Assembly: GCA_934660865.1 (NCBI GenBank)
Contig: CAKUIA010000012.1
Location: 30,001-62,000, forward strand
Length of the DNA: 32,000 nucleotides
Source of the DNA: an uncultured Opitutales bacterium
GTDB lineage: Bacteria > Verrucomicrobiota > Verrucomicrobiia > Opitutales > Intestinicryptomonadaceae
Reading direction: 5' to 3'
Under the pieces are notes generated by a model that was not told where the DNA came from, did not search any database, and saw only the letters and a program-made list of their open reading frames with translations. Positions 1-32,000 of the stretch are shown here, in pieces (the first letter of the stretch is position 1; each line of letters opens with the position of its first letter). The position numbers were made by a program, and so were the translations under genes.

Positions 1-226
1 AAGCCCCGGGGTTTTCGGCGTTCCAATTCGCCAAATTTTCGACGTCTTTTTCGCCGGCCAAACCGTTAAACGAGGCTCTCAGCACGCTTTCTAGCACAAT
101 CTTTATGGAAATGGGCAGCCTTTTTACGTTGGGATACTTTTCGGCCAACTTTTCGAGGCTGTAAAAATACAAATCTTTGCCCGACTTTTCGGGAAACTTA
201 ACTGCGCAATCTTTAATATCCGTCAT
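1..226 (-). CDS. acnA: aconitate hydratase, N-terminal fragment (gene runs off the window start)
   Basis: Not in the ORF track because it is open at the window edge. A reverse-strand ATG at 226-224 gives MTDIKDCAVKFPEKSGKDLYFYSLEKLAEKYPNVKRLPISIKIVLESVLRASFNGLAGEKDVENLANWNAENPG. This fits the AcnA/IRP N-terminal pattern (YYSL, LP-S-K-LLE-LR, then a spaced W). Confidence 0.7.
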   Translation of the reverse strand, partial: MTDIKDCAVKFPEKSGKDLYFYSLEKLAEKYPNVKRLPISIKIVLESVLRASFNGLAGEKDVENLANWNAENPGA

Positions 227-533
227 AATCCGTCTCTTCGTTAAACAAATGTTCGTGTTCAAAAGAGGCCGCATTCCCAAAAATAACGGGAACTGCAACA
301 CCCCTAAAAAGAGAGAACACCCTACTTTAATTTATCGTAAAAATCAAAGAAAAAATGGCCTTTTACAACATAAATTCAGGCAAAGCCAAAAAAGTCTTTA
401 AAAAACGCAGCCGAGCTACAAAATTGTATTAAAGCGCAAAAATTTTGCACGGCATATAAAAAAATGTTGAAAACGGGCAAAATTCGACAATAATTCAACT
501 TTCTTTTTAAAAACAATGTAAAGGATAATTAAT

Positions 534-1274
534 ATGTCTGGACACAGTAAATGGGCAACAACTAAACGCCACAAGGCCGCAATAGACTCTAAAAGAGGCA
601 AAATATTCAGCGCATTGAGCAAGGATATCACCCTCGCTGCAAGAGCCGGAGGCGGCGACCAAAACTTTAATCCCCGTCTTCGCACTTTGGTGCTAAAGGC
701 GAAAGCTGCCAATATGCCTGCCGACAACATCGACAGAGCTATTAAAAAGGGTACGGGCGAAATCCCCGGCGTTGTTTACGAACAGTTGTTGTACGAAGGC
801 TATGCTCCCGGCGGAGTAGGCATTATTGTGGAAGTTACAACCGAAAACAAAAACCGCGCCGTTGCCGACGTAAGGGCGGCATTTACAAAGAACGGCGGCA
901 GCCTTGCAACACAGGGCGCATTGCAGTTTAACTTCAACAGACAGGGTCAATTTATAATCAACGCCGAAGACACCACCGAAGAAAAGCTTATGGACGTGGC
1001 TTTGGAGGCGGGCGCCGAAGACGTTAAAAACAACGGCGACGAATTTGAAGTTCTTTGCCCGGTTTCCGAATACGACAAGTTGGCAAAGGCTTTGGAAGAC
1101 GCAGGCATTAAATGCGCCGACTCGAACCTGTCGTGGATACCGACAACTTTGGTTCCGATAACCGACGCGGAAACCGCAAAGAAAGCCGTAAGGGTTGTAG
1201 AAGCTTTGGAGGACTTAGACGACGTTCAGAACGTTTACCCCAACTACGACTTAGACGACTCTTTGCTCGACTAA
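534..1274 (+). CDS. yebC: YebC/PmpR family DNA-binding transcriptional regulator
   Basis: 246 aa. The N-terminus [25 protein letters not shown]...NPRLR...[19 protein letters not shown] is canonical for the family. An AAGGA RBS lies upstream. Confidence 0.93.
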
Positions 1275-1281
1275 TTGCTTT

Positions 1282-2670
1282 ATGGGTAAAACTCTATTCG
1301 AAAAGGTTTGGGAAAAACACACCGTCAGGCAGCTGCCCGACGGTTCCACCCAGCTGTTTATAGGCACGCACCTAATGCACGAGGTTACAAGCCCGCAGGC
1401 ATTCGGCATGCTTAGAACCTTGAAACTTAAAGTGCGCTACCCGAACCGCTCTTTTGCCACGGTAGACCACATTATTCCCACAACCGACACAAGCGAACCG
1501 TATGCCGACAAGTTGGCATACGAAATGCTCGAGCATATCCGCAAAAATTGCGCCGACAACAACATAAAGTTTTTCGACGTAAACACGGGCTGCCAGGGCG
1601 TAATACACATTGTTATGCCCGAACAGGGCATTATACAGCCCGGAATGACCGTTGCCTGCGGCGACAGCCACACGGCAACCCACGGCGCGTTCGGCGCGGT
1701 TGCTTTCGGCATAGGCACAACGCAGGTTCGCAACGTGTTGGCAACCCAAACGCTTTCCTTTAAAAAGCTAAAGGTAAGAAAGGTTGAAGTAAACGGCACG
1801 CTTAAAGACGGAGTTTACCCCAAAGATGTAGCACTTCACATAATACGCAAGCTTGGCGTAAACGGCGGCATAGGTTATGCCTACGAATTTGCCGGCGACG
1901 TGTTCGACAATATGTCGATGGAAGGCAGAATGACGGTTTGCAATATGGCCATAGAAGGCGGAGCAAGGGTCGGCTATGTAAACCCCGACCAAAAAACCTT
2001 CGACTATCTTAAAGGCCGCCCCTACGCACCAAAAGGCGCAGATTTCGACAAGGCCGTCGAATATTGGAAAACCGTTGCCTCCGACAAAGACGCCGTTTAC
2101 GACGACGTTGTAAAGTTCGATGCAGCCGACATTTTGCCGACGGTAACCTGGGGCGTAAATCCCTCGCAGGCGGTGTTTATAAACGAAAACATACCCGACT
2201 GCGACTCCATTGCAGACCCCCAGCAGCGCAAAGACGCAAAAGACGCTTTGGCTTATATGAAGCTAAAATCGGGCACTCCCGTTAAGGGCATTCCCATAAA
2301 CGTGGCATTTATAGGCTCGTGCACAAACGGCAGGTTGTCGGACTTGCAGGAAGCCGCAAAATACCTTAAGGGCAAAAAAGTTGCCAAAGGCGTAAGGGCC
2401 ATAGCGGTTCCGGGGTCTCAAATTGTAAAGAAGCTTGCCGAAGCCGAGGGGCTGGACAAGATATTTACCGAGGCCGGCTTTGAATGGCGCAACGCTGGTT
2501 GCTCGATGTGCTTGGCAATGAACGCCGACAAATTGCGCGGCGACGAGCTTTGCGCTTCCAGCTCGAACCGCAACTTTAAGGGACGCCAGGGTAGCCCGAC
2601 GGGCAGAACGGTTCTTATGTCGCCCAGAATGGTTGCCTCTTCGGCAGTTGCGGGCTACATAACCTACTAA
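1282..2670 (+). CDS. leuC: 3-isopropylmalate dehydratase large subunit
   Basis: 462 aa. It has an aconitase-family fold with the LeuC hallmarks: [25 protein letters not shown], and the Cys ligand motifs GSCTNGR and CSMC. Confidence 0.9.
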
Positions 2671-2700
2671 AGCAAAATTAAGCTTAAAAACTTTTTAAGG

Positions 2701-2732
2701 GTCTGCCCGATTTTGGGCAGGCTCTTTTTTTG
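2701..2732 (+). terminator. rho-independent terminator after leuC
   Basis: Stem CTGCCC (2703-2708) pairs with GGGCAG (2715-2720) around a 6-nt loop, followed by a T-run at 2725-2731. Confidence 0.6.
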
Positions 2733-2917
2733 CGCGCATAAAAAACCTTTGTATAACCAAAAGGCCTTTTTAACGCGCTATTTGCCCCTAAAAAAGCGTG
2801 TTGAGACAATGCAAAGAAAAGTGCCGCCCCAAAGCAAAAACTCAAAAATTTTGCCAAGAACAACTCCCCCTTTACCCCGTGCAAAAACGGGCATTTTTAC
2901 GCAAAAAAAGCTCTTTT

Positions 2918-2946
2918 TTGCCAAGTTTTTTGTTGCGCTTTACATA
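2918..2946 (+). promoter_or_regulatory. candidate sigma70-type promoter for gyrB-gyrA
   Basis: TTGCCA (2918-2923), a 17-nt spacer, then TACATA (2941-2946). The same TTGACA/TACAYA architecture recurs at 10211-10238. Predicted by eye only. Confidence 0.3.
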
Positions 2947-2965
2947 CAGTATATATACAGTATAT
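2944..2965. repeat. perfect tandem duplication of the 11-bp unit ATACAGTATAT
   Basis: Positions 2944-2954 and 2955-2965 are identical. The repeat overlaps the candidate -10 box upstream of gyrB. Confidence 0.9.
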
Positions 2966-3003
2966 AGAAACGCGCAACCAATAGGGCATAGCGTCTATTT
3001 TAG

Positions 3004-5586
<2,583 letters not shown>

Positions 5587-5609
5587 TAAAAAACAAGACA
5601 GGATTTTAA

Positions 5610-8099
5610 ATGTATACCGAAAACGAAAAAATTCAGCCGTCGAGCATAACCGAGATTATGCGCAACGCATATATCGACTATTCGATGTCGGTTATAGTTT
5701 CGCGCGCACTGCCCGACGTAAGGGACGGGCTTAAACCCGTGCAACGCCGCGTGCTCTATGCAATGATGCGCGAAGGCCTGCTCTACAACAGGGCGTTCGA
5801 CAAATGCGCGGGCGTAGTGGGCGAAGTTCTTAAAAACTACCACCCCCACGGCGACAGCTCAGTTTACGACACCCTTGTAAGAATGGGGCAAGACTGGGTA
5901 ATGCGCTACCCGCTTATTATGCCGCAGGGCAACTTCGGCTCAATAGAGGGCGACTCGGCGGCAGCCTACCGTTATACCGAATGTAAACTTTCGGCCATAG
6001 CGCAGGAGCTTTTAAGCGACATAGACTCCGACACCGTAGACTTTGTGCCCAACTACAAAGAGTCTACAACCGAGCCCAGCGTTTTGCCGTGCGCATTGCC
6101 CGCGCTGCTTATGAACGGCTCGACCGGCATTGCAGTGGGCATGACAACAAACATTCCGCCGCACAATTTGGGCGAATTGATAGACGCGACCTGCGAGCTT
6201 ATAGACAACCCCACAATTTCGATAGACGACCTTATGAAGATTATCCCCGGCCCCGACTTTCCGACGGGCGGCGTGATAATGGGCAAAGCCGGCATCGAAA
6301 GCTACATGAAAACGGGGCGCGGCATTGTAAAGACAAGGGGCGTTGCCGTTTGCGAAGAGCTTAAAAACGGCAAAGAGCAGATTGTAATAAAGGAAATTCC
6401 CTACAATGTAAACAGAGCCGCCCTTATCGAAACAATAGCGAATTTGGTAACCGACAAGGTCATCACCGAAATTAGCGACGTCCGCAACGAATCCGACGAA
6501 AATACGCGAATTGTCATAGAGCTTAAGCGAGGCGAAAGCCCGCGTGTGGTTTTAAACAAGCTTTACAAGCACACCCAGCTAGAATCGTCTTTCGGCGTGA
6601 TTATGCTTGCCCTTGACAAGCGCAGACCCAAGCAAATGAACATAAAGGAAATGCTCGAATGCTACATAGAGCACAGGCGCGAAGTTATATACAGGCGCAC
6701 AATGTTCATGCTTAAAAAGGCCGAAGACCGCGCCCATATCTTGGAGGGCTACAAGATTGCCCTGAACAACCTGGACGACTTCGTAAAGATAATAAGGGCG
6801 TCGAAAAGCAGGGACGAAGCCAAGATTACCCTTATGGCGAAATATCCCCTTTCCGAAAGGCAGGCAAACGCCATCTTGGAACTGAGGCTATACCAGCTTA
6901 CGGGCCTCGAAAGGGACAAGATAGAAAACGAGTATATCGAGCTTATGAAGCAGATAGAGGAATACCGCTCTATCATAGAAAACGAAAAGAAGCTTTTGGG
7001 CATAATCAAAAACGAAATGCTGGCCCTAAAGGAAAAATACGCCTCGGAGCGCAAAACGCAAATTCTGCCCGCCGAGGGCGAATTTAGAATGGAAGACGTT
7101 ATCGCAAACGAAGGCTGCATTATTTCGGTTTCGCACAACGGCTTTATAAAGCGCACAAGCGTAAGCTCGTACCGCTCGCAAAAGCGCGGCGGCAAGGGCG
7201 TTATAGGCTCGGGCCAGTACGACGAAGACTTTATCGAGCACATCTTTACGGCCTCTACGCACGACTATATTATGTTCTTTATGAACAACGGCCGCGTGTA
7301 TGTCGAAAAGGTATACGATATTCCCGAAGGCACGCGCATTGCAAAGGGCCGCTCGCTTAAAAACGTTTTGGCCTTGCAGCCCGACGAAAGCATTGCGGCA
7401 ATGATTTGCGTAAAAGACCTTTCCGAAGACAAGGGGCTTATTATGGCCACAAAGAACGGCGTCGTTAAAAAGACAATGCTCGAAGAATATAAAAACTGCC
7501 GCAAGGGCGGTATTATAGGCATTAATTTGGACGACAACGACGCCCTTATAGGCGTAGTTCTCGCCAACAAAGACGACAACGTTGTTCTTATCACCCACGA
7601 GGGCATGTCCATTAGGTTCAGCGAAAACGACCTTCGCGCGCAAGGCAGGGCAACGCGCGGCGTAAAGGGCGTAACCCTTAAAAAGGAAAACGACTGCGTA
7701 AAGGCAATCGTTATTGCCGACCCCGACTCCACACTGCTTATTGCGGGCGAGCACGGCCAGGGCAAAAGAACCTCGTACGACGAATACCGCCTGCAAAACA
7801 GGGGCGGCTCGGGCATAATTGCAATTAAAACTTCGGGTGTTGCAGGCGCCCTTTCCGTAAAGGAAGACGACGAAATTATGATGTTTACCCAGGGTGGCCA
7901 GGCGGTTCGCTCGCCCGTAAAAGACATTAGGGTTATAGGCAGAAGCACGCAGGGCGTAAGGCTTATAAACCTTGCCGAGGGCGACACGCTTATCGGCATT
8001 TGCCGCGTTGTAAACACCAAAGACGAGGAAATTGCCTCCGAACAGGCCGAAGGCGCGCAAGGCGGGCAGGCGGCCGATTCAACCCCCGAACAACAATAA
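5610..8099 (+). CDS. gyrA: DNA gyrase subunit A
   Basis: 829 aa. It has [14 protein letters not shown], the QRDR sequence [15 protein letters not shown], the catalytic Tyr context AAYRYTE, and C-terminal beta-pinwheel repeats. Confidence 0.95.
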
Positions 8100-8117
8100 C
8101 ATTCAATAGCTAAAAAT

Positions 8118-8252
8118 ATGGACAAGAAAACCGATTCGCTGCCAATGTGCAGGAAAACCAGCACCGACTGGCTGTTTATATTCGTATACTCGCTGGCCGC
8201 AATAATGCTGGCTATTCAGGTTTTTCTTGTCGTATTTTTAGACATTTTTTAA
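8118..8252 (+). CDS. possible 44-aa small membrane protein
   Basis: Below the ORF-track length cutoff. It reads MDKKTDSLPMCRKTSTDWLFIFVYSLAAIMLAIQVFLVVFLDIF, with one hydrophobic helix. Its stop codon is 1 nt before the ATG of the next membrane gene. Confidence 0.3.
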   Translation: MDKKTDSLPMCRKTSTDWLFIFVYSLAAIMLAIQVFLVVFLDIF

Positions 8253-8253
8253 A

Positions 8254-8862
8254 ATGGAAAAGAAGAACGGATTTTTGGTTGCCCTAACGCTGTTTGTGCT
8301 GGCGGTTTTTGCGCTTTCGTACATAAACTGCAGCGACATCGGGGTATGGAAAGTCGAAATTACAAGCCCGGCAGTTGTGTTTGCGCTTTTGGTTTTAACC
8401 TTCCCGAAATTCCGCTTTTCGAACTTTTCGTATTTTATAATTTCGCTGTGGATGGTTTTGCACGCAATAGGCGCGCACTATACGTTCGAAAAAGTCCCAT
8501 TCGATTTTATAACAAATACGTTCGGGTTCGACAGAAACCATTTCGACCGGCTTGCCCACTTTGTCATAGGGCTAAATTCGTTCTGCTTTGCGGAACTGTT
8601 TTACAGAAACAAAATAGTTAACGGGCGCTTTTTTGCGGCGGTGTTTGGCACGCTTGCAATTATGGCAATGGCCAACGCCTGGGAGCTTATAGAATGGATA
8701 TACGCCGAAATTGACGGCGGCAAGGTAGGCGCGGCATTCCTCGGCTCGCAGGGCGACATTTGGGACGCCCAAAAAGACATGCTGGCCGACAATTTGGGAG
8801 CATTGGCCGCCTCCGTTTTCTACTATTTGTTTTCGCAAAATATTTCGGCAAAGGGCAAATAA
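8254..8862 (+). CDS. DUF2238/YjdF-like inner membrane protein
   Basis: 202 aa and polytopic. The motifs WELIEW and GSQGDIWDAQKDM match my recollection of the YjdF family signature. Confidence 0.55.
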   Translation: MEKKNGFLVALTLFVLAVFALSYINCSDIGVWKVEITSPAVVFALLVLTFPKFRFSNFSYFIISLWMVLHAIGAHYTFEKVPFDFITNTFGFDRNHFDRLAHFVIGLNSFCFAELFYRNKIVNGRFFAAVFGTLAIMAMANAWELIEWIYAEIDGGKVGAAFLGSQGDIWDAQKDMLADNLGALAASVFYYLFSQNISAKGK

Positions 8863-8900
8863 TCTTAAAACAACAATCTAAACGGTAAAAGGAATTTGTT

Positions 8901-9206
8901 ATGTTTTGCAAGTATTGCGGAGCGCAAATAGACGACAACGCCGTAGTTTGCGTAAAATGCGGCAGGCAAATTGCGCCATTAAAAGAGGGCAAAAAGAACG
9001 ACAAAGTTATATACCTTCTTTTGGCGATATTTTTGGGAGCATTCGGCGCGCACAACTTTTTTGTGGGGCGCACAAAAACGGCGCTAATACAGCTCTTGAT
9101 TACGGTATGCTCGTTTTTTACACTGTCGTTTTTTGTGGCGGTGTGGGCAATAATAGAGGCCTGCCTAAACCTAAATTCCGAAACGCTGTTCGGCGACAAA
9201 CAATAA
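8901..9206 (+). CDS. zinc-ribbon plus TM2 domain membrane protein
   Basis: It has an N-terminal CxxC...CxxC ribbon (CKYCGAQIDDNAVVCVKCG) and then a TM2 core (YLLLAIFLGAFGAHNFFVGRTKTALIQLL). Confidence 0.8.
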   Translation: MFCKYCGAQIDDNAVVCVKCGRQIAPLKEGKKNDKVIYLLLAIFLGAFGAHNFFVGRTKTALIQLLITVCSFFTLSFFVAVWAIIEACLNLNSETLFGDKQ

Positions 9207-9226
9207 ATTGCGCCCTAACATAGCGC

Positions 9227-9259
9227 AAAAAAGTCTTCCCAACTGGGAAGACTTTTTTT
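9227..9259. terminator. bidirectional rho-independent terminator
   Basis: A 10-bp stem AAGTCTTCCC (9231-9240) / GGGAAGACTT (9245-9254) encloses a 4-nt loop. An A-run precedes it and a T-run follows, and it sits between convergent genes. Confidence 0.75.
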
Positions 9260-9327
9260 GTCGAATGGCAACGAACATTCCTTTCGGTTTGAGGAGCAAA
9301 AAAGCAATGCCCGTCATGGCAAGCGCC

Positions 9328-9504
9328 CTATTTCTTTTTTTCCTGCGCGTCTTTAACTGCGCGCAGTTTTCTTTCTATGTCCATTCCTATCTTTCTGTGC
9401 GACGCCGTTTTGTTTAGCGAATTTATGGCTTTGTATGCCGATTTTAATTCCCTTAAAATTTCGTCGTCTGCAGTTTGCTCCGGTTGCTGTCTATTCTCGT
9501 TCAT
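9328..9504 (-). CDS. 58-aa hydrophilic protein translationally coupled to the ECF sigma gene
   Basis: Not in the ORF track (<60 aa). Its ATG at 9504-9502 overlaps the sigma gene's TGA at 9503-9501, forming ATGA. It translates as MNENRQQPEQTADDEILRELKSAYKAINSLNKTASHRKIGMDIERKLRAVKDAQEKKK, and its stop is at 9330-9328. Confidence 0.5.
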   Translation of the reverse strand: MNENRQQPEQTADDEILRELKSAYKAINSLNKTASHRKIGMDIERKLRAVKDAQEKKK

Positions 9505-10154
9505 AGGCGGTTTAACTCACTTTCCTTTTGTACGGTCTCCTTAAGTTTTTTCATTATGCGGTAGACCGCGTTGTTTACGGTGTTTTGCGATACGCCAAGC
9601 TCGCGCACCACCGTTTCGACGTCCATATCCTCAAGCTTTATCATTTCGAAAGCCGCGCACGTGCGCGCGTCGAACTTGTGGCGTATGGACATGTATGCGT
9701 CTAAAATCAGGCTTTCCTTAAACGCCCTTTCCTCCTCCTGCTGCAGCTCCACTTTTTTGCTTTCGGCATACAGCTTTTCGGCAGAGCAAAGCACGTCGGA
9801 TTCGTCGTCGTCGATTGAGCCGAAGTTTGCGCCCTTTGCGTTTTTGCGCAAATAGTCCACAACGCGCCTTTCGCAAATGGTCTTTAAAAAGCACCTAAAG
9901 CGCGATTTCGAAGAATCGTAGATTTTCCTCGAAAAAATTTCATTCAGCGAAACGATTGTGTCGGCTACAACTTCGTCTATAACCGAAGCGGGCACGCCGT
10001 ACCAACCGTGCTTGTAAAATCCGTTGCCGACCATTATTTTTATGGGCGCGTGGTAGATGTCGAAAAATCTGCGCCACGCACCGTTCCAGATTGCCATTTC
10101 CTCGGGATCGGAAAGCTTGGCTATTATTGTTTTAGGTGTATCGGGTAATTTCAT
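9501..10154 (-). CDS. ECF-type sigma-70 family RNA polymerase sigma factor
   Basis: 217 aa. A region 2-like segment is present (AWRRFFDIYHAPI...FRCFLKTICERRVVDYLRK), along with a region 4.2 HTH (VVRELGVSQNTVNNAVYRIMKKLKE). Confidence 0.75.
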   Translation of the reverse strand: MKLPDTPKTIIAKLSDPEEMAIWNGAWRRFFDIYHAPIKIMVGNGFYKHGWYGVPASVIDEVVADTIVSLNEIFSRKIYDSSKSRFRCFLKTICERRVVDYLRKNAKGANFGSIDDDESDVLCSAEKLYAESKKVELQQEEERAFKESLILDAYMSIRHKFDARTCAAFEMIKLEDMDVETVVRELGVSQNTVNNAVYRIMKKLKETVQKESELNRL

Positions 10155-10210
10155 TTTATAAAATGTATTTCGTTGTCCGCCGCAAAAAAATCATTCGATA
10201 TGGCTGGTTA

Positions 10211-10238
10211 AGTGTATGATTTGCCGCAAAGGTGTCAA
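10211..10238 (-). promoter_or_regulatory. candidate sigma70-type promoter for the ECF sigma gene
   Basis: Read on the minus strand: TTGACA (10238-10233), a 16-nt spacer, then TACACT (10216-10211), about 55 nt upstream of the ATG at 10154. Confidence 0.4.
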
Positions 10239-10299
10239 TTTCCATAAAAAAGGGCTTTTTCGCGCGATTTTTTGCGTCGCGCCCGCGATATCAAAAAAA

Positions 10300-10806
10300 A
10301 TGGCGACAATAAAACAGGTATCTACCCTTTTGCAAAGCGACACAACTTCGCTGAATATAATTTGGCAAAATCTCGAATTGATTTTGTCGAAAAAGGAGGC
10401 GATTTTAAGCAACCTAAACTATTACGCGCTACACATCTTCGGCACGGGAATTTTTGCGCTTTATGCAAACTACCCGCGACTGTATCTGGGCGACTTTGTA
10501 AGGCTTTGGACGCAACATTCAAACTGGCATTTAAACGGCCTTTATACCTATGCGCTTTGCGGCAGCCCGCTTTCGGGCATGAACATATGCAAAGGCTACA
10601 ACACAACGCTGCGCAAGTACGAAAGGCACCAAAAAGAATCCTTCAATATTTTGGCGCACGAAGCGCAAAAAGTAGTTCAAACACGCCCCTTTTATTTGGG
10701 CGAAAATCTCCCGCAGCTTAACCTTTGCGGCAACACCGCAAAAGAAACCTTTTGCAAATCCGACAAAAAACTGTCCGAACTTGTCGAAAAGTTAAAGACC
10801 TTATGA
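10300..10806 (+). CDS. hypothetical protein (168 aa)
   Basis: The ORF-track frame starts at 10216. I prefer the ATG at 10300 (MATIKQV...) because the 5' extension overlaps the divergent promoter. I recognise no motif. Confidence 0.45.
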   Translation: MATIKQVSTLLQSDTTSLNIIWQNLELILSKKEAILSNLNYYALHIFGTGIFALYANYPRLYLGDFVRLWTQHSNWHLNGLYTYALCGSPLSGMNICKGYNTTLRKYERHQKESFNILAHEAQKVVQTRPFYLGENLPQLNLCGNTAKETFCKSDKKLSELVEKLKTL

Positions 10807-10851
10807 TATTTATTTTGACACAAATTCCGCCATTTTGTTAGCTTCAAAACA

Positions 10852-12312
10852 ATGGAATGCGCCAAACCAAATATCCCGAATTTTGAAATTTTACGCAAAA
10901 TTGGCGAGGGCGGATTTGGCACGGTTTACCTTGCCCGCAAAAACGGCGCCTATTGCGCGCTAAAAACCGTGCTTGTAGCCGACGCAAAAAAGGAGATTGC
11001 GGGCCTAAAAAAGTACGCAGCCATTGCCGACAGGCAAAATCTTGTTGCGGTACACGATTGGGGAATTTCGGACGGATTGCTCTATTACGGAATGCCGCTT
11101 GCCGACCCGATAGACGCCGCTTTTAACCCCGAAGATTTCAGATGGCGCGTAAAATCGCTGCAAAGCCTGATAGACGAAAAACTGGAATCGCCCGACAATA
11201 AATGGTTTTCGCCATACGAGATTTTGGCGTATATTTCGCCGCTTTTCGACGCCGCCATTGCGGTTGGCAACGCAAACCTGCTACACCGCGACATAAAACC
11301 CGACAACGCGCTGTTTTTCGGCGGAAAAATAAAACTCTCCGACTTCGGGCTGCTGCAGCTCGACAAACGCTCGCTTTCGAATATCGGAACGCCGTTTTAC
11401 GCCGCTCCAAGCTGGTTTGTAGGCAGCGGCGGCAACCCCGATGTTTACGGGCTGGCCACCACTTTTTATACCCTTATAACCGGCAACTTGCCCGATACGA
11501 TAGGCCGCCCCGCCTACCGCTTCCCCGAAAAAATTGCCGATACAATCTCCGGCAAAGACAGGGAACGCTGGCTGCATTGGCACAGGTGCATATTGCGCGC
11601 CATAGCCGAAAACCCCTCCGAGCGCTATCTTACAATTAGGGATTTTAAAAATGCGGTATTGTCGGAAAACTTCTCGTCGTCGCTAATCGCAAATAACGGC
11701 AAGTCAAAGAAAACGCTGGGCAAAAAATACTTGGGCGCATTTGCCCTTTGCGTCGCAATTTTTGCGGGCGCATTTTTTTGCGTTCGCCAAATTTATTTTG
11801 GGAGAGACGCTTCAGAGCATGTCGGCGCCTTTGAAATGGACGGGCAAGTTTTTAACAATATATCCAAGAACGGCTTTTCGGACGAAGAATTGGGCGTAAA
11901 AATAATGTCGCACGCGCAATGGCTTGAACACAATAAAAACATTTACGGGCAGTTTAAATCCGACTACGAAAGCGCAAAGGAATTGTCTAAAAAAACAAAA
12001 GACGAAATCGCCGCCGAAGTTCGCAAAAAATATTCGGAAGACTTCGACAGGCTCTTTTCGAAAATAACAACGCCCGCCGAAAGGGAAATCGGGCTAAAAA
12101 AATATCTCGACGCAAAAAGGGAATGGATTGCCCGCGATATCGAAAGCGAAATAAAAAACGTTTCGCGCGCAAAAGACGGCTTAGGCGATTCGCTAGAAAG
12201 CATGTCGCTTATATCCGAAAGAATGGGAAACCCGACATTGTACAAACAATATGTTTTCGAAAGCTACGAACGCTACCAAAAACAAAAGTCGTTCGAAAAA
12301 AATTTAAAGTAG
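10852..12312 (+). CDS. membrane-anchored Hanks-type Ser/Thr protein kinase
   Basis: The kinase motifs are GEGGFGTVY (10903-10920), ALK, HRDIKPDN (11284-11307), DFG (11341-11349) and GTPFYAAPS. One TM helix (LGAFALCVAIFAGAFFCV) is followed by a ~170-aa Lys/Glu-rich C-terminal domain of unknown type. Confidence 0.88.
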   Translation: MECAKPNIPNFEILRKIGEGGFGTVYLARKNGAYCALKTVLVADAKKEIAGLKKYAAIADRQNLVAVHDWGISDGLLYYGMPLADPIDAAFNPEDFRWRVKSLQSLIDEKLESPDNKWFSPYEILAYISPLFDAAIAVGNANLLHRDIKPDNALFFGGKIKLSDFGLLQLDKRSLSNIGTPFYAAPSWFVGSGGNPDVYGLATTFYTLITGNLPDTIGRPAYRFPEKIADTISGKDRERWLHWHRCILRAIAENPSERYLTIRDFKNAVLSENFSSSLIANNGKSKKTLGKKYLGAFALCVAIFAGAFFCVRQIYFGRDASEHVGAFEMDGQVFNNISKNGFSDEELGVKIMSHAQWLEHNKNIYGQFKSDYESAKELSKKTKDEIAAEVRKKYSEDFDRLFSKITTPAEREIGLKKYLDAKREWIARDIESEIKNVSRAKDGLGDSLESMSLISERMGNPTLYKQYVFESYERYQKQKSFEKNLK

Positions 12313-12348
12313 CGTGATTTTTTTGCGCGCATACGCGAAATTATCGGT

Positions 12349-12594
12349 ATGGCAAAACGCAAAAAAGTTCCGCAGGAAATCCCTCCCATTTCGGACCCTC
12401 CAATGACATATAAGGAGTTTTACGAGTATTGGACAAAAAAATATCCGATAGACAAAGGCTTTTTGTTGGATTTCGAATACGCATTGTACCTAGACCCAAT
12501 AAACGGCTTTAAGATGAGAAAAGCCGTTAAAAAGCTGTCCGAAACCGCAAAGAAATACGCGGGCAAATGCAAGACAATACACATAAAACTGTGA
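12349..12594 (+). CDS. hypothetical 81-aa protein
   Basis: An intact ORF that is tightly linked to its flanking genes. Its TGA (12592-12594) overlaps a GTG (12591-12593) in the frame of the next gene. Confidence 0.45.
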   Translation: MAKRKKVPQEIPPISDPPMTYKEFYEYWTKKYPIDKGFLLDFEYALYLDPINGFKMRKAVKKLSETAKKYAGKCKTIHIKL

Positions 12595-13163
12595 GAACCT
12601 ACTACATACACGGCTTCGCGTCGGGGAAAAACAGCTCCACATTCGGTAAAATCAAAGAGCGTATTTACTCCGCAAAGGCGCTGACATACGACAGCGCAAA
12701 AACATATCGGGAAAATATAAAATCGCTTATTTCGCAGATTGCCCGCGATGAAAGCCCGTGCTGCCTTATAGGCTCGTCTTTGGGCGGCTTTTACGCAATG
12801 CAGCTAACGCCTTTTGTGCACAACTGCTCCGCGCGCCTGCTTATAAACCCCTGCACCTCGCCGAAAAGCGCACTTAAAAAAATGCCCGGCGTTCATACCA
12901 ATTTCGAAACAAAAAAAACATTTTCGATTACTTCGGAGATTTGCGATTCGTACCCGAACGATTTGGATATTGCAAAGCTTTCGCGCGGCATTCCTACCAT
13001 TGTGCTTTTGTCGAAAAACGACGAAGTTTTAGACTACCGACTTGCCATGGAAAAGTTTAGGCGCTGCGCCGACATAGAATATATAGACGGCAAACACCGC
13101 CTAAGCGACTACCCTGCCCTTTTTAAAGCCCTAAAAAAGCTCGGCTGCGCCGTATCGGCGTAG
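12591..13163 (+). CDS. YqiA/UPF0227-like alpha/beta hydrolase (esterase)
   Basis: It has YYIHGFASG near the N-terminus, a nucleophile elbow IGSSLGGFYA, and late Asp/His candidates (NDEVLDY, DGKHRL). The GTG at 12591 gives the family-typical short N-terminus; the alternative ATG at 12567 would overlap the upstream ORF by 28 nt. Confidence 0.7.
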   Translation: MRTYYIHGFASGKNSSTFGKIKERIYSAKALTYDSAKTYRENIKSLISQIARDESPCCLIGSSLGGFYAMQLTPFVHNCSARLLINPCTSPKSALKKMPGVHTNFETKKTFSITSEICDSYPNDLDIAKLSRGIPTIVLLSKNDEVLDYRLAMEKFRRCADIEYIDGKHRLSDYPALFKALKKLGCAVSA

Positions 13164-13187
13164 ACATTTTCGCATGCGCATAATTTA

Positions 13188-13215
13188 AAGCCCCGTACTC
13201 GGGCTTGAAATTTTT
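13188..13215 (+). terminator. rho-independent terminator after the hydrolase gene
   Basis: Stem AAGCCC (13188-13193) pairs with GGGCTT (13201-13206), followed by a T-run at 13211-13215. Confidence 0.5.
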
Positions 13216-13224
13216 AACCAGTTT

Positions 13225-13267
13225 TTGCCGCGGCAAAGTTTTTTGTTTTGCATTGCCGCGGCAATGC
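13225..13267. repeat. two copies of the GC-core palindrome TTGCCGCGGCAA
   Basis: The first copy, at 13225-13236, is a 12-bp perfect palindrome. The second, at 13250-13267 (GCATTGCCGCGGCAATGC), is an 18-bp perfect palindrome. A degenerate TTGCCGGCA follows. Confidence 0.85.
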
Positions 13268-13332
13268 CCGCGCTTTGCCGGCACGCGCCTTAATTTGGCG
13301 AAGTAAAATTTTATATTGACAAGATTTTGCTT

Positions 13333-13348
13333 TTAAACATTTGTTTAA
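13333..13348. promoter_or_regulatory. candidate TetR operator
   Basis: An inverted repeat TTAAACA-TT-TGTTTAA lies between a TTGACA box (13316-13321) and the tetR ATG (13356). Confidence 0.45.
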
Positions 13349-13355
13349 CGTTTAT

Positions 13356-14018
13356 ATGCAACGCGATTTGGAATCTATAATTTCGGGCAAAGACAACGAC
13401 ACCTATGCAAAGATTGTGCGTGTAGCCCTTGAGGCCTTCGCCACCGAAACGCCCGCGGCAATAAGAATGCGCGACATTGCGGGAAAGGCCGAAGTGAACC
13501 TGGCTTTGGTAAACTACCACTTCCTTTCGAAGGAAAATCTCTATGCCGAAATCGCGCAAATGATTGTCGAATACCAAAAAAAGGTATCCGCCGAATTTTT
13601 CGACAGGCTAGAACGCGTAAAAAAATCAAAATCGCGCGAAGAGGCCCGCATTCTCATAACCGATTTTCTCGCCTCGAGAATACGCTGCGAGTCGGAAAAG
13701 AACAAACATGTGCGCAACATTATCCTTATTATGATGCGCGAGGAGCTTTGCAACACGCAGGCGTACTCGCTGTTTTTAAAGGAGATTTTCCTGCCGCGCG
13801 TTTTGGCGGTTGCAAAGCTTGTGGAAATTGCCTCGGGCGGCGAATTTAAGGGGGAAAATTCCCTTATAGCCGCAAAGATGATGTTGGGGCTTACGCACTT
13901 GTTCAACACCGCGCGCACCGGGTTTAAATACGACCTTAAATGGCGCAGAATAGGCAAAAAGGAGGCGGCCCGCGTAAACGCCGTCGCCGAAAAAATAGTG
14001 GCTAAAATTTTAAAATAA
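13356..14018 (+). CDS. TetR/AcrR family transcriptional repressor
   Basis: The N-terminal HTH reads IVRVALEAFATETPAAIRMRDIAGKAEVNLALVNYHFLSKENLY. I prefer the ATG at 13356 over the TTG at 13341. Confidence 0.85.
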   Translation: MQRDLESIISGKDNDTYAKIVRVALEAFATETPAAIRMRDIAGKAEVNLALVNYHFLSKENLYAEIAQMIVEYQKKVSAEFFDRLERVKKSKSREEARILITDFLASRIRCESEKNKHVRNIILIMMREELCNTQAYSLFLKEIFLPRVLAVAKLVEIASGGEFKGENSLIAAKMMLGLTHLFNTARTGFKYDLKWRRIGKKEAARVNAVAEKIVAKILK

Positions 14019-14027
14019 TTCCAAAAA

Positions 14028-15170
14028 ATGAATCGTAAAAATCTGAAAAACATTGTGTGCGCCGCGTTTGTTGCGGCGTATATGTCGTTTACAAGCGGCT
14101 GTTCAAACGGCGCGCAACAGGCAAAACCCGAAGAGCTGCCCGAAGTTGTAGCCGCATTTCCGATAAAAAAAGACGTCGTTTTGGTAGACGACTACACCGC
14201 GCGCCTGGCCGCGGCCGAATCGGTAAAAGTAAGGGCGCGAGTCGGCGGCTATCTTGAACAGGTAAATTTCAAGGAGGGACAGCTTGTAAAAAAAGGCGAC
14301 CTGCTTTTTGTGATAGACCCGAGAACATTCGAAGCCGAATTGGCGTCGGCAAAGGCCCGCGTTGCCGAAGTTCAGGCCAGGGTAAAGCTTGCCGACACTA
14401 ATTTAAAACGCGCAAAGGAGCTTTTTGCGGCCGACGTTGTTTCGCAGGAGGTTTTGGACACGCGCAACTGCGAAATGCTTGCTGCAAACGCCGCGCTTTT
14501 AAGCGCGCAGGCGGTTTTGCGCAACGCGCAGTTAAACCTCGATTTCGCCTACATTCGCGCCCCCATTTCGGGAAGGATAAGCGAAAAGCTTGTAGACATA
14601 GGCAACCTTGTTGTGGCCAATTCCACCGTGCTTACAACCATAGTAAAATACGACGTAATCCAGGCGTACTTCGAGCTTAGCGAACGCGACGTTGTAAACT
14701 ACCGCGAAGCGGGGCTTTTTAAGCAGATAAACGTCGACGCGGGAACCGGGCCCAAAGTAGACCTTAGGCTTTTCGAAAACACCGACAGGGCATATTCGGG
14801 CATTCTAAACTACCGCGACAACCAAATCAGCGAGGAAACCGCAACGCTGGCCATGCGCGCCGATTTCGACAATGCCGACGGCGCCCTTACCCCCGGCATG
14901 TTCGGCACAATTTCGGTTGCAGGCGAAACCCTGAAAGACGCCATTCTCGTTCCCGAAGGCGCCATAGGCACCGACCTTGTAGGCCGCTATGTAATGGTTG
15001 TGGACAACGACGGCAAAGTGGCATACAGGCACGTTGACGTAGGCCGCCTATACGGAAAATTCAGGATAATAACAAAAGGCGTTTCGCAATCCGACAAAGT
15101 TATAATTGCGGGCCTGCAGCGCGCCGTAGAAGGCGCAAAGGTAAAAGTCAGAATCGAAAGCGTGGAATAA
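14028..15170 (+). CDS. RND efflux periplasmic adaptor (membrane fusion protein) lipoprotein
   Basis: It has a lipobox FTSGC and an AcrA/MexA-like layout, with a lipoyl segment (GGYLEQVNFKEGQLVKKGDLLFVIDP), a coiled-coil hairpin and a beta-barrel. Confidence 0.88.
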   Translation: MNRKNLKNIVCAAFVAAYMSFTSGCSNGAQQAKPEELPEVVAAFPIKKDVVLVDDYTARLAAAESVKVRARVGGYLEQVNFKEGQLVKKGDLLFVIDPRTFEAELASAKARVAEVQARVKLADTNLKRAKELFAADVVSQEVLDTRNCEMLAANAALLSAQAVLRNAQLNLDFAYIRAPISGRISEKLVDIGNLVVANSTVLTTIVKYDVIQAYFELSERDVVNYREAGLFKQINVDAGTGPKVDLRLFENTDRAYSGILNYRDNQISEETATLAMRADFDNADGALTPGMFGTISVAGETLKDAILVPEGAIGTDLVGRYVMVVDNDGKVAYRHVDVGRLYGKFRIITKGVSQSDKVIIAGLQRAVEGAKVKVRIESVE

Positions 15171-18100
15171 TGAAAAGCAATATTTCGCACTTTTTCATAG
15201 ACCGCCCCGCGTTTGCAATGGTTATATCCATTGTAATAACGCTTATAGGCATTGTGGGCTATTTTCGACTTCCCGTAGCCCAATATCCGGCGGTTGTTCC
15301 GCCGTCGGTTGTAGTTAGAACAAGCTATCCGGGAGCGTCTCCCGAAATTTTGATGGACACCGTTGCCGCCCCGCTCGAGCAGGAAATAAACGGCGTGGAA
15401 AACATGATGTATTTTAACAGCCAGTGCAGCGCCGACGGCTCCATTATGATTACGGTTACATTCGAGGTTGGAACAAACCTCGACATAGCGCAGGTTCAGG
15501 TGCAAAACCGCGTTGCAATGGCGACGCCGCGCCTGCCAGAAGAGGTGCGCAACATAGGCGTAGTCGTAAAAAAGCGCTCGCCCGACATGCTTGTTAGCAT
15601 AAACCTTATTTCGCCCGACAAGAGCCGCGACAAACTGTATCTGACAAACTACGCCATAAGCCAGATGAACGACCGCCTTGCCAGAATACCCGGCGTAGGC
15701 GATCTGGAAGTGCTGGGCCCGCACGAATACAGCATGCGCATTTGGCTAAACCCCGACAGGCTTTCGCGCTATAACATGACGCCCTCGCAGGTTGTAAAGT
15801 CGCTGCGCGAGCAAAACAAACAGGTTGCGGCCGGCAAGCTAAACCAGGCTCCCATTGCCAACCCCGACTCCGCGTTCGAGCTTACGATAAACACAAAGGG
15901 CCGTTTTTCGACCCCGAAAGAATTCGGCGACATCATAATAAAATACTCGCCCGACGGGAAAGTCGTAAAACTAAAAGACGTTGCCCGCATAGAGCTGGGC
16001 TCTTACGACTACACTACCGATTCATACCTCGACGGAAACCCATGCGTCGGCATTTCAATATACCAGCTTCCCGGCACAAACGCGCTCGACGCCGCCGAGA
16101 AAATACGCAAAGAACTCGACGAAATGAAAAAAGACTTCCCCTCGGGCGTCGACTACGAAATTACAATCGACAACACGACATTCATAAAAACGTCCATAAA
16201 CGCCGTATACCATACGATTTTCGAGGCGGTTTTGCTTGTCGTATTCGTAATTTTGCTGTTTTTGCAAAGCTGGAGAGCTGCGGTAATTCCGCTAACGGCA
16301 ATTCCCGTTTCGCTGATAGGAACATTCGGGTTTATGGATATGTTCGGGTTTTCGGTTAACAACATTTCGCTTTTCGGCATAGTGCTTGCAATAGGCATTG
16401 TAGTAGACAACGCCATTGTTATAGTTGAAAACGTAGAGCGAAACATGAAGCTAGGCATGGACGTGCGCGAGGCAACCCGCCAGACAATGAGCCACGTGCA
16501 AAACGCATTGATTGCCATTACGCTGGTGCTTAGCGCCGTGTTCGTGCCCACGGCGTTTGTCGAGGGCATTTCGGGGCAGTTCTACAAGCAGTTTGCTTTG
16601 ACCATCGCAACTTCAACAATCATTTCGGGCGTCGTTTCGCTGACGCTTTCGCCGGCGCTTTGCGTGCTGCTTATAAAAGACAAAGGCCAGCGCCCCGATT
16701 TGCTTACGCGCGCCATAAACTTCTGCTTCGGCTGGTTTTTTAACGCGTTTAACAGGTGTTTCGAATGGACGGCGAAAAAATACGGAATGTTTGTAAAGGC
16801 AATTTTGCGCTGCAGCCTTGTAATACTTGTCTTATATGTCGGGCTTATTGTCCTTACCGGCTATCTTTTTTCTATTACCCCGAAGGGCTTTATACCCAAA
16901 CAGGATAACGACTACCTGCAAATTTCGGCGCAGCTGCCCGAAGGGTACACCCTGGAGCGCACCGACGAGGTTATGAAAAAAATGCAGAAAATCCTTGCGG
17001 GAACCGAGGGCATTAGGGAATTTATGTGCGTGGTAGGCCTAAACGGCGCAACGCGCACGCGCTCGTCCAATTCAGGCGCGCTGTTCGTGCGAATGACGCC
17101 CAAAAGCGAGCGCATGAAAAAGGGCCTAGACGTAAACCGAATGATGAAAATCATTTCGCAAAAGGTTTCCGAGGCTTTGCCCGAATCGTCTACATTCATA
17201 CTTACGCCGCCTGCCGTGCGCGGCATAGGCGTAGGCGGCGACTTTTGCGCCCAAGTTCAAGACAGAACGGGCCGCGGCGTGCGCGACATAGAAAAATATA
17301 CGAAGATAATAGCCGAACGCGCGCGACGCACCGCGCCCATTATGAATGCGTTTACAACATTCAGGGTTTCGTCGCCGCAGCTTTATTTGGACATCGACCG
17401 CGAACGCGCGCAAAAACTGAATGTCCCGATTTCGTCGATTTTCGAAACGCTGCAATTCAACCTGGGCTCCATTTACGTCAACGACTTCAACATTCTCAAC
17501 CGCGTCTACCGCGTAAAAGCGCAGGCCGACACCGACAAGCGCAGCGAGCTGCGCGACATCTACAACCTAAAGGTGCAGAATGTGCGCGGGGCAAACGTGC
17601 CGCTGGGTTCGGTGGCAAAAATACGGCGAATAATAGGCCCCGACCGCGTATCGCGCTACAACCTGTATCCCAGCGCCGAAATAATCGGCAACCTTGCCAA
17701 AGGCTATAGCACGGGGCAGGCAATGGCCGAAATCGACAGAATTGCCGCCGAAGTGCTGCCCGACGGAATGGGCATAGAATGGACCGATTTGGCCTTTCAG
17801 GAAAGGCGCGTCGGCAATACGTCTATCTACGTATTTGCACTGTGCGTAATTTTCGTATACCTTATGCTTGTGGCTTTGTACGAAAACTGGAAACTGCCCA
17901 TGTCGGTAATTTTGGTAGTCCCGCTCGTTTTGTTGTTCGCCATTTGCGGCGTGCTTGAACGCCACCTAGACAACAATTTGATGACGCAAGTGGGATTTAT
18001 AGTGCTTATAGGGCTTGCGTGTAAAAACGCGATTTTGATTGTGGAATTTGCGAAAATCAGACAGGAAAAAGGCGAAGACGCCGCAAGCGCGGTTGCAAGC

Positions 18101-18322
18101 GCATCGCAAAACAGGCTAAGGCCTATTTTGATGACGTCGTTTGCGTTCATCTTGGGCGTAGTGCCGCTTGCATACGGAACGGACGCCGGCGCGGAGCTGC
18201 GCGAGGCGCTGGGAACGTCGGTTTTATTCGGCATGATAGGCGTAACATTCCTGGGATTGATATTTACGCCCGTATTCTTCTATGTCATTCGCAAAAATTT
18301 TAAAACTACAAAAAATGCTTAG
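15170..18322 (+). CDS. RND (HAE1, AcrB/MexB-like) efflux permease
   Basis: 1050 aa. The N-terminus FFIDRPAFAMVISIVITLIGIVGYFRLPVAQYP is canonical, the topology is 12 TM, and the TAATG junction overlaps the adaptor gene. Confidence 0.93.
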   Translation: MKSNISHFFIDRPAFAMVISIVITLIGIVGYFRLPVAQYPAVVPPSVVVRTSYPGASPEILMDTVAAPLEQEINGVENMMYFNSQCSADGSIMITVTFEVGTNLDIAQVQVQNRVAMATPRLPEEVRNIGVVVKKRSPDMLVSINLISPDKSRDKLYLTNYAISQMNDRLARIPGVGDLEVLGPHEYSMRIWLNPDRLSRYNMTPSQVVKSLREQNKQVAAGKLNQAPIANPDSAFELTINTKGRFSTPKEFGDIIIKYSPDGKVVKLKDVARIELGSYDYTTDSYLDGNPCVGISIYQLPGTNALDAAEKIRKELDEMKKDFPSGVDYEITIDNTTFIKTSINAVYHTIFEAVLLVVFVILLFLQSWRAAVIPLTAIPVSLIGTFGFMDMFGFSVNNISLFGIVLAIGIVVDNAIVIVENVERNMKLGMDVREATRQTMSHVQNALIAITLVLSAVFVPTAFVEGISGQFYKQFALTIATSTIISGVVSLTLSPALCVLLIKDKGQRPDLLTRAINFCFGWFFNAFNRCFEWTAKKYGMFVKAILRCSLVILVLYVGLIVLTGYLFSITPKGFIPKQDNDYLQISAQLPEGYTLERTDEVMKKMQKILAGTEGIREFMCVVGLNGATRTRSSNSGALFVRMTPKSERMKKGLDVNRMMKIISQKVSEALPESSTFILTPPAVRGIGVGGDFCAQVQDRTGRGVRDIEKYTKIIAERARRTAPIMNAFTTFRVSSPQLYLDIDRERAQKLNVPISSIFETLQFNLGSIYVNDFNILNRVYRVKAQADTDKRSELRDIYNLKVQNVRGANVPLGSVAKIRRIIGPDRVSRYNLYPSAEIIGNLAKGYSTGQAMAEIDRIAAEVLPDGMGIEWTDLAFQERRVGNTSIYVFALCVIFVYLMLVALYENWKLPMSVILVVPLVLLFAICGVLERHLDNNLMTQVGFIVLIGLACKNAILIVEFAKIRQEKGEDAASAVASASQNRLRPILMTSFAFILGVVPLAYGTDAGAELREALGTSVLFGMIGVTFLGLIFTPVFFYVIRKNFKTTKNA

Positions 18323-19814
18323 AAAAAACATAACAAAATTTGCACTGCATTCGGCCGCAACGGGCGTTTTAACGCTGTGCGGCTGCACAATGATTCCCGA
18401 ATACGAAAACCCAAACAACACTTTCGGCAGGGAAAAATTGGAGGAGCCAAAATTCAAACATGCAGCAGAGCTTTGGAAAAGCGCAAAACCAGCCGACGAC
18501 CTTCCAAAAGGTGAATGGTGGAGCGTTTTTGGCGACGAAAAGCTAAACGGGCTTATAAAGCTGTGCGACAAGAACAACCCCGACATTGCCGCGGCATTCC
18601 ACCGAGTGGAACGCGCGCGCGAGGCCGCCTTTATGAGCCAAAGCGAGCTTTACCCGCATGTGGCGTCGGCCGACTACTACAAGCGCGACGGCCGAACCGA
18701 AAACCAGGCACCCGTTGCAACGGGCACATACTCGTCGTGGGTTGTCGGGCTGGGAACTACCTGGGATTTGGACTTGTTCGGCAGAATACAAAGCCTTGTT
18801 GTGCGCGACCGCGCTTTGGCACAGGCCACCTACAACACCTACCGCAACCTTATGCTTGCCCTGCACGCCCGCGTTGCAAGCGAATACTTTGCATTGCGAC
18901 AATTCGAATCGGAAATAGAACTGCTGAAAAAGACATTGGACGTCCGCAAAAAACAGAGCGAATTCGTCGCAAAGCGCAAAATGCTGAAATTTGCAAGCGG
19001 GGTGGATTTGTCGCGCGCAAAGTTGCAGGAAAGCGAAGCCGCTGCCGAGCTAAAGTCGCTTTTAAGACGGCGCGACGCATGCGCAAACAGGCTTGCAATT
19101 CTGGTGGGCGAATCGCCGTCGAAGTTCAAAATAGAATGCGAGCCGCTGCGGGAATCGCTGCCGAAAATCCCGTCGGTTGTGCCCTCGCAATTACTGGAAC
19201 GCCGCCCCGACATTGCCGCGGCCGAGCGCGAAGTGTTTGCCGCAAACGCGAAAATAGGGTCGGATACCGCGGCATTTTTCCCGACAGTTTCAATTACGGG
19301 CGAAGTCGGCTTTGGGGCAAATAAAATCGAAAATCTTTTGGGCGCAAGCTCGCTGGCGTGGGGCGTTAGCCCGCAAGTGTACATACCGGTTTTCCAGGCG
19401 GGCAAAATATACGCGCAAAAACAGGCAGATTTGGCGCTCTATCGGGAAAGCGTAGAACGCTATAAATCGAAAGTGTTAGCAGCCATCGAAGAAGTTGAAA
19501 CGGCGCTTTCAAACCTGTCGAATATGCGCGGCGAATACGCCGAACGCGTAAAAACAACAAACTACGCAAAACAGGTGCAAAGCTTTACCCGGCGCGAATA
19601 CGAGCTTGGCAATCAAGACTACTTTGCCGTAAGCGACGCGCAGCGGCAGGCCCTTTTGCACGAGCGCGAACAGATAAAATTGCTGGGCGCAAGATACCGC
19701 GAGTGTGTTGTCTTGGTAATGTCGCTGGGCGGCGGGTGGACATCAAGCACGGATACTCCTCCCCCAAACAAGCATATGTACGAATCCGCAACGCCAAAGC
19801 CCGATTGCGAATAA
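18315..19814 (+). CDS. outer membrane efflux factor lipoprotein (NodT/OprM family)
   Basis: It has a signal peptide and lipobox (VLTLCGC) and the OMF repeat architecture. I prefer the ATG at 18315, which overlaps the RND gene by 8 nt, over the track start at 18282. Confidence 0.85.
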   Translation: MLRKNITKFALHSAATGVLTLCGCTMIPEYENPNNTFGREKLEEPKFKHAAELWKSAKPADDLPKGEWWSVFGDEKLNGLIKLCDKNNPDIAAAFHRVERAREAAFMSQSELYPHVASADYYKRDGRTENQAPVATGTYSSWVVGLGTTWDLDLFGRIQSLVVRDRALAQATYNTYRNLMLALHARVASEYFALRQFESEIELLKKTLDVRKKQSEFVAKRKMLKFASGVDLSRAKLQESEAAAELKSLLRRRDACANRLAILVGESPSKFKIECEPLRESLPKIPSVVPSQLLERRPDIAAAEREVFAANAKIGSDTAAFFPTVSITGEVGFGANKIENLLGASSLAWGVSPQVYIPVFQAGKIYAQKQADLALYRESVERYKSKVLAAIEEVETALSNLSNMRGEYAERVKTTNYAKQVQSFTRREYELGNQDYFAVSDAQRQALLHEREQIKLLGARYRECVVLVMSLGGGWTSSTDTPPPNKHMYESATPKPDCE

Positions 19815-19916
19815 CAAAAAAATCCATCGGCGGGCGGCATAAAAACCGCAGCCATTTAGCAAAGGAATAAAAACACCATAGCATTTATTTGCCCGAAAAA
19901 GTTTTATCCCTTCAAC

Positions 19917-19952
19917 CAAAAAAAACTTCCAAGCCATCTTGGAAGTTTTTTT
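19917..19952. terminator. bidirectional rho-independent terminator after the efflux operon
   Basis: Stem ACTTCCAAG (19925-19933) pairs with CTTGGAAGT (19938-19946) around the loop CCAT. It is flanked by an A-run and a T-run. Confidence 0.75.
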
Positions 19953-20189
19953 ACGATATTTGTCCGCCACCAAAACAATCAATATTTGCCGATGTAATCT
20001 AAAAGAATGCCCCGAACCGGATTTCGATTCGGGGCACGATTTTTACTAACTATAAATCAGACTTAGAATTTAAATGTTCAGATTGCAATAGACATCGCCC
20101 GGAACTTTGGCCGCTTAGCCGAGACATGCGTGCCAATCTTTGTCGGTGCCATATTGCTTACAAAACATATATTTTACATTTGCAAACCC

Positions 20190-20216
20190 GCCGCCGAATG
20201 TTTTGCACCCGGCGGC
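20190..20216 (-). terminator. hairpin just downstream of the autotransporter stop codon
   Basis: Stem GCCGCCG (20190-20196) pairs with CGGCGGC (20210-20216). The U-tract on the minus strand is weak. A second hairpin at 20009-20035 (GCCCCGAA/TTCGGGGC) has a better trailing T-run. Confidence 0.35.
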
Positions 20217-20235
20217 AGGCGCTTATTGCATTAGG

Positions 20236-23200
20236 TTAGAACCTGAATTGCGCACCGAGATTCAAGCCGTGGGCGGAATATCCGCTACGCAAAGTGGCGC
20301 TGTAGTCGACGAACACCGAAGCGGCATCGTCGAATTTGTATTGCAGGCCCAAACCGAGAACCGCAGCGTCTCTGCTAACTTCTTCGCCTTCAAACTTTGC
20401 CGATGGCATATAGCTTGCAGCCTGTGCAATCCTGTAGTCGACATCGTAGGAATCGTCGGCAAATTCGTGCGTCCAAAATGCGCGTACAAGAGCCGAAAAG
20501 TTGCCTGTGATATCGTATTTAACTTCCAAACCCAGCATTGTTCTGAAGTTGAGGAAGTCGTTGCTTTCTACGCTTGCATTGTAGATACCAGCGCCCTTTT
20601 CGTCTGCCGCGTCTGCATTGGAGTATGCCAAGTTGTACATCAACATTGGCTTTATCGACAAGCCTTTTGTCGCAACGTCGGAGAACGTGTAGGCAACGCC
20701 GCCCAAGCTATAGAACGAGTTGGAATCATAATCGGCAGTCGCCGTTCCGAGAGCCGTCTGGCGCGACGTTTCGTTCCAGCCGTGCGAATAGCCGAGGTTC
20801 ATGAATATATCAAGCGGAATCTGGTCGAGAGAATATTCACCGTATACGTTTGCGATGAAGTTCGCCGAGTTTGCGTCCGCGTTGGCGTCGCCGTCAATCT
20901 TGTTGTAGGTGCCGCCAAGCGACAGACCTGCAAATAGGCTCTTGGAAAAGTCTCTCTCTATTGCGGCAACACCGCCTGCCGACCAGAAGTCGAAGCCCGC
21001 AGCATTTGCGCCGCCGTCTTGCGAACCAAGCATGTTTATGCTTTGGAATTCGGCAACATTTGCACCGGCTTTCTCGATTGTGTGTTGCGTGCTATTTCTC
21101 TTAACGTCGGCCCTGGAGGCAAGTCTAAACATCTGAACGGTGTTCATGTTTATCAGCGCTTCGTTGTTCAACTGCGCGATGAACGACTCGGCAGTGGGCA
21201 AAAAGCCGTCGAGATTGATGCTGGTATTCGAGCCGGAGGCAGCCATACCGAGTGTTTCCACATCGCTTTTGAAGTCGCGGCGGGTTTGAATGTCCGCTTC
21301 GCGTGCAAGGGCGTCTTCCTTCGTTTCGTTTTCCGAAGCTTCGATTGTAGCAATACCGTCGAGAGCCGCACCCAAACGGGCGGAATTTGCATTAGCCGCC
21401 TTGTTTTGGAAGTACGAAAGCCTGTTTACTTTCATAGTTACATTTTGATCTGCGGTATTGTCGACCGAGTAGCTGAAGTTGATGCCATCGCCGTCGAGCG
21501 AGCCGAGAGCGTTTACATCGTCCTTGTTCATGCTCGATGCGGTGTTGTCTTTGTCAAACTTCTGGAATGCCTGGTCTGCATTTAGGTCGGCAAGCTTGCC
21601 GAGATCCGTCTTGTCGTTTACCAACATTGTTGCGTTGCCCGCAAATTTGTTGGCTCTAACCGACGCCAAGTAGCTGTTCTTCATTTCGGCTTTTTTTGCC
21701 GACTTTTGAGCGGCAGTCAAGTCCATTGCGTCTACGCTTGCTTCGATTTCGGCAAGTTTTGCATATTCTACGGGGATTGTGATTTTTGCCACATTGCCCG
21801 CAGCATCGGCAGTCATTGCAAGGTTTGCATCGCTTGCCAATTTTATTGAACTTACGCCGGTAAGGTCGCCGGCAACAACAAAGTTGCCGCCGTTTACGCT
21901 CATTTCTCCGCCGGCTTTAACATTGCCTTTTATATCGGTACGGCCTTCGACATTAACATTAAGGTCGCCACCCGTTTCAATGGCATTGCCGTTGAACGCC
22001 GTTTTAACAACTTTTTCTGCGGTATCGTCCCACGAGACGTTTACATGTTCAAAACGTTGGGTTTCGGCATTGAATACATTCTGTTTTGCGCTTACAATCG
22101 CGCCGTTGCCGAAGCTTACTTCGCCGTCGGTTGAAACCAGGCCCTTTGCGTTCGAGGCATCGTTTGTAAACGAATCTGCAACCGCATTAAGAGTGCCGTT
22201 TACGACGAGGTTTTTCGTTTCGGGGTCTACCGCAATAGCCGTACCGGACTTTGAATTTGCTTCGTCTACAACAAGCTTGTCCGTTGCAGTGTCAACTTTG
22301 TATGCCAAAACCGCTTTGGATTCGGCGGATACGGTTCCGTTGATTGCGCCGTTTATTGCATTTGCCTGAACGCCTGTGGCGTTGCCGCCTTCGGATTTCG
22401 CCGAGACAGTGCCGTTAATATCGCCGTTAATGTCGCCGTATACAAGAACGCCGTTAACATCGTCGGTTATTACGCCGGCAACATAGTCTTCTTTGTTGTG
22501 TTGTTTTACGGATTTAAGCGCGGTATTTTCGGCCGAAACCGTACCGTTGATATCACCGTCAAACGAATTTGCGAACATACCCGTAGCCATACCGCCTTCG
22601 GATTTTGCCGAAAGGTTGCCGTTTATGTTGCCGATAACTTCGGCATTGCCCGCATAAATTGCGGAAGCGTGGGCTATGGAGGAGTTGGCTTCGTCGATTT
22701 CCTTTGTATCTTTGCCTTCGCTGTCCTTTACATATACAACGTTGGCTTTGGATTCGGCGGAAATATTACCGTTGATATTGGCACCGAGCCTGTCGGCCAC
22801 TCTGATACCCTTTGCGTTGCCGCCCAAAGACGCCGCAGAAACGTCTGCATTGAAATCGCCGACAACTTCTTTTTCGAAAGTTTTTTCCGAAGAGGAATCC
22901 ATTGCATATTTGCCGTCTTTGTCGGCCTTCAGCTCGACAGTGGCAATTTTATCCGTTTTTTCGAACGTTTCATTGCCGTTGGCGTCAATATATCTGGGCT
23001 TCCACTGTTTTGTAATATCCTTTTCGGATTCGTCCTTGGCGTACTTTTGTTTTAAAGAACCATCGTCGTTGAACGCCGATTCTTCCGTGCCGCTTTGGGC
23101 TTCTGTAGTTGTGTAATCGTACTGTTTAAGAATTACACGCGTGCCGATTTCAATTTTCCCTGCATCGATGGCAACTGCATCGCCGCCGACTGCCTGGGCA

Positions 23201-24828
23201 TTGAAACTACCGTTTAGGGAAACATTGCCCAATTTACCTGCAGAAACCAAATTCTCGATTTGAATCGGAGCAAGCGTTTCCTTATCGGTCATTTTTTTGG
23301 CGTCTTCATTGGGAACGATGTAGGCGTTGTCAACAACCAATTCGTTGCCAAGGGTAATATCGCCGCTGAACGCGGTTGCATTGCCTTTTGCCGCGATTTT
23401 CCCGTCAACAGCCGTACCCGACACTGCAGATGCGTTGATTGTTGCCGAAACATTGTTTGTCAGTTTTTCGGGCAAGGTTTTAACTATATCGAGAGACTTA
23501 GTTTCTTCGTTTCCGATAACTATTTCGCCCCTTATGGCTGTTGCGTCAACAACAGTGTCGGTATCAAACCCTTCGGCGTTTGCGCTTGCGCTTATGTTGG
23601 CGTTTACGCCGCCAAGAGCTTTATCATTACCATTCCGTTGGTCGTTTTTATAACCGCCAAAAGATATGTCTCCTTCAATGGCCGTAGCATTGCCTGCCGC
23701 AAATGTCTTTGTTTTGCCGTCGGCAGATTCGGAAATCTGAGCTTTCTTTGCTTCTGCAGTAGCCTCTATGGACAAATCGTTTTTTCCATATACATCGCCT
23801 TTTACCGCCACTGCATTGCCGCCTTCGGAAAGTGCCGAAGCCTTTACGCTTGCGCTATCAATGCCGTTAACGTCAATGGCAATAGCATCGCCTATTGTAG
23901 CAAGCTTTGACTTATCCTGTTGGTCGAGCATTTGCGCCTTAGACACGGCCGAAGCTTCCAGCGAAGCTACGTCAATATCGCCAGCCTTAACGGCAACAGC
24001 ATTGCCATTTGTTGCAGCTGCACTTGCCTTTATTGTAGATTTTCCGTCGTCTGAATAGATGCCTTGTTCTACCAATATGGCATTTGCGTCGCCTTCGGTG
24101 GCCGTGGCATCTGCTTGAAGCACTACATTTTTGCCGTATATAGCAGTGGCCTCTATTGCGTTTGCCAAAGTTTTACCCTTTGCTATTGCCCTTATTTCAA
24201 CATCTCCACCGTTTTCGGACGTTGCATCAAGAATCGTGTTATATTTACCTTCGCTATCGTCAAAAGCAAAAACGTTCGATTCTCCGCCGTTAATGGTTCC
24301 AACTTTTACCGCACGTGCCTCGCCCTTTTCGGCTACCGCCTCGGCTTCAAGCTTGAAATTTGCGGCTTCCACTGCGGAAATTTCGGCCTTGTCTGCATCG
24401 ATTTTTCCAACCTCGGAAACGCGGAAAGATTCTTTCTTCGAAAGATTGATATCTCCCGCTTCAAAAACCGTCGCGTTGCCTTCTTCCGAAACGGCTTTCA
24501 TTTTTAGATCAACCGACGATGGATCTACTTTTATGGCTCCTTTGATTGCCTCTTTTTCGTATTTGACATCGGATTTTACAAAATCCAACGATTCGGACAA
24601 ATCTGTTATACCCAGACCGTCCTTGTCCTGCGAAAGGGTGATATCGCCCTTCATTTTGCCATCGTAAGACCCGACCCAAATATTTTTGGTTTCGGGATCT
24701 TCCGTTACCGTCGAACTTCCGCTATCGTCGGCTATGGCGTACACGCCCGCAGCCGCATAGAAAAGCGAAAGCAACACTGTACGACCCGCAATATACACGG
24801 GGTCTTTATGTTTCTTTATTCTCTTCAT
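20236..24828 (-). CDS. type Va autotransporter with a large repetitive passenger domain (putative adhesin)
   Basis: 1530 aa. It has an N-terminal signal-like segment and a passenger full of G-[GN]-[NDM]-A-x-[AG] beta-helix-like repeats. The C-terminal ~280 aa form an autotransporter beta-barrel (alternating strands AGLSLGGTY, NVYGEY, and ending LNLGAQFRF with a terminal Phe). Confidence 0.85.
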   Translation of the reverse strand: MKRIKKHKDPVYIAGRTVLLSLFYAAAGVYAIADDSGSSTVTEDPETKNIWVGSYDGKMKGDITLSQDKDGLGITDLSESLDFVKSDVKYEKEAIKGAIKVDPSSVDLKMKAVSEEGNATVFEAGDINLSKKESFRVSEVGKIDADKAEISAVEAANFKLEAEAVAEKGEARAVKVGTINGGESNVFAFDDSEGKYNTILDATSENGGDVEIRAIAKGKTLANAIEATAIYGKNVVLQADATATEGDANAILVEQGIYSDDGKSTIKASAAATNGNAVAVKAGDIDVASLEASAVSKAQMLDQQDKSKLATIGDAIAIDVNGIDSASVKASALSEGGNAVAVKGDVYGKNDLSIEATAEAKKAQISESADGKTKTFAAGNATAIEGDISFGGYKNDQRNGNDKALGGVNANISASANAEGFDTDTVVDATAIRGEIVIGNEETKSLDIVKTLPEKLTNNVSATINASAVSGTAVDGKIAAKGNATAFSGDITLGNELVVDNAYIVPNEDAKKMTDKETLAPIQIENLVSAGKLGNVSLNGSFNAQAVGGDAVAIDAGKIEIGTRVILKQYDYTTTEAQSGTEESAFNDDGSLKQKYAKDESEKDITKQWKPRYIDANGNETFEKTDKIATVELKADKDGKYAMDSSSEKTFEKEVVGDFNADVSAASLGGNAKGIRVADRLGANINGNISAESKANVVYVKDSEGKDTKEIDEANSSIAHASAIYAGNAEVIGNINGNLSAKSEGGMATGMFANSFDGDINGTVSAENTALKSVKQHNKEDYVAGVITDDVNGVLVYGDINGDINGTVSAKSEGGNATGVQANAINGAINGTVSAESKAVLAYKVDTATDKLVVDEANSKSGTAIAVDPETKNLVVNGTLNAVADSFTNDASNAKGLVSTDGEVSFGNGAIVSAKQNVFNAETQRFEHVNVSWDDTAEKVVKTAFNGNAIETGGDLNVNVEGRTDIKGNVKAGGEMSVNGGNFVVAGDLTGVSSIKLASDANLAMTADAAGNVAKITIPVEYAKLAEIEASVDAMDLTAAQKSAKKAEMKNSYLASVRANKFAGNATMLVNDKTDLGKLADLNADQAFQKFDKDNTASSMNKDDVNALGSLDGDGINFSYSVDNTADQNVTMKVNRLSYFQNKAANANSARLGAALDGIATIEASENETKEDALAREADIQTRRDFKSDVETLGMAASGSNTSINLDGFLPTAESFIAQLNNEALINMNTVQMFRLASRADVKRNSTQHTIEKAGANVAEFQSINMLGSQDGGANAAGFDFWSAGGVAAIERDFSKSLFAGLSLGGTYNKIDGDANADANSANFIANVYGEYSLDQIPLDIFMNLGYSHGWNETSRQTALGTATADYDSNSFYSLGGVAYTFSDVATKGLSIKPMLMYNLAYSNADAADEKGAGIYNASVESNDFLNFRTMLGLEVKYDITGNFSALVRAFWTHEFADDSYDVDYRIAQAASYMPSAKFEGEEVSRDAAVLGLGLQYKFDDAASVFVDYSATLRSGYSAHGLNLGAQFRF

Positions 24829-24902
24829 ACTACTTTCTTTTTAGGTTCACCTATTGTTAAGAAAAAATTTCCACACATTTATTCTTATGCCGGCAGTATG
24901 TA

Positions 24903-24915
24903 GTATTGAGAATAC
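24903..24915. repeat. left copy of the 13-bp inverted repeat GTATTGAGAATAC
   Basis: It is the exact reverse complement of 25079-25091 and lies 75 bp upstream of the autotransporter ATG. A minus-strand TACATA at 24902-24897 abuts it. Confidence 0.9.
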
Positions 24916-25078
24916 TATACATGGGTGGTTGTTCGCTAACATATTGATATATAAGACAATCCACAAAAAGAAATAAAGACTGCCCGCAAAGAATATCTAA
25001 CGAAATAATCTAAAAATAAATGTCGGCTATTTTTATTCCAATGATTCTAAAGAATTTTAGATTTTTTATTTGACATCG

Positions 25079-25091
25079 GTATTCTCAATAC
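25079..25091. repeat. right copy of the 13-bp inverted repeat GTATTCTCAATAC
   Basis: It is the exact reverse complement of 24903-24915 and ends 1 nt before the recombinase ATG. A TTGACA at 25070-25075 lies 3 nt inside it. Confidence 0.9.
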
Positions 25092-25092
25092 C

Positions 25093-26127
25093 ATGAAAAA
25101 CGAACTTATTTCCGCAAAAACGCTGCTTGAATGCAAAGGCATCTCACTTTTGGACGCGGCAAGATTAATATGCAATGCGCTTGATTGTCTGCCGAAAAAT
25201 TCAATGCTTACCCCGGTTCAATTCTGCTCGAAAATAATCGAAGAGGGAAAACGACACATTCGCACTGCCGAAATGCCGGTGGCAAAAGGTTTCACTCTCT
25301 ATTTGGAATCCAAGCGGCATTTGCGCAAAGACTCTTTCAACGACATTCGCTATTTAGGCAAACGCCTGCTAAAGACAAATCCCGAACTTGGCAAACGCAA
25401 TTTTTCGGAGCTTAGCGTATCGGAATGCGAAGAATGGCTGAATGCGGCGTTTACTACAAATCCGCAATTCAAGCAAAGCGCGAGTCAATTCAACAAGGGG
25501 CGGACAATGTTGCATGGGTTGTTTGAATTTGCCCTACGCCGCGAATGGTGCGAAAAAAATCCAATAAAGAAAATCGAACGCCGAAAGGTAGTCGAAAAGG
25601 AAATTCAGCCCCTAAAACTATCCGAAACAAAGCGAATAATAAAAACCGCACAAAAAGAAAGCTCTGCCTACGCCGTAGCTGCCGCGCTTTTAGTCTACAC
25701 GGGCATTCGCCCGCGCGAAGTGCGCAGGCTAACTTGGCACGATATCGATACCGAAGAAAAGACAATTACAGTCCGCTCGCAGTGCTCTAAAACGGGAGGT
25801 GTAAGACAAGTGGAAATCCCTCCCGTCTTAAACAAACTTTTGATTACCCATAAATTAAAAAACAATTCTCCTATTTGCCCGACAGACTGGCAGCGCCGCT
25901 GGCGCAAAATCCGCGACAACTCCGGCTTTCGCGGGCGTTGGGTTCAAGATGTTTTGCGCCATACCTACGCCAGCTTCCATGCCAAGCACTATGCCGACTT
26001 GCCACGCCTGCAGCTTAATATGGGGCACCGCGACTTATCGCTTCTTCGTTCGCGCTATGTAAACATGCACGGCATTTCACGCACCGAGGCAAAATGCTTT
26101 TTCGAATCCAAAGAAATTGGCATATAA
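25093..26127 (+). CDS. tyrosine site-specific recombinase (phage integrase family)
   Basis: 344 aa. The catalytic signature is present: TGIRPREV (Arg I), VLRHTYAS (box II His-x-x-Arg region), MGHRD and RSRYVNM (Tyr nucleophile). Confidence 0.85.
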   Translation: MKNELISAKTLLECKGISLLDAARLICNALDCLPKNSMLTPVQFCSKIIEEGKRHIRTAEMPVAKGFTLYLESKRHLRKDSFNDIRYLGKRLLKTNPELGKRNFSELSVSECEEWLNAAFTTNPQFKQSASQFNKGRTMLHGLFEFALRREWCEKNPIKKIERRKVVEKEIQPLKLSETKRIIKTAQKESSAYAVAAALLVYTGIRPREVRRLTWHDIDTEEKTITVRSQCSKTGGVRQVEIPPVLNKLLITHKLKNNSPICPTDWQRRWRKIRDNSGFRGRWVQDVLRHTYASFHAKHYADLPRLQLNMGHRDLSLLRSRYVNMHGISRTEAKCFFESKEIGI

Positions 26128-26220
26128 CAAAAAAAATATGAAACAAAAAAACCGCTCAACCTTTCAGGGCTGGCGGCTTCTTCGTTTGCCGTGTTTAACA
26201 CGGTTCGCTTTTCAACAACC

Positions 26221-26251
26221 ATCTGGCGTCGCAACAATCTTGTTTGTCGCA
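26221..26251 (+). repeat. 31-bp direct repeat, copy 1 (ATCTGGCGTCGCAACAATCTTGTTTGTCGCA)
   Basis: It matches 26821-26851 at 29 of 31 positions. Internally it has GCAACAA-N6-TTGTCGC, an inverted-arm layout with one mismatch. Confidence 0.9.
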
Positions 26252-26346
26252 TTTTTTGCCAAACTTTATGTTCAATTTTTTGAGCATAAAAACATTGAGC
26301 TTTTGCATTGCAAACACTTTGCTGAAATTTTTTAACGGAACGGCTA

Positions 26347-26382
26347 CTTTAAAATTTTGCGTAAATACGCAGAAATTTAAAG
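26347..26382. promoter_or_regulatory. 36-bp imperfect palindrome upstream of the ATPase gene remnant
   Basis: The sequence is CTTTAAAATTTTGCGTA-AA-TACGCAGAAATTTAAAG, with 15 of 17 arm positions complementary. It ends 9 nt before the ATG at 26392. Confidence 0.6.
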
Positions 26383-26391
26383 TAGGTTAAA

Positions 26392-26716
26392 ATGAACAGC
26401 GCACGCCCCATATTCGGTCGATGTCGGACAAGCCATCGTAAACACAAAAGATTCAAGAGGGACAAGCAAACGAAAGTATTTTGAAGTCGATTTTGTCTGC
26501 AATTCGGGGTTCAAACGCTATTATATCCAATCGGCTTTGGAATTGCCCACGAAAGACAAGGCCGAACAAGAGCTGCGGTCTTTGCAGAATATAAACGACA
26601 GCTTCCAAAAAATGGTGATAGTCGGTGGAATTGCCCCGACATACCAAAACGAAAGCGGCATTATAATTATGAACGTTTTTGATTTTCTTTTAGGCGATTC
26701 AAAACTTTTTGAGTAG
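26392..26716 (+). pseudogene. internally deleted, frameshifted paralogue of the COG1373 AAA ATPase gene
   Basis: The first ~8 codons (MNSARPI) match the start of the intact gene at 27191 (MNIARPI). At 26414 the sequence jumps to the homologue of 28147-28447 (YSVDVGQ...MNVFDFLLGDS), one base out of frame. The ATG frame then stops at 26482-26484. The junction lies in a shared ATATT. Confidence 0.8.
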
Positions 26717-26784
26717 CAAACTGCGCCGAGCTTAATTCCTGCGGGCCTTTGCTACGCAAAAATCCCATCATCGTTTTGCCTGCA

Positions 26785-26820
26785 AAAAACCCCGCAAGCC
26801 TTGCGGATTGCGGGTTTTTT
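26785..26820 (+). terminator. rho-independent terminator
   Basis: After an A-run, stem CCCGCAA (26791-26797) pairs with TTGCGGG (26808-26814), followed by a T-run at 26815-26820. Confidence 0.65.
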
Positions 26821-26851
26821 ATCTGGCGTCGCAACAACCTTGTTTGTTGCA
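26821..26851 (+). repeat. 31-bp direct repeat, copy 2 (ATCTGGCGTCGCAACAACCTTGTTTGTTGCA)
   Basis: It starts exactly 600 bp after copy 1. It contains perfect 7-bp inverted arms, GCAACAA (26831-26837) and TTGTTGC (26844-26850), around a 6-bp spacer. Confidence 0.9.
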
Positions 26852-27074
26852 ACATATTGACCTATAAGCAATAGGCGTTTTAACGTTATCTTTGCAGAAA
26901 CGTGAAAAGGCGTCTATCTTGCGAAAATTTTTGGGTCAGTTTTTTCGTAAATTAAGAGTTTAACGGTTTGTCTCATTTTTTACAGAACTTTTTGTCCGAT
27001 TCTTTGAATCGTAAAAACATTGAGTCTTCACATTACAAGCACATTACTGAAATTTGCTTTGAGGGGAGATCTGC

Positions 27075-27108
27075 TTTAAATTTTTGCGTATTTACGCATA
27101 ATTTTAAA
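27075..27108. promoter_or_regulatory. 34-bp imperfect palindrome, second copy of the GCGTA..TACGC motif
   Basis: The sequence is TTTAAATTTTTGCGTA-TT-TACGCATAATTTTAAA, with 14 of 16 arm positions complementary. Confidence 0.6.
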
Positions 27109-27145
27109 TTAAAAGCTTGATTTATCCCTAACATTGCCATTTATT

Positions 27146-27181
27146 TTCTAAGAAATTGCGTAAAAACGCAGAAATTTAAAG
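27146..27181. promoter_or_regulatory. third, half-degenerate copy of the palindrome, immediately upstream of the intact ATPase gene
   Basis: Its right half ACGCAGAAATTTAAAG is identical to that of the copy at 26347-26382. It ends 9 nt before the ATG at 27191, the same spacing as at the remnant. Confidence 0.55.
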
Positions 27182-27190
27182 TAAATAAAA

Positions 27191-28447
27191 ATGAATATAG
27201 CGCGCCCCATATATTTGCAAAAGCTCATCGACCGCAAGCAGAATGGAATGATTAAGGTCATTACCGGAATGCGGCGTTGCGGTAAATCTTTTTTGTTGTT
27301 TTCGATTTTTCGCGAGTACTTAAAACAGAGTGGCATTGATGACGGGCACATTATAGCAGTAGACCTTGAAGACCGTCGCAACAAGCAGTTGCGCAATCCC
27401 GATACGCTTTTGGATTTCATCGACAAAAAGATGTCGGGCAAAGGAGTCTATTACATATTGATAGACGAAGTTCAGATGGCGGCTGAATTCGAAGATGTTT
27501 TAAACAGTCTTTTGAAGAGGTCAAATGCCGACGTTTATGTTACGGGCAGCAACGCGAAATTTCTTTCGAAAGACGTGATTACCGAATTTAGGGGGCGCGG
27601 AGACGAAGTGCGAGTTCGCCCGTTGTCGTTTGCGGAATTCCATTCCGCCAATCCGCAAGAGGACAGAACCGCAGCGTTGTCGGAATATATGGCTTACGGC
27701 GGGTTGCCGCAAACGGTTTCGATGAAATCGGCTACGCAGAAAGAGGACTACTTAAAAGATTTGTTTTTGCACACCTACCTTGTGGATATAAAGGAGAGAT
27801 ACCGAATCAGAAACGATGAGGACTTGGAGGAATTGGTACGGGTTGTCGCGTCGGCAATCGGCGGGCTGACGAATACAACCAAGTTGCAGAACACGTTCAA
27901 TTCCGAAAAGAAAAGCAAGATTTCAAACGCCACGATTAAGAATTATCTTGATATGCTACAAGACGCTTTTCTTGTAGAAAAAGCTACGCGCTACGACATA
28001 AAAGGGCGCAAGTATATCGGCACGCAATCTAAATATTTCTTCGAAGACTTGGGCGTCCGCAACGCCGTGATAAACTTTCGGCAGTCGGAGGAATCGCACC
28101 TTATGGAAAATATGATTTACAACGAACTGCGTATGCGCGGATATTCGGTCGATGTCGGACAAGTCACCGTAAATACAAAAGATTCAAGTGGAACAAGCAA
28201 ACGAAAGTATTTTGAGGTCGATTTTGTCTGCAATTCGGGATTCAAACGCTACTACATTCAATCGGCGTTGGAATTGTCCACGAAAGACAAGGTTGAGCAG
28301 GAGCTGCGGTCATTGCAAAATATAAACGACAGCTTCCAAAAAATGGTGATTGTAGGAGGAACAGCCCCGACATACCAAAACGAAAACGGCATTATAATTA
28401 TGAACGTTTTCGATTTCCTTTTGGGTGATTCAACGCTTTTTGTATAG
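27191..28447 (+). CDS. COG1373-type AAA+ ATPase with a DUF4143-like C-terminal domain
   Basis: 418 aa. It has Walker A (ITGMRRCGKSFLL), Walker B (YYILIDEVQ), and a C-terminal FEVDFV motif typical of the PD-(D/E)xK-like DUF4143 module. Confidence 0.8.
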   Translation: MNIARPIYLQKLIDRKQNGMIKVITGMRRCGKSFLLFSIFREYLKQSGIDDGHIIAVDLEDRRNKQLRNPDTLLDFIDKKMSGKGVYYILIDEVQMAAEFEDVLNSLLKRSNADVYVTGSNAKFLSKDVITEFRGRGDEVRVRPLSFAEFHSANPQEDRTAALSEYMAYGGLPQTVSMKSATQKEDYLKDLFLHTYLVDIKERYRIRNDEDLEELVRVVASAIGGLTNTTKLQNTFNSEKKSKISNATIKNYLDMLQDAFLVEKATRYDIKGRKYIGTQSKYFFEDLGVRNAVINFRQSEESHLMENMIYNELRMRGYSVDVGQVTVNTKDSSGTSKRKYFEVDFVCNSGFKRYYIQSALELSTKDKVEQELRSLQNINDSFQKMVIVGGTAPTYQNENGIIIMNVFDFLLGDSTLFV

Positions 28448-28493
28448 CTGATTATATCATCTTCCCCCTTCAGATTTTAGTCTACATTTTTCG

Positions 28494-28528
28494 GGCGGCG
28501 GGGTATTTATTCCCTGCCGCCTTTTTTT
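28494..28528 (+). terminator. rho-independent terminator after the ATPase gene
   Basis: A 10-bp stem GGCGGCGGGG (28494-28503) / CCCTGCCGCC (28512-21), with one G-U pair, encloses an 8-nt loop. A T-run follows at 28522-28528. Confidence 0.75.
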
Positions 28529-28552
28529 GGGTAAATTTTTACTCAATAATAC

Positions 28553-28569
28553 ATAGCTTTGTAAGCTAT
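28553..28569. promoter_or_regulatory. 17-bp palindrome ATAGCTT-TGT-AAGCTAT at the head of the four-gene operon
   Basis: It has perfect 7-bp inverted arms and ends 5 nt before the ATG at 28575. Its position is operator-like. Confidence 0.45.
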
Positions 28570-28574
28570 TTTTT

Positions 28575-29105
28575 ATGAGTAAAGAATATTACACATTAAG
28601 AGAACTAATAGACAATAACGGCGGACTTTTGAATGACGAAAGTCTGCATTTTATAGCCAAACACGGCTTGCTGTGCGAGTTGTTGCTTTGCGACAATCGG
28701 CTTGGGGAGGAGGCGTTCTTGGCGTTGCCCGCGATGGGATATGCGCCAAACAGCAACGAGCTTGCGTGTTATCTGTATATGCGCGACGACCTCGATTGCA
28801 AAATGATGTCGGCTCTAAACCTGTCCGACGCAGTGATGTTAGAGTTGCTGTGTCTTGACCTCTCGCTTTTGCCTGCGGTAAGGGCGAAGGGATTATTTGG
28901 GCGAATCGACGAAGGGCAATTTGCGAGGATTTTCATCAACGCGTATCGCGCGGCGGAAAGCACTGAGCTTGTTGCCGAGTTGCAAAAGCGCGGATGGGCT
29001 TTTATGGACGCGGTAATTTTGGACTGCCCTGAGATAATCCCCACACTCGAACGAATGGGTGCGGATTTAGAGCAGTCGCGCTATGCCGAGTATTTTTCGA
29101 AGTAA
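28575..29105 (+). CDS. hypothetical 176-aa helical-repeat protein (possibly degenerate ankyrin-like)
   Basis: It shows repeating helix-pair segments resembling ankyrin periodicity (LHFIAKHGLLCELLL, FINAYRAAESTELVAELQKRG, AVILDCPEIIPTLERMGADL). The match is weak and made by eye only. Confidence 0.45.
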   Translation: MSKEYYTLRELIDNNGGLLNDESLHFIAKHGLLCELLLCDNRLGEEAFLALPAMGYAPNSNELACYLYMRDDLDCKMMSALNLSDAVMLELLCLDLSLLPAVRAKGLFGRIDEGQFARIFINAYRAAESTELVAELQKRGWAFMDAVILDCPEIIPTLERMGADLEQSRYAEYFSK

Positions 29106-29132
29106 ATTTTGTGAGTAGGAGAGATTTTCGAG

Positions 29133-30599
29133 ATGAAAGAAAAAATAGTTTCTACAATCAAAACGAGCGCGGGAGAGTTGCAACTTTCAGAAGACGCGCT
29201 TTGCAAACACACGATATTTATCGGCAGCACGGGCAGCGGAAAGACAACTTCGCTCAACGTGCTTCTTCGAGATATCATCGGCTACAATGCGAATGACGAA
29301 ATGCAAAAAGTCGGCTTGCTCGTCTTCGATTTAAAGGGCGACAACACGCTTTTTAAAATCCGAAAGTTGGCTAAGGAATGTGGACGCGAGGCTGACGTTA
29401 TCGACTATTGCGCCGACTCGCAGTTTTACTTCGACCCGCTCGGCGGCTTGGACAGTTTCCGCAATATTCCCGAATACGTCGAACGGCTTTACAACATCTT
29501 CCCATTCCAGAGTAGCGAGGTCTATTGGGAGCAGTCGTTAAGAAAGCGGTTCAAGACCGTGCTGACTTACTGCTTATTCCGACACGGAAGGATGACGTTT
29601 AAACTGTTCTTGGAAGAGCTGCGAGAGTTTACAACGGCGGATTCGACAAACGGTAATTGGCGCGGCGTGATGGATTCTATTGAGATGGTTTTGCGCGCGC
29701 TCGAAAAGAAGTCGAAAGGCACAGTCGCCGAATCATATGAAATCCTACGCGAACTTTTAGAGAACACGCGGGCGGGCGTTAACGAATGGCAACATCTTGA
29801 CCCGCGAACCAAGAGCAACGAGCTAAGCACGATGACGAACCTGGTTTCGAACTTCGGCAACCCAATTACTAATGGGCACATTTTCGAGGGGAAGAGCAAG
29901 ATGCGCTTGGACGTTGGCAAACTTGTGTGTGCAGGAAAGATTGTCGTGGCTTCGTTCGACGGCATCTCCAACAGGCAGTCGGCGGCGGCAATTTGCAAGC
30001 TCTTAAAGAGCGATGCCTACGGACACATTCAGACACGTCAAAATCCAAGCCGGCTTGTTGGTATTGTAATGGACGAGTTCCCGCTTGTGGCAACAGATGG
30101 CGAAAACATCTCGGGAGACGGCTTCAATATGCAGACAATTCGCTCAAAGCGCGGCTTTGTGATTGCCGCCACACAGGGACTTGTCGGGCTTGATTTGGCA
30201 ATCGGAGAACCCGCCCGTCGCAGGCTTATGACGAACTTCAACAACGTCTTCGTCTTCAAAAGCAACGAGCGCGAGGTGCTCGAACTGGTTGAAGATTTGA
30301 ACTTCTGTGAACCGCCGCAGAACAAAATCGGGTTCGGTAGTAATACCATTTGCGAAAAACGCGAACCTATAACGCTTGCCAATGCTCCCGCGGGCTACGC
30401 CGCGATAAAACTTGCCGACGGCTTCCAGTCAAAGGGTCTCGTTGAAATCGAGCGTCTCTATGTTGATACACCGCCAATGCCCGAAAATAGGCGCGAATCG
30501 GAAATCGACAAATGCGCAAAGGTTCTCCGAACCTACTTAAAGACAATCGATTTTAACGCCTGCCTTAACGGTAAATTTTTAGACAAAGACACTTTATAA
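29133..30599 (+). CDS. soluble TraG/TraD/VirD4-like (FtsK-HerA superfamily) P-loop NTPase
   Basis: 488 aa. It has Walker A HTIFIGSTGSGKTT (29223-29249), FDLKGD and FDPL motifs, Walker B IVMDEF (about 30060-30080), and RSKRGFVIAATQGL. Motif order and wording follow type IV coupling proteins, but there is no N-terminal TM segment. An AGGAGA RBS lies at 29117. Confidence 0.65.
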   Translation: MKEKIVSTIKTSAGELQLSEDALCKHTIFIGSTGSGKTTSLNVLLRDIIGYNANDEMQKVGLLVFDLKGDNTLFKIRKLAKECGREADVIDYCADSQFYFDPLGGLDSFRNIPEYVERLYNIFPFQSSEVYWEQSLRKRFKTVLTYCLFRHGRMTFKLFLEELREFTTADSTNGNWRGVMDSIEMVLRALEKKSKGTVAESYEILRELLENTRAGVNEWQHLDPRTKSNELSTMTNLVSNFGNPITNGHIFEGKSKMRLDVGKLVCAGKIVVASFDGISNRQSAAAICKLLKSDAYGHIQTRQNPSRLVGIVMDEFPLVATDGENISGDGFNMQTIRSKRGFVIAATQGLVGLDLAIGEPARRRLMTNFNNVFVFKSNEREVLELVEDLNFCEPPQNKIGFGSNTICEKREPITLANAPAGYAAIKLADGFQSKGLVEIERLYVDTPPMPENRRESEIDKCAKVLRTYLKTIDFNACLNGKFLDKDTL

Positions 30600-30602
30600 T
30601 CT

Positions 30603-30776
30603 ATGAAATCCCATCATTCAAAATCATTTTCGCGATACCTGCGCGAAATCAAAATCAGATACAAACGCGAATCGGCAAAACGAAGCTTTTTCGTAGCTTG
30701 CGAACATTGCGACCTGCCGATTCTCCACACGTCAAGGTTGCTTGCCAACAAACAACTCGCATACGAAAGGAACTAA
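30603..30776 (+). CDS. 57-aa basic protein with a CxxC motif
   Basis: Not in the ORF track. It starts 3 nt after the ATPase stop codon and ends 1 nt before the next ATG. It reads MKSHHSKSFSRYLREIKIRYKRESAKRSFFVACEHCDLPILHTSRLLANKQLAYERN. Confidence 0.4.
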   Translation: MKSHHSKSFSRYLREIKIRYKRESAKRSFFVACEHCDLPILHTSRLLANKQLAYERN

Positions 30777-30777
30777 A

Positions 30778-31212
30778 ATGGACGAAAAACTTTTTCACGC
30801 ACACAAAGACACACACAACCCGAACAACCCTTATCCCGAGTTTGTTCGCCAAGCGGCAAAACGCACGAAAGTACCGATTGAGCTTTTGACGCGCAAAAAA
30901 TATTGCGGGAAATCCGCTAACGGCAAAGGAGACAATCACCATATCTTGGATAAGTCGCTTTTCCCCAAGAAAGGAACGCCTACTATCAGCGTTTCAAAAG
31001 AAAAACACTTCGAACTTCAATGCCTGCTCGCCCAAGCCACAACCCTACAAGGCTATATGGACTACGAACAAGCCCTGAAAGCCGAATGCCCCGAAATCCA
31101 AAACCCCATCGCCCAAATCTACTGGCAACGCATAGAATCCCTCCATACCCCGTGGCGAATTAGGCTGACAGTGTGGGCAAAGAAGATTTTTAGGGTTTAC
31201 GTTGTTATATGA
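30778..31212 (+). CDS. hypothetical 144-aa protein with an NHH...H motif (possible HNH/EndoVII-like)
   Basis: I prefer the ATG at 30778, preceded by AAGGA, over the track TTG at 30742. The segment GDNHHILDKSLFP...KEKHFEL loosely resembles the xHH toxin/nuclease variants of the HNH fold. Confidence 0.4.
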   Translation: MDEKLFHAHKDTHNPNNPYPEFVRQAAKRTKVPIELLTRKKYCGKSANGKGDNHHILDKSLFPKKGTPTISVSKEKHFELQCLLAQATTLQGYMDYEQALKAECPEIQNPIAQIYWQRIESLHTPWRIRLTVWAKKIFRVYVVI

Positions 31213-31269
31213 TGGCGGGTGGGGGAATAGAGAAAATTACAGATAGGATATTGGGATGCCTTAAATGTA

Positions 31270-31602
31270 TTATTCGGAGTACAATTTTTCTCCTAGCGCC
31301 TCTATTTTCGCCATATTTGACTCTAGGATATTAAGTATTTCTTCTTTTGTTTGCACATTTAAAGCCATTTTATAATCTTCGTTATTGGGTAAGAGAATTC
31401 CCAATTCGCTAAAAGCATCTAAGATTCGCATCGATCTACCAAACCCGATATCAGCGGCTCTCATTGCCACACTAGAAGTACAATAACCTTTCTTTAACAT
31501 TGCGTCGATAATTTTCATTAATACTGTTTTTTTTGCTTTTTTCATTTTACGCCCAATTGATTGTGATTTCCTATGCATACCGAAACTCAACCATGGTTTC
31601 AA
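31270..31602 (-). CDS. standalone FtsK-gamma-like winged-helix protein
   Basis: The segment SSVAMRAADIGFGRSMRILDAFSELGILLP aligns by eye with the FtsK gamma core (ISxxQRxxRIGYNRAARIIEQMEAQGIV). The start is uncertain, with Met codons at 31602, 31578 and 31545. Confidence 0.5.
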   Translation of the reverse strand: MKPWLSFGMHRKSQSIGRKMKKAKKTVLMKIIDAMLKKGYCTSSVAMRAADIGFGRSMRILDAFSELGILLPNNEDYKMALNVQTKEEILNILESNMAKIEALGEKLYSE

Positions 31603-31664
31603 GATAATTTATTGACAAAATTATAAAAAATATCATCCTGAATAGGCGTCAGGATTACCGTTGC

Positions 31665-31964
31665 ATGGAAACAATAAACATTCAAAACATAGAAGACAAA
31701 TGGAAAAATTTTATTTGTGAAGAAAGCGATGTTCCCATCATAGGATTACTGCCGTTTCAAGGCCACGAAAAAAAACTTTTCTTAAATTGTATTGAAAATA
31801 TTCCCGTTGCGACCGAGAAACGTATCGTAGCGGAGTTATGCAACTTATTAGACAAATATCCATTTTCGACATCAATTTGGATTGCAACAATCGCTGCTGA
31901 AACATACGCAAATGGTGATTTTGGTCTGGGTTTTCCGATGGACTTGGGCTATCCCAAACACTAA
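31665..31964 (+). CDS. hypothetical 99-aa protein
   Basis: An intact ORF in an AT-richer stretch, with no motif I recognise. A 7-bp-stem hairpin (ATCCTGA/TCAGGAT) lies just upstream, in the interval between 31602 and 31665. Confidence 0.3.
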   Translation: METINIQNIEDKWKNFICEESDVPIIGLLPFQGHEKKLFLNCIENIPVATEKRIVAELCNLLDKYPFSTSIWIATIAAETYANGDFGLGFPMDLGYPKH

Positions 31965-32000
31965 CAGACCCCATAGCGAGAAAGGAATTATATTGTAAGT

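Follow-up and report, generated by a model that had tools for sequence, protein, structure and literature searches.

A probable invertible promoter switch between an autotransporter gene and a tyrosine recombinase gene in uncultured Opitutales

Introduction

In an uncultured gut Opitutales bacterium, a giant autotransporter gene and a divergent tyrosine recombinase gene flank a 163-bp segment that very probably works as a flip-flop promoter switch. The segment lies in a stretch of 32,000 nucleotides, hereafter the window. We consider it highly likely that the 13-bp repeats bounding this segment are crossover sites, and that the adjacent recombinase flips the DNA between them together with a proposed promoter half that would control the autotransporter gene. 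The initial annotation of the window had proposed an invertible switch between an adhesin gene and a recombinase gene, and this proposal is supported by a layout conserved among related loci, by co-variation of the repeat cores and by opposite orientations of the segment in homologous loci. That the window's own copy flips, which of its states would be ON and how its promoter would be divided are points that we infer from sequence comparison.

Sequences compared

The comparison set comprised about 62 contigs, gathered by exact-protein look-ups and one metagenome pattern scan, which resolve into about 26 distinct switch variants. The interior of the segment was aligned across 23 non-redundant variants taken from 40 loci; the lineages P0113 and P0083 represent two further, deeper clades. 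The window (L001 in this set) is identical to the ENA metagenome contig ERZ27286925 k141_945587, and the two were counted as one contig. The related contigs belong to uncultured Opitutales, mostly from the human gut. The named genomes nearest to the window are uncultured Opitutales MAGs within the Verrucomicrobiota, and many of its relatives come from human gut metagenomes.

The locus and its repeat pair

The autotransporter and recombinase reading frames are divergent and separated by a spacer of 264 bp (Table 1). The autotransporter starts with a signal-peptide-like N-terminus (MKRIKKHKDPVYIAGRTVLLSLFYAAAGVYA) and ends in a C-terminal beta-barrel, recognized as the Autotransporter beta-domain PF03797 of Pfam (residues 1267-1510, E=6.8e-35). 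On re-reading the sequence, the positions assigned earlier to the repeats, TTGACA, TACATA, CCATGT and both reading frames all match, and the exact 13-bp inverted pair described around 163 bp is present. A search of the spacer for known RNA families returned none. Genes of the AAA_14 and HerA-like types are also found in the window.

Table 1. Features of the candidate switch and its neighbouring genes in the window.
Feature	Coordinates	Strand	Remarks
Autotransporter gene (proposed target)	20236..24828	-	From the open reading frame list; 1530 aa; transcription directed away from the switch
Candidate -10 region	24895..24902	-	Directly outside IRL; TACATA (24902-24897) or CATACT (24900-24895)
Left repeat (IRL), GTATTGAGAATAC	24903..24915	.	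13 nt; proposed recombination site; core GAG
Invertible segment (candidate)	24916..25078	.	163 bp; TTGACA end now beside the recombinase gene, the majority ('N') state
Block A, GCTAACATATTGATATA	24935..24951	-	-35-like hexamer TTAGCG; relatives TTAGCA, TTAACA, TTGCCA
Block B	25030..25078	+	A/T-rich, UP-element-like; palindrome TCTAAAgaatTTTAGA at 25046-25061; TTGACA at 25070-25075
Right repeat (IRR), GTATTCTCAATAC	25079..25091	.	13 nt; exact inverted partner of IRL
Tyrosine recombinase gene (proposed invertase)	25093..26127	+	344 aa; PF00589, 63.7 bits
Junctions of the inverted state (predicted)			GCAGTATGTA-GTATTGAGAATAC-CGATGTCAAATAAAAAATC and CCACCCATGTATA-GTATTCTCAATAC-CATGAAAAAC

The two repeats are 100% complementary over 13 nt, with an interior of 163 nt, and each of them is itself a 5-3-5 palindrome, GTATT-NNN-AATAC. 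It is the central GAG/CTC alone that makes the pair inverted rather than direct. In the sites of tyrosine recombinases, an asymmetric centre sets the relative orientation of the two partners, and hence inversion and not deletion. Within the window the motif is found as two exact and two one-mismatch matches, against 1.0 expected at up to one mismatch; this is modestly above chance, and the case therefore had to rest on comparison with other sequences.

A common layout unites about 60 related contigs and consists of a left repeat, 152-176 bp, TTGACA, 3-4 nt, a right repeat, 1 nt and the recombinase ATG. The junction of repeat, single nucleotide and ATG is invariant in every locus of the family, and the architecture as a whole persists while the recombinases of the roughly 26 variants diverge down to about 60% identity. 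L002 and L004, for instance, have recombinases that are 59-63% identical and interiors that have diverged, and they keep the repeat pair (GGTATTGAGAATAC... paired with ...TTGACAnnGGTATTCTCAATACC-ATG), the TTGACA and the repeat-ATG junction. Among the 23 aligned variants, the interior shows two conserved blocks, A and B, around an unconserved middle of about 80 bp; TTGACA is invariant in 22 of them (TTGCAA in L067) and is also kept in the P0113 and P0083 clades. The motif GTATT-N3-AATAC was counted 58 times over 227 kb of related loci, where 0.38 would be expected, and all except two copies belong to pairs located at the start codon of a recombinase gene. The initial annotation had itself named what would speak against a switch, namely a motif common at non-invertible loci; over these 227 kb the outcome was negative, the occurrences being almost solely switch pairs. 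By this comparison, the repeats of the window are neither chance repeats nor scattered operators or transcription-factor sites.

The genes that face the recombinase across the switch vary within the family. They encode autotransporters, other very large signal-peptide proteins, PEP-CTERM proteins, an Acyl_transf_3 enzyme, lipopolysaccharide (LPS) enzymes of the WavE and Glyco_transf_25 types, a CAP12/Pycsar-type TIR protein, an Mrr-type nuclease, a dynamin-like GTPase and several unknowns. Such a cargo (surface proteins, LPS enzymes, defence genes) is characteristic of phase-variable loci, and these gene classes are typically under inverton control in gut bacteria (PMC11892184).

Co-variation of the repeat cores

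The 5-nt arms never vary. The central triplet of IRR reads CTC, ATC, CCC, CTA, CTT, CCA or TGT, and every triplet is matched by its exact complement at IRL, giving 7-8 core types in all. A CGT core was also seen, in a contig whose partner repeat falls off the contig end. A non-palindromic centre that is kept identical in both sites is the signature of the strand-exchange (overlap) region of a recombination site; an operator needs no matched centre, and the co-variation is thus unlike a plain operator. A 5-3-5 site is, however, far shorter than the textbook core sites of tyrosine recombinases, which counts against reading the locus as an inversion system.

The matching of the cores also has exceptions. 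In the P0113 lineage, 8 of 10 contigs carry a 1-nt core heterology (left GCA, right TGT) and the other two a perfect pair; by the same logic of matched cores, the mismatched copies should be locked. A second switch in L007 (5853-6045) has a degenerate right repeat and no recombinase, and is a relic.

Orientation of the segment in related loci

L018 and L019 represent the same locus in related strains, with collinear flanks (left 85%, right 96% identical) and the same repeats (GGG/CCC core). The interior of L018 is 93% identical (151/162) to the reverse complement of that of L019, compared with 57% in the same orientation; L060 is in the L019 state. The TTGACA end lies at IRL, and the segment is thus flipped, in L020 and L021 (two independent assemblies) and in L029, and N-terminal read-through extensions of the reading frames suggest that contigs of P0021 and P0028 are flipped as well. 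Judged by these contigs, at least three lineages, which differ in their cores, contain flipped copies, and the relatives surrounding each of them are in the majority state.

About 58 of the 62 fetched contigs share the orientation of the window, which implies that flipping is rare, biased or selected against. Exact-protein contig look-ups for the window's own lineage, which comprises two independent contigs (window/L001 and L006), yielded no flipped copy, and none of 45 contigs with identical recombinases (P0005, P0006, P0046, P0083 and P0113) presented a flipped state within one recombinase allele.

The recombinase

The proposed invertase clears the Pfam gathering threshold for PF00589 (27.1 bits) by a wide margin, and its catalytic residues R206, K233, R289, H312 and Y322 are invariant across the recombinase family. 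The position of the first His (HxxR) is occupied by Asp286 throughout this family, a replacement that some tyrosine recombinases tolerate. Its NCBIfam matches are sub-threshold, both to XerA, the best of them (58.9 bits, cutoff 220), and XerC (50.9 bits, cutoff 335), and to integron integrases; the FimB/FimE family is absent from the matches at E<=0.01. The nearest solved relative by sequence is XerA (5hxy, E=2e-7). Database homologues number 1049 and are mostly 70-86% identical. As judged from its residues and matches, the protein belongs to an intact, unclassified subfamily of tyrosine recombinases, whose action on these repeats is predicted.

A possible split promoter

We propose that the recombinase would bind the invariant GTATT/AATAC arms, that strand exchange would take place at the asymmetric 3-nt core, for which the two sites have to be identical, and that the 163-bp segment would flip as a result. 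The segment would carry half of a strong promoter, in which an A/T-rich, UP-like tract leads up to a consensus TTGACA that stops 3 nt short of the repeat. In the present orientation this half would face the start codon of the recombinase gene, where the -10 position reads CATGAA, and would give no productive transcript. After inversion it would be placed 16-18 nt from TACATA or CATACT and would drive, or strongly boost, the autotransporter gene. The window would then represent a low or OFF state of the adhesin, which would also be the state of most assemblies. We regard this split promoter, with a low or OFF present state and a flip that brings the UP-like tract and -35 box into register with a resident -10 box, as somewhat more probable than its negation; it is rated no higher because a -10 box embedded in the repeat fits too.

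The geometry of the segment is consistent with such an arrangement. Since TTGACA lies 3 nt from the repeat, a matching -10 box must lie past the 13-bp repeat, at a spacer of 16 nt; after inversion the spacers would be 16 nt to TACATA and 18 nt to CATACT. At present, CCATGT stands at the corresponding -35 position of the minus strand. The consensus of block B over 23 variants, tTTtatTCAAa...TTccAaAgTa-TTTT.gAtTTTT....TTGACA, leads up to the -35 box. On the recombinase side, where the initial annotation had seen no usable -10 box, the position reads CATGAA in the window, with the -7 T missing, and CATGAA, CATGAC or GATGGA across the family, all of them without the -7 T and overlapping the ATG. 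When the window was scanned in its present state with a standard sigma-70 model, no promoter was found for either gene. The palindrome TCTAAAgaatTTTAGA followed by a T-run had been considered as a terminator and was rejected, as the scan gave no terminator and the stem is of A/T only.

The OFF state and the TTGACA-16-TACATA promoter suggested earlier are plausible. In their favour, strict -10-like hexamers (A2, T6 and at least 4/6 matches) lie at offsets 0-2 outside IRL in 13 of 23 variants, compared with about one per offset elsewhere, and the naturally flipped L020 presents TTGACA-18-TACCAT (10/12). Against them, the TACATA of the window is without the -7 T, and at the level of sequence the rival box within the repeat accounts for the data equally well. 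The organism's own -10 consensus was not derivable from 15 non-switch TTGACA sites, a small and noisy sample.

Block A at the other end of the segment has promoter-like features as well. Its -35-like hexamer lies 17-19 nt upstream of TATTCT, a -10-like sequence within the repeat. In the window's clade, block A matches the IHF-type consensus WATCAANNNNTTR; an IHF site was downgraded to a possibility, the WATCAANNNNTTR match being lost in the P0113 and P0083 clades. Despite this loss, block A of the deeper clades keeps a -35-like TTGAAT or TTGAAG. Read outward, IRR offers the same -10-like TATTCT, with the A of the recombinase start codon 7 nt beyond it, and between IRR and this ATG there is neither a 5' leader nor a Shine-Dalgarno sequence. 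The first three bases outside IRL are Y-A-Y in about 20 of 23 variants, and Y-A is conserved outside both repeats.

Alternative explanations

These last features define the most serious competitor of the split promoter, an inverton of opposite or graded logic, to which we assign a clearly minor share of the probability. Each repeat would contain an outward -10 box (G-TATTCT-CAATAC), served at each end by a different -35 box of the segment. Block A (TTAGCG or TTAGCA-like) and the -10 box of IRL would already transcribe the adhesin gene from the Y-A outside the repeat, and from TTTAGA-18-TATTCT at the other end the recombinase gene would be transcribed without a leader, its mRNA beginning with the A of ATG. 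A flip would then swap promoter strengths (low and high), or switch the expression of the recombinase, and would not turn the adhesin from OFF to ON. The conservation of Y-A outside both repeats speaks for such start sites, as do the -35-like hexamers (TTAGCA, TTAACA, TTGCCA or TTGCAA) found 17-18 nt upstream of an embedded TATTNN in most variants, the TTGAAT or TTGAAG of the deeper clades at the block-A end and the scan of L020, which also yields TTAACA-17-TATTAT (10/12, with TG). The invariant TATTCT, 7 nt and ATG, without leader or Shine-Dalgarno sequence, fits a leaderless transcript, and a start at the A of ATG would explain why the repeat-ATG junction never changes. In addition, target reading frames are intact in the mismatched P0113 contigs and beside the L007 relic, which are seemingly locked in the state of the window, and this would be unexpected if that state were fully OFF. 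However, the cores CCC, CCA, CGT and TGT destroy the embedded -7 T (TATTCC, TATTCG, TATTTG) while the rest of the architecture is kept; in the window, TTAGCG stands at a 19-nt spacer and the best candidate at 16-18 nt matches 3/6 only; and the near-invariant TTGACA, 3 nt from the repeat, would be left without a role.

The other alternatives dispense with the switch, or with its activity in the window. It is improbable that the copy in the window descends from an active switch and no longer flips: only one orientation is seen in its lineage, and the family does include locked or relic copies (L007, whose second switch lacks a recombinase, and P0113, with its 1-nt core mismatch), but the window has perfect repeats, a matched core, an intact TTGACA block and a full-length recombinase with all catalytic residues, and it bears none of the decay marks of the real relics. 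Even less likely is a mobile-element integrase, or a MITE-like unit of about 190 bp, with the repeats as element ends or att sites. The recombinase-plus-switch module does adjoin many unrelated genes, one target family with its left flank is found with three different modules (L043, L067 and L071), and some neighbours are mobile or defence genes (TrwC; in the window AAA_14 and HerA-like genes). Yet the tRNA search for island linkage found no tRNA and the plasmid-similarity search no match, the repeats are just 163 bp apart with no gene enclosed, the conserved TTGACA/UP block keeps a constant distance to the repeat, and the rearrangement that was seen inverts the DNA between the repeats rather than inserting or excising it; spread of the module by duplication is also compatible with an inverton. 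Least likely of all, and by our estimate barely plausible, is an operator, in which the GTATT-NNN-AATAC palindromes would bind a regulator, for example that of an autoregulating divergent pair, and no inversion would take place. Each copy is indeed a near-perfect palindrome, as bound by dimeric regulators, and no contig of the window's own lineage departs from its orientation. This explanation is opposed by the exactly reverse-complementary centres kept in all 7-8 core types, by homologous loci that are reverse-complemented exactly between the repeats, by the near confinement of the motif to switch pairs in 227 kb and by a neighbouring recombinase that is catalytically intact by its residues.

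Relation to known switches

The fimS element of Escherichia coli is 314 bp long, has 9-bp repeats (TTGGGGCCA) and contains a complete internal promoter, and its recombinases FimB and FimE have their own leaders and promoters. The candidate switch of the window resembles it as an invertible promoter element placed between a tyrosine recombinase gene (or genes) and an adhesin gene or operon, with short repeats, a population apparently biased to OFF and possible help from a DNA-bending protein (block A matches WATCAANNNNTTR in the window's clade, not in the deeper clades). It differs in its repeats and length and in a recombinase without a FimB/FimE match. The earlier label 'fimS-like' is therefore apt for the way of working and not for family membership, given repeats unrelated to those of fim and a recombinase with sub-threshold Xer and integron-integrase matches only.

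If the split-promoter inference is correct, and only then, a further analogy applies. Outward-facing -35 boxes at the ends of IS elements form hybrid promoters with a resident -10 box, so that there, too, a mobile -35 box beside a resident -10 box creates a promoter across a recombination junction. IS elements act by transposition, not by reversible inversion, whereas in the window the promoter spacer would be the recombination site itself.

By layout and geometry, the closest relatives of the switch would be the Tsr switches of Bacteroides and, nearest among those described, the invertons of Akkermansia. Bacteroides fragilis reportedly uses Tsr tyrosine-recombinase switches for outer-surface proteins. 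These resemble the Opitutales loci in having a local tyrosine recombinase beside a short invertible promoter region for surface-protein genes and many paralogous modules per genome; they differ in belonging to another phylum, in a promoter (TAnnTTTG) that lies wholly inside the segment and in unrelated repeats. We know of no Tsr switch in Bacteroides reported to abut the start codon of its recombinase. The Tsr work of Weinacht et al. 2004 on B. fragilis is cited in PMC11602134.

The invertible promoters of Akkermansia muciniphila, 'inverton group 138' and the cps1 inverton among them, share with the window the phylum Verrucomicrobiota, the gut habitat and palindromic arms around a short centre. 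In a survey in which Akkermansia was the only genus sampled from Verrucomicrobia, this group had the highest number of intergenic invertons per genome (PMC10028968). An Akkermansia inverton at 2092093-2092283 is built of 17-bp repeats with 157 bp between them and neighbours autotransporter genes (PMC11892184), a geometry close to that of 13-15 bp (GGTATT-NNN-AATACC) around 163 bp in the window, and inversion at the Akkermansia cps1 inverton has been tied experimentally to a capsule phenotype (PMC13343947). The repeat motif of Akkermansia is CGGATT..AATCCG (Jiang et al. 2019, as given in PMC13343947), unlike the (G)GTATT-NNN-AATAC(C) of the window. Moreover, about 30 Akkermansia invertons share one motif, whereas in the Opitutales each switch is accompanied by a recombinase gene of its own, the ATG of which lies 1 nt from the repeat, and the cores differ among paralogous switches.

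To date, the inverton data for Verrucomicrobiota stem entirely from Akkermansia, and a literature search found no paper on phase variation in Opitutales. The window very probably holds a genuine inverton, of a type well known from elsewhere, in a lineage not studied before. It would be set apart from known systems by a dedicated recombinase per switch whose ATG abuts the repeat, by a diversified core and possibly by a split promoter.

Significance

The motif GTATT-N3-AATAC next to an ATG is diagnostic and could help in the annotation of invertons. Invariant arms around a 3-nt core that varies and is always matched provide a compact natural example of orthogonal recombination sites, and sites with matched cores could serve synthetic recombinase logic. 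A more far-reaching interpretation, which we offer tentatively and think less likely to be right than wrong, is that the switch is one copy of a portable family of recombinase-plus-inverton cassettes in gut Opitutales. The 3-nt core would keep dozens of paralogues orthogonal, the promoter would be split across the recombination site, with the UP-like tract and -35 box inside, the 13-bp site as its spacer and the -10 box outside, and the recombinase mRNA would be leaderless, with its -10 box inside the repeat. Each flip would then change the expression of the target and of the recombinase together, which would build a directional bias into the switch.

Phase-variable surface and defence genes shape colonisation, immune evasion and phage resistance in gut bacteria. 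Judging by this locus and the roughly 1000 homologues of its recombinase, the uncultured Opitutales of the human gut possess a large family of one-recombinase-one-switch modules, with putative control of autotransporters, PEP-CTERM proteins, LPS glycosyltransferases and defence nucleases. The giant adhesin of the window should be treated as probably phase-variable when metagenomic expression or differences between strains are interpreted.

Variation in switch repeats and incomplete modules

Within the lineage of recombinase allele P0113, where the recombinase is identical throughout, the central three nucleotides (cores) of the two inverted repeats that bound the switch differ by 1 nt in 8 of 10 contigs, with GCA on the left and TGT on the right, and two contigs carry the perfect pair ACA/TGT. 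This difference may be a natural polymorphism separating locked from competent switches. At another locus, L029, which is in the flipped state, the left repeat is doubled: two copies of GTATTTGGAATAC lie in tandem, 24 bp apart, with a -10-like CATAGT coming after the outer one.

Downstream of the first module in L007, and also in L008-L010, lies a second, relic switch. Its left repeat (GTATTACAAATAC) is perfect and its right repeat (GTATTTGTAAGAC) degenerate, and its interior is near-identical to that of a P0113-type switch, TTGACA included. No recombinase gene follows this relic; the adjoining target ORF, of 340-342 aa, is still intact. In L003, a right-repeat-like site (GTATTCTAAATAC) is separated by 1 nt from the ATG of a recombinase homologue, with neither a partner repeat nor a TTGACA within 600 bp upstream. 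The gene upstream of this homologue is a different one, and the locus may represent a decayed or solo module.

The recombinases vary as well. An insertion of about 27 aa (FKRSANEISPQAKDPKGETAHKVSASQ) is an in-frame repeat of variable copy number, present in 0, 1 or 2 tandem copies among the homologues (P0002, P0009, P0014-P0017, P0015) at a single fixed site where the N-terminal half meets the catalytic half. At this site (about residues 125-133) the window recombinase has only a 7-aa stub, FKQSASQ.

Features of the switch loci and of the window
Locus	Position	Feature
L070, L072-L077, L079 (P0113 lineage)	1320-1332	left repeat, cores mismatched
L071, L078 (P0113 lineage)	1320-1332	left repeat, core pair perfect
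L029	4369-4405	tandem left repeats
L007	5853-6045	relic switch
L003	5987-5999	right-repeat-like site
Window	2918, 10815, 13316, 31612	intergenic TTGACA or TTGCCA boxes
Window	25093-26127	recombinase gene
Window	26221-27190	duplicated leader region
Window	26344-26385, 27071-27111, 27157-27186	palindrome copies
Window	27191-30599	AAA_14/DUF4143 ATPase; 176-aa protein; HerA/FtsK-like ATPase (DUF87)

Promoter-like boxes and surroundings of the window switch

As at the switch, A/T-rich tracts lie upstream of the four other intergenic boxes in the window. The hexamers that come 16-17 nt after these boxes are of the CAT or TAC type (CATTTG, CATCCT, TACATA), not TATAAT. With the geometry seen at 10815, transcription would begin at the ATG at 10852 itself, a hint that this organism has leaderless genes and a -10 element unlike that of E. 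coli.

The 1-kb 'gap' 3' of the window recombinase is a duplicated leader region. It contains a near-perfect 41-bp palindrome, CTACTTTAAAATTTTGCGTAAATACGCAGAAATTTAAAGTAG, whose recurring copies each lie just 5' of an ATG (26393; 27191, that of the AAA_14/DUF4143 ATPase), together with further direct repeats of 31-64 nt spaced 600-800 bp apart. It resembles a promoter region that carries an operator and was duplicated along with a truncated gene copy. Beyond it, three genes, one of them for a 176-aa protein that lacks a Pfam match, look like a defence or mobile-type cluster adjoining the switch module.

One target family with several modules

A single PEP-CTERM target family (MKTKIVLMALL...) is common to L043, L067 and L071, where it is associated with three different switch modules. 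The outer-left flank (TATGGTCGCGTAC...) is nearly identical at these loci. The three modules have the cores CTA, CTC and TGT and recombinases from two clades. This combination suggests that the modules have been duplicated, have diverged or have been swapped.

Follow-up and report, generated by a model that had tools for sequence, protein, structure and literature searches.

A compact four-gene operon in an uncultured Opitutales bacterium (Verrucomicrobiota) is a real, co-conserved module around a soluble coupling-protein-like ATPase, and we lean towards reading it as the coupling-protein module of a family of integrative mobilizable elements (IMEs) of gut Opitutales. A sequence-only reading of the same DNA had proposed a candidate undescribed system reminiscent of anti-phage and anti-plasmid modules. 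The operon appears to belong to the DNA-transfer backbone of mobile islands, with a relaxase gene about 9 kb beyond the window, by which we mean the whole 32,000-nt stretch of DNA that was analysed; most likely, therefore, it is not a new stand-alone defence system.

Organization and conservation of the operon

The four open reading frames (ORFs) lie on the same strand with gaps of 27, 3 and 1 nt, an arrangement first noted in the sequence-only reading and reproduced here, and the stop of gene 3 falls one base ahead of the start of gene 4. The operon and the neighbouring features relevant to it are:

25093-26127, plus strand: tyrosine recombinase (context), 344 aa; Pfam Phage_integrase, 2.3e-17
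27191-28447, plus strand: AAA_14/DUF4143 ATPase (cargo); Pfam AAA_14, 1.4e-32, and DUF4143, 1.5e-18; PADLOC PDC-S01, 2.6e-119
28526-28574, plus strand: leader and left module end; conserved start GGGTAAATTTTTAC; inverted repeat at 28553-28569
28575-29105, plus strand: gene 1, 176 aa, acidic (pI 4.5)
29133-30599, plus strand: gene 2, 488 aa; residues 31-38 form Walker A, residues 311-315 (IVMDE) Walker B
30603-30776, plus strand: gene 3, 57 aa, basic (pI 10.1)
30778-31212, plus strand: gene 4, 144 aa counted from ATG, basic (pI 9.5)

That the four genes form one unit had been an assumption, and a comparison of gene neighbourhoods bears it out. The set of a putative helical partner, the ATPase, a basic peptide and a protein with a His-His...His motif is found in four ATPase clades from gut Opitutales, between which ATPase identity falls to ~40%; one of these, clade D, has an altered gene order (gene 4, a short gene 1, two extra proteins, then the ATPase). 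Because the set recurs in four ATPase clades, once reordered, we consider it a genuine multi-gene module. Inherited together with gene 2 are genes 3 and 4 and a variable, putatively helical partner (gene 1 here), and the core of ATPase, gene 3 and gene 4 is more constant than the tie to any single relaxase. Purifying selection acts on all four ORFs, with dN/dS of 0.11-0.16 in intact copies (gene 1, 0.126; gene 2, 0.111; gene 3, 0.128; gene 4, 0.155). Hydropathy reveals no transmembrane segment in the ATPase or its partners, and all components are cytoplasmic. As the sequence-only reading had supposed, no named defence system corresponds to the operon: no PADLOC system fits it, and in PADLOC-DB v2 neither genes 1, 3 and 4 nor the partners from the other clades have a match. 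Nor do genes 1, 3 and 4 match anything in Pfam, NCBIfam or PHROGs, and their families are uncharacterised.

The module is a 2.67-kb unit with sharp ends that occurs in many flanking contexts, often in multiple copies or frameshifted. In ~25 clade-A loci the left edge of homology falls at window positions 28525-28529, independent of the upstream sequence, and at least seven different left flanks meet this edge. One genome assembly holds multiple copies (L007, L009) and many contigs break inside the module. With its multiple copies, internal contig breaks and sharp ends in many contexts, the module behaves as mobile-element backbone. The sharp ends belong to the module, not to the whole element. 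Upstream, the AAA_14 gene is followed by a strong terminator (28493-28528; ending at 28522, then a T-run), and the leader presumably holds the module's own promoter; a simple sigma-70 consensus scan flagged none there. The perfect 17-bp palindrome described at the start of the operon does not exist as such: the sequence at 28553-28569, ATAGCTT-TGT-AAGCTAT, equals its reverse complement at 14 of 17 positions and is an inverted repeat with 7-nt arms and a 3-nt spacer. Inverted repeats of equal quality number 36 in the window versus ~12 in shuffles, and in relatives the arms are mostly 6 nt, with uncompensated changes or another leader in several loci. A recombination core, TTTTTNGGGT, shared by both module boundaries was considered and rejected because the right junctions differ among other loci, following the divergent last codons of gene 4. 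In L013 and L014, the tRNA-Asp flank and the integrase flank were compared for direct repeats of att type and shared only chance 7-10-mers, and the window contains no Rfam match and no tRNA.

Similarity of the ATPase to coupling proteins

By sequence and predicted fold, gene 2 groups with type IV coupling proteins and not with HerA or FtsK. Its Pfam matches, both over the cut-off, are to DUF87 (2.4e-7) and TrwB_AAD_bind (5.7e-5), NCBIfam contributes TraD-type matches over the Walker A region, and a profile search against the PDB finds DotL (1.3e-6, residues 12-273); more distant relatives bear the Pfam domains T4SS-DNA_transf and TraG-D_C. The Walker A (GSTGSGKT) and Walker B motifs are invariant across clades. 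An AlphaFold model of moderate confidence (pLDDT 65, pTM 0.67) places helices at residues 109-250, between the two motifs, in an all-alpha region that spans residues ~105-255. With this model, the best 33 Foldseek matches are Cagbeta (8DOL, the best, at E 6e-7), TrwB (1E9R/1E9S) and DotL (6SZ9), with VirB4 next. Hence the earlier assignment to TraG/VirD4-like P-loop NTPases is upheld by Pfam, the DotL profile match and the model, as is the reported lack of an N-terminal membrane anchor: Walker A starts at residue 31, there is no hydrophobic segment, and hydropathy peaks at 1.28 over a 19-residue span. Gene 2 thus has the NTPase motifs and the all-alpha insertion fold of a type IV coupling protein and lacks the N-terminal transmembrane domain.

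The established role of coupling proteins is to deliver substrates to type IV secretion. Those without a membrane domain are an accepted minority class, and TrwB, PcfC and MobB are inactive once theirs is deleted (PMC7431656). We also considered a HerA/FtsK-type defence ATPase and rejected this identity, since HerA appears only as weak Walker A matches and the fold matches are to coupling proteins and VirB4. HerA is absent from the structural matches at E < 1e-3, and the PADLOC matches of gene 2 are limited to the P-loop region (mad8 at 5e-8; HerA and DndH at 1e-5 or weaker).

The small partner proteins

The NHH...H motif pointed out in the 144-aa protein is real, in that H54, H55 and H77 are invariant in an alignment of 21 diverse members, along with F62, Y96 and R118. 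Each of the four clades has gene 4 alongside the ATPase. Its family is uncharacterised and lineage-restricted: when 1.84 billion representatives were searched exhaustively with a profile, only 42 matches came back, all of them small stand-alone proteins. The motif, HH-x(21-30)-H-x2-L(H/Q), resembles HNH in our reading; neither HNH nor another credible family emerged when 13 and 21 family members were scanned with Pfam, and PDB sequence-profile searches with gene 4 gave no match. The AlphaFold model, built on a shallow alignment, is unreliable (pLDDT 56, and below 50 over residues 26-68), and a fold search with this unreliable model yielded nothing below E = 1.8.

Gene 3 was described as a basic CxxC peptide, of which the basic character stands and the CxxC does not: close relatives already have H, Y or I in place of C33, and in clades B and C neither cysteine is present. 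With a single CxxC and cysteines that are not conserved, a zinc-ribbon identity was rejected. What is conserved is a helix-like C-terminal motif, LPxxHxxxxLxAxxI...N, with R14, P39, H42 and N57 invariant, and a homologue, 51 aa long in clade B, directly precedes gene 4 in clade A, clade B and clade C. Gene 1 encodes an acidic protein (pI 4.5) that is cytoplasmic and without a transmembrane segment. It precedes the ATPase in both clade A and clade C, at 35% identity, and clade D has a 77-aa homologue of its N-terminus. The putatively helical partners could not be unified into one family because gene 1, a 364-aa family of clade D and a 528-aa protein of clade B show no profile-profile similarity.

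Genomic context of the module

The ATPase had been placed outside a conjugation context, a premise that fails because a relaxase lies just past the window and relaxases are consistently found near relatives. A second contig, L106, is 100% identical to window positions 30201-32000 (1800 nt) and runs on into Druantia DruE (PADLOC 2.5e-178) and then a TrwC-family relaxase 8.8 kb past gene 4. Read together with the window, this gives a tyrosine recombinase and AAA_14 cargo, followed by the four genes, then two small genes, the DruE system (Druantia type) and the TrwC relaxase, and L103 and L104 have a near-identical layout that likewise ends in TrwC. Among 25 well-flanked loci (at least 4.5 kb on both sides), which are not independent samples in that many represent one arrangement from different metagenomes, a relaxase of HEN or TrwC type occurs within 10 kb in 17 and a tyrosine or serine recombinase in 17.

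One relaxase cluster (c5), of ColE1 MbeA-like type, matches NCBIfam relax_MbeA_E1 at 1.2e-10 and 2.4e-9 and has invariant Y14, H100, E108 and N110, the HEN motif; the gene ahead of it is a NikA-like/MobC ribbon-helix-helix protein (1.9e-13). The other cluster (c8) is TrwC (2.1e-46). Every ATPase clade has a HEN-relaxase clade of its own as counterpart. In clade B the relaxase, a serine recombinase (32 nt upstream) and the ATPase make up a single block on one strand, and in clade A the module is often several kilobases from the relaxase with defence cargo between. In L006 the island ends in TrwC, an integrase and tRNA-Val. Neither a relaxase nor a recombinase was found within 10 kb in 5 of the 15 well-flanked clade-A loci or in clade D (L099/L100), and none of the annotated 10-kb flanks holds a gene for a type IV secretion (mating) pore. 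A phage origin was rejected, the sole 'viral' contig with a relative having the island order of L011 (relaxase, serine recombinase, ATPase).

The sequence-only reading also described an accessory region with a recombinase and a COG1373-like gene. Both genes are there, and the neighbourhood, with AAA_14/PDC-S01, Druantia, restriction-modification and HipA, makes better sense as cargo that one and the same mobile element carries. The recombinase is probably the integrase of the element or of an adjoining autotransporter unit. The same pair of a 344-aa integrase and an autotransporter lies upstream of the module in L103 and L104, and integrases homologous to it adjoin the module in many loci. Other loci have HipA, a serine recombinase, Metallophos or UvrD in the position directly ahead of the module.

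It is nonetheless worth considering whether the module, be it cargo of the islands or part of their backbone, is itself a system for defence or exclusion in which the ATPase would sense foreign DNA (an incoming relaxase-bound single strand or phage DNA) and gene 4, which may be a degenerate His-Me/HNH-like nuclease to judge from its motif, would cut it. We regard this as rather unlikely, and less likely than mobilization. Its appeal lies in neighbours such as AAA_14/PDC-S01, DruE, type III restriction-modification, SNF2, AAA_15, HipA and AbiE, and in clade D, where the reordered genes adjoin AAA_15, AAA_14, type III restriction-modification and a toxin-antitoxin pair of RelB type, where 10 kb of flank contains neither relaxase nor recombinase, and where one extra protein has a paralogue paired to an AAA_15 ATPase. 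The core of ATPase, gene 3 and gene 4 is also steadier than any relaxase link, every component is cytoplasmic, and the gene 4 histidines are invariant. However, no PADLOC model matches beyond generic P-loop similarity, and for gene 4 neither Pfam nor PDB profiles nor a fold search with its unreliable model detected kinship with HNH or another nuclease family. Moreover, a defence cargo gene would not be expected to be enriched for two unrelated relaxase families and recombinases, or to co-diversify with a HEN relaxase, and about one-third of clade-A ATPase copies are frameshifted or internally deleted.

The constant proximity of recombinases (32 nt in clade B; immediately ahead of the module in L005, L010, L018 and the window, where they are of tyrosine or serine type) invites another explanation, that the module does other housekeeping for the element. 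It could help to process, replicate or segregate the excised circle or control excision; the ATPase would then translocate DNA, and the small basic proteins would bind it at specific sites. The products of genes 3 and 4 are indeed basic, and in L008, L013 and L014 a tRNA-Asp adjoins the module at the island edge. However, the fold is that of coupling proteins, known for substrate delivery to type IV secretion, Pfam, NCBIfam and PHROGs scans detected no similarity to partition, replication or excisionase families, and no att repeats tie the module to an element end, so we judge this decidedly improbable.

More improbable still is that a former transfer module is decaying in the window and has lost its function in this genome. 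Many relatives do have ATPase frameshifts or deletions or a truncated gene 4, and a search of the window for remnants of a HEN relaxase, a NikA/MobC-like gene, TrwC, HipA or a serine recombinase found none, leaving it without HEN-type mobilization genes or traces of them. Against this stand four intact ORFs in the window, the low dN/dS of intact copies, and the TrwC relaxase 8.8 kb downstream in the identical extension.

Discussion

The integrative mobilizable element is the reading that we favor. The islands have their own recombinase and relaxase and no pore genes in the annotated flanks, as is characteristic of such elements, and IMEs and a few mobilizable plasmids carry their own coupling protein, with frequent gains and losses (PMC5704250). 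In the mechanism that we envisage, the element would excise and its relaxase would nick a putative oriT and stay on the single strand. A hexamer of the ATPase would then recognise the relaxase-DNA complex through its all-alpha domain and the small partners, of which the basic products of genes 3 and 4 are probably DNA-binding and that of gene 1 is acidic, and would hand the complex to a helper, a conjugative element resident in the same cell, for passage through its type IV secretion channel; there it would replace the helper's coupling protein or work beside it. Lacking a membrane domain, the ATPase would have to dock on a membrane component of the helper, as is thought for the anchor-less pIP501 TraJ with TraI. 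Several observations weigh against the IME reading: neither the ATPase nor its partners have a membrane segment, and TrwB, PcfC and MobB need theirs; the annotated 10-kb flanks hold no pore gene; the relaxase is distant or absent within 10 kb in some clade-A loci and clade D; and three conserved partners, one with an invariant His triad, are foreign to known coupling-protein systems.

It is informative to set the module beside known systems. The TrwA-TrwB-TrwC system of R388 is similar in that the gene 2 model fits TrwB over ~470-490 columns with a TM-score of ~0.6 (TrwB-normalised), a TrwC-family relaxase is in the same island, and small accessory proteins lie alongside. Gene 2, however, lacks the N-terminal membrane domain and has ~15% sequence identity; the relaxase here is kilobases off behind cargo or of HEN type, genes 1, 3 and 4 bear no relation to TrwA, the vicinity lacks mating-pore genes, and the element is integrated and not a plasmid. 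Self-coupled mobilizable elements, namely CloDF13 with MobB and the MobC relaxase and streptococcal IMEs with VirD4 or TcpA, share the combination of relaxase, recombinase and own coupling-type ATPase without pore genes, and their coupling-protein genes are gained, lost and swapped (PMC5704250), much like the patchy link seen here. Their VirD4-type proteins are paired with MOBC relaxases according to the same review (PMC5704250), so the pairing here, with MbeA-like HEN (MOBP5) or TrwC (MOBF) relaxases, differs. Also, MobB requires its membrane domain (PMC7431656) and gene 2 has none, and the present elements have hosts in the Verrucomicrobiota and three extra conserved partner genes. The TraJ protein of pIP501 is a soluble VirD4-family ATPase and so belongs to a recognised class of coupling protein (PMC7431656), but self-transmissible pIP501 supplies a membrane partner (thought to be TraI), whereas no partner here has a membrane segment.

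The best structural match, Helicobacter Cagbeta with CagZ (8DOL), has a small helical regulator that offers a possible analogy for acidic gene 1, although Cagbeta is membrane-anchored and works within a complete effector-secretion system. Defence modules that pair a FtsK/HerA-superfamily ATPase with a nuclease, namely HerA-NurA, Sir2-HerA, DUF4297-HerA and DndH/DptH, share the P-loop superfamily, small partner proteins and defence-gene surroundings, with weak matches in the Walker A region to HerA, DndH and mad8; in contrast to these, the fold of gene 2 is that of coupling proteins and VirB4, its PADLOC matches cover only the P-loop, no recognisable nuclease is encoded, and the link to relaxases and recombinases is strong. 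A cytoplasmic ATPase derived from coupling proteins, together with a His-triad protein and a basic peptide, might also constitute a new island-borne system that destroys or excludes relaxase-bound incoming DNA, or that hijacks a helper channel without an anchor; we think this unlikely. Its exclusion form would be anti-plasmid immunity or entry exclusion.

To our knowledge, almost nothing is known of conjugative transfer in Verrucomicrobiota. Our results sketch a family of mobilizable islands, found in Opitutales of human and animal guts, whose cargo includes restriction-modification, a Druantia-type system, HipA and other defence genes, and it counsels caution in annotation: flanks should be checked for relaxases before coupling-type ATPases in defence-rich islands are named new defence systems. 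These islands encode an anchor-less coupling ATPase and three conserved partners, paired with MbeA-like (HEN) or TrwC relaxases. Should the partners turn out to be adaptors, they would show how a soluble coupling protein finds its route to a foreign secretion channel; should gene 4 turn out to be a nuclease, conjugation-directed immunity could be the role of the module instead.

Results

The four genes are real and belong together. Our ORF calls bear out the arrangement first read from the sequence alone, in which four same-strand ORFs are separated by gaps of 27, 3 and 1 nt; that description of the operon was largely correct, apart from its perfect palindrome and its absent conjugation context.

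28493-28528: strong terminator (11-bp stem and T-run) at the end of the upstream AAA_14 gene
28575-29105, + strand: gene 1, ORF of 176 aa
29133-30599, + strand: gene 2, ORF of 488 aa
30603-30776, + strand: gene 3, ORF of 57 aa
30778-31212, + strand: gene 4, 144 aa counted from the ATG

With the upstream AAA_14 gene ending in this strong terminator, a promoter of the operon's own is needed within the 50 nt that precede gene 1. The 17-bp palindrome said to be perfect is an inverted repeat (28553-28569, ATAGCTT-TGT-AAGCTAT) that is self-complementary at 14 of 17 positions; the window holds 36 inverted repeats of the same quality, against about 12 in shuffles, and in close relatives the arms are mostly 6 nt, with several copies showing uncompensated changes or another leader. 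It carries no weight in our argument.

The family is confined to gut Opitutales (Verrucomicrobiota), its hosts being metagenome-assembled genomes (MAGs) labelled Opitutales, Opitutia or Verrucomicrobia, the isolate Puniceicoccaceae Marseille-Q1082 and one match named Candidatus Merdousia. Among the close relatives that make up clade A (ATPase 78–94% identical), intact copies give median dN/dS values of 0.126, 0.111, 0.128 and 0.155 for genes 1 to 4. Beyond clade A, gene content was compared by clustering ORFs over about 100 fetched loci, with our own greedy ORF calling; both calls and clusters are crude, and metagenome-derived loci are not independent samples. By this clustering, clade C (ATPase ~42% identical) keeps the same four-gene order, with a gene 1 of 159 aa, a gene 3 of 72–87 aa and a gene 4 of 140 aa. 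In clade B (ATPase ~45%), downstream of the ATPase come a 528-aa protein, a 51-aa gene 3 homologue and a 150–159-aa gene 4 homologue, a trio that is contiguous in loci L065, L090 and L105 and split by an insertion in L011. In clade D (L099 and L100, ATPase 41%), the order is a 162-aa gene 4 homologue, a 77-aa homologue of the gene 1 N-terminus, proteins of 364 and 310 aa, and then the ATPase. The proposed co-conservation thus holds across clades A to D, and its survival of a changed gene order in clade D argues for a functional unit. Judged from these homologies, the pattern argues for a core of the ATPase with genes 3 and 4, joined by a variable helical partner; profile comparison of gene 1 with the clade-B and clade-D helical partners found no similarity.

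Two further arrangements were seen in these clades. In L099 (12295-14575), a 366-aa paralogue of the 364-aa clade-D helical protein overlaps the start of an AAA_15 (OLD/Gabija-like) ATPase gene, so that this partner family seems to pair with two different ATPases. In five other clade-B loci (L047, L051, L062, L075 and L078), the ATPase is often followed by a gene of 81–119 aa and then by at least one protein of 330–480 aa; with their YD/RHS-core-like motifs and variable C-termini, these larger proteins look like polymorphic Rhs-type toxins.

Gene 2 is a soluble member of the VirD4/TrwB fold, as several lines of evidence agree. Its Walker A motif (GSTGSGKT) starts at residue 31, which leaves no room for an N-terminal membrane domain and confirms the anchor-less ATPase proposed earlier. 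The protein matches DUF87 and TrwB_AAD_bind above the Pfam cut-offs and TraD-type coupling proteins in NCBIfam over the Walker A region; the family profile matches DotL (residues 12–273, E 1.3e-6), and more distant members carry T4SS-DNA_transf and TraG-D_C domains. An AlphaFold model of moderate confidence (pLDDT 65, pTM 0.67), with six long helices between the Walker motifs, finds the coupling proteins Cagbeta, TrwB and DotL as its best 33 PDB matches, followed by VirB4; HerA and FtsK are absent from these matches.

The three partner proteins, in which no membrane segments were found, have no match in Pfam, PADLOC, NCBIfam or PHROGs, and the suggestion that the system is unnamed was right. 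Gene 1 is acidic (pI 4.5). The gene 3 peptide is basic, and its invariant residues are R14, P39, H42 and a C-terminal Asn; the CxxC reported for it is present but not conserved among homologues. The gene 4 family is tiny: an exhaustive profile search of 1.84 billion representatives returned 42 matches, all small and stand-alone. Across 21 diverse aligned members, H54, H55, F62, H77, Y96 and R118 are invariant, so the His motif first noticed in this protein is genuine. Its HH...H(x2)L(H/Q) pattern is reminiscent of HNH nucleases, and nuclease activity is no more than a hypothesis; profile, PDB and fold searches lent it no support, and the model is unreliable in that region. The His triad, together with the cytoplasmic location of the components, would suit a defence or exclusion role for the module, with gene 4 as its effector; this is the main alternative to a role in DNA transfer, and neither PADLOC nor nuclease profiles back it.

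The surroundings of the module bear directly on this choice. The sequence-only reading saw no conjugation context, a claim that does not survive extension of the window's own locus and fails the very test which that reading had named as able to refute it. L106 is a contig that encodes exactly the window's gene 4 protein and matches window 30201-32000 at 100% identity across 1800 nt; it goes on with the same two small genes and then the following.

L106 2040-11012 (~32.2-41.2 kb on the window scale): 966-aa protein and DruE helicase (PADLOC 2.5e-178), a Druantia-type defence pair, then a TrwC-family relaxase on the minus strand

The near end of this relaxase lies 8.8 kb past the gene 4 stop. 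This is the decisive result on context, and it concerns the window's own locus. The near-identical loci L103 and L104 run autotransporter, 344-aa integrase, cargo gene, four-gene module, Druantia-like pair, TrwC. The TrwC cluster has 20 members (743–838 aa, Pfam 2.1e-46); in L006, L009 and L021 the relaxase gene is found 0.7 kb past gene 4 and convergent with it, and in many clade-B loci it precedes the ATPase by 0.4–1.8 kb. A second relaxase cluster matches the NCBIfam ColE1 MbeA model (1.2e-10 and 2.4e-9) and has invariant Y14, H100, E108 and N110, that is, the HEN motif typical of ColE1-like MOBP5 relaxases (PMC3394729). An overlapping NikA-like/MobC gene precedes this HEN relaxase, and every ATPase clade is paired with its own HEN-relaxase clade. 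In clade B the relaxase and serine recombinase genes sit in a single block with the ATPase gene, all on one strand, and the ATPase gene starts after a 32-nt gap. Overall, 25 loci extend for 4.5 kb or more on each side of the module; a relaxase of one type or the other occurs in 17 of them and a tyrosine or serine recombinase in 17. Surroundings rich in defence genes would suit a role in defence or exclusion; enrichment for relaxases of two families and for recombinases does not, and we consider that explanation rather unlikely.

The module also behaves as the backbone of a mobile element, given its sharp ends, varied flanks, multiple copies and decay. About 25 clade-A loci share with the window a stretch of nucleotide homology that starts at 28525-28529 (GGGTAAATTTTTAC) and runs as far as the final codons of gene 4; outside these limits, at least seven unrelated flanks occur on the left and six on the right. 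Two copies (L007 and L009) come from a single MAG, many metagenome contigs break off inside the ATPase gene, and frameshifts or internal deletions affect about one-third of the clade-A ATPase copies. In L004, L007, L034 and L035, gene 4 is cut at one identical point (~window 30963, after ...HHILDKSLF), which is a shared recombination or insertion junction; there it joins the same foreign sequence, leading to a 411-aa gene and an autotransporter. The island of L006 ends with TrwC, an integrase and tRNA-Val, and the module lies 250–430 nt from tRNA-Asp in L008, L013 and L014. The cargo slot between relaxase or recombinase and module varies: in the window it is filled by AAA_14/PDC-S01, at other loci by HipA, Metallophos or UvrD. 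Mating-pore genes are missing from every annotated flank, and neither element ends nor an oriT were found.

Several neighbouring features deserve mention. Between the integrase and the intact AAA_14/DUF4143 gene lies an internally deleted second copy (window 26242-26717 vs 26966-27111 and 28117-28448), 77% identical in the upstream region and 88% over the last 332 nt. A very large autotransporter gene (20236-24828, − strand; 800–2700 aa across loci) is paired with a tyrosine recombinase (25093-26127, + strand); the pair recurs beside the module, upstream or downstream, in L004, L005, L007, L024-L026 and L103-L105, which suggests a separate mobile or invertible surface-protein unit. Convergent with gene 4, a protein of 102–110 aa (31270-31602, − strand), present only in the window/L106 arrangement, weakly matches FtsK-gamma, a winged-helix DNA-binding domain (E 4e-4, below the Pfam cut-off). 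The housekeeping block aconitase, gyrB, gyrA, DUF2238 and TM2 (1282-9206) is syntenic with L004 97-8008; the module directly follows it in L004 and is separated from it by ~19 kb of other genes in the window, so the position of the island relative to the core genome differs between strains. Finally, a 75-kb contig filed as viral (L098, IMG/VR UViG_2914150438_000002) has relaxase, serine recombinase and ATPase arranged as in the L011 island and is probably no phage but a wrongly filed integrative element.

Discussion

These observations are most economically read as a family of integrative mobilizable elements that have a backbone of recombinase, relaxase (of either type) and coupling-protein module and carry defence genes as cargo. 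Coupling proteins that lack a membrane domain form a recognised class, of which TraJ of pIP501 is an example (PMC7431656). The fold of the ATPase, the co-conservation of the genes and their genomic association are established by the data above. This precedent and the island context lead us to propose, leaning only somewhat in its favor, that the ATPase, with genes 1, 3 and 4 as putative adaptor or regulatory subunits, would pass the relaxase-DNA complex to the secretion channel of a helper, by recognition and docking steps that we infer. Several points weigh against a coupling module: nothing in it is membrane-bound; deletion of the membrane domain inactivates TrwB, PcfC and MobB (PMC7431656); these hosts have no known helper system; and clade D and one-third of well-flanked clade-A loci have no relaxase nearby.

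To our knowledge, conjugation is unexplored in the phylum Verrucomicrobiota. What is new here is an island-borne, anchor-less coupling-protein module with three uncharacterised partners, a variant of known coupling modules.
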